Shown here piece after piece: positions 1 through 34,445 of a stretch of DNA of 34,445 nt. This DNA is from a virus (Duplodnaviria > Caudoviricetes). Numbering within the stretch: the stretch's first letter is position 1; each line of letters opens with the position of its first letter. A program made the translations under genes and the position numbers. The stretch spans positions 1-34,445 of the IMG/VR virus record IMGVR_UViG_3300042196_000194; one strand, given 5' to 3'. The notes below the pieces were generated by a model that saw only the letters and a program-made list of their open reading frames with translations, had not been told where the DNA came from and did not search any database.

Positions 1-102
1 TGGGCATCGCTGCAGCGCTTCGTGGCGGAGCTACAGGCAGGACCCGGGGGGACGGCCGCCACCTAGAGCTACTCGAGAGAGTAGAGAGAGGAAGATCGCG
101 CG

Positions 103-291
103 ATGACTAAGCTACACCTGCCTAACAAGAACTCCGCTAAGCGGGCGCTGCACAAGGCCCACTCGGGCTGCCACCTAGGCTACTTCGCGGCGGCCGCGCT
201 GGAGGGCCACGGCGCCTACTCGGCGCTGGCGGCGGCCCTGTTCGTGCTGTCTATCGTCATGCTGTTTACCCACGCAGAGGGGGCCGAGTGA
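103..291 (+). CDS. small hypothetical membrane protein
   Basis: 62 aa, purine-rich RBS upstream, hydrophobic C-terminal helix; stop overlaps next start (GTGA). Confidence 0.6.
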   Translation: MTKLHLPNKNSAKRALHKAHSGCHLGYFAAAALEGHGAYSALAAALFVLSIVMLFTHAEGAE

Positions 292-491
292 TGTTTAAAC
301 TCGTCAGAGACTATCACCGCCGGCACTTCTTCGCCGGCACCCAGGGAGAGCGGCGCGTTAGGTACGTAATCTTCGCGGCCCTCCTGGTCTCCGAAACACT
401 GCAGCTCGCGGCGCCCGGCGAGCCGTGGACGGCCCCCACGTCGTGCCTGCTCGCGCTGGCGGCGGCGTGGCTGTGGATCTTCGAGGCGTAG
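288..491 (+). CDS. small hypothetical membrane protein
   Basis: 67 aa with two hydrophobic segments; translationally coupled to previous ORF. Confidence 0.6.
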   Translation: MMFKLVRDYHRRHFFAGTQGERRVRYVIFAALLVSETLQLAAPGEPWTAPTSCLLALAAAWLWIFEA

Positions 492-504
492 AGGGGGCGG
501 CGGC

Positions 505-690
505 GTGACGCGGGCTCTAGCGACGGTAGACGCCGAGCTGGTCGAGGCGTACGAGCGAGGCGAGCTAGACGACTTCGGCGTCACGCTGCTGCTCCAAAAC
601 TTGTGTGACGCCGGGCTCTCGGACCTCGCCTCTGAGCTCGGCGCACGGCACACCCCGACGGGGAGAGAGGAGAGAAAGAGAAGTGTATAA
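505..690 (+). CDS. hypothetical protein
   Basis: 61 aa ORF, GAGGGG RBS, in a contiguous gene run. Confidence 0.55.
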   Translation: MTRALATVDAELVEAYERGELDDFGVTLLLQNLCDAGLSDLASELGARHTPTGREERKRSV

Positions 691-1009
691 GCTGACGATA
701 TCATACGAGCTGCGGGACGGGGCCCAGGACAGGGTGGTGACGGACTTGGTGCGCGAGACGCTGGCGGGCGAGGGCGGCGTCCTGGCCTCGCCGTCGGAGG
801 AGGTGCTGGCCGGCTCGGGAGCGGCGGGTCGGAGGCTCGTCTTCACGTTCACGGAGAGACCGGACACGGAGAAGATCGCCGAGGTGACGGGCGCCCTGCT
901 CTGGGAGAAGAGAGAGCAGCTTCCGAACGACTTCAAGCTGACGGGGGACGTGGTGAAGATCACGGCGCCTCGGTACACGCCGAGGCGCCGAGTGAGGTGG
1001 CCGGGGTGA
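683..1009 (+). CDS. hypothetical protein
   Basis: GTG at 683 after a purine-rich RBS, in frame with the 605..1009 ORF; overlaps previous stop. Confidence 0.6.
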   Translation: MYKLTISYELRDGAQDRVVTDLVRETLAGEGGVLASPSEEVLAGSGAAGRRLVFTFTERPDTEKIAEVTGALLWEKREQLPNDFKLTGDVVKITAPRYTPRRRVRWPG

Positions 1010-1032
1010 GACGCTCGCGGGAGGACTAGGAC

Positions 1033-2295
1033 GTGCTAGCAGACTGGGTAACTTGGGCGGGGGAGCAGCTCGCCGAAAACGACATTCTGGCGGGCATCAT
1101 CGGCGGCTCGGCGTTCGCCAGCGGCCTCTACGCGCTGCGCTCGGCGCCCGCCCGGGCGTGGGAGGTGCTGCGGCACCAGGGCACGTGCGAGCTGACGATC
1201 TACAGCGACGACCCGGCCTTCGAGTGGGTCGACGCGTGGCTGGACCGGCAGCCGTACTCGCGCCGGGCGAGGCGACTCAAGCTCGTCGGCGCCGGCATAG
1301 AGACGGGCGTGCCGGGGCAGTCTGAGAGCGGGAAGAGGAGGCCCTGGAAGCTGGTGCCGGGGCCGGGAGCGCACCTGCTCTGGCACCGCGGCCGCCCGCT
1401 GCTGCTGACGCGCGCGGTCTCGGATCCCAAGGAGGGGGCGCGCAGGTTCAGCGAGACCCTGACGTTCGCGTGCCTGGGCCGAAGCCAGGAGACGCTGCGG
1501 CGACTCGTCGCCGAGACTCAGGAGCTGAGCGAGGGCGAAAAGTTCGTCGACGTGCTCGACTACGGCGACGGCTACTGGCGCCGCTGCGCGAGAAAGCGGC
1601 CGCGGGACCTCGAGTCCGTGGTGCTCCAGCGGGGACAGATCGAGCGCGTGGTCGAGGACGCCGAGTGGTTCTTCCGCGCGGAGGAGTGGTACCTAGCGCG
1701 GGGCGTGCCCCACCGGCGCGGCTACCTGCTGCACGGGGAGCCCGGCGTCGGCAAGAGCAGCCTCGTCCTGGCGCTGGCGAGTCACCTGGGGAGACAGCTC
1801 TACACGCTCAACCTAGGAGGGATCCTGGGTGACCAGGCGCTGATCTCGGCCCTCGGCGAGGTGCCCGCGGGGGCGATACTGCTGATCGAGGACATCGACG
1901 CGACCAGGGCGAGCGCGCGGCGGGACGCCGGGAAAAAGAAGAAGGACGACGAGGGCGTGCTCGGAGCCTCACAGAGCGCGCTGCTCAACGCCTTGGACGG
2001 GGTGGCGTCCGCGGACGGGCGGCTGCTCGTGATGACCACCAACAGGCCGGAGGACCTAGACCCAGCGCTCGTCAGGCCGGGGCGAGTGGACCTCACCGAG
2101 AAGCTGCTGCCGCTCGACGGGCGGGGCGCGGCCAGACTGTTCCTGAGGTTCTACCGGGGACAGGAGAGACTGTCTTCCCGCCTGGGCACCGAGCTGACGG
2201 AGTCTTACACGGCCGCGAGACTCCAGGCGCACTTCATGCTTCACCGAGACTCGCCGGACGACGCCGTCGAGCTGCTGCTCGCGGGACTGGTCTAG
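1033..2295 (+). CDS. BCS1-like AAA+ ATPase (N-terminal TM, BCS1_N-like domain, AAA domain)
   Basis: N-terminal hydrophobic helix; WY..RGVPHRRGYLLHGEPGVGKSS (Walker A), ILLIEDID (Walker B), LLNALDG, MTTN, LDPALVRPGRVD typical of the BCS1 clade. Confidence 0.9.
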   Translation: MLADWVTWAGEQLAENDILAGIIGGSAFASGLYALRSAPARAWEVLRHQGTCELTIYSDDPAFEWVDAWLDRQPYSRRARRLKLVGAGIETGVPGQSESGKRRPWKLVPGPGAHLLWHRGRPLLLTRAVSDPKEGARRFSETLTFACLGRSQETLRRLVAETQELSEGEKFVDVLDYGDGYWRRCARKRPRDLESVVLQRGQIERVVEDAEWFFRAEEWYLARGVPHRRGYLLHGEPGVGKSSLVLALASHLGRQLYTLNLGGILGDQALISALGEVPAGAILLIEDIDATRASARRDAGKKKKDDEGVLGASQSALLNALDGVASADGRLLVMTTNRPEDLDPALVRPGRVDLTEKLLPLDGRGAARLFLRFYRGQERLSSRLGTELTESYTAARLQAHFMLHRDSPDDAVELLLAGLV

Positions 2296-2530
2296 CCGAC
2301 GGACAGGTCCGAGAGGTGCAGAAGACGGTAGTCGGGGTCGAAGGGGGCGGCTAGACCAGCCGCGGGCGGCGAGGCGGCGGTAGACGGGGTCCAGGTGTGT
2401 CCAGGTTCACGAGAGGGGGTGGAGTAGAGGGTAGAGCCGGTCGGAGCGTCTCGCGGGCCGGGGGATGTTAAAACGTCTGTGGACTCGTTGGGACGCGCCG
2501 GGAACCGAAGAGGGGAGTGAGTCACGACGG

Positions 2531-3031
2531 ATACTCCTAGGGGCGTGGCGACTGGACGTAGTGTATACCGGCGGGGGTTAGCGGTAAACTGAGACTTGTG
2601 GAAAATGAACTTTACTATATGCGTATACGAGACGTGTATCTCGTGAATTGAAAGTCCTCGCACGCTCGATAAGAGCATTCTGAGTGTTATCATAATAATG
2701 CATTGTATATCAACACGGTACTCCTAGGGTACTCCTAGGGTACTCCTCGTTTACAAAGTGTAAAGTACCGGTAACCAATTGTTGCGATTAGAGATACTCC
2801 CAGAGGTACTCCCGGTACTCCCACATTTTACTTTTGAAAAAATATTTTTGTGTCTCGCGTGCGCGCAATTATGCGCGCGTACGCGCGAGAGGATAATCTT
2901 TTAATCTGAGAGGCGTAAGAACTTCTGGCAATCTCTGGGCACGCTTTAATAATTTAAGGATCTGTCACAGTTAGGAACGCGCTCTATGTGAGGTACTCCC
3001 ACTAGGAATTTTCCCATTTTCATGGGAGTAC
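2531..3031. repeat. iteron-like RTACTCC repeat cluster in AT-rich non-coding DNA (possible origin or terminus/packaging site)
   Basis: RTACTCC at 2531, 2718, 2729, 2740, 2794, 2806, 2815, 2993 and inverted at 3025; 11-bp tandem GGTACTCCTAG at 2717-2747. Confidence 0.7.
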
Positions 3032-3518
3032 CTTTCACACAATTTTCAACCATTAGTACATAAAACTCACTAGTTTATACAACTTAAAGTAGAGTGAGAC
3101 TTCAACCTATGATTGCTGATCTGTTAAACTTTATCAACCTTGGGTTGTAAATGTATGTAGGTGTGATCTTCTATCCTCGGGCTATTTATCGTCGAATTTC
3201 TCAGTTATCTAACCTGTGTCTTGGTGAGCTCAGTTTCTCTAAGACACGTCTTGGCGCGCTCAGTCCTCCAACTAAGTCTCGATCTAGAGACTCAAATTTC
3301 CGACGGAGTGGACAGCATTTGAGGGTAAAAGGATGAAATCTAAGGTCTTAAAATCGCCTACGGCTGCAATTTTTAAGTTTATTAAAAATACTTAGGCATT
3401 TTATCGTCAACTTGGTGATGAGTTATAGCTGACTCGTCTCAATACTTTGAAGAACCATGTGTGTCCCTCCCAACTGAGGCCGCACGCCTCCTTCCCCGAG
3501 CCACGCACCACCCCGCCC

Positions 3519-3600
3519 GTGTCGTGTGTCGTGTGTCGTGTGTCACGGGCCGCCCTGCGTGTGTCGTGTGTCACGGGCCGCGCACATCGAGTGTCGTGTG
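3519..3600. repeat. GTGTCGT heptamer tandem repeats
   Basis: (GTGTCGT)3-GTGTCACGGGCCG from 3519, partly repeated at 3559-3580; related tracts at 4345-4397 and 4971-5098. Confidence 0.8.
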
Positions 3601-3640
3601 GATTCACTAGGATTTCAACTACTTAGCCCGGTGGGCTGGG

Positions 3641-3680
3641 AAAAATGTGGGGAGGCACCTCTACGTGAGACGCCTCCCCA
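3641..3680 (-). terminator. intrinsic terminator of leftward unit
   Basis: 9-bp stem TGGGGAGGC/GCCTCCCCA followed by a T-run on the minus strand. Confidence 0.65.
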
Positions 3681-3773
3681 GTTCGTGGTGATCGGTAGGT
3701 TCAGGCCCGTGCCGGCGGGTGTCGGCGAGCTAGGGGGTAACTCTTTACGGGCCTGAACCTAAGACGCCCTTAC

Positions 3774-4157
3774 CTAGGCGACCTTCTGGTCTTCGGGCTT
3801 GGTCTCCGCCGTGGAGGCGGTGCCCGAGAGCTCTTCGAACAGGTGACGCAGGCTCTTGGAGACGCCGATCTTGCGCTCCTCGGCCTTTTCGAACAAGATC
3901 TGTGCGCTGAGGCTCTTGGGCTTGCGGCCCGCGCCTCGGGCGCGATCGACGGCGAACACCTTGCGGACCGTGTACTCTCCCGGCCTCACCTCGACCTCGG
4001 AGCCGTCGGCCGCGTGGGCTGTGCCGCCCTTCGCGGTGAGCTGGCGTCCGTCCTGCCAGGCCGACTTGTAGTCTTCGGCGTCGAGCTGGAAGTTGATGAC
4101 CGGTTCACCCTCGCCCGTCTGCGGACGTCGGTCGGCCTGAATGTCATACTTGGACAC
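3774..4157 (-). CDS. hypothetical early protein (paralog of 5643..6035)
   Basis: GTG start after AGGAG RBS (alternative ATG at 4181); colinear similarity to the 5643..6035 product. Confidence 0.8.
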   Translation of the reverse strand: MSKYDIQADRRPQTGEGEPVINFQLDAEDYKSAWQDGRQLTAKGGTAHAADGSEVEVRPGEYTVRKVFAVDRARGAGRKPKSLSAQILFEKAEERKIGVSKSLRHLFEELSGTASTAETKPEDQKVA

Positions 4158-4243
4158 TGTCTGAGTTCTCCTCTCTGTCATGGCGGAGTCCTCCGGGACC
4201 CCGTACCGCACGGCAAATCTCCAGTTGCCGCTCCATATATCTA

Positions 4244-4272
4244 ATATTGGTACTTGTGTTACACTGTGTAAA
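4244..4272 (-). promoter_or_regulatory. sigma70-like promoter with overlapping palindromic operator
   Basis: minus strand TTTACA-17 nt-CAATAT; near-palindrome GTTACA-N3-TGTAAA 4258-4272. Confidence 0.7.
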
Positions 4273-4429
4273 TCTCAATCTGAAGATCTGAAAAGTTTTG
4301 GGTCTTGGCTCTGTACAACACTTCAGGACCCTCAACACGCGTGAGTGGCCCGAGGCGCGTCGTGTGCGGCCAGTGGCCCGAGGTGCGTCGTGTGCCACGC
4401 GCGGCCCGGGGACCGTGGCTCGCTCTGCG

Positions 4430-4858
4430 CTAGTCCTTGCTCACGAAGTAGTTCGCGTGAGTTCCTGGCAAGTTGAGAAGAAATTGACGCTCGTCGGCGT
4501 CGAACGTCAGTGCCTCGCCGGCGACCGCGCTCAAGTAGGCCTTGGAGAATAGGTCGAGCCAACGAAGCGCGTCTCGAGCTGAGACGAGCGGGACGGTTCC
4601 GTACTTAAGTTCGGTTGTGCAGTAAGTTTTCGTCTCTCCTTCCCACCACGAGATAAACGCTGTGAGGGCGAAGGGGCCCAGGTCCTCTGTCTGGTCAATC
4701 GCGATGTTGGCGACGCTTACTCCTGGCCCATAACCTCCACCACCGTCGTCGACAGAGAGTTCAACGCAGACGTAGAGGTGCTCTGTCTCGGCGAGTCCTA
4801 ACTCAAGTCTCTCGTAGAGGTTAGGATACACGTCTTTGAACGAGTTTAAGATTGTCAT
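4430..4858 (-). CDS. hypothetical early protein
   Basis: 142 aa ORF, GGAG RBS, immediately downstream of a near-consensus promoter. Confidence 0.8.
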   Translation of the reverse strand: MTILNSFKDVYPNLYERLELGLAETEHLYVCVELSVDDGGGGYGPGVSVANIAIDQTEDLGPFALTAFISWWEGETKTYCTTELKYGTVPLVSARDALRWLDLFSKAYLSAVAGEALTFDADERQFLLNLPGTHANYFVSKD

Positions 4859-4884
4859 CGTGGGTTTCTCCGTCTCTATTGTCT

Positions 4885-4913
4885 ATTATACTCGAGAATT
4901 TACAACTTGTAAA
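4885..4913 (-). promoter_or_regulatory. sigma70-like promoter with overlapping palindromic operator
   Basis: minus strand TTTACA-17 nt-TATAAT; palindrome TTTACA-N3-TGTAAA 4899-4913. Confidence 0.85.
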
Positions 4914-5130
4914 ACTCAAACTTCACCTCGGTACAACACTTCAGGACGAAAGAACTAGCGCGTACTAAGCCACGGGCCGTGTGCTGTGTGCTACACACAG
5001 TGTGTCGTGTGCTGCACATTTTGAGTCAGGTGTAACACTTCAGGTGTACTGCAGTTCGCGTGGAAGGCCGTGTGCCGTGTGCCGTGTGCCACACACATAT
5101 GTTGGGTGTTTGATCGGGGATGTAGCTGAG

Positions 5131-5163
5131 AGGAAGGAGGGGCCGCTGAGCGCGGCCCCTTTC
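5131..5163 (-). terminator. GC-rich hairpin, probable terminator
   Basis: 9-bp stem AGGGGCCGC/GCGGCCCCT directly after the stop of 5164..5319; weak U-tract. Confidence 0.55.
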
Positions 5164-5319
5164 TTAGTTGAGTGGGACGATGTATGCTGTCTTAGACTCT
5201 TCGTCGAAGTCGACTGTCCAGTCAGATATCACCCCGCGCTCGTCGATGTCTACTTCAAACTCGCCGCAACCTTCAGCTATGAGGTCGCCGAGCATGGCAT
5301 AAATGTCGTTAACGGTCAT
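5164..5319 (-). CDS. small acidic hypothetical protein (51 aa, not in ORF track)
   Basis: GGAGG-N5-ATG; MTVNDIYAMLGDLIAEGCGEFEVDIDERGVISDWTVDFDEESKTAYIVPLN; followed by a hairpin. Confidence 0.75.
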   Translation of the reverse strand: MTVNDIYAMLGDLIAEGCGEFEVDIDERGVISDWTVDFDEESKTAYIVPLN

Positions 5320-5329
5320 CTTGACCTCC

Positions 5330-5584
5330 TCACGCGTGGCCCACGGCGACGGACTCGACGCCGGCCATGAACAGGGCCTCGTTCTTCTTGACCTCGACGA
5401 GACCGTATTCGGTCGCGAGCTTCTCGGCGGTGACCTGGGCCTCGGTCGGGTCGGCGGGCGTTCCGATGATCGGGACCCAGCCTACGTTCGTGAAAACCCA
5501 GACCTGCGGCCTGGTGTCGTCGCGCCACTGGACGGCGGTGCTAGACTCGCCGGCCGGCTTGCGCCAGTATCTCGTGTTAATCAT
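5330..5584 (-). CDS. hypothetical early protein
   Basis: 84 aa, GGAGG-N5-ATG RBS. Confidence 0.75.
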   Translation of the reverse strand: MINTRYWRKPAGESSTAVQWRDDTRPQVWVFTNVGWVPIIGTPADPTEAQVTAEKLATEYGLVEVKKNEALFMAGVESVAVGHA

Positions 5585-5603
5585 GTGATCCTCCTGTCGG
5601 GAG

Positions 5604-5642
5604 CTGAAGTGGGGGGCGTCAGTCGACGCCCCCCGATTTCAG
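5604..5642. other. intergenic hairpin
   Basis: 10-bp stem GGGGGGCGTC/GACGCCCCCC extended by CTGAA/TTCAG. Confidence 0.6.
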
Positions 5643-6035
5643 TTAGGCCGCGGCCTCGTCGGCCGGGACTTCTTCGGTCGTGTCACCCTCGGCCTCACTG
5701 GCCTCGGATAAGACGCCGCCCAGGGTCGCGTAGACCTCCAGGATCGCCTTCTTGACGGTGATCCCCTGGGTCTCGCAGGCCTCGAACAGTTGCTCGGCCG
5801 TGATAACCTTGGCCTTCTGCTTCTGCTCGCTCTCGTGCAGGAAGACGGAGCGAACCGTAAACACGCCGGCTGGCATGTCCACGTCGTCTCCGCAGCTCGT
5901 CACGACTCCGCCGACTCGGCAGAGACGACGGGCCTCGATCCAGGCCTGCTTGTATCCGACCTCGCGGATGTCGAAGTTGAAGCCTAGCTCGGCGCCGTCG
6001 CGCCGTGATGCGTTGATCGCGTATAGCTTGTTCAT
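5643..6035 (-). CDS. hypothetical early protein (paralog of 3774..4157)
   Basis: ATG at 6035 has a GGAG RBS (ORF track start 6047); acidic tail; similarity to 3774..4157. Confidence 0.8.
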   Translation of the reverse strand: MNKLYAINASRRDGAELGFNFDIREVGYKQAWIEARRLCRVGGVVTSCGDDVDMPAGVFTVRSVFLHESEQKQKAKVITAEQLFEACETQGITVKKAILEVYATLGGVLSEASEAEGDTTEEVPADEAAA

Positions 6036-6139
6036 CTTGAACTCCATCGTTTTTTTATGTGACAGGGGCTTGTTAGGGCGGAAGTGGCGATTGCCTGGTC
6101 CGTAGCCCCTTCTGGACGGAGTATCCGTCCATTGTGATC

Positions 6140-6168
6140 ATTCTATCAGAGAATTTACAAGTTGTAAA
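6140..6168 (-). promoter_or_regulatory. sigma70-like promoter with overlapping palindromic operator
   Basis: minus strand TTTACA-17 nt-TAGAAT; palindrome 6154-6168. Confidence 0.8.
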
Positions 6169-6624
6169 TCACAATTGTGACCCAATCTCAAGAATGCAAT
6201 ATTGTTGCCGATTTGAGAAGATTGGCTAGCTGGTTGGCTGCCGGCGTCTGAAGTGCGGCTGAACGGCCGCGGCAGTCGAACTTGGCTGCCGTATCAAACG
6301 GACGGGGGCTAACAGACGGAGACCAAGTTACGAGACAGCTGATCCCCCGGGCCGGGGACCACGTGTCCGGTCGCCTAGCTTGTGATGCACGAGTCGAGAT
6401 AGACCCGCCGCCGGCCGCGGGCGAGTCGGGGCCGGGGCTGGGGCCGTGGCTCGAGAAGTGTGGCCCGAGCTGGAGGCGGCGTGTCTCAAATAGCCTGAAC
6501 ACGGCTGTGGGGCCCCAAAATCGTGGTGTGCGGCCCCGTGTGTATCTGGGTACCCCCCGTCGGTCGAAAGCCGTTTAATAGGCACGCGTAACTCCGCCAA
6601 CCCCGCGATAGATTTTTTCTATGT

Positions 6625-6684
6625 GTTACAAGTTGTAAACATATAAAAATTGCGTTTTACAAAATGTAAATAATAGAGTAATAT
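6625..6684 (+). promoter_or_regulatory. rightward promoter upstream of the array, with two operator copies
   Basis: TTTACA(6656)-17 nt-TAATAT(6679); palindromes at 6625-6639 and 6656-6670. Confidence 0.75.
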
Positions 6685-6865
6685 ATCTGATGGCTAATCC
6701 AGTTACTCTGCTCACTCCTTGTGGCTAGTTAGCCTAGAGACGAGGACTCTAACTCGTCTTCGTCTTGAACTCCAAGCTAAACAACTTAGGGGACCCCGGC
6801 CCATCCTCCTCAACTCAACATCGGGTGCCGTCGGAGTCCCCTCTCTTTTGGCAGCCGTCGGTACA

Positions 6866-7883
6866 GAGAGATCATGATGCTAGAGCGAGCTATAGGTTAT
6901 GAGAGTTCACTTAATTGGAGCGAGCTACCGATGGCCGAGTGTTCACGGTACGAGAGCGAGTCATATCGTTGGAGTGTCCACAAAGTGTGAAGCGAGCTAC
7001 CGTCCAGGAGAGTCCACCTCACACGAGCGAGTCGTACTACTCGAGAGATCATCATGCGAGAGCGAGTCAACGAGAAGTGAGAGTTCACTGAAGGGAGCGA
7101 GTCACACCTTAAGAGAGTTCCTATCCCAAGAGCGAGTCTCAGACGACGAAGTGTCCCTGAAACAGGAGCGAGTTGTCGGCCGTTGAGAGTTCGAGAGAGA
7201 CGAGTAAGTTATACCGCTAGAGAGCTCTTGATCGGAGAGCGAGCTAAGTTACAGGAGAGATCATAGCAACAGAGCGAGTCCGAGAGTTCGGAGAGACCAA
7301 TGAACAGAGCGAGTCCCCTAGGTAGAGAGATCACAGTACGTGAGCGAGTCAGAAACTCTGAGGGCACAGTCTTAAGGAGCGAGTCAACCTATCTGAGAGA
7401 TCATAGTGTGAGATCGAGTCACATAGCTCGAGAGATCATAGCAACAGAGCGAGCCCGCGCGTGCGAGAGAGTTCATTGACTACGAGCGAGAGATATAGTT
7501 TACGAGAGTCCAGATCACAGGATCGAGCGAGCTACTCGGAGAGTTCACTGTAACGGAGCGAGCTACGAACCTTGAGAGTTCATTTCGCGAGAGCGAGCTA
7601 TCGTGTCGAAGAGATCGTAGGTATGGAGCGAGTCATTACGTCGAAGAGATCATAAGTGGGGAGCGAGCGCGATGCTGTTGAGAGTTCAAGGAGGAACGAG
7701 CGAGCCGTCGGCTTAGAGAGTTCAAAGAATACGAGCGAGCCGTAGGATCTGAGAGTTCAAATTATGCGAGCGAGTCTGGATAAGAGAGAGTTCGAAGACA
7801 AGAAGCGAGCCAGTGAGGATTGAGAGTTCATAACGGATGAGCGAGTCACAAGATAAGAGAGTTCATGCCCTTGGAGCGAGCTA
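6866..7883 (+). ncRNA. TIGR-like dual-repeat/dual-spacer array (~29 units of 35-37 nt), putative guide RNA array
   Basis: repeat 1 GAGCGAG(TCA/CTA) at 6883, 6918, 6954 ... 7839, 7874 alternating with repeat 2 GAGAG(T/A)TCA, separated by ~8-nt variable spacers; promoter upstream. Confidence 0.8.
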
Positions 7884-7884
7884 G

Positions 7885-8092
7885 GTGAGCTACATAGCTG
7901 ACAGACTGCGAAGAGAGTGCGGAGCTGCTGAGCGCGCTTGAGAAGATCGCGGCAGGCGAAGGAGCATACGGCGCGCAAGCTTACGAGTACAAGCAAGTTG
8001 CCCGCAAAGCTATCGCGGCGGCGGCGGCGAGACGAGGAGGTCACGGCTCGATCTCCCTCGCCGCCGCCGCCTGCTCGCCTGCGCGGCCCTAG
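7885..8092 (+). pseudogene. small phage protein, apparently frameshifted near 7918
   Basis: GTG 7885 MSYIADRLRRE.. ends early; AELLSALEKIAAGEGAYGAQAYEYKQVARKAIA.. continues in another frame with no standard start. Confidence 0.4.
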
Positions 8093-8167
8093 TTCTGCTC
8101 GCCGCCTACGTAGTGGCGCTCTTTTCGTGCTCGGCGTGACGTCGTCGGCACCTACAGGAGGAACCAA

Positions 8168-8401
8168 GTGAGACAAGAGTTTGAGATGACTGACGATGAC
8201 TTGGCCGAACTCTTGCTCGCCGGTCGTCCCACGCCCGCGGTGTTTCTGAGCGGAGGCATCCCGATGTTCGGAACACCGCAAGAAAACGCCAACGCCGCGT
8301 GGGAGCGGCTCGGTAAGAAGATGGGCTTCAATCCCTTCACGGTAGAGTTTGTCCCCGGCAAGGGACAGCGATGTTTCTCTGCCGAGACGGTCGAGCCGTG
8401 A
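8168..8401 (+). CDS. hypothetical protein
   Basis: 77 aa, AGGAGG RBS. Confidence 0.75.
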   Translation: MRQEFEMTDDDLAELLLAGRPTPAVFLSGGIPMFGTPQENANAAWERLGKKMGFNPFTVEFVPGKGQRCFSAETVEP

Positions 8402-8517
8402 CTACCCTCGGCGTGAACAGAAGGGGCGTCAAGTGTCTGAGCACTGGCAAACTGTCACCGAGCGAGTGGTGACGTCGAAGATCGACGGGCACTCTTCTCT
8501 AGCGACGGAGGACTAGC

Positions 8518-8724
8518 GTGAAGTTTAACCGGCTGACACGACGCTCGTCTCTACTTATAGACGTAGTCGTCTCTGGCGTCTTGCTCGCGGCGTCTGTGGT
8601 CGCGCTCGAGTTGTCTCACTACACCTTGGCGTGGGCTCTGCTGCTCGGGTTTTGTTGGTTTTTTAGCTCTGCGCTGTTTGTCGCGTTTGACTACTGCGTG
8701 AAGAGGTGGTTTTCATCTAGGTAA
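8518..8724 (+). CDS. small membrane protein
   Basis: GGAGG RBS, two hydrophobic helices. Confidence 0.65.
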   Translation: MKFNRLTRRSSLLIDVVVSGVLLAASVVALELSHYTLAWALLLGFCWFFSSALFVAFDYCVKRWFSSR

Positions 8725-8743
8725 GGCACAGGGGAGATGACAC

Positions 8744-9202
8744 GTGTTAAACTTTGAGGACTTGTTTAAGTTTGAGCTGAGCGTAGGAGCCCACCGGTCC
8801 CCGCAGACCGGTCTCTGCGCGATGGAGGCCGTCGCGTGGCTCGAGGGAGAGCCTCACACAGACAGCCCTAGGTGTGTGGACCCCGTCATCTCCATGTTTG
8901 TCCTAGAGATAAACGACAGGGCAAACTCTCAGGATCGTCAGAGGCTCATTCCGTACTTACCTAGGCTCGTGGGCACGGCTGAGACTAATAACGGCAGTGA
9001 ACTTAGGGCTTTTTATAGGAGGCTACAGCCACTGCTCGAGTGTCAGAGACTCGATCACGTTTACACCTGTAGTTGTTTCGACATGGACGCGGCGCTAAAG
9101 ATCTTAGACCAACTCTTAGAGCTCGCCGGCGCGTCTTCAGGGTTCTCTAAGCCGGTAGAGGAGCGGGTTCGGGTCTACGCAGAGCTCGTCAAGTCTAGGT
9201 AG
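8744..9202 (+). CDS. hypothetical phage protein (His/Cys-containing N-terminus)
   Basis: GGGGAG RBS; LSVGAH..GLCAMEAVAWLEGEPHTDSPRCV..INDR..RQRLIPYLPRLVGT resembles a recurrent phage hypothetical family. Confidence 0.75.
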   Translation: MLNFEDLFKFELSVGAHRSPQTGLCAMEAVAWLEGEPHTDSPRCVDPVISMFVLEINDRANSQDRQRLIPYLPRLVGTAETNNGSELRAFYRRLQPLLECQRLDHVYTCSCFDMDAALKILDQLLELAGASSGFSKPVEERVRVYAELVKSR

Positions 9203-9216
9203 CCGGAGGGCAGGGG

Positions 9217-9519
9217 ATGACTAGGTGTAGGTACGGCGACCCGCTGTGTTCCTGTCAGGACGGCGACCCGTGTTACTACGAGGGCGAGAACCCCCTGCTC
9301 CTGTCCCCCGGGCTCGCGAGCGCCCTGGCGCGTAGGATCGACGACGCTCTCGAGATAGTCGGCTACTACGGCGGGATCGACGGCGGACACCATAAGCAGT
9401 GGGTGCTCGACCAGGTAGTTCGTCGACTGTCACAGGACTACGACGAGTGGGTCAGGGAGCAGCGGGACGGCGAGGACGGACCGGAGACGTACGACTGGGA
9501 CGAGGGCACTCCGCCGTGA
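9217..9519 (+). CDS. hypothetical phage protein
   Basis: N-terminal Cys cluster, GGIDGGHHKQWVLDQVVR motif, C-terminal WDEGTPP. Confidence 0.75.
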   Translation: MTRCRYGDPLCSCQDGDPCYYEGENPLLLSPGLASALARRIDDALEIVGYYGGIDGGHHKQWVLDQVVRRLSQDYDEWVREQRDGEDGPETYDWDEGTPP

Positions 9520-9698
9520 CCCGCGGCCTGCCGCCCGAGGGTAGGAGGATGTCGTGCAAGATCTGCTGGGAGTGTCGGGAGATGCTGGACAGGCTAGGCC
9601 TGCCGTCGGGCAGCCGCATCTACGGCGGACCCTACCTCGGCTATCGGCTGCCCGACGGCAGCACGGAGGTACTGGAGAAGAAGGATGGGCAGAGATAG
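9516..9698 (+). CDS. small CxxCxxC protein
   Basis: coupled GTG start (or ATG 9549 after AGGAGG); SCKICWECRE. Confidence 0.55.
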   Translation: MTRGLPPEGRRMSCKICWECREMLDRLGLPSGSRIYGGPYLGYRLPDGSTEVLEKKDGQR

Positions 9699-10098
9699 TG
9701 AGGTGACGACCCTGGCGACCAAGAAAGACTTTCAAGTTACTTGGTTCTCGGGCACGGGCGCGGGCGGACAGCACCGCAACAAGCATCAAAACTGTTGCCG
9801 CATCACACACCTGCCCACCGGCATGACCGAGACGGAGCAGTCGCACCGGGAGAGGTCACACAACCAGAGAGACGCGTTCAGAAGGTTAGCCCGACGCGTC
9901 GTCGGCCACTACGTGAGGTCGAGGCAGCGTGAGCGGCACCGCAGCTTAGAGCGAGTCAGGACGTACGACGAGCCCGACAACCGCGTAGTTGACCACGCCA
10001 GCGGGCTGCAGTTGTCGTACTCAGAGATAGTTGGAGAACAGAACTTGGCGCCGATGATAGACGCTCGCTTGAAGGCGAGCATAGCAGATGACGGGTAA
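9685..10098 (+). CDS. class I release factor-like peptidyl-tRNA hydrolase domain protein (GGQ)
   Basis: SGTGAGGQHRNK..RITHLPTG..RERSHNQRDA..RVRTY..PDNRVVDH; only 137 aa, lacks the codon-recognition domain. Confidence 0.85.
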   Translation: MGRDSEVTTLATKKDFQVTWFSGTGAGGQHRNKHQNCCRITHLPTGMTETEQSHRERSHNQRDAFRRLARRVVGHYVRSRQRERHRSLERVRTYDEPDNRVVDHASGLQLSYSEIVGEQNLAPMIDARLKASIADDG

Positions 10099-10219
10099 CA
10101 TCTTTCGCGAGGCGATCACAGAGCTGGGCAGGGACTTGCTCCAGATGGTCCTAGCGACGAGTCCGATGTGGCTGGGACTCGTCGCCTGGGCCACCTTCGA
10201 CGCCCTCCCCCTCTGGTGA
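10088..10219 (+). CDS. small membrane peptide (43 aa, not in ORF track)
   Basis: MTGNIFREAITELGRDLLQMVLATSPMWLGLVAWATFDALPLW; overlaps both neighbours. Confidence 0.5.
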   Translation: MTGNIFREAITELGRDLLQMVLATSPMWLGLVAWATFDALPLW

Positions 10220-10476
10220 GTAAGTCGGGTCCGAGACCCTCGGACGACGCCCTCTCGGCCGAGCGGTTTAGGCTTGGACTGGCCGCGTCCCGGGACGACG
10301 CCCTGCGGTCCCTAGACGAGCGGTTCATCAGGTCAGTCATGGCCCGGTTCAACGTAAGTCTGCCCGGAGACTCCGACGGGTTCTGGCTCGCGGTGCACAG
10401 GGCTCGCGTGAACAACACTTCCCTGTCTCGCGAGGCCCGCGAGGTCAGTCGCACCTGGCTCGAGTCTCGCTCCTAG
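10216..10476 (+). CDS. hypothetical protein
   Basis: GTGA overlap with the preceding ORF; in frame with 10168..10476. Confidence 0.6.
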   Translation: MSKSGPRPSDDALSAERFRLGLAASRDDALRSLDERFIRSVMARFNVSLPGDSDGFWLAVHRARVNNTSLSREAREVSRTWLESRS

Positions 10477-10540
10477 TCGCCCTGTATCTTACCTCCTAAG
10501 TGTGTTACCCTATTGGGGACACACACTGAAGGAGTGCGAG

Positions 10541-10789
10541 ATGCCGCCTAAGGGAGCGCGTGCCACCAGTGAGATCTCTCCCGGAGTAGGACTGCGTCAG
10601 CGCAGGAAGATGCAGCACGGGCAGAACAGGATCGACCAGGAGGTGTCGCGCGGCCAGGCCGCGCTGCGCGTGCATCCCAACAAGAGAACCGCGGAGCAGC
10701 GCCAAGACGTCAAGGTGTTTCGCTACTACGGCGACGCCGAGATCTCGGCGAGTCGCGAGAAGCACCCCAAGTATAAGTCAAAGAAGTAG
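10541..10789 (+). CDS. small basic hypothetical protein
   Basis: AAGGAG RBS before ATG 10541; extended -10-like TGTGTTACCCT at 10501. Confidence 0.7.
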   Translation: MPPKGARATSEISPGVGLRQRRKMQHGQNRIDQEVSRGQAALRVHPNKRTAEQRQDVKVFRYYGDAEISASREKHPKYKSKK

Positions 10790-10801
10790 GAGGACTGAAC
10801 T

Positions 10802-11305
10802 TTGCCTCTGATAGGTGGTCCCGGCGGAATGCCCCCGGGAATGATGGGCCCTCCGGGCGGGATGCCTCCCCCGGGAATGATGCCTCCCCCGGGAATGATG
10901 CCTCCCCCGGGAATGATGCCTCCGGGACCCGGAATGCCTCCTCCGCCGCCCGGCGGTCCGCCGCCCGGCATGGCTGGTCCTCCAGGAATGCCTCCCGGCG
11001 GACCCCCACCTACGAGTCTGCCTCCCGAGGTCCTCGCCGGACTGCTGGGCCCCGGCGGTCCCCAGCCCGGGGCCACTCCTGCGGGACCCGAGGACGGTCC
11101 TCCCGAGGCTAGGTTGTCGAAGGAGGAGGGCATGGCCCTGTCGGTCGTGCTCCAGGACCCGATGGCGCGCAAGGAGCTCGCGCGCGAGGCCCTAAAGATC
11201 CTCGGAGTGGAGCGCGGCATGCCGGGCGACGCTGGTCTCGGCGGCCCGCTCGGCCCCGGAGGACAGTCAGGTCTCGGACTGGCGGACGGCCCGCCCGACT
11301 TCTAG
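10802..11305 (+). CDS. Pro/Gly/Met-rich low-complexity protein
   Basis: AGGAGG RBS, TTG start, MMPPPG repeats. Confidence 0.7.
   Translation: MPLIGGPGGMPPGMMGPPGGMPPPGMMPPPGMMPPPGMMPPGPGMPPPPPGGPPPGMAGPPGMPPGGPPPTSLPPEVLAGLLGPGGPQPGATPAGPEDGPPEARLSKEEGMALSVVLQDPMARKELAREALKILGVERGMPGDAGLGGPLGPGGQSGLGLADGPPDF
10861..10923 (+). repeat. 18-bp coding tandem repeat (3.5 copies)
   Basis: GATGCCTCCCCCGGGAAT at 10861, 10879, 10897, partial at 10915. Confidence 0.9.
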
Positions 11306-11381
11306 ACTCCGCTCAGTTTATCTTTCGCCTCCCTCCTGCTACCCTGTCTCGTCGTGATCGAGAGACAGGAGTAGTGGCGGC

Positions 11382-13058
11382 ATGCCCCCCTATCCCAGGA
11401 ATAGCTTAGTGAGCCCGCGGCCCGGAGCCCTCGCGCCGCAGACCAGCTCGCTAGTGCCTCCGATCCCTCAGCCGACGGTGCCCGACCTAGCCCTGGGCCA
11501 CTACGACCCAGTCGAGTCCTTGAGAAACACGGGTCGAGGCATCGGCGAGTTCGCCCTGGGGCTGCTGCCGGGCTCCGGCGACGTCATGGCAGTTCAAGAC
11601 AGCGTCAGGGCTGGAGGTCAGATGGAAGAAGCCGCGCGGCGAGGAGACTACGGCCAGGCCGCGCTCAAGGGGGTCGAGTCTTTGGTGTCTGGCGCCGGAG
11701 CCCTACCCGTGGTGGGCGGGGTCACTCGCGGGGTGAGCAAGTTGACGACGAAGACCTTAGGTCGTCTTCGGCCCTGGCTCGCTAAGACCGTAGACAAGAG
11801 ACTAGTAGAGGACTTACTACGTCGCCCTGATGTTTCTCAAGTCGAGAGAAACTTACTCACGGAAGCCTTAGACGAGTACTCTGATAAAAGGATAGATGTT
11901 GCGAGGTTCACGTCGAGTGTGCAGCGTAAGCTTTTACCCCTGCAAGTTTTGGAAGTTAATCCGAGACCACCGGGAGTTGGTCCTCCCCTGCAAGACTACA
12001 TGAGGAGTGGTAGAAGTAGTGTTCACCCTGGTGATATACCCGCAAACGACTCTCAGTCTATCGTCGGAGAACACGCGAGGGTCTACTGGGGTGAGTCAGT
12101 TCCAGACGTAGGCTCACACTTTACCGTTCCAAACACATACGCGCATACGCGATCGTATGACTTAATGGACGGCACTCGTAAGGTACTAGAGGTTCAAAGT
12201 GATCTCATACAGCACGAGTTAGATACCGCCGTACTGTATGACCCATACTACTCGAGCAACCTCACAAGAGATCAAGTAAGAGAGTTTTTCGATTTCAGAC
12301 GTGATCACAAGAAAACTTGGTGGAAGAGGATAGTTCGCGAGGAGACAAGGCTCGCCGCCGGCGAGGGAAAGTCCGCCGTTGAGTTTCCCACCGGTGAAAC
12401 CGCGGCTAAGATACAGACCTGGGTAGCTGATGAAAATTACTTTGACTTAAGCTCTTTTAGTGTAAGAGTCGACGAAACTTTAGACACGTATTCAAACGAT
12501 TATCGAGATATCGTTAGAGATCCGTCCGAGTGGAAGAGCTACCTTTACGAGATTCTTCCTAAACAAAACCCGCTCTTCAGACGATCAGATGTGTCCTTAA
12601 AGTCGATAGCCGATGCGAGCGTGTCATACGGTCCTGGGGGATCTGATGAGAATGTACTACAGTATCTCTTAGCGGAGTATGGACCTTATGTTATCGGCCG
12701 TCATCCCGAGGTTAAGACACTGTCGGCGCTAGGAACCATGTCTAAGAAAGAGTTTTTGGAGTTTGTGGAAGAAAATCCACTTTCACCCGACGAGTTTGTG
12801 AAGAGTTTAAGATACATTGAACACAACTTTTATAGGGTCAATGACCTAGTTGAAACGACGAAAGTTCCAGATAAGTACAAGGGTCTCTATGATCTCTATG
12901 ACAAGGACATTCGCAACTTTGTGAAGAAGACCTACGGCGCCAGAGAGATCACCGATCCTTACGGTAACTCTTGGATGCACATAGACCTCGCGCCGGAGGA
13001 GAAGAACCGCCTCATAGACGTGTTTTCACAGCGGGAGACGGGCAATAGCACCGCCTAA
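11382..13058 (+). CDS. 'EVQSD' domain protein A, possible virion/ejected effector (paralog of 16572..18542)
   Basis: 558 aa; HF..YAHTR..LEVQSD..WWKRIVREE..FPTG..YDK blocks shared with 16572..18542. Confidence 0.75.
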   Translation: MPPYPRNSLVSPRPGALAPQTSSLVPPIPQPTVPDLALGHYDPVESLRNTGRGIGEFALGLLPGSGDVMAVQDSVRAGGQMEEAARRGDYGQAALKGVESLVSGAGALPVVGGVTRGVSKLTTKTLGRLRPWLAKTVDKRLVEDLLRRPDVSQVERNLLTEALDEYSDKRIDVARFTSSVQRKLLPLQVLEVNPRPPGVGPPLQDYMRSGRSSVHPGDIPANDSQSIVGEHARVYWGESVPDVGSHFTVPNTYAHTRSYDLMDGTRKVLEVQSDLIQHELDTAVLYDPYYSSNLTRDQVREFFDFRRDHKKTWWKRIVREETRLAAGEGKSAVEFPTGETAAKIQTWVADENYFDLSSFSVRVDETLDTYSNDYRDIVRDPSEWKSYLYEILPKQNPLFRRSDVSLKSIADASVSYGPGGSDENVLQYLLAEYGPYVIGRHPEVKTLSALGTMSKKEFLEFVEENPLSPDEFVKSLRYIEHNFYRVNDLVETTKVPDKYKGLYDLYDKDIRNFVKKTYGAREITDPYGNSWMHIDLAPEEKNRLIDVFSQRETGNSTA

Positions 13059-13113
13059 GACAAACGGCCACGACGTCACCGCGTTTAGGCCCGCGCCCGC
13101 GCGGGCGCCTGCG

Positions 13114-13458
13114 ATGCGCAAGGTGTCGCTTCAGCACAAGCTGCAGCACACGTTTGTGAACGCGCTGCTGCGCGACTTTCGCCACCACGGCCAGGACGCC
13201 ATCGAGAAGGTGCGAGAACACGCGCCCGTGAGATATCTCCAGATTATCTCGAGCTTCTTGCCGAAGGAGGCTACACTCAACGTCAACCAGTCGGGCACCG
13301 TCCGGCACGAGGTGCCTAGCCTCGAGGCCACCGCAAAGTTTCTGTCTGACCTCGCCGGCAACGTGCGGGCTCGCTCGGAGGAGAGCGTGATCGACGTTAC
13401 TCCCGAAGATGTTGAAGACACGGAGGACGAGGACGATGCCACAGACGAGACGAACTAG
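13114..13458 (+). CDS. terS: putative terminase small subunit
   Basis: KLQHTFVNALLRDFRHHGQDAIEKVREHAPVRYLQIISSFLPKE helical motif, IDVTP-containing acidic tail, upstream of terL; true start may be further upstream. Confidence 0.55.
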   Translation: MRKVSLQHKLQHTFVNALLRDFRHHGQDAIEKVREHAPVRYLQIISSFLPKEATLNVNQSGTVRHEVPSLEATAKFLSDLAGNVRARSEESVIDVTPEDVEDTEDEDDATDETN

Positions 13459-14116
13459 TCTCCTAGACGGAGTATCACCACCTATTCCCGAGCCTATTAT
13501 CCCAGAGGTGACCTGGAAGGATAGGTTGCTAGACAAGACTAGGCCGTTTACAGACATGCGGACTAGGCACAACTTTGAGCTGGGCATTCGCACACCTAGC
13601 ATCGTGCGCGATAGCTCTAATACACCCAGTTTCGGCGCGCCTGAGGTTCCTAAACAGCCTTCGACTACAGAGCCACGAGCGTCTGTCACCGGCAGAAGGC
13701 CGTCGCCGGGCCAGAAGTCGACAACTCCAGGAAGGTTTAAGTTTGCTGACTTAGTTCGTAAGCCCTTTAAGTCAGAACTGGACTTCTTTAAGACGCACCC
13801 AGACGTGTCGGGAGTTGCGGCCGAGGACAACAGGATCGTTCTTAACCCAAACAGTAAGCTGTCAGAGATAGAAAAGTCCGCCGTGATCATTAACGAGGCG
13901 GCACGCATCGAGATGCGTCGGACAGGAGTGGTGCCGAGCTTTGAGATCACGCCGAAGCAGCGTGAGCAGTTCTCTAAGTATGGTCCAGACTGGGCCATCC
14001 GTGAGACGATAGCGGCGAGGATTATCTCTGGCGACCCCACGGTGCCCGAGCCCACACCAGAACAGGCTAAGTTTGCCGACGAAGTGTACGAGAAAATGAT
14101 GGAGAAACACCAGTGA
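13436..14116 (+). CDS. hypothetical protein, disordered N-terminus and globular C-terminus
   Basis: ATG 13436 after GAGG; C-terminal GVAAEDNRIVLNP..AVIINEAAR. Confidence 0.7.
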   Translation: MPQTRRTSLLDGVSPPIPEPIIPEVTWKDRLLDKTRPFTDMRTRHNFELGIRTPSIVRDSSNTPSFGAPEVPKQPSTTEPRASVTGRRPSPGQKSTTPGRFKFADLVRKPFKSELDFFKTHPDVSGVAAEDNRIVLNPNSKLSEIEKSAVIINEAARIEMRRTGVVPSFEITPKQREQFSKYGPDWAIRETIAARIISGDPTVPEPTPEQAKFADEVYEKMMEKHQ

Positions 14117-14973
14117 ACACACCTGAGGATAAGTTACTCTGCATCTATCACGGCGCGTGTGACGACGGCTTCGGCGCCGCCTGGGCCGTGCGCCACGCAC
14201 TGGGGGACTCTGTGGAGTTTTACCCCGGCGTGTATCAGGCGCCTCCTCCCGACGCGACGGGGCGAGACGTGCTGCTCGTCGACTTTAGCTATAAGAAACC
14301 CGTGCTAGAGCAGTTAGAGAGTGTAGCTAGGTCCGTCTTGATTCTCGACCATCACAAGACCGCGGCGGAGGACCTAGCGTCGGTGCGGTCACCGCCCAAC
14401 ACTTCCCCCGGCTGGAGTCCGCTGTCGGGAATGTGGGCCGTGTTTGACATGGAGCGTAGCGGCGCCGCCCTGGCGTGGGACTTCTTCCACGGTGATCCGA
14501 GGCCACCGTTCATCGAGTACATTCAAGATCGTGACCTGTGGCGAAAGAAGCTGCCCGGAGTGGACGACTTCACGGTGGCACTGCGCTCCTATCCCCAAGA
14601 CTTTAACACCTGGGACGGGCTCGTAGAGAGGGGAGTGTCTGACCTGATCTCAGAGGGGAAGATCATTGGGCGCTACTACCGACTGCGCTGTGAAGAGTTT
14701 AAGAAGAGTGCATACAGAACTCACATCGCGGGCGTGCCCTGTGTGATCTCTAACGCTCCGTACTTCGTCGCGAGCGAGGTGGCCGGAGAGCTAGCCGCGG
14801 AGAGTGGCCTAGACTTCGGGGCCTGCTACTTTGAGGTGGAGCGAGGTAAGTTTCAGTATTCCCTGCGCTCGCGAGGTGACCTCGACGTGTCAGATGTGGC
14901 GAGAAAGTTTGGCGGCGGGGGACACAAGAACGCCGCTGGGTTCTCGGCCCTAGGAGTAGTGCACCGTGAGTAG
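14113..14973 (+). CDS. DHH/DHHA1 family phosphoesterase
   Basis: IYHGACDDG, LVDFSY, ILDHHKTA, IQDRDLW, SLRS..GGGGHKNAAGF. Confidence 0.92.
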   Translation: MNTPEDKLLCIYHGACDDGFGAAWAVRHALGDSVEFYPGVYQAPPPDATGRDVLLVDFSYKKPVLEQLESVARSVLILDHHKTAAEDLASVRSPPNTSPGWSPLSGMWAVFDMERSGAALAWDFFHGDPRPPFIEYIQDRDLWRKKLPGVDDFTVALRSYPQDFNTWDGLVERGVSDLISEGKIIGRYYRLRCEEFKKSAYRTHIAGVPCVISNAPYFVASEVAGELAAESGLDFGACYFEVERGKFQYSLRSRGDLDVSDVARKFGGGGHKNAAGFSALGVVHRE

Positions 14974-16570
14974 CACGGTGGCATCAGAACCTCACGCAGA
15001 TCTCTCCGGGTCTCTGCCGAAGACGGTCTCGGACTGGAAGGCGCTCGTTGACGAGCTCTCTAAGCTCGACGCCGAGACGGCACGTCCCCTGTTTCGCATG
15101 CTCTGTCGAACGAGTGTCTACTTCTTGCTTCGCTTTGCCTGCGGTCGCAAAGACATAGAGAAACCTTGGCTTCTCGACAGGTGCAACGAGGTACAGGACG
15201 AGCCCGACGGCTATCTTGACCTCTGGAGCCGGGAGCACTATAAGTCGACGATCATCACGTTCGGCAAGAGCCTCCAAGACATTCTCTCTTCTCACGGCGA
15301 GGACCCGCTGCCGAAGTGGGGCGGCAACGAGGTGACCATCGGCATCTTCTCGCACACACGTCCCATCTCTCGCCAGTTTTTACGCCAGATCAAGCAAGAG
15401 TTGGAGCGCAACGAGCTGCTGCTAGAGTGGTTCCCAGACGTGATCTGGAAGAACCCGCAGCGCGACGCGCCAAAGTGGTCTGAGGACGACGGACTGACTG
15501 TGCGTCGTCGCACCAACCCCAAGGAGTCTACCGTCGAGGCGTGGGGGTTGGTGGACGGGCAGCCTACGTCTAAGCACTTCTTGGTGATGGTGTATGACGA
15601 CGTGGTGACGATCTCCAGTGTGACGACTCCCGACATGATTGCTAAGACGACGGCGGCCTTGGAGTTGAGCTACAACCTAGGAGCTATCGGAGGAGTGCGG
15701 CGCTTTATCGGCACTAGATATCACTACAACGACACCTACAGAACAATTCTGTCGCGAGGTACCGCCACTCCACGCGTGTACCCGGCGACTGAGGACGGCT
15801 CCGTCGAGGGTAATCCCGTCTTATTCCCTAAGGACGTGCTCGACCAAAAGCGACGTGACATGGGCGCGTTTACGTTTGCGTGTCAGATGCTTCAAGATCC
15901 TCGCGCCGACGAGAGTGACGGCTTTCGCGAGGAGTGGCTGCGCTTTTATCACGGGGCAAACACCGGCAAGCACATGAACAAGTACGTTGTCGTGGACCCT
16001 GCCAACGAGAAGAAGCGCCGGAGCGACTACACGGCAGTGTGGGTAATCGGCCTAGGACAGGATGGAAACTACTACGCCCTAGACTTTTATCGTGATAGGC
16101 TTAACCTGAGTCAGCGCGCCGACCTCCTGTTCAAGTTGCACAGAAAGTGGAAGCCCAGGTCTGTTGGCTACGAGAAGTACGGCATGCAAGCTGACATTCA
16201 ACACGTGCAAGACCGGATGAGCCGTGACAACTATCGCTTTGAGTTGACTCCCCTCTCGGGGGCCATGAAGAAGACAGACCGAATCAAGCGGCTCTTACCG
16301 GTCTTCTCCGCCGGACGCTTCTATCTACCCGACGTCCTATTTAGGACTAACTACGAGGGGTTGACACAAGACCTCGTGGAGGTGTTCATTAACGAGGAGT
16401 TTAAGCCGTTTCCCGTGTCCGTGCACGACGACATGCTCGATGCCCTTAGTCGTATAGTAGACCCAGAGTTTAACACGCTCTGGCCCAAGGCGGCGGAGGA
16501 GCTTGGCGACAGGTACGAGCGGGCTAGTATAAGGGGAAAGAAGAAGTCACGTACTTGGATGGCCGCGTAA
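14966..16570 (+). CDS. terL: terminase large subunit
   Basis: SREHYKST (deviant Walker A), VYDDVV (Walker B), IGTRYH, VVDPA..SDYTA and HDDMLDAL nuclease motifs. Confidence 0.93.
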   Translation: MSSTVASEPHADLSGSLPKTVSDWKALVDELSKLDAETARPLFRMLCRTSVYFLLRFACGRKDIEKPWLLDRCNEVQDEPDGYLDLWSREHYKSTIITFGKSLQDILSSHGEDPLPKWGGNEVTIGIFSHTRPISRQFLRQIKQELERNELLLEWFPDVIWKNPQRDAPKWSEDDGLTVRRRTNPKESTVEAWGLVDGQPTSKHFLVMVYDDVVTISSVTTPDMIAKTTAALELSYNLGAIGGVRRFIGTRYHYNDTYRTILSRGTATPRVYPATEDGSVEGNPVLFPKDVLDQKRRDMGAFTFACQMLQDPRADESDGFREEWLRFYHGANTGKHMNKYVVVDPANEKKRRSDYTAVWVIGLGQDGNYYALDFYRDRLNLSQRADLLFKLHRKWKPRSVGYEKYGMQADIQHVQDRMSRDNYRFELTPLSGAMKKTDRIKRLLPVFSAGRFYLPDVLFRTNYEGLTQDLVEVFINEEFKPFPVSVHDDMLDALSRIVDPEFNTLWPKAAEELGDRYERASIRGKKKSRTWMAA

Positions 16571-16571
16571 G

Positions 16572-18542
16572 ATGGGCATGTTTGACAACTTAACGAAGCA
16601 GTCCTTAGCTTCTCCTGCGCTCCGAAACTTGCGCGAGGGGGTGCCTGAGTACGGCTCTGGTGAGGCGTGGTCTGGACCGCCGCCGAGTCCCCGTGAGAGT
16701 CTCGGAATCCTAGGCAACGTTGGAAATACAGGAATAGGTGTCGGTGACATCTTTCCGCCTACGGCCGTGCCTCTCGCGCTCTCTGACGTACGTGACATGC
16801 AGGAGCGCGAGAAGGTTGGGCTCGACGTGTCTGGAGTCGAAAAGGCCTTGACATACAGCGCCGTTCCGCTCTCTGCCGTCGGTGTAGGCTCCCTGGCGAG
16901 CAAGGCTGGGAAGATTGGCTCGCGCTACACCACTAAGACCCTGGAGCGACTGTTCGGTCGTGACACCGTTAAGAAGAAGTTCATCACAGACCTACTGAAC
17001 AGGGCCGACGTTACACAGGCCGAGAAGAATTTAGTTAGGCAGAGTCTCGACGAGTACGAGATGACTCGACTTAGAGAGACTCCCGAGGGTGGCCTAGTGC
17101 CGCCAAACAAGATTAACGTCAAGGACTTCACGGAGTTGGTGCAGGACAACGCGCTGCCACTTCAAGTTAACGACGTTCAACGTTACGCTACACAGGGACT
17201 CAGTCGAATCGGCGTGAGCTCCGGTGAAGTTTTGCCGGGAACGAGGGTCTACACGTCTCCAGTAAACACCATGTCCAGTCACCACTTTAAGACGGCGGAC
17301 GAGCCAGGACCTCGAGGTTACTTCGCTCACTCGCGATACTTCGACACCACTAACACTGACATATCTGGGAAGTTACTAGACCCTAACTCGAGAGACACGG
17401 CAAAAAGTATCCTCTCACGCCTGTTCACGGCTCCAGATGATATGTCTCTGATGGCCTACGAGACGAAGTATGGACACGGTTACTCCATGGGTCTCGGTCC
17501 TTATGACTGGGATGTAATATATGCCGTTACCCCAGGAAACATTCACAGCACGATCTGGAACATGGTCGACTCTGAGTCCTCATCTATGAAAAATGTAAAG
17601 GACCTCTTGTTGCCTTACATTAGGAGAGCCGCAGACACACGATACGTGAGAAACGTAGTAGAGGTGCAGAGCGACTTTTTTCAAAAGCCCGAGAAGGTAC
17701 TGAAGGCTGCCTCTCCTGAGCACTCTCTAGCTAACCAGAGTGACGTCGCCGACATGATCTCGAGGAATGATCCCGTGGTGATGAACTTACTGGAGAAGAC
17801 GGGGTACGACGTAACTTTAATGAGGGAGACAGCCGATCTTCCCGACAGTCACATGAACATGGCCTTTGAGTTGATGCAGGATCCTCGCTTTGTGAACAAG
17901 TTTAAGGAGCTTCAGTCACAGACCGTGGGCTATCAGAAGAACTGGTGGCGTCGTGTGGTTCGCGAGGAGATCAATCGAGCTGCCATCGACGGGGTAGACA
18001 CGGTGCGCTTTCCGACGGGCTCTACGGCGAGCATAGTAGCGAGGTGGAGCAACGCCTTGCAGAGCCCAGAGGACTTCATGAACGGCATGAAGTACTACTT
18101 TAAGCTTCACCCGAGTGCGGCTACGGTGGGTGACGTAAAGGCAGATCTTCTCGCAGGATCTATGGAGTTAAAGTACTCTAAGATGGTGTGGAACGAGGCC
18201 TCTAAGTTAAAGGACTCTGATCCTGTAGACAAGCTTATGTCCACTGCACTCGATCAGATCGACAAGAACAACGCCGAGCTCGTGAGAGGTCCTATGCGAG
18301 GGAGTGCAGATTTTTCTGGACTCTTTGATAGGTACGACAAGAACATTGCCGGACTGTTGAAGAAGGAGTACGGCGCGAAGTCTGTGAGAGATGACAAGGG
18401 TTACTCGTGGATAGAGCTCAACATAGCACCTGAGCATGAGAAAGATTTAAGTCTGTTTAACGTCGCTCCGCCCATAGTGGGCGCGGGAATAGTAGCGGAA
18501 GGAGTCGAAGGTGACTCGGAAACTGGACTTCCTAATCGCTGA
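16572..18542 (+). CDS. 'EVQSD' domain protein B (paralog of 11382..13058)
   Basis: 656 aa; HHF..YFAHSR..VEVQSD..WWRRVVREE..FPTG..YDK. Confidence 0.75.
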   Translation: MGMFDNLTKQSLASPALRNLREGVPEYGSGEAWSGPPPSPRESLGILGNVGNTGIGVGDIFPPTAVPLALSDVRDMQEREKVGLDVSGVEKALTYSAVPLSAVGVGSLASKAGKIGSRYTTKTLERLFGRDTVKKKFITDLLNRADVTQAEKNLVRQSLDEYEMTRLRETPEGGLVPPNKINVKDFTELVQDNALPLQVNDVQRYATQGLSRIGVSSGEVLPGTRVYTSPVNTMSSHHFKTADEPGPRGYFAHSRYFDTTNTDISGKLLDPNSRDTAKSILSRLFTAPDDMSLMAYETKYGHGYSMGLGPYDWDVIYAVTPGNIHSTIWNMVDSESSSMKNVKDLLLPYIRRAADTRYVRNVVEVQSDFFQKPEKVLKAASPEHSLANQSDVADMISRNDPVVMNLLEKTGYDVTLMRETADLPDSHMNMAFELMQDPRFVNKFKELQSQTVGYQKNWWRRVVREEINRAAIDGVDTVRFPTGSTASIVARWSNALQSPEDFMNGMKYYFKLHPSAATVGDVKADLLAGSMELKYSKMVWNEASKLKDSDPVDKLMSTALDQIDKNNAELVRGPMRGSADFSGLFDRYDKNIAGLLKKEYGAKSVRDDKGYSWIELNIAPEHEKDLSLFNVAPPIVGAGIVAEGVEGDSETGLPNR

Positions 18543-18840
18543 GCGCAAGCGAGTGATGGTGAACGCCGCTACCGAGGCCCTCGACGCCGTCTGTGGGTTA
18601 GACATCACCGGAAAACCGGTGACAGTGAGGAACGTACTAGTAGACACTAGAATGCTCACGCTCGATCAGGCGTGCCAGGTAGTCTTGTCCACGTCACTTG
18701 TGTATAATATGGAACTTGAGGCGCACAGGCGCGTCGAGACAGATCCACTCGGCCTATTCACTAACTTGAGTAAGTCAGGACGGAGGCAGGAGAAGAGATG
18801 GCGCTCGATAGTACTGAGATTTCTCTCGTTCTTACGGTAA
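18511..18840 (+). CDS. hypothetical protein
   Basis: fills the gap before the portal; start uncertain; overlaps both neighbours. Confidence 0.45.
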   Translation: MTRKLDFLIAERKRVMVNAATEALDAVCGLDITGKPVTVRNVLVDTRMLTLDQACQVVLSTSLVYNMELEAHRRVETDPLGLFTNLSKSGRRQEKRWRSIVLRFLSFLR

Positions 18841-21068
18841 AGGAGAACTATCGCGCCGCCGCAAATCACAGCGGAAAGTGGCGAGAGGAAGCTAGAGAAG
18901 ACTACAACTTCGTCTCGGGCGACCAGTGGTCTAGTCAAGATCGGGCCAAGCTCCAGGAAGAGTTGCGGCCGATCATTACGTTCAACCGTGTTGCCCCCAT
19001 AGTGGAGGCCGTGTCTGGCTCGGAGATTAACAATCGCCAGGAGGTGCGGTTTATTCCTCGTGAGGTCGGCGATGTTAAGGTAAACGAGTTGTTTACTGGC
19101 ACGTCAAAGTGGGTTCGTGACCTCTGTGACGCGGAGGATGAGGAGACGGACGCATTTTTTGACACGCTCGTCTGTGGCATGGGCTGGACAGAGACGAGAC
19201 TGGACTACGACTCAGATCCAGACGGGCGCATCTTAATCGAGCGCACGGATCCCCTCGAAATGTACTGGGACCCGTCGGCTAAGAAGAGAAACATCGAAGA
19301 CTCGCGCTGGGTAATACGAGTTCGTGACATTTCTAAGAGAGATTTTCGCGAGATGTGGCCCCTCGCGGACTCAAGTCAAAATCCACGTTGGCTAGAGTCG
19401 TCAACTGGGTTTGGTGAACCTCACGACGCGACGCGGGCAGAGCTGTACGAGACAGATCAGTCGAATAAGCCGGGAACCGTTAAGAAGAATCACGTCCGGG
19501 TCGTAGAGTATCAGTGGTGGCAGTACGAGACTTACTACCGCGTGTTTAACCCGCTCACGTCAGACGTAGAGAGTCTCGACAGCGAGAAGTTTGAGAGACT
19601 ACAACCCAAGCTCGACGCGCTCGACGTGCAGTATGTTCGCCAGCGTCGTAAGGTCTACTACAGGGCCTTTCTGTCAGGCGACACCGTACTTGAGATAGGT
19701 CCAAATCCGTGTCAGACTGACTTTACGTTTAAGTGCATTACGGCTAAGCGAGACTTGAACAGAAACCTGTGGTACGGCCTCGTGCGCTCCATGAAGGATC
19801 CGCAGCGCTGGGCGAACAAGTTCTTTTCTCAGATACTTCACATCATTAACTCGAACGCTAAGGGTGGACTCATCGCCGAGGAGGACGCGTTTAGCGATCC
19901 TCACAAGGCGGAGGACGAGTGGGCACGGCCAGACTCCATTACCTTCCTGACTCCCGGAGCTCTTTCCGGTAAGAAGGTCATCCCGAAGCCCATCGGCCAG
20001 TATCCCGTGGGCATCGACAACATGATGCACTTTGCCATCGGGTCGATGCGAGATGTTACGGGCGTAAATCTTGAAATGCTGGGCATGGCGGGTCGGGACC
20101 AGCCCGGGGTTCTTGAGGCCCAGCGTAAGCAAGCTGGCTTAAACATTCTAGGAACTATCTTTAACAGCCTGCGCCGCTATCGAAAGGAGCAGGGCCGTGT
20201 ACTGCTCTACTTTATCAGAACGTACATCTCTGACGGGCGCGTAGTTCGCATCACTGGAGACACTGGAGCACAGTACGTGCCGCTGATGAGTCAAGACAGC
20301 ACGGTGAACTACGACGTAGTGGTGGACGACTCGCCGACGAGTCCCAACCAGAAGGAACAGGTCTGGGCTCTGTTGGCGCAGATGATGCCGTTTATCTCAA
20401 AGATGGGTCTGCCGACGCCGCCAGAGGTCTTGGACTACATGCCTCTCCCGTCCACCCTGACGGAAAAGTGGAAGACCATGCTCCAGGCGGCGCAGCAAAA
20501 GTCGCCGGAGGACGAACTCCAGACGAAGTTGCTAGAGGCCGAAGTAGCTAAGCTGACGGCAGAGGCGCAGAAGGTAGGCGCCGAGGGTCAGAGGATCAGC
20601 GTAGACTCACAAAAGACGGGCGCCGAGATAGACGAGGTTAAGTCTAAGTCTGCCCTGAACATGGCCCGCGCACAAAAGGAGATGTCAGGCGACAATCCTG
20701 AGGTTGAAAACTTTAAGGCGATGGACGAGAGTCGTCGAAAAAACTTAGAGTTGCAGTGGAGACAATCTCTCGACTCTGAGGAGAGTCGCAGAAAAGATGA
20801 GCAGCTAAACCTCAAGCGTATCGAGTTGATATTGCGGCATAAAATGATGAGTCAGGATCAGGAGTTCAATCAAAAGATCTCCGCTCTTCAGGCTCAGCTC
20901 TCTGCGATGCAGGGGCAGAGTGACAGTGGACTCAAGCACGATAGAGAGATGACTAAGATCGAAACAAACGCGAGTGTTAAGAGGGACGGTGACCTAGTCT
21001 CAGCCTTGGCGTCCATAGTAGCTGAGGCCATGAAGACGGACAGCGAGGGTACCTCTGGCAATAGCTAG
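18798..21068 (+). CDS. portal protein (P22-like, long C-terminal coiled coil)
   Basis: 756 aa; WREEAREDYNFVSGDQW..RPIITFNRV, CGMGW, YGLVRSMKDPQ; position between terL and scaffold. Confidence 0.92.
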   Translation: MALDSTEISLVLTVKENYRAAANHSGKWREEAREDYNFVSGDQWSSQDRAKLQEELRPIITFNRVAPIVEAVSGSEINNRQEVRFIPREVGDVKVNELFTGTSKWVRDLCDAEDEETDAFFDTLVCGMGWTETRLDYDSDPDGRILIERTDPLEMYWDPSAKKRNIEDSRWVIRVRDISKRDFREMWPLADSSQNPRWLESSTGFGEPHDATRAELYETDQSNKPGTVKKNHVRVVEYQWWQYETYYRVFNPLTSDVESLDSEKFERLQPKLDALDVQYVRQRRKVYYRAFLSGDTVLEIGPNPCQTDFTFKCITAKRDLNRNLWYGLVRSMKDPQRWANKFFSQILHIINSNAKGGLIAEEDAFSDPHKAEDEWARPDSITFLTPGALSGKKVIPKPIGQYPVGIDNMMHFAIGSMRDVTGVNLEMLGMAGRDQPGVLEAQRKQAGLNILGTIFNSLRRYRKEQGRVLLYFIRTYISDGRVVRITGDTGAQYVPLMSQDSTVNYDVVVDDSPTSPNQKEQVWALLAQMMPFISKMGLPTPPEVLDYMPLPSTLTEKWKTMLQAAQQKSPEDELQTKLLEAEVAKLTAEAQKVGAEGQRISVDSQKTGAEIDEVKSKSALNMARAQKEMSGDNPEVENFKAMDESRRKNLELQWRQSLDSEESRRKDEQLNLKRIELILRHKMMSQDQEFNQKISALQAQLSAMQGQSDSGLKHDREMTKIETNASVKRDGDLVSALASIVAEAMKTDSEGTSGNS

Positions 21069-21167
21069 TTACAACACTCGCATACTGTGCAATAATCGCG
21101 TGTAACATTCCTCCTGTGTTAGGAGGTGCGGGTCGACGCCGATCGGTCGTACGATGGAGACTAAACC

Positions 21168-22163
21168 ATGGCAAAGGGACGAAAAGAAGCAATCTCTGAA
21201 GATGAGGAGGACAAATTTTTCGAGAGTGGTGGGAGGCAAGCTCCAGAAGTTGAAGAGTCTGCGGAAGAAGTCACAGAGACTGAGAAAGTAGGAGACGAGC
21301 AGGCAGACGAGTCGGTTGAGACTGTCGAGTCTGGTCAAGTTATAAAGGAGCCTCCTCAGGAGCAGAAGACAGTCCCACTTGCGGCCCTCCACGAGGAGCG
21401 AGAGCGGAGACGAGAGCTCCAGGAGGAACTTCGTCAGGCACGTCTGCGTCAGCAGCGACTAGAAGACACGTGGGCTAGAGTTCAAGAACGTATCTCTAGC
21501 GCCCCCGTAGCTCAGCAAAAGCAAGAGCAAGAAGTCGCGGCACCGCCGAGCTATGACGATGATCCCGCTGGGTATCTGCGCTGGCAGCAGGATCAGATTG
21601 TCAGGCAAGTTAAGAGCATTGACGACTGGAGACAACAAGCTGTTCAGAGCATGAACTATCAAGGAGCTCAGCAGCAGTTTGCGTCGCGCGTAATGAGTCA
21701 CGAGCAGAGTTTTCGGGCTAAGAATCCTGACTACGATGACGCGGTGCAGTTTATCCGTCTAAGGCGGGATCAAGAGTTGCAGAGTTGGGGAGTAGTAGAC
21801 CCAGTTCAGCGTCAAAATATCATCGGGCAAGAGATCATGTTTCTCGCGGACTCTGCCATCAGAAACGGTAACGATCCAGCTGAGCGAGCCTACGAGATTG
21901 CGCACACTCAAGGCTACAAGAGTCTACGAGACGACGCCGCGGCCGCGGCAGAGTCTGCTCAAAAGACACTAGAGAAGACGACAAACGGCCAGCAAAAGAT
22001 TAGCACGATCAAAAAGGGACAGCAGGCCGCGAAAAGCTTGTCAAACGTAGGTGGAAACTCGCCCGAAAATTTGACACTACAGTCATTAGCAGATATTGAA
22101 GATCTAGACGAGTTTGACCGACAGTGGGAAAAACTCTTCGGAGGTGGACGACGACTCTTTTAG
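21168..22163 (+). CDS. capsid scaffolding protein
   Basis: acidic N-terminus, TVPLAALHEERERR coiled coil, PDYDDA; between portal and capsid. Confidence 0.8.
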   Translation: MAKGRKEAISEDEEDKFFESGGRQAPEVEESAEEVTETEKVGDEQADESVETVESGQVIKEPPQEQKTVPLAALHEERERRRELQEELRQARLRQQRLEDTWARVQERISSAPVAQQKQEQEVAAPPSYDDDPAGYLRWQQDQIVRQVKSIDDWRQQAVQSMNYQGAQQQFASRVMSHEQSFRAKNPDYDDAVQFIRLRRDQELQSWGVVDPVQRQNIIGQEIMFLADSAIRNGNDPAERAYEIAHTQGYKSLRDDAAAAAESAQKTLEKTTNGQQKISTIKKGQQAAKSLSNVGGNSPENLTLQSLADIEDLDEFDRQWEKLFGGGRRLF

Positions 22164-22310
22164 CGTTTTCCACCGGGTCGCCTAAGCCGAGGCGTTAAGC
22201 TGGCTGTCGTCTCGCCCCGCGTAAGTGGGTTGACTGTCACGTTTCCGACGTAGTGGGAAACAACGAACAGATCAACATCTTAATCGCCACTTACGGAGGT
22301 TTATCAGGCG

Positions 22311-23381
22311 ATGGCTGCAACAGAATATGCTGTAAACGATCCCCTAGCCGTAAAGCTGTGGGGTCGCAAGCTAATGCGGGAGGCCCTGAAGAAGACGTGG
22401 ATCTACCGCTTTATCGGTAACGACGACAACTCAGTCATACAACTCAAGACAGAAACCCAAAAGAGCGCCGGCGATAAGATCACATATGGTCTGCGCATGC
22501 AGCTCAACGGCGACGGCATCCAAGGTGACGGAACCTTGGAGGGAAACGAGGAGGCGCTGACGACATACTCCGACAGCATTCTCGTAGATCAGCTTCGTCA
22601 CGCGGTTCGCTCCTCAGGTCGCATGAGCGAACAGCGGGTGCCCTTCTCAGTTCGTGAAGAGGCCCGCGCCGGCCTGCAAGACTGGTGGGCCGCGCGCATT
22701 GACACTTGGTTCTTTAATCAAGTGTGCGGTAACGCGGCACAGTCAGACACTCGCTACACCGGCAACAACGCCGTCACGATCTCTGACTCATCTCACACCG
22801 TGCGTCCGTCGAGTTCTGGCACAGACGAAGATATGTCAGACACGGCGAGTCAGATCTTTAGCCTGAGCTTGATCGACAACGCAGTCGAGAAGGCTTCCAC
22901 AGCTAGTCCGATGGTGCGGCCGCTCCGCATCGGAGGCAGCGACTACTACGTTCTCTTCTTGCACGATTTCCAAGTTACAGATCTTCGTACGAATACGGAT
23001 ACGGGACAGTGGCTTGACATTCAGAAGTCTGTGATCCAAGGAGGAAACATCTCCAACAACCCAGTCTTTACGGGAGCACTGGGTGTCTACAACGGCGTAA
23101 TCTTACACAAGTCTAACAGGATAACGACTGGTGTAAACTCGTCTACGAGTGCCGCACTCACGAGCATTAGACGTGCTGTACTCTGCGGGGCTCAAGCTAC
23201 AGCTCTCGCGTATGGAGTTGATCACGGGCCCATGCGAATGGAGTGGGTTGAGGAACTCTTCGACTACGGTAATCAGCTCGGTGTCTCTGCCGGCTGCATC
23301 TCCGGCATGAAGAAGACTCGCTTCAACAGTCTCGACTACGCTACGGTCGTGATCCCCACGTTCGCCCTGGCTCACGGCTAA
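22311..23381 (+). CDS. major capsid protein (N4-gp56/DUF4043-like)
   Basis: AVKLW, KSAGDKITYGL, LEGNEEAL..DQLRHAV, MSEQR, FTGALGVYNGVILH, EELFDYGNQ. Confidence 0.92.
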   Translation: MAATEYAVNDPLAVKLWGRKLMREALKKTWIYRFIGNDDNSVIQLKTETQKSAGDKITYGLRMQLNGDGIQGDGTLEGNEEALTTYSDSILVDQLRHAVRSSGRMSEQRVPFSVREEARAGLQDWWAARIDTWFFNQVCGNAAQSDTRYTGNNAVTISDSSHTVRPSSSGTDEDMSDTASQIFSLSLIDNAVEKASTASPMVRPLRIGGSDYYVLFLHDFQVTDLRTNTDTGQWLDIQKSVIQGGNISNNPVFTGALGVYNGVILHKSNRITTGVNSSTSAALTSIRRAVLCGAQATALAYGVDHGPMRMEWVEELFDYGNQLGVSAGCISGMKKTRFNSLDYATVVIPTFALAHG

Positions 23382-23396
23382 TAGGAGGTTGAAGTA

Positions 23397-23840
23397 ATGG
23401 CTACAATCACCTCGACTGCCGCGACCTCGACCACCTGGCCTAAGTCTATTCACGTGGGTACGGTACAGGTCACGGCAAGTTACGTTACCGACGGCAACGA
23501 GACGGCTGACACCATTCAGATGGTGAAGGTTCCGAACAAGTCGACAATCCACGAAGTGTTGCTGTCTATCCCTGCCAACATTGGCGCGGCCGGCAACGCC
23601 GTGGGCTACGCGGTGGGTGACGGTGGGAGCACTGGCCGTTACATCGCCTCTGCTACCGTCTCGTCTACGGCCGTCGTGAGTAGGACAGATCAGCCTGCCG
23701 GAGTGGGCTACTATTACAATCTCTCCGGCGACCTGTCTGAGCTGAGCAAGCAGGACACCGTGGACATCACTCTCACCGCGGGAAGCTGCACTAGCTCACT
23801 CACGATTACCTTGTCGGTGCTCTACTCGCTAGACGCCTGA
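23397..23840 (+). CDS. putative capsid decoration/cement protein
   Basis: AGGAGG RBS, Thr/Ser-rich beta-type protein directly after the capsid gene and before a terminator. Confidence 0.6.
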   Translation: MATITSTAATSTTWPKSIHVGTVQVTASYVTDGNETADTIQMVKVPNKSTIHEVLLSIPANIGAAGNAVGYAVGDGGSTGRYIASATVSSTAVVSRTDQPAGVGYYYNLSGDLSELSKQDTVDITLTAGSCTSSLTITLSVLYSLDA

Positions 23841-23864
23841 TAAGACCTACAGAGCTAAGCTTCG

Positions 23865-23893
23865 AGAGGCCCGGTAAACCGGGCCTCTTTTTT
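23865..23893 (+). terminator. intrinsic terminator
   Basis: AGAGGCCCGGT-AA-ACCGGGCCTCT followed by a T-run. Confidence 0.9.
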
Positions 23894-23960
23894 ATGTCGA
23901 TAATCCTTAGAGACGGTGTTACAATCAGTAATTCACAAGTTACGATGGGTGAAGATAACT

Positions 23961-25313
23961 ATGACACTGGAAGATCTCATTAAGAAGGGCAATAAGCTTC
24001 ACAAGGGAGGAAAACTAGACGAGGCAGAAAAGATTTACAACGGCATCCTCAACAGACACCCAGACAACCCAGGAGTTCTCTTCTTATTGGGAACTCTCTA
24101 TCTCCAAAAGCGCTGCAACGGACTCGCCATCAACTTACTTGAGTCAGCCCTGTCTCGACAAGAGTTTTCAGAAGCCTTTAACAACTTAGGAAGCGCGTAT
24201 AAGGCTGAGAACTTTAACGACATGGCGCTCAGAGCCTTTCACCGTGCCCGCGAGCTCAATGAAAAAGATCCAGATGTCTGCAACAATCTCTCCACCATCT
24301 ACATAAACGAGGGGCAGCCAGCCCAGTGTATCGACTGGGCCGACGAGGCTATTAAGCTCGACTCTGATCACCCCAATGCACACTGGAACAGGGGTCTAGC
24401 GTACTTAGAGCTAGGAGAGTGGGAGAGGGGCTGGGAGGGCTACGAGTGGGGGTTTAAGTCCAAGGATCGTCTATCTCGAGACTATAAGACAGACACAAAT
24501 AACGCGACTCGTTGGGACGGTAGTCCGGGGAAGACAGTCGTAGTGTACGGAGAACAAGGAGTTGGAGACGAGATAATGTTCTCGTCGTGCATTCCAGACT
24601 TAATTTCTGTCTCGAAGAAGGTGATCTTTGACTGTCACCCGAGGATGGTTGCCCTCATGCGGAGATCCTTCAACGTCGAGTGCTACGGCACTAGAAAAGA
24701 GTCCAGCATTGACTGGATTAAATTTCCCATCGACAACTTCGTGGCGATTGGCTCTCTCCCGGGGTTCTTTAGAAAGAAGAGTGAGGACTTTCCCGGCACG
24801 CCGTATCTGTTAGCGGACTCCGTGCGCGTAGAGCACTTTCGCGAGAAGATTAGCGCAGTAAAGCCGGGACTTCGCGTGGGCGTCACCTGGACAGGAGGTC
24901 GGAAGAAGACGAGGATTGACCTAAGGAGCATTCCTATCGAGCAGTTAGAGCGGCTATTCAACATTCCTGGAACATCTTTTGTAAGTCTGCAGTACACGCC
25001 GGAGGCCGCAGCGGAGGCCGAAAAGTTTGACCTTCCTCACTGGCAAGATGTGATCAACGACCTCGACGAGTTGACGGCGCTCACAAAGGCGTGCGACTTA
25101 GTCATCTCAGTCTGTCAGACTCAAGTGCACATGGCGGGGGCCCTGGGAGTTTCTTGTCTGTGTCTTACTCCGAGCAGACCGGCATGGAGATACGGCATGT
25201 TTGGAAACATGCCTTGGTACGGTAGCGTGACAAACATTCGTCAAGAGAGCGACGGGGACTGGGCAGGAGTTATAGAGGCGGCGGCAGCTAGACTGTTGGA
25301 ACTTACGAAGTAA
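23961..25313 (+). CDS. TPR-repeat protein with C-terminal GT-B (GT9-like) glycosyltransferase domain
   Basis: TPR motifs (AFNNLGSAY, AHWNRGLAYL), EQGVGDEIMF, RVGVTW, FVSLQY, CDLVISV..HMAGALG, WRY..PWY. Confidence 0.85.
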   Translation: MTLEDLIKKGNKLHKGGKLDEAEKIYNGILNRHPDNPGVLFLLGTLYLQKRCNGLAINLLESALSRQEFSEAFNNLGSAYKAENFNDMALRAFHRARELNEKDPDVCNNLSTIYINEGQPAQCIDWADEAIKLDSDHPNAHWNRGLAYLELGEWERGWEGYEWGFKSKDRLSRDYKTDTNNATRWDGSPGKTVVVYGEQGVGDEIMFSSCIPDLISVSKKVIFDCHPRMVALMRRSFNVECYGTRKESSIDWIKFPIDNFVAIGSLPGFFRKKSEDFPGTPYLLADSVRVEHFREKISAVKPGLRVGVTWTGGRKKTRIDLRSIPIEQLERLFNIPGTSFVSLQYTPEAAAEAEKFDLPHWQDVINDLDELTALTKACDLVISVCQTQVHMAGALGVSCLCLTPSRPAWRYGMFGNMPWYGSVTNIRQESDGDWAGVIEAAAARLLELTK

Positions 25314-25352
25314 GATAAGAGCATACGACTATAGCGGTGATGGAGAAACGCA

Positions 25353-26339
25353 ATGACACGAGTACTAGTCACAGGAGGTGCGGGATTCATTGGGCACCAC
25401 CTAATCGAATGTCTTCTTAAGAACACAGACTGGGATATAGTAGTTTGGGACAAACTCAACTACTCAGGCCGCTTAGACAGACTTCGTGATGTTTCAGCAT
25501 TTAACGAGAGTAGGGTGCTTATACTAACCTGTGACTTCGCCAGTAAGATGAGCGAGGGTATCGTTAGAGAGACAGGCGACGTAAACTATATAATCCACCT
25601 AGGCGCAGAGAGTCACGTTGACCGTTCGATCTCAGACCCAGAGCCGTTTGTCGTGTCTAACGTACTTGGCACTATGAACGTTCTAAACTATGCCCGTGAC
25701 AACTTATCTAACTTAAAGTGTTTTTACTTTTTCTCTACCGACGAGGTATTTGGCCCCGCTCCAGACGGCGTGAACTACTGTGAAGGAGATCCTCACAACC
25801 CGTCTAACCCCTATGCCGCCACCAAGTCAGGCGCAGAGATGCTCGTCAAGTCGTACAGAAACACGTATAAGTTGCCGGCAGTCATAACGAGAACTATGAA
25901 CGTCTTTGGCGAGAGGCAACACGCTGAAAAATACATTCCAACTGTGATTAAAAAGGTACTTCGGGGTGAGAAGGTGACCATTCACGCTGACTCTACTAAG
26001 ACACGGGCGGGCAGCAGATACTATATTCACGCTAGGAACGTGTCTGACGGGCTCCTATTTCTAGTGAGTAAAAACTCTGTGGGAGAAGACTATCACATCG
26101 TCGGTGAAAAGGAGGTAGATAACCTCTCCCTGGCGCGTTTGATAGCAGATATCTTAGGCAAGTCCTTAGACTTTGAGCTTGTGGACTTCCACAGTTCACG
26201 CCCAGGCCATGATCTTCGCTACGCTCTCAGCGGTGAAAAGCTTAGAGAGTTCGGCTGGGTGCCCCCAAAGAACTTTGAGGAGAGTCTCGAAAAGACGGTG
26301 TACTGGACCCTCGAAAATTCACGTTGGTTGGAGATGTAG
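25353..26339 (+). CDS. rfbB: NDP-sugar 4,6-dehydratase (dTDP-glucose 4,6-dehydratase-like SDR)
   Basis: GGAGFIG, AESHVDRSI, STDEVFG, PSNPYAATK (YxxxK), RPGHDLRY. Confidence 0.88.
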   Translation: MTRVLVTGGAGFIGHHLIECLLKNTDWDIVVWDKLNYSGRLDRLRDVSAFNESRVLILTCDFASKMSEGIVRETGDVNYIIHLGAESHVDRSISDPEPFVVSNVLGTMNVLNYARDNLSNLKCFYFFSTDEVFGPAPDGVNYCEGDPHNPSNPYAATKSGAEMLVKSYRNTYKLPAVITRTMNVFGERQHAEKYIPTVIKKVLRGEKVTIHADSTKTRAGSRYYIHARNVSDGLLFLVSKNSVGEDYHIVGEKEVDNLSLARLIADILGKSLDFELVDFHSSRPGHDLRYALSGEKLREFGWVPPKNFEESLEKTVYWTLENSRWLEM

Positions 26340-26341
26340 CT

Positions 26342-27211
26342 GTGAAGATTAGTTACGTCTGTCACACCGGACTGAGCGTGGCTTCCACTAGGTATAGGAT
26401 TGTCATTCCCGCAAACGGTCTGAACAAGTTAGGACATCACGTTACCGTAGGTCCTCCCGACTTAGATGCTGATGTTGTCGTGTTTAGTAAGCACTTTTCC
26501 CAAGACGATCCTGACCTCGCTAGGAGAGCAAGGGGACGAGTGGCGTTTGACATCTGCGATGATCACTTCGACACTAAGTTTCGAGATCACTACACAACGA
26601 TGATTGACCTAGCTAGTACGATTACGTGTTCTACGGAGACCTTGAGAAGTAGAATTGCAGAGCGCACGGGACGTGAGGCAAACGTCATACCAGATCCGTA
26701 TGAATTTCCAGAGCAAGAGCCAAGTTTTTCTCCGGGGAACGTTCCTCGTCTGCTCTGGTTTGGACACGTCATTAACGTCGGCACGCTACGGCCTCTGATG
26801 CCGAGGTTAGAGCACTGCAAACTGACAATCATCACTAACGGTGACCTCTCTGCTCCTCGCGCTGGAGTGGAGGTTGTTAAGTGGAGTCCTCAGTCTATGC
26901 TAGTAGGCTTTAGACACTGCGACATGGTGATCATACCTAGTAATCTAGAGGAACATCGGACGCGAGTTAAGAGTACGAACAGAATTGTCGAGTCAATAAG
27001 ACAGGGAAAGTTTGTAAGTGCTAGTAAGCTGCCCTCATATGAACAGTTTTCTCCTTGGATGCACATCGGAGACGTGATCGAGGGTGTAGAGTGGGCACTG
27101 AGTAATCCTAGTGAAATTGTCGGTAGAGTCAAAGACGCACAGGGCTACGTTAAGACTAAGTTTTCTCCGAAAATAATCGCAAACCTCTGGGAGGAGGCCC
27201 TGTCGGCGTGA
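26342..27211 (+). CDS. putative GT-B glycosyltransferase
   Basis: ASTRYR, FDICDDHF, LLWFG, KSTNRIVESI. Confidence 0.7.
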   Translation: MKISYVCHTGLSVASTRYRIVIPANGLNKLGHHVTVGPPDLDADVVVFSKHFSQDDPDLARRARGRVAFDICDDHFDTKFRDHYTTMIDLASTITCSTETLRSRIAERTGREANVIPDPYEFPEQEPSFSPGNVPRLLWFGHVINVGTLRPLMPRLEHCKLTIITNGDLSAPRAGVEVVKWSPQSMLVGFRHCDMVIIPSNLEEHRTRVKSTNRIVESIRQGKFVSASKLPSYEQFSPWMHIGDVIEGVEWALSNPSEIVGRVKDAQGYVKTKFSPKIIANLWEEALSA

Positions 27212-27714
27212 AGTTGAACATTGGGTGCGGAGATAAGTATCTAGATGGCTACGTAAACGTAGACGTCGTAGAGAGTCGTAGGGGTGTTAGGCCAGACATA
27301 ATCTGCGACGTAACAACTTTAGATAAGTTTGATGATAGCACAGCAGACGAGATACTGGCAGTACACCTAGTAGAGCACTTTTACCGCTGGGAAATAGATG
27401 ACATCCTCAGGAGCTGGGTGCGGGTACTCAAGCCAGGAGGGACAGTGATAGTCGAGTGCCCTAACTTGTCTAAGGCAGTCTATAACTTCATAGTAGACCC
27501 CGAAAACGAGAGCATGTCCATGTGGGCATTTTACGGTGATCCGCGCTGGAAGGACCCACTAATGTGTCACAAGTGGGCGTATACACCACAAACTTTGGCT
27601 CAACTGTTAGCTGATGTAGGACTGGTGAACATTAGGCGAGAACCCGCTCAGTTCAAGAAGCGTGAGCTTAGGGACATGAGAATCCTCGGTGATAGGCGAG
27701 GAGAGAGTAGTTGA
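27208..27714 (+). CDS. class I SAM-dependent methyltransferase
   Basis: KLNIGCG..GYVNVD, HLVEH, RVLKPGG..ECPN. Confidence 0.88.
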   Translation: MKLNIGCGDKYLDGYVNVDVVESRRGVRPDIICDVTTLDKFDDSTADEILAVHLVEHFYRWEIDDILRSWVRVLKPGGTVIVECPNLSKAVYNFIVDPENESMSMWAFYGDPRWKDPLMCHKWAYTPQTLAQLLADVGLVNIRREPAQFKKRELRDMRILGDRRGESS

Positions 27715-28460
27715 GCGATCTTAGGCACATCTTTATCGGCTGGGACGCCAGAGAGCAAGAAGCATACGAGGTGTGTAAGAGCTCAATTCTTAGACACTCT
27801 AGTGTTCCTGTAGAAATAATCCCGATAAAGGAGTCACTCCTGCGTCGAGTTGGGCTATACGACAGACACTGGTACATAAACGGAGATGGTCAGTGGGTAG
27901 ACTCTATTGATCTAAGACCGTTTAGCACTGAATTTTCGTTCACGAGGTTCTTTACACCCCTGTTGGCGTCGTTAATAGGAACACACAGGTGGGTACTATT
28001 CTGTGACTGTGACTTTGTCTTTCAGTCAGATGTAGCTGAGTTATTTAGAGTTGCCAGTGATCGCTATGCTGTAATGTGCACTAAGCATCAGCACGTTCCT
28101 CTAGAGAAGCGAAAGATGGATGACCGTGCTCAGACTAAGTATCGTAGGAAAAACTGGTCCAGTTGTGTTCTCTGGAATAGATTTCATCCTGAGAACAGAG
28201 CTCTTACAACTGAGGGCATAAACAGAGAGCCTGGACTCTGGCTTCACACGTTTTCCTGGCTTCAAGACTCGCTCATAGGCGACATTCCGCTCGACTGGAA
28301 CTTTCTCGTCGGCTACAGCCACTATGATAAGACGAGGCCTCCAAAGGCTCTGCACTACACTCTAGGTACTCCCAACATGCCTGGGTTAGAAAACACGGTG
28401 TTTTCTAACGTTTGGTGGAACGAACTAGCTCGACTTCGAGGGGATAACACCGGTTCTTAA
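27711..28460 (+). CDS. GT-A (GT8-like) glycosyltransferase
   Basis: IFIGWD.RE, STEFSFTRF, FCDCD (DxD), RKNWSS, WNFLVG, HYTLGTP. Confidence 0.85.
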   Translation: MSDLRHIFIGWDAREQEAYEVCKSSILRHSSVPVEIIPIKESLLRRVGLYDRHWYINGDGQWVDSIDLRPFSTEFSFTRFFTPLLASLIGTHRWVLFCDCDFVFQSDVAELFRVASDRYAVMCTKHQHVPLEKRKMDDRAQTKYRRKNWSSCVLWNRFHPENRALTTEGINREPGLWLHTFSWLQDSLIGDIPLDWNFLVGYSHYDKTRPPKALHYTLGTPNMPGLENTVFSNVWWNELARLRGDNTGS

Positions 28461-28547
28461 GTTAACTCTAACCTACGAGTTGCAGTAGCTCGTGATTTCC
28501 CATAAAATAGCGCCACTATAGATGTTTCATCTGGAGGTACGCGTACC

Positions 28548-28703
28548 ATGGCAGAGAAGAAGTACGAGTCTACGGACAAGGCAGGGACTGACAGTCGTGA
28601 CTCTAACTATAAGCACGGCTTCGAGGACACTCGCGCCGTCACAGAGACTGACGCGCCGGGTCAAGACGACGTCAAGACTAGCGGCGGAAAGTCCTACAAG
28701 TAA
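28548..28703 (+). CDS. small hydrophilic protein (51 aa, not in ORF track)
   Basis: GGAGG RBS; MAEKKYESTDKAG..GGKSYK; followed by a 13-bp hairpin. Confidence 0.6.
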   Translation: MAEKKYESTDKAGTDSRDSNYKHGFEDTRAVTETDAPGQDDVKTSGGKSYK

Positions 28704-28728
28704 AGTCTCGAAGTTTGCGGGGCCTAGA

Positions 28729-28762
28729 GGGGAGGGCAACGTTTAACTGCGTTGCCCTCCCC
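28729..28762 (+). terminator. stable hairpin (terminator or processing site)
   Basis: GGGGAGGGCAACG/CGTTGCCCTCCCC; no U-tract. Confidence 0.5.
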
Positions 28763-28782
28763 ATCGTCGTGGAGGATAGTGC

Positions 28783-29004
28783 GTGACAGTTACCTCGCCC
28801 ACGGGAAGAAGGAGAAGTATTATCTCTGGGCGCTCTAGTGGTGTAGAGCCAGCAGCAGATGTGACTCCATCTAAGATTGAGTTTCTAAAGTTATCGCAGG
28901 GTAAGTCTTGTGGCTGGTGTGGAGAGAGCTTTAACAACTTTTTAGATATGAGAGAGCACGAGCTTAAGTGTGAGAGCAGACCGGACGATAAAGGTGAAGT
29001 ATGA
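28783..29004 (+). CDS. small zinc-finger-like protein
   Basis: GGAGG RBS; CGWC-x12-HELKC. Confidence 0.55.
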   Translation: MTVTSPTGRRRSIISGRSSGVEPAADVTPSKIEFLKLSQGKSCGWCGESFNNFLDMREHELKCESRPDDKGEV

Positions 29005-29618
29005 GCACCTATGGGGCTATGCAGACCCGAATCGCCGACGAGATAGTTCGCTCTGACCTAACGACTCAGATACAAAAGGCAATCTTAACTGCGATAGTTC
29101 ACTACGCACGTGAGCGCCTGTGGTTTAACGAGTCTAGGGCACAACTTGACACCGTCAACGGTCAAGAATACTACGGTCTTCCTACTGACTTCGTGGACGA
29201 GGACTCGCTAACTATTGAGATTAACAGTGGGCGCACGTACCCTCTAGTTCCTAGGTCCTGGCAGTTTATCGAAGACGTGAACTTTGCCGGAAGTACCTTG
29301 ACTAGCTATCCACAAGACTACACCATTTTTGCGGGTCAGATTAGACTCTACCCCGTGCCTAACGGCGTATATACGCTCTTCATAGCGTATGTTAGATCAT
29401 TCGACGCGTTGTCCGCCGCGGGCGACACAAACTCCTGGATGACGGACGGCGAGGAACTCATCAGGTCACGGGCAAAGTGGGACTTATTCAACAACGTAAT
29501 TCGCGAGTTCAGTGAGGCGCAGACTATGAAGCTCCAAGAGATTGAGGCCTTAAAGTCTATCAGGCGGAGATCTGCTCTTCAACTATCCACCGGAAGACTT
29601 CGACCTACTACTTTTTAA
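29001..29618 (+). CDS. head-tail adaptor/connector protein
   Basis: MSTYGAMQTRIADE..RLWFNE..GQEYYGLPTDF..IRLYPVP; podovirus adaptor position. Confidence 0.75.
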   Translation: MSTYGAMQTRIADEIVRSDLTTQIQKAILTAIVHYARERLWFNESRAQLDTVNGQEYYGLPTDFVDEDSLTIEINSGRTYPLVPRSWQFIEDVNFAGSTLTSYPQDYTIFAGQIRLYPVPNGVYTLFIAYVRSFDALSAAGDTNSWMTDGEELIRSRAKWDLFNNVIREFSEAQTMKLQEIEALKSIRRRSALQLSTGRLRPTTF

Positions 29619-29650
29619 GACACCGATCACAGGTGATCAGGTAGGCACTA

Positions 29651-30940
29651 GTGGCAGTTCCCACACTCAGCAACTTCCAGTCAGACGCGACCACAGCCAC
29701 GGGTAATCCCGCAATTAGCTTTATCGGGTACACGCCGACGGCCGGTGCGAAGAAGCTTTTTGCCGCACTGTCAATCGCCAACTCCGGAACGACAGCACAG
29801 CAAACTACGGGGATGACGTACGACGGTAACGCGATGACTTTGGTCGCCCGGGACTTCTCCGTGGCGGGTAGTAACTTTTCCGGTGTTGAGTGGTACCAGT
29901 TAGACAATCCTCTGGATCTAGCCGCCTCCGGAGATGTCGTGCCAGCTGGCGTGCCAGATACGTCACTAGTCGCCAGTGGCATTGCGGTCTGGACAGGACT
30001 CAACTTCAAGGACGGCGGCCCTGACGACGTATCGACCACCACAACGGAGAGTAGCTCGACGACGATCGAGGACACGGTCACACCGACTGACGACGACAGC
30101 ATTGTAATTTCAGTCGTGTCAGTAACTGGCACTCCGACCTTAGTCGCAACATCTCCACACTCAGAAGACATTCAAGTCGACCCTAACTTCGCCGGTATGG
30201 CGATAGGTCACACGGACGTAGCAGGTTCTCCGGCAGCGACGACGTGCGAGTGGACCATGGGTTCGTCACAGAGTCGCGAGGTGTTACTGACAGCCGCCTT
30301 TGGTCCGGTCGCCGCTGACACTCTCGTCACAGTTAGTCCAGGAGTAGGTGTTGTCCTCGTCTTAGGTTTGGCGCCCGCCGTAGTAGCGAGGATTATTAAG
30401 AGCGCTGGTCCCGGGGTAGGTGTTGTCCTCGTCTCTGGCCTCGCGCCGTCTGTAACGACTCAACTGACAAAGCTAGAGAGTCCTGGAGTAGGTACCGTTC
30501 TAGTCTCAGGTCTTACTCCGTCACTGTCAATAGTCAGCGGCACGCTCGTCAGTCCCGGCGTAGGCACCGTCCTCGTCTCCGGCCTGACGCCTACGATTGC
30601 CAGGAGATTTACCGCCGTACTAGACCCCGGCGTAGGCACCGTCCTCGTCTCCGGCCTGACGCCCGTCGTAGTAGCGAGGATTATTAAGAGCACTAGTCCC
30701 GGCGTGGGCACCGTCCTCGTCTCCGGCCTGACACCCGTCGTAGTAGCGAGGATTATTAAGAGCACTGGCCCCGGCGTGGGCACCGTAGAGTTTTACTCTT
30801 CGACGGTCGTCTTGGACAGGCTACTGACTGACTGGGCCTCACTTCCCGGTGCGGGAGGCTCCTGGACTACTGTGACCCCACAGTCTAACTCGTGGTCTCT
30901 AGTCTCGTCTCAGTCGAACTCGTGGACTCGAATCGTGTAA
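29651..30940 (+). CDS. Ser/Thr/Val-rich virion fibre-like protein with ~24-aa repeats
   Basis: N-terminal beta-rich domain, then 7 copies of PGVG(T/V)V. Confidence 0.7.
   Translation: MAVPTLSNFQSDATTATGNPAISFIGYTPTAGAKKLFAALSIANSGTTAQQTTGMTYDGNAMTLVARDFSVAGSNFSGVEWYQLDNPLDLAASGDVVPAGVPDTSLVASGIAVWTGLNFKDGGPDDVSTTTTESSSTTIEDTVTPTDDDSIVISVVSVTGTPTLVATSPHSEDIQVDPNFAGMAIGHTDVAGSPAATTCEWTMGSSQSREVLLTAAFGPVAADTLVTVSPGVGVVLVLGLAPAVVARIIKSAGPGVGVVLVSGLAPSVTTQLTKLESPGVGTVLVSGLTPSLSIVSGTLVSPGVGTVLVSGLTPTIARRFTAVLDPGVGTVLVSGLTPVVVARIIKSTSPGVGTVLVSGLTPVVVARIIKSTGPGVGTVEFYSSTVVLDRLLTDWASLPGAGGSWTTVTPQSNSWSLVSSQSNSWTRIV
30335..30790 (+). repeat. ~72-bp coding repeats (PGVGTVLVSGLTP)
   Basis: near-identical units 72 bp apart at 30668 and 30740. 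Confidence 0.85.
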
Positions 30941-30991
30941 GTGATTAAAATGAACACACGCATTGTGAACATCTCTCTAGGAGCTTAGGGC

Positions 30992-31453
30992 ATGGCCGTA
31001 GGAAACTTTTCCGCGTATGACAAGGCGATGGAGTACATCGTGATCAACACGGTCGACCTAGACGGCGACACGTTTATGGTGATGTATCTCAACGACACGT
31101 ACACCCCGAACACGGCGAGCGACAGCGCCGTCACAAATCTTCTCTCCGCTGAGATTAGCGCGTCTGACGGAACGAGCCTTCGGCAAACTCTCTCTAGTGT
31201 GACCGTTACTTTGACGACATCAAGTGGCTCGTCCGTGGTGAAGTGGGACGCCGCCGACGTCACCATGTCGACGAGTTCAACGGTAAAGGTGCGCTACGTG
31301 GCGATCTACGATGATCTCCAAGCTTCGACTACTAACACAGACTCGAAGGTCATCTGTCTGTCTGAGCTTACCTCGACGGGCACGGGCGTGCCCGCCACTC
31401 AGCTCACCGTTCAGTTTTCCTCCTCCGGCATTCTTAAGTTTAAGAGAGGCTAG
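30992..31453 (+). CDS. putative virion structural protein
   Basis: VDLDGDTF, VKWDAADVT, RYVAIYDD, LTVQFSSSGI; adjacent to the fibre-like gene. Confidence 0.65.
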   Translation: MAVGNFSAYDKAMEYIVINTVDLDGDTFMVMYLNDTYTPNTASDSAVTNLLSAEISASDGTSLRQTLSSVTVTLTTSSGSSVVKWDAADVTMSTSSTVKVRYVAIYDDLQASTTNTDSKVICLSELTSTGTGVPATQLTVQFSSSGILKFKRG

Positions 31454-32940
31454 TGATCCCGTTCGCCGAGTGGCTGCCAGACCAACCTGAGTTTAACAAC
31501 CCAGGTTCTACGGTCATTAAGAACGTCATTCCAGCGGCGGTTAGCTATAAGCCTGTGAAGGGTCTAGCAGTTCAGTCGAACGCGCTAGACTCCCCGTGTC
31601 TCGGAGCCGTCTCCGGCATTGACACGTCCGGAAACGTCAACATCTACGCCGGAGACTCGAGTCAGCTCTACAAGTTTAGCGCAGATACATTTTCAGACGC
31701 CTCAAGATCCGGTACAGCTTCTACGGCGTACAGCGTCGGAGCGAATGAAAACTGGGAGTTTGCACAGTTTGGGAACGTAATGACGGCAACCCACGTAGAT
31801 GATCCGGTGCAGTCAATTACGATGGGAGGGACAAACTTTGCAGACTTAATCGTCAGCACTCTCAAGCCTCAGGCGCGCCACGTGACAGTCATTAAAAACT
31901 TTTTAGTCTTAGGTAACACACGTGAGAGCGGAACTAACTACCCTCAGCGCGTGAGATGGAGTGCCCTAGACGACGCCTCAGACTTCGACGCATCACAGTC
32001 TACCCAGTCTGACTTTCAAGATCTCTACGGCGAGGGGGGCTGGGTGATGAAGGTCGTGGGTGGCGAGTCTGGTCTCATCTTTCAAGAACGCGCCATCTGG
32101 AGAATGACATACATTGGCTCGCCGTTTGTCTTTCAGTTTGACCAAGTAGAGATAAACAGAGGAACGATCGCTAAGAACTCTGTAGCGCGTTACGGTACGA
32201 AGATCTACTTTCTGGCGGAGGACGGATTTTTTGCCATTAACACGCTCGGGGGAGAGTCTCAGGCCATCGGCAAGGAGCGCGTGGACGAGTACTTCTTCAA
32301 TGACTTTGACCCGACGTATCCTCACAAAGTTGTCGGAGTAGTTGATCCTGAAAACAGCGTTATCTGGTGGGCCTACCCAGGCCCCGCTAATAATGACGGA
32401 ACGCCAAACAGGTTGCTCCTATATAACTGGGTAGTCAACAGGTGGAGTCGGGCAGACATTGACGTACAGTGGCTGTTTCGCACGGCGCGCACCGGCGTAA
32501 CACTAGATGATCTAGACACGACATCGTCGAGCATAGACTCGCTGGTGTTTTCTCTCGACAGCCGCATCTGGGCTGGCGACCCACTCCAGGTACTCGCTGG
32601 GTTTGACACCTCAAATAAGCTAGGTCACTTTTCTGGATCCGCGCTAGCGTCTACTCTCGAGACCTCTGAGGTTCAGCTATTTCCCGGCCGTCGCGCGTTT
32701 GTTAGCTTGCTTCGTCCCTACGTGGAAGGAGAGTCCGTGGTGCCAACAGTTCAAGTTGGAATGCGTGATAAGCACACGGACTCTGTGTCGTATGGCTCCG
32801 CCGTGTCTCTGGACTCTCTCGGGGAGGCTGCGGTGCGCTCCAACGGTAGGTTTACTAGGTTCCGTGTCAACACTACGGGAACATTTGAGCACGCTCAGGG
32901 GATAGAGATCTTAGCGGCTACCCCGGTGGGTAAGAGGTAA
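31453..32940 (+). CDS. tail nozzle/DNA stabilization protein (P22 gp10-like)
   Basis: MIPFAEWLPDQP, RVRWSA, IFQERAIWRM, YFLAEDGFF; beta-propeller-like pattern. Confidence 0.78.
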   Translation: MIPFAEWLPDQPEFNNPGSTVIKNVIPAAVSYKPVKGLAVQSNALDSPCLGAVSGIDTSGNVNIYAGDSSQLYKFSADTFSDASRSGTASTAYSVGANENWEFAQFGNVMTATHVDDPVQSITMGGTNFADLIVSTLKPQARHVTVIKNFLVLGNTRESGTNYPQRVRWSALDDASDFDASQSTQSDFQDLYGEGGWVMKVVGGESGLIFQERAIWRMTYIGSPFVFQFDQVEINRGTIAKNSVARYGTKIYFLAEDGFFAINTLGGESQAIGKERVDEYFFNDFDPTYPHKVVGVVDPENSVIWWAYPGPANNDGTPNRLLLYNWVVNRWSRADIDVQWLFRTARTGVTLDDLDTTSSSIDSLVFSLDSRIWAGDPLQVLAGFDTSNKLGHFSGSALASTLETSEVQLFPGRRAFVSLLRPYVEGESVVPTVQVGMRDKHTDSVSYGSAVSLDSLGEAAVRSNGRFTRFRVNTTGTFEHAQGIEILAATPVGKR

Positions 32941-32945
32941 CTCCG

Positions 32946-33269
32946 GTGGCTGACATCAAGTATAAGGGTCTTCAGATCCCGAGTGCTACTACTCGAGAAA
33001 TTTCTAACGTAGTAAATCGGCTGCTCAACGGTAAGATCAACTCGACGGGAACACTGACACTCGACACTGGGACGGCCTCCACAGCTATCTCAGACATCAA
33101 CGTCACCGTCGGCAGTTACATAAACTTCATGCCTACCTCCGCCGATGCCGCTACGGAACTGGGGTCAGGCGCCATGTATGTGAGTTCACGTGACAAGGCA
33201 ACGTTTACAGTCTCCCACAGTACCAGCACCGCCAGCACTCGAACTTTCGTCTACGTCGTTCTCGCCTGA
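32946..33269 (+). CDS. putative tail protein
   Basis: REISNVVNRLLNGKINSTG followed by a beta-rich domain. Confidence 0.6.
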   Translation: MADIKYKGLQIPSATTREISNVVNRLLNGKINSTGTLTLDTGTASTAISDINVTVGSYINFMPTSADAATELGSGAMYVSSRDKATFTVSHSTSTASTRTFVYVVLA

Positions 33270-33687
33270 TGTCGAGATATTTGGAGTGCGCTACGATAAC
33301 GTTCCCGTAGTCTGGACAGATGTTCGCGACGGCGTTCAAGAGAGTCTCGATAGAGGCGAGGGGAGGATACTGGACGTGGACATTTACGAGGCCTTGCTTC
33401 AACGGCGCATGCAGCTGTTTATCGTCTATGCGGGGGGAAAGCAGATCGCCGTGTGTGTCACTGAGATTGCGAACTATCCTAGGACTCGGGTCATTCGAGT
33501 CGTTCTCGTGTCAGGAAGTCAGCGCGAGGTGTGGATAAAGAAGCTTCAAGAAGAGCTTGAGGCTTGGGGAAGAAAGATCGGAGCTACGTATCTAGAGATG
33601 CAAGGACGAGAGGGGTGGCGGAGAGTTCTTAAAGACTGGAGACTCAAGAGCGTACTGATGGAGAAGAGAATAGAGTCTGAGGCTTAA
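33190..33687 (+). CDS. GNAT-fold-like podophage morphogenesis protein
   Basis: VTEIANYP..LEAWGRKIGATYLEMQGREGWRRVL; start uncertain. Confidence 0.6.
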   Translation: MTRQRLQSPTVPAPPALELSSTSFSPDVEIFGVRYDNVPVVWTDVRDGVQESLDRGEGRILDVDIYEALLQRRMQLFIVYAGGKQIAVCVTEIANYPRTRVIRVVLVSGSQREVWIKKLQEELEAWGRKIGATYLEMQGREGWRRVLKDWRLKSVLMEKRIESEA

Positions 33688-33776
33688 GCTTACTAGTTGT
33701 CTTCGGTAGCTAGATTTTAATTCCACACGAGCTGTGTTAAAATGACTTCAACCTTAGGCGTGGAGGACACTGTCTC

Positions 33777-34445
33777 ATGGGTGGAAAGAGTAGTGGCACT
33801 GCCACATCGACCCAAAATGCCGACCCGTGGGCTCCCTTACAGCCCTACCTAAAGACTGGGATGTCTGCCGCTGAGCAGAACATCCTCAACACCCCTACGT
33901 CATACTTTCCCAGCTCTACCGTAGCTGACTTCTCCCCGGCGGGCATCGCCGCGCTTCTGGCGCAGCAGAACCGTGCCCTGGAGGGAAGTCCGTTAAACAC
34001 AGCGGCGCAAGATTACACTGGAAACACGCTCGGTGGGCAGTACTTACTCTCTAACCCCGCGCTCAATGATCTCTCTGCGTTTTCAAGTGGAGGTCAGACG
34101 GGGACAAATCCTGGGTATGACCTATTTAACCCGGTAGCCTCAGGAGCTACTATGGGCCTCAACCCGATCTACGACAGCGCCGGGGGCTTTGCCCAGGGAC
34201 AGTACGTAGGCAGCAACCCGCTCTATGGCCTAGCCGCGGGGGAGGCTACCGGACAAAACGTAGGTTCTAACCCTGCAAATCAGATGGTCGGAGGAATAGC
34301 CCAAGGCGACAACATGACGTACAACCCGACGTACGGGGCCGTCATGCCCGCGGCGTATGGCGCTGACATCGGGACAAACATTGGCTACGGTCTGTTAGGC
34401 GACACGGCGACCGGGCAGTACCTCAACTCTAACCCGTATCTGGAC
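33777..34445 (+). CDS. putative ejection/pilot protein (partial, runs off window)
   Basis: GGAGG RBS; MGGKSSGTATSTQNADPWAPLQPYL.. open to the window end; Gly/Asn/Gln-rich with recurring NP. Confidence 0.7.
   Translation, partial: MGGKSSGTATSTQNADPWAPLQPYLKTGMSAAEQNILNTPTSYFPSSTVADFSPAGIAALLAQQNRALEGSPLNTAAQDYTGNTLGGQYLLSNPALNDLSAFSSGGQTGTNPGYDLFNPVASGATMGLNPIYDSAGGFAQGQYVGSNPLYGLAAGEATGQNVGSNPANQMVGGIAQGDNMTYNPTYGAVMPAAYGADIGTNIGYGLLGDTATGQYLNSNPYLD

What the first reader, a model, noticed from the sequence alone, without database searches (positions are those of the whole stretch)
6188..9202. Array is orphan here: no Nop-domain/Tas effector next to it
Seen: the ORFs flanking the array are short (mostly under 155 aa), and none shows a Nop-like helical domain, RuvC or HNH motif that I can recognise. 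Established: Tas genes (TasA/TasR/TasH) normally neighbour their arrays. Inference: the effector is encoded elsewhere in the genome, is borrowed from the host or another element, is an unrecognised protein, or has been lost. The array could also act as an RNA decoy against a rival TIGR-Tas system.
Basis: partly seen in the sequence, partly recalled or inferred. Interest (0 to 1): 0.75.

Follow-up and report, generated by a model that had tools for sequence, protein, structure and literature searches.

The report
Phage TIGR array split from TasA
This phage fragment carries a real guide-RNA array of the TIGR-Tas kind, with unusual 35-base units and no tas gene in its 34 kb, and a matching TasA gene in the same samples at similar depth makes it likely a split system on an incompletely assembled genome rather than a true orphan.

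Summary
The array is real: 28 full units plus a half unit at 6866-7883, behind a sigma-70-type promoter. No Tas/Nop gene or remnant lies on the 34,445-bp record, and the largest flanking ORFs show no Nop likeness. Arrays with the same GAGCGAG/GAGAG repeats sit with Tas proteins elsewhere, so this is a TIGR array. 'Orphan' is not shown. The record is an incomplete podovirus (78%; its last gene continues on other contigs). Among array-bearing viral records, 25 of 25 that are at least 90% complete carry tas, and arrays 7-50 kb from tas occur in 6 of 71. This array is a rare 35-nt subtype (loop repeat one base short) that elsewhere flanks mostly one TasA clade. A nuclease-less TasA sister to that clade (P0050, on a 24,204-bp contig) is present in two of three runs holding this phage, at similar depth. 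It is most likely the partner; physical linkage is not shown. Edge box C is more variable than in 134 other arrays. No self-targets were found. This scan noted orphan or satellite TIGR arrays before on other DNA (15 findings). Verdict: new variant of a known system.

The parts
6656..6684 (+). Sigma-70-type promoter TTTACA-17-TAATAT pointing into the array; its -35 lies in a palindrome (TTTACAANTTGTAAA-like) that recurs five times in the region
   Evidence: (9 of 12 consensus matches; 9 sites found vs 2.1 expected); function inferred
6690..6865 (+). About 175-nt leader predicted to fold into three hairpins; role unknown
   Evidence: -62.1 kcal/mol, z -3.1, 3 of 200 shuffles as stable
6866..7883 (+). 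Dual-repeat TIGR array, 28 full units plus a half unit, 35-nt period: edge repeat GAGCGAG-YYA (10 nt), spacer A (8), loop repeat GAGAG-W-TCA (9), spacer B (8)
   Evidence: same repeat class as Tas-linked arrays
8017..8126 (+). Long GC-rich hairpin (8017-8071) followed by a terminator-like hairpin with a U-rich tail (8100-8126); possible end of the array transcript
   Evidence: I5; z -2.2; inferred
5643..6047 (-). Divergent 134-aa ORF; no Nop likeness, only weak matches (TM<=0.40 by query) to small unrelated folds
8168..8724 (+). Two small ORFs (77 aa; 68 aa, hydrophobic) downstream of the array; no family hit; too short for a Nop domain
8744..9202 (+). 152-aa helical protein of a family of unknown function (phrog_13065); no clear fold match and not seen beside other TIGR arrays

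Best explanation
The repeats are a TIGR guide-RNA array of a rare 35-nt subtype with no tas gene on this 34-kb record, and their partner is likely a nuclease-less TasA (best candidate P0050) encoded in the unassembled part of the same phage genome. Shown: the anatomy, the absence of tas on the record, the incompleteness of the record, the link of 35-nt arrays to TasA elsewhere, and the presence of P0050's gene in two runs that hold this phage. Inferred: the promoter at 6656-6684 would give one transcript with a hairpin leader and about 29 guides. A TasA dimer would bind the box C/D-like motifs (assigned here as D = AG, C = YCA/YYA, with the G.Y pair kept in 54 of 56 repeats) and cut within each edge repeat through its C-terminal Y/H loop, releasing about 35-nt tigRNAs. 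Each guide would aim the dimer at a site built as spacer A followed by the reverse complement of spacer B (16 variable bases). By analogy with tested TasA, it would block transcription or replication there without cutting. The targets are likely foreign DNA (rival phages or host), since none lies on this record.
For: Same repeat class as Tas-linked arrays: 71 of 80 array-bearing viral records carry tas, 25 of 25 at >=90% completeness; the 9 negatives are 10-82% complete, and 7 of them have the array within 1.3 kb of a contig end. Split loci exist: 8 of 128 arrays in 6 of 71 records lie >6.9 kb from tas, including 24 units at 18 kb and 21 units at 50 kb. The record is incomplete: CheckV 78%, linear; no replication gene among 66 ORFs scanned; its 3'-open gene is completed by P0132 on an 8,538-bp contig. 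35-nt arrays flank TasA on 9 of 12 metagenome contigs, and the other 3 contigs are 1.0-1.7 kb long. Five of six full-length 35-nt TasA form one clade (SH-aLRT 100, quick tree). Laying one such gene on the runs found a tas-like contig in X1 (depth 8.05) and X2 (5.7) with the same letters; the phage's pieces have depth 7-11 in X1 and 3.7-6.3 in X2 outside a deeper stretch at about 3.3-7.1 kb. Both loose ends translate into P0050, and the insert length agrees. P0050 is sister to the 35-nt clade (support 88), shares its PYPFAHLGH motif (13 of 279 fetched proteins) and folds like TasH/TasR (pLDDT 90.8; top 10 Foldseek rows). Like the window's own proteins, it is recorded on 2 JGI/IMG contigs. The repeats are under selection: edge positions 1-7 deviate at 6 of 203 letters while spacers are nearly all unique.
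Against: No contig links P0050 to the window: its DNA was not found in the viral collection and the 24,204-bp contig could not be fetched. Depth agreement rests on two runs, one of which (X1) may be the window's source; the gene was not seen in X3, where the phage itself is patchy. The runs hold other tas-like pieces (one at depth 6.9/28/37.5 and several at 2-4). A sister phage allele exists (P0131, 22,131-bp contig), so P0050 could belong to a different genome. P0050's own array type was not seen, and its place beside the 35-nt clade has support under 95. None of 32 terminase relatives (0 of 5 near-complete) has tas, so there is no relative that shows the linkage. In 70 of 71 tas-positive records an array lies within 5 kb of tas, so a lone distant array is the minority arrangement. 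Edge box C is CCR in only 3 of 29 repeats (0.41 mismatch against a median of 0.10; none of 134 other arrays is as high), which could mean relaxed selection. No RNA data.
Confidence: 0.7

Rival explanations
1. True guide-only phage: the genome has no tas and its array is loaded in trans by a TasA from a co-occurring sister phage, prophage or host (P0050 on another genome).
For: A sister allele on a 22,131-bp contig shares the 3' part of the window's last gene. In X1 the stretch 181-6683 has depth 15.2, about the sum of the array contig (6.96) and the tas contig (8.05), which two genomes sharing that stretch could also give. In one Bacteroidota MAG, arrays lie on a 64-kb contig and the only tas on another contig (L335). 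The array has its own promoter and likely terminator.
Against: 0 of 25 near-complete array-bearing records lack tas. The record is missing at least several kb. No 35-nt array was found in 185,579 GTDB genomes. The depth step is equally explained by a long terminal repeat.
Confidence: 0.16
2. Relic: tas was deleted and the array is drifting.
For: Edge box C is the most variable of 135 arrays. 11 of 19 differences seen over 12 kb fall in the array. A natural case exists: L341 has an array beside a truncated tas start.
Against: The drift is position-specific: edge positions 1-7 (0.03) and the loop are in the normal range, and the Y at box C position 1 is kept in 28 of 29 edges. TC and CT dominate over CC and TT (Fisher p 0.014), which points to two propagated variants rather than decay. 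No tas remnant at protein or DNA level. Promoter and leader are intact. Arrays far from tas were not clearly more variable overall (9 vs 69 arrays, p 0.31).
Confidence: 0.06
3. RNA decoy that soaks up a rival element's TasA.
For: Strong early-type promoter, many units and no self-target. Altered edge box C could slow processing and trap Tas (inference).
Against: A decoy does not need 56 nearly all-different spacers of fixed length. The 35-nt geometry matches a rare TasA clade, not the common 36-nt systems. No published case was found in two searches.
Confidence: 0.04
4. An unrecognised non-Nop protein encoded beside the array is the effector.
For: Most flanking ORFs have no family annotation, and the array's box C is atypical.
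Against: None of the 8 small flanking ORFs tested between 5167 and 9202 has a tblastn hit in loci L001-L233. The 152-aa family HMM finds nothing in the array-scan loci. Its confident model has no Foldseek match at E<=0.001 and best Z 4.7. Repeats of this class go with Tas nearly everywhere else.
Confidence: 0.04

Closest known systems
Dual-repeat TIGR-TasA systems (Faure et al. 2025, PMC12045711; e.g. FpTIGR; SpTIGR has 16 variable spacer bases)
   Same: Two alternating 8-12-nt repeats with short variable spacers; box C/D-like motifs with a G-Y pair; edge repeat with an extra C-G pair; phage location; candidate effector is Nop-only with the C-terminal Y/H loop.
   Different: 35-nt rather than 36-nt units (loop repeat one base short). 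Box C is UCA/CUA rather than CCR. No tas within 6.9 kb upstream or 26.5 kb downstream. The array opens with a loop repeat after a hairpin leader. The candidate TasA has an insertion of about 110 aa.
TIGRFinder catalogue and TasA repressors (Xu et al., bioRxiv 10.64898/2026.09.09.750476)
   Same: Dual-repeat architecture; nuclease-less TasA shown there to repress transcription.
   Different: That survey looked only around tas loci, seeds on 4-bp gaps and calls dual-repeat tigRNAs a fixed 36 nt. A tas-distant array with a 3-bp loop gap would likely be missed (inference; the dual-repeat motif list was garbled in the text held).
35-nt arrays with TasA in metagenome contigs (L240, L244, L249, L255, L278, L299, L305, L312; separately L283), found here
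   Same: Period 35, loop repeat GAGAG-W-YCA, 8-nt spacers.
   Different: Those arrays flank their tasA and keep edge box C as CCR in 60-100% of repeats, against 10% here.

Membership tests
Dual-repeat TIGR array | Two distinct alternating 8-12-nt repeats separated by short variable spacers | tested here: met
   10-nt and 9-nt repeats, 8-nt spacers (7-10), 28 units; definition from PMC12045711
Dual-repeat TIGR array | [quoted passage not shown] | tested here: met
   AG...YCA/YYA in both repeats; Y opposite the invariant G in 27 of 28 edges and 27 of 28 loops. The box assignment is inferred from the 36-nt Tas-linked consensus; edge box C positions 2-3 are unusually variable
Dual-repeat TIGR array | 36-nt unit length | tested here: not met
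   35 nt in 20 of 28 units. The same period occurs beside intact tasA genes on 9 contigs, so this marks a variant rather than exclusion; the paper says 'typically 36 nt'
TIGR-Tas locus | tas (Nop-domain) gene next to the array | tested here: not met
   none on the 34,445-bp record
TIGR-Tas system (genome level) | tas gene in the same genome | tested here: inconclusive
   Record 78% complete; candidate P0050 co-occurs at similar depth in 2 of 3 runs but linkage is not shown
Dual-repeat TIGR array | Transcribed and processed within edge repeats into unit-length RNAs bound by Tas | not testable with these tools
   No RNA run available; needs small-RNA sequencing
Dual-repeat TIGR array | Spacers A and B pair with opposite strands of one DNA target | tested here: inconclusive
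   No self-target better than 2 mismatches, the same as shuffled spacers; foreign targets could not be searched meaningfully at 16 nt
TasA (for P0050) | Nop domain without an N-terminal RuvC or HNH domain, with the C-terminal Y/H processing loop | tested here: met
   phmmer to 9MTY E 7.5e-8 and 21KL E 7e-6; the fold search's top 10 rows are TasH/TasR; the Nop helices start at residue 24; the PAPAPYPFAHLGHVH tail aligns to the TasR C-terminus. Activity untested

The most novel reading that the evidence does not exclude
This phage has no tas gene of its own. It expresses 29 guides of a rare 35-nt, box-C-shifted type from an early promoter and loads them onto the TasA of a co-occurring sister phage or host, hijacking or redirecting another element's RNA-guided repressor. 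That would be a guide-only parasite of a TIGR-Tas system, with a candidate donor protein (P0050) already in hand.
Probability: 0.18. Interest if true: 0.75.

Novelty: new variant of a known kind. Interest (0 to 1): 0.4.

Why it matters
As a split locus it is ordinary biology in a recently described family. Two things still have value. First, the 35-nt subtype, tied mostly to one TasA clade, departs from the published 'fixed 36-nt' dual-repeat guide and would likely escape the current finder; with the shifted box C it offers a natural test of guide-protein specificity, and possibly an orthogonal TasA-guide pair. Second, the array differs between strains in the same habitat (spacer changes and a TC/CT box C switch), a small handle on the open question of how TIGR arrays diversify. 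If the closed genome lacks tas, it would become a testable case of guides used in trans.

Tried and rejected
Strict 35-nt patterns in the IMG/VR collection: 0 hits, 1 chance hit in a coding region, and 1 hit that is a 36-nt array; 0 in GTDB genomes. Rfam: 0 matches in the window. Terminase relatives (78 loci, 42-62% identical): no tas and no TIGR-like periodicity in the fetched DNA, no tas in 32 whole records; too distant to show what follows the array. Self-targets in two phases and two geometries with gaps of 0-4: best 2 mismatches, as for shuffled spacers. The minus strand as the guide strand was considered and rejected: the promoter points +, and tas genes lie on the same strand as this motif orientation in related loci. 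The 152-aa neighbour: PDB sequence search, atlas and two fold searches gave no clear match; this does not show its fold is new. The 134-aa neighbour: atlas only. No RNA holder listed. Six named 35-nt contigs are absent from Table S1 of PMC12045711, which lists representatives only; three motifs are absent from Table S3. Box C variability against distance from tas: not significant. The careful tree did not finish, so the quick tree is quoted; four long-branch rows were dropped. The Minerva preprint was not relevant.

Full report
Observation. The repeat lies at 6866-7883 on the + strand: a leading half unit and 28 full units of GAGCGAG-YYA, spacer, GAGAG-W-TCA, spacer. The period is 35 nt in 20 of 28 units, and spacers are mostly 8 nt with one duplicated spacer. 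The pattern matches 21 times in the window against 0.84 expected. A TTTACA-17-TAATAT promoter-like site at 6656-6684 points into it. A leader of about 175 nt is predicted to fold into three hairpins (z -3.1), and a GC hairpin and a terminator-like site follow at 8017-8126. No Nop or Tas gene is on the record: searches give no hit, a Tas HMM with filters off gives best E 2.1 over six frames, and a tas DNA HMM best E 4.5.

The record. The genome held is the window itself, a linear IMG/VR record that CheckV rates 78% complete. It encodes a terminase, a P22-like portal, a capsid protein, an SU10-like adaptor and a glycosylation block, but no replication gene among the 66 ORFs scanned. Its last gene is cut by the contig end. 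P0132, on an 8,538-bp contig, is 100% identical over the overlap and completes it, and P0131, on a 22,131-bp contig, is a sister allele. Absence from this record therefore does not show absence from the phage.

It is a TIGR array. A relaxed pattern found 155 viral loci, from an estimated 350 stretches. Their one recurring neighbour is a protein whose core is 260-290 aa and which hits TaTasR (9MTY, E 3e-14) and SpTasH (21KL, E 2e-8). Those arrays read GAGCGAGCCR-N8-GAGAGNRCCR-N8; of the 91 rows (my count), 90 have a 36-nt mode, one 37 and none 35. I searched 80 whole records, one per contig of 10 kb or more with a detected array; shorter contigs and loci without a detected array were left out. 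Of these, 71 carry tas, including 25 of 25 that are at least 90% complete. The 9 negatives are 10-82% complete, and 7 have the array within 1.3 kb of a contig end. Distant arrays are real but a minority: 8 of 128 arrays, in 6 of 71 records, lie more than 6.9 kb from tas (24 units at 18 kb, 21 units at 50 kb), while 70 of 71 records have some array within 5 kb of tas. Two GTDB cases show other states: an array beside a truncated tas start (L341), and arrays on a 64-kb contig of a MAG whose only tas is on another contig (L335).

A 35-nt subtype. The window's loop repeat is one base shorter than the common form. The metagenome scan returned 80 stretches, mostly chance matches. Twelve contigs carry true 35-nt arrays; 9 of them also carry a Nop-only tas, and the other 3 are 1.0-1.7 kb long. 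Five of six full-length 35-nt TasA fall in one clade with L284 (SH-aLRT 100 in a quick tree; L283 lies apart on a long branch). No other 35-nt array turned up in the IMG/VR collection or in GTDB. The window differs again in its edge box C: TCA 8, CTA 7 and CCR only 3 of 29, a mismatch rate of 0.41 against a median of 0.10, with none of 134 other arrays as high; edge positions 1-7 deviate at only 6 of 203 letters. TC and CT outnumber CC and TT (p 0.014). Over 12 kb, 11 of 19 differences in three runs lie in the array, but they come from only two low-depth contigs (2.8 and 2.4) and may include errors; one switches a box C from TC to CT.

A candidate partner. Three DNA runs hold the stretch (shares 0.98, 0.97, 0.49; X1 may be the window's source). 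Laying a 35-nt-clade tasA on them at 80% likeness found one contig in X1 (1,508 nt, depth 8.05) and one in X2 (1,130 nt, depth 5.7) with the same letters, matching two conserved stretches with 339 letters between them. The phage's own pieces have depth 7-11 in X1 and 3.7-6.3 in X2, outside a deeper stretch (15.2 in X1; 9.4-12 in X2). The two loose ends translate to KWALGITGIG and SFVQQSNRES, both present in P0050, a 418-aa protein on a 24,204-bp JGI/IMG contig. P0050 is sister to the 35-nt clade (local support 88) and shares its PYPFAHLGH tail. Its model (pLDDT 90.8) is best matched by TasH and TasR structures and has no N-terminal nuclease. Against this: no contig joins it to the window, it was not seen in X3, other tas-like pieces occur in the runs with other depths, its own array was not seen, and a sister phage could be its owner. 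None of 32 terminase relatives has tas, so comparative support for the linkage is lacking.

Neighbours. The flanking ORFs are 68-152 aa. None of those tested has a tblastn hit beside other arrays. The 152-aa protein belongs to a family of unknown function whose HMM finds nothing in the array-scan loci; its confident model has no clear fold match. The 134-aa divergent ORF gives only weak structural matches.

Mechanism. From PMC12045711 and the Xu et al. preprint: Tas binds box C/D motifs, dual-repeat Tas cuts the edge repeat through a Y/H dyad, spacers A and B pair with opposite strands, and TasA represses transcription. Applied here by inference: one transcript from 6656-6684, cut into about 29 guides of 35 nt by a TasA made elsewhere in the genome, each aimed at 16 variable bases of foreign DNA. 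No self-target exceeds chance. I give this 0.70, use of another element's TasA 0.16, a relic 0.06, a decoy 0.04 and an unknown effector 0.04.

Literature seen. PMC12045711: passages, part 2 of 12, the Discussion, and term searches in Tables S1 and S3; its supplementary PDF with fig. S4 could not be read and may show 35-nt or TCA arrays. bioRxiv 10.64898/2026.09.09.750476: parts 1 and 5 of 7 and passages; supplements closed. PMC13421893, 10.64898/2026.08.11.744272 and 10.64898/2026.09.22.753630: passages only. 'Orphan' does not occur in the main text of the three TIGR papers searched for it; '35 nt' and '35-nt' do not occur in PMC12045711; and the searches 'tigRNA + orphan' and 'TIGR array + in trans' returned no report of orphan arrays (listings only). 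Earlier notes of this scan describe 15 orphan or satellite TIGR findings on other DNA (unchecked).

Verdict. Observation confirmed, interpretation partly supported. This is most likely a split TIGR-TasA system seen on a genome fragment. What is new is the 35-nt, box-C-shifted guide type and a named candidate partner. Interest 0.4; the guide-only reading has probability about 0.18 and would deserve about 0.75.

Noticed in passing
window 2750, 4899, 6154, 6625, 6656: A 15-bp palindrome (TTTACAANTTGTAAA, up to 2 mismatches) occurs five times; four copies overlap the -35 box of a promoter-like site, including the array promoter, so it is a likely operator for a phage regulator.
   Followed up: partly
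window about 3300-7100: Read depth is about twice the flanks in X2 (9.4-12 vs 4-6) and higher in X1 (15.2 over 181-6683), with an X1 contig break at 6683. A long terminal repeat holding the leftward early genes, or a stretch shared with a sister phage, would explain it; the array would then be among the first unique DNA.
   Followed up: partly
window 2717-3032: AT-rich non-coding stretch with seven GGTACTCC copies (six +, one -), origin- or packaging-site-like.
   Followed up: no
window 3519-3600, 4347-4408, 4979-5090: Three clusters of GTGTCGT/GCCGTGT-type repeats between the leftward genes; X2 shows six differences in the 4307-4407 cluster.
   Followed up: no
window 7884-8092: Directly after the array, a 64-codon protein-like frame (7898-8092) lacks a standard start, while a short upstream GTG frame ends early; possibly a frameshifted small phage gene.
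   Followed up: partly
L284:5460-6550: TIGR array beside a 35-nt-clade TasA in which the edge repeat is lengthened by one or two bases (GAGCG-NN-AGCCA) and the loop repeat is 9 nt: another geometry variant.
   Followed up: no
L341:5690-6470: Alphaproteobacterial MAG: array directly after a truncated tas start, next to a tRNA-like sequence and an integrase-like frame; a natural tas-loss case.
   Followed up: partly
window 23916-28460: Block of TPR, NAD-dependent epimerase, glycosyltransferase-like and methyltransferase genes inside the virion module, suggesting virion glycosylation.
   Followed up: no
window 1033-2295 and 9685-10098: BCS1-like AAA ATPase (PF08740 + PF00004) and an RF-1-domain protein, possibly for ribosome rescue.
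   Followed up: no
window 11382-13058 and 16572-18542: Two large unannotated ORFs (558 and 656 aa) of similar look flank the DHH/terminase genes; no Pfam or PHROG hit.
   Followed up: no

Follow-up and report, generated by a model that had tools for sequence, protein, structure and literature searches.

The window analyzed here, i.e., an entire linear virus record of 34,445 bases with an estimated completeness of 78%, encodes a phage gene set comprising a terminase, a P22-like portal protein, a major capsid protein, and a head–tail adaptor. Judging from the families of the portal and adaptor proteins, the source is probably a tailed, podovirus-like phage. The region is present in three public runs labelled sediment metagenome (X1, X2, and X3), in which the phage reached read depths of approximately 7–15, 4–9, and 0–4.5, respectively. 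Close relatives of the phage were not detected, the top capsid identity among 43 loci being 60%. Likewise, GenBank phages showed no DNA match, and no longer contig was found on record for the four window proteins searched.

The left part of the window encodes a BCS1-like AAA ATPase (1033–2295), of which a homolog lies approximately 4 kb from the TIGR-Tas locus in contig L047. It is followed by a long, mostly non-coding stretch (2300–3760) in which an AT-rich core is accompanied by GGTACTCC(T/C) repeats and tandem copies of GTGTCGT; this region is origin-like or genome-end-like. Two small paralogous proteins without a known family (32% identity, E 9e-15) are encoded on the minus strand at 3774–4211 and 5643–6047, and an Atlas search with the latter gave no usable match. 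Farther to the right, a 137-aa protein featuring an RF-1 peptide-release domain, possibly a ribosome-rescue factor (9685–10098), and an ORF rich in Pro, Gly, and Met with an 18-nt coding repeat (10802–11305) were found. Two large paralogues without a Pfam or PHROGs family (11382–13058 and 16572–18542; E 5e-15) lie on either side of the terminase gene. Within the virion module, genes for a TPR protein, a nucleotide-sugar epimerase, a glycosyltransferase-like protein, and a methyltransferase (23916–28460) suggest glycosylation of the capsid or tail.

Between positions 6853 and 7883 of the plus strand, the window carries an array of 29 units, in which a 10-nt edge repeat, spacer A of approximately 8 nt, a 9-nt loop repeat, and spacer B of approximately 8 nt follow each other. 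The strict alternation of two repeats, reported in a preliminary description of this DNA, holds for 29 edge positions (6883–7874) and 29 loop positions (6866–7857). The start of the array, placed there at 6866, had to be moved to 6853, since the array opens with a 5′-truncated edge consisting of the 3′ half (AGCCG; 6853–6857) and a first spacer. Related arrays open alike, and the guide tigRNA5 of SpTasH begins with AGCCA. From this half-edge opening, it follows that the 10-nt repeat represents the edge and that the plus strand is the coding strand. Reading the array on the minus strand, with repeats starting with TG, was ruled out by the promoter, the half-edge start, the orientation of the Tas genes, and the SpTasH guide. 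If the cut site corresponds to the SpTasH tigRNA ends, the first predicted 35-nt guide (half-edge, spacer A, loop, spacer B, half-edge) would extend from 6853 to 6887. According to the available descriptions, dual-repeat TIGR arrays typically close with a 3′-truncated edge followed by a terminator; in the window, the last edge repeat (7874–7883) is complete, and a terminator-like site, not above chance expectation, is located approximately 220 nt beyond it.

In total, 21 units are 35 nt long, five are 36 nt, and three are 37 nt, in agreement with the period reported previously. The non-coding nature of the repeats is likewise borne out, each of the six reading frames containing between 9 and 21 stop codons. 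Spacers are mostly 8 nt long and mostly unique, as had been noted, with one 8-nt spacer B seen twice. The consensus sequences proposed at that time are more restrictive than the repeats themselves: GAGCGAG(TCA/CTA) indeed marks 29 edge positions, but is exact in only 13 of them (the first 7 nt in 24), and GAGAG(T/A)TCA is exact in 16 of the 29 loops. The combined edge-plus-loop pattern matched 25 times in the 1,050-nt array and twice in the remainder of the window (both strands), whereas 500 dinucleotide shuffles gave 0.69 matches on average and never more than 4. Since contigs of the two runs X1 and X2, one of them possibly being the origin of the window, span the array in largely unchanged form, it does not represent an assembly artefact.

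Both repeats contain box C- and box D-like motifs with internal pairing and an extra pair in the edge, the box positions being mapped by inference from the SpTIGR array of a Salicola phage. The edge pair C4–G7 is present in all 29 copies and the 3–8 pair in 26, while the 3–7 pair of the loop is present in 28 of 29 copies and its C8 is invariant. In the edge, box C takes the relaxed form YYA, with CCA occurring once, TCA eight times, and CTA seven times among the 29 edges. T occupies the middle base of this box in 9 of 29 edges of the window, compared to 6 of 1,002 in the related arrays, and the edge box C of the window sets the array apart from all classes compared.

Such C-to-T changes could reflect relaxed selection in a decaying relic, i.e., an array left to drift after the loss of its tas gene. 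In line with this, the mean mismatch of the edges to their own consensus (1.39) is above that of 49 of 52 related array sets. Moreover, all 11 strain substitutions listed for a 4-kb stretch, which derive from only two contigs with depths of 2.4–2.8 and may include errors, fall within the array, five of them in spacers and six in repeats. However, change is confined to edge positions 8–10, whereas C4–G7 and the loop C8 are intact in all 29 units. The eight TCA and seven CTA edges are accompanied by different spacers, as if the array had expanded once the change had occurred, and TCA edges dominate several Tas-adjacent arrays, SpTIGR itself featuring TCA and TTA edges. Decay of the array is therefore considered improbable. 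Separately, a minor strain in X1 carries, at low depth, seven clustered substitutions between 7747 and 7804, three of them in one spacer and one being a TC-to-CT swap in an edge; this pattern resembles gene conversion between units.

The array looks like a separate non-coding transcription unit, and its transcript likely starts at its own promoter, as deduced from the flanking sequence. A sigma70-like promoter directed toward the array (TTTACA-17-TAATAT; 6656–6684, plus strand) was recognized by consensus match only. It is followed by a non-coding leader (6690–6852) with three predicted hairpins; the fold of 6690–6860 reaches −60.3 kcal/mol (z −4.6), and 0 of 200 shuffles folded as well. The trailer contains a long GC-rich hairpin (8015–8071; trailer z −2.0, a weak value) and a terminator-like hairpin followed by a T run (8100–8128), the latter being one site compared to a shuffle mean of 2.0 and, hence, not significant alone. 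Rfam searches of the window resulted in no match. The array promoter region has a 54-nt block in common with the promoter region at 4884–4937, and a divergent promoter of the same type is predicted to drive the leftward small genes (6140–6168, minus strand). Furthermore, the 13-bp palindrome TTACAANTTGTAA occurs twice upstream of the array (6626–6638 and 6657–6669), with one copy lying over the −35 box. The window contains five copies (2751, 4900, 6155, 6626, and 6657) versus a chance mean of 0.01, and these overlap the −35 boxes of leftward promoters and of the array promoter. The palindrome is a candidate operator of a phage regulator, and its presence in both kinds of promoter indicates that guide expression is likely co-regulated with the leftward genes.

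Dual-repeat TIGR arrays are described, in the accessible part of the literature, as two alternating repeats of 8–12 nt with short variable spacers between them, and the window exhibits 10-nt and 9-nt repeats with spacers of approximately 8 nt. The array is almost certainly of the TIGR type, as the preliminary description had proposed, because its repeats match the published SpTasH guide and arrays of the same type flank Tas genes. The SpTasH tigRNA5 has the order AGCCA-8 nt-10-nt loop-8 nt-AAGCG (Faure et al. 2025, PMC12045711, Table S3), and processing of the SpTasH guide was demonstrated experimentally. Similar to the window, SpTIGR of Salicola phage CGphi29 (TIGR-TasH, NC_020844) features a 10-nt edge, (A/G)AGCGAG(C/T)CA, which is reported to be cut in the middle, 8+8 spacers, and a half-edge opening; parsing of the Salicola phage array yielded 36-nt units with CCA, TCA, and TTA edges. 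The 8+8 spacers had been regarded as a variant feature, which does not hold, as SpTIGR already has 16 variable nucleotides. Instead, the variant lies in the 9-nt loop (GAGAGWTCA) and the 35-nt unit of the window, whereas the SpTIGR loop is 10 nt long (AAGACAACCA) and its units measure 36 nt. The window also differs by its 29 units, by the lack of an adjacent tas gene, and by closest relatives using TasA rather than an HNH nuclease. TaTIGR-TasR and FpTIGR-TasA (Faure et al. 2025) share the order edge/spacer A/loop/spacer B, and their edge and loop ends are related; as far as published details were accessible, they differ by 18 variable nucleotides in 36-nt units, and TaTIGR repeats start with UG and end with CCA, compared to the equivalent box AG and the end YYA in the window (under the inferred mapping).

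CRISPR arrays resemble the array in their regular repeats, unique spacers, and leader–array–terminator layout, but have one repeat of 25–36 nt instead of two alternating repeats of 9–10 nt with 8-nt spacers. A CRISPR array was rejected, given this deviating repeat plan, the lack of an Rfam family match, and the lack of a cas family among the 42 ORFs scanned.

To place the array among its relatives, metagenome contigs were scanned for the repeat pattern, resulting in 38 loci, 32 of which had parsed arrays; two GA microsatellites (L049 and L067) and duplicate loci were excluded from the counts. One same-strand ORF family adjoins the array in 23 of the 32 array-bearing loci (three pairs being duplicates). 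A member of this family matches TaTasR (PDB 9MTY, E 4e-9) and TasH (E 7.5e-8), and no other solved sequence. In 10 members, PF02371 was present and HNH and RuvC Pfam families were absent, characterizing them as TasA-like. One Tas protein encoded between two arrays (L059:849–2006, minus strand) features a long Cys-containing N-terminal extension and possibly represents a nuclease-fused form. Distant homologs of the TasA query also occur in GenBank, in 79 records of Mycobacterium phages and in one Microcystis phage, and many viral TasA loci (among L086–L165) showed no array of this repeat type, other repeats being possible there.

The 35-nt period was also found in 14 other loci. In 11 of them, the locus includes a match to Tas, of the nuclease-free TasA kind, and the closest array lies no more than 33 nt away; the remaining three are contigs of 1.0–1.7 kb. 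In a quick tree of 63 Tas sequences, which excluded four short rows as well as loci whose array had not been parsed, six of the nine proteins associated with 35-nt arrays formed one clade (support 95), two fell into another, and one stood apart. The six-member clade retains a Tyr and a His at a distance of seven residues, like the processing residues of SpTasH (Y289/H296), and the loops of its arrays match those of the window. The corresponding TIGR-TasA loci (L051, L054, L060, L070, L078, and L085) thus resemble the window in period and loops (GAGAGATCA and GAGAGTTCA), and differ from it in having edges with CCA in 128 of 134 units and a tas gene immediately next to the arrays. Spacers in common between the window and related arrays showed no excess over chance. 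The available text of the Xu preprint gives the length of dual-repeat guides as uniformly 36 nt, from which the window deviates with 35 nt in 21 of its 29 units. Considering the 11 Tas-adjacent loci with a 35-nt period, 36 nt describes the published cases and not the definition of the family. No paper on a 35-nt tigRNA was found in the open literature as far as accessible (figures S4–S5 of PMC12045711 lay outside the search), and none on an orphan TIGR array. Among viral contigs, three scans for the window-type pattern recovered 0, 2, and 2 stretches, one of the last two being a chance coding match, and three pattern matches in prokaryote genomes turned out not to be arrays.

The window is not a complete TIGR-Tas locus: a tas gene is absent from the 34.4-kb contig, both within the 6.85 kb upstream and the 26.5 kb downstream of the array. 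A profile of 63 Tas sequences achieved a best E-value of 0.058 in the contig, compared to 1e-34 on the distant SpTasH as positive control, and searches of the contig with PF02371 and custom Tas profiles were empty. The genome search with the Pfam Nop family (PF01798) was also empty, which is uninformative, because the ten Tas proteins scanned match PF02371 and not PF01798.

It might be supposed that another effector encoded in the window has come to use the array, since several ORFs without a family lie near it. Every related array with a recognizable neighbour has Tas, however, and the flanking ORFs encode only 68–152 aa, whereas Tas proteins measure approximately 265 aa or more. In Atlas searches, two of the family-less ORFs also yielded nothing Nop-like. 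We regard a takeover of this kind as very improbable.

To evaluate how often arrays and tas genes are separated, an array-first census of viral contigs was carried out, covering at least 160 loci of an estimated 350 or so stretches and addressing the 36-nt rather than the 35-nt class. It comprised 69 records, with one locus per record of at least 25 kb plus five shorter records. Tas was encoded in 59 of the 69 records and in 29 of the 29 that were at least 90% complete, five of these near-complete records having come in through their Tas. Array units at a linear distance of at least 6.85 kb from tas were present in 10 of the 59 Tas-bearing records, with arrays of three or more units in seven; among these were 20-unit arrays at 18 kb and at 50 kb from tas. 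Since detached arrays are ordinary in the census, the lack of tas in a record of 78% completeness says little in favour of a true orphan, and the tas gene of this phage probably lies in the missing 22% or so of its genome.

The opposite view would be that the phage has no tas and keeps its 29-guide array as a true orphan under its own regulatory circuit. The guides would then be supplied to the Tas of a co-infecting phage, a prophage, or a host element, as redirection or decoy, hijacking or jamming the TasA of co-infecting elements, and the relaxed box C would be read by a divergent Tas. The absence of tas from the contig would fit this scenario, as would the own promoter, leader, and terminator-like site of the array, its edge boxes off the family norm, and the presence of several Tas-like contigs in the same runs. 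Furthermore, Tas is missing from all 39 records examined of phages that resemble this one in the capsid or a neighbouring gene (four of them being at least 90% complete). The window capsid protein was likewise found in none of 47 array or Tas records, 46 of which had been fetched for Tas or had Tas on the locus. Against this stand the census results, with Tas in every near-complete array record and distant arrays being common there, and the missing portion of the genome. A true orphan, whether in its general form or with the complete hijacking scenario, appears unlikely to us, albeit less so than decay of the array.

Comparison of the three runs with the tas gene of L070 revealed a Tas-like contig, including approximately 300 extra bases, at a depth of 8.05 in X1 and 5.7 in X2, and none in X3. 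Compared to that of the phage, this depth pattern is compatible with a cognate gene. The contig matched in two short stretches only, is unlinked to the phage, and is one of several such contigs in the runs; a search for it among viral contigs and the best 120 protein matches did not recover it.

Possible targets were sought by joining paired spacers, as the preliminary description had recommended. Within 4.5 Mb of phage and metagenome DNA, neither the window nor Tas-linked arrays showed an excess over shuffled pairs. No self-targets of the window guides were found at zero to one mismatch in 24 combinations of phasing, geometry, and gap. With spacer A joined to the reverse complement of spacer B, self-targets were also lacking for 603 guides of 45 records, indicating that their absence is normal for the family. 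An apparent excess of cross-targets in a smaller comparison with five shuffles (39 versus 24–30 and 36 versus 17–26) disappeared in a larger test comprising 1,657 guides, 4.5 Mb, and 40 shuffles, where z was at most 2.0 in any geometry. The 13 window guides included there had no match in the A-plus-reverse-complement-B geometry. One guide of L164 matches another Tas phage (L126) exactly, with a GC gap, which is within chance in the larger test. Natural targets are not named in the accessible TIGR literature either.

The lack of targets could be read as favouring a DNA-level array without an RNA product, such as iterons or protein-binding or packaging sites. The null result does not speak for a DNA-binding-site array, because Tas-linked arrays behave alike in the same test. 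Moreover, the repeats match an experimentally processed guide, the exact half-edge opening is what would be expected from processing, the spacers are unique, and a separate origin-like repeat region exists at approximately 2500–3050. Of all readings considered, this one is the least probable.

On balance, we favour, with some confidence, a detached array that is transcribed from a phage promoter and whose edges are cut in the middle, yielding 35-nt guides; the responsible TasA would be encoded in the missing part of the genome and would bind non-self DNA without cleavage. The transcript would extend from approximately 6690 to approximately 8128, and the Tyr/His dyad of Tas would cleave each edge to release guides with two spacers. 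Spacer A and spacer B may then pair with opposite strands of a 16-bp site, corresponding to A plus the reverse complement of B. The nuclease-free TasA would bind such sites without cutting and thereby block transcription of non-self DNA, be it that of the host, a competitor phage, or a plasmid. Cleavage-free binding is proposed by analogy, as other nuclease-free Tas proteins act in this way; in the published work accessible, repression was demonstrated for stem-loop TasA and dead TasR, and not for the 35-nt clade.

The array represents a variant of a system known since its description in 2025, and its analysis reveals no new mechanism and no natural target. It differs from what is known by its 9-nt loop and 35-nt guides, by the relaxed edge box C, and by standing alone as a unit for which a separate promoter, a folded leader, and a terminator are predicted. 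A class of 35-nt guides with a shortened loop exists beside TasA proteins, compared to the uniform 36 nt of the literature as far as available (PMC12045711; PMC13421893; bioRxiv 10.64898/2026.09.09.750476; bioRxiv 10.64898/2026.08.11.744272). The published finder, as described in the accessible text, seeds on a 4-nt gap between the boxes, which the loop of the window lacks under the box mapping used here. Searches by Faure et al. 2025 (PMC12045711) are described as starting from tas genes and covering 5 kb on each side. Since such tas-first searches miss detached arrays, the guide repertoires per phage have probably been undercounted. Being long, featuring strain variants, and having a defined promoter, the array furthermore provides material for determining how spacers change and what they target.
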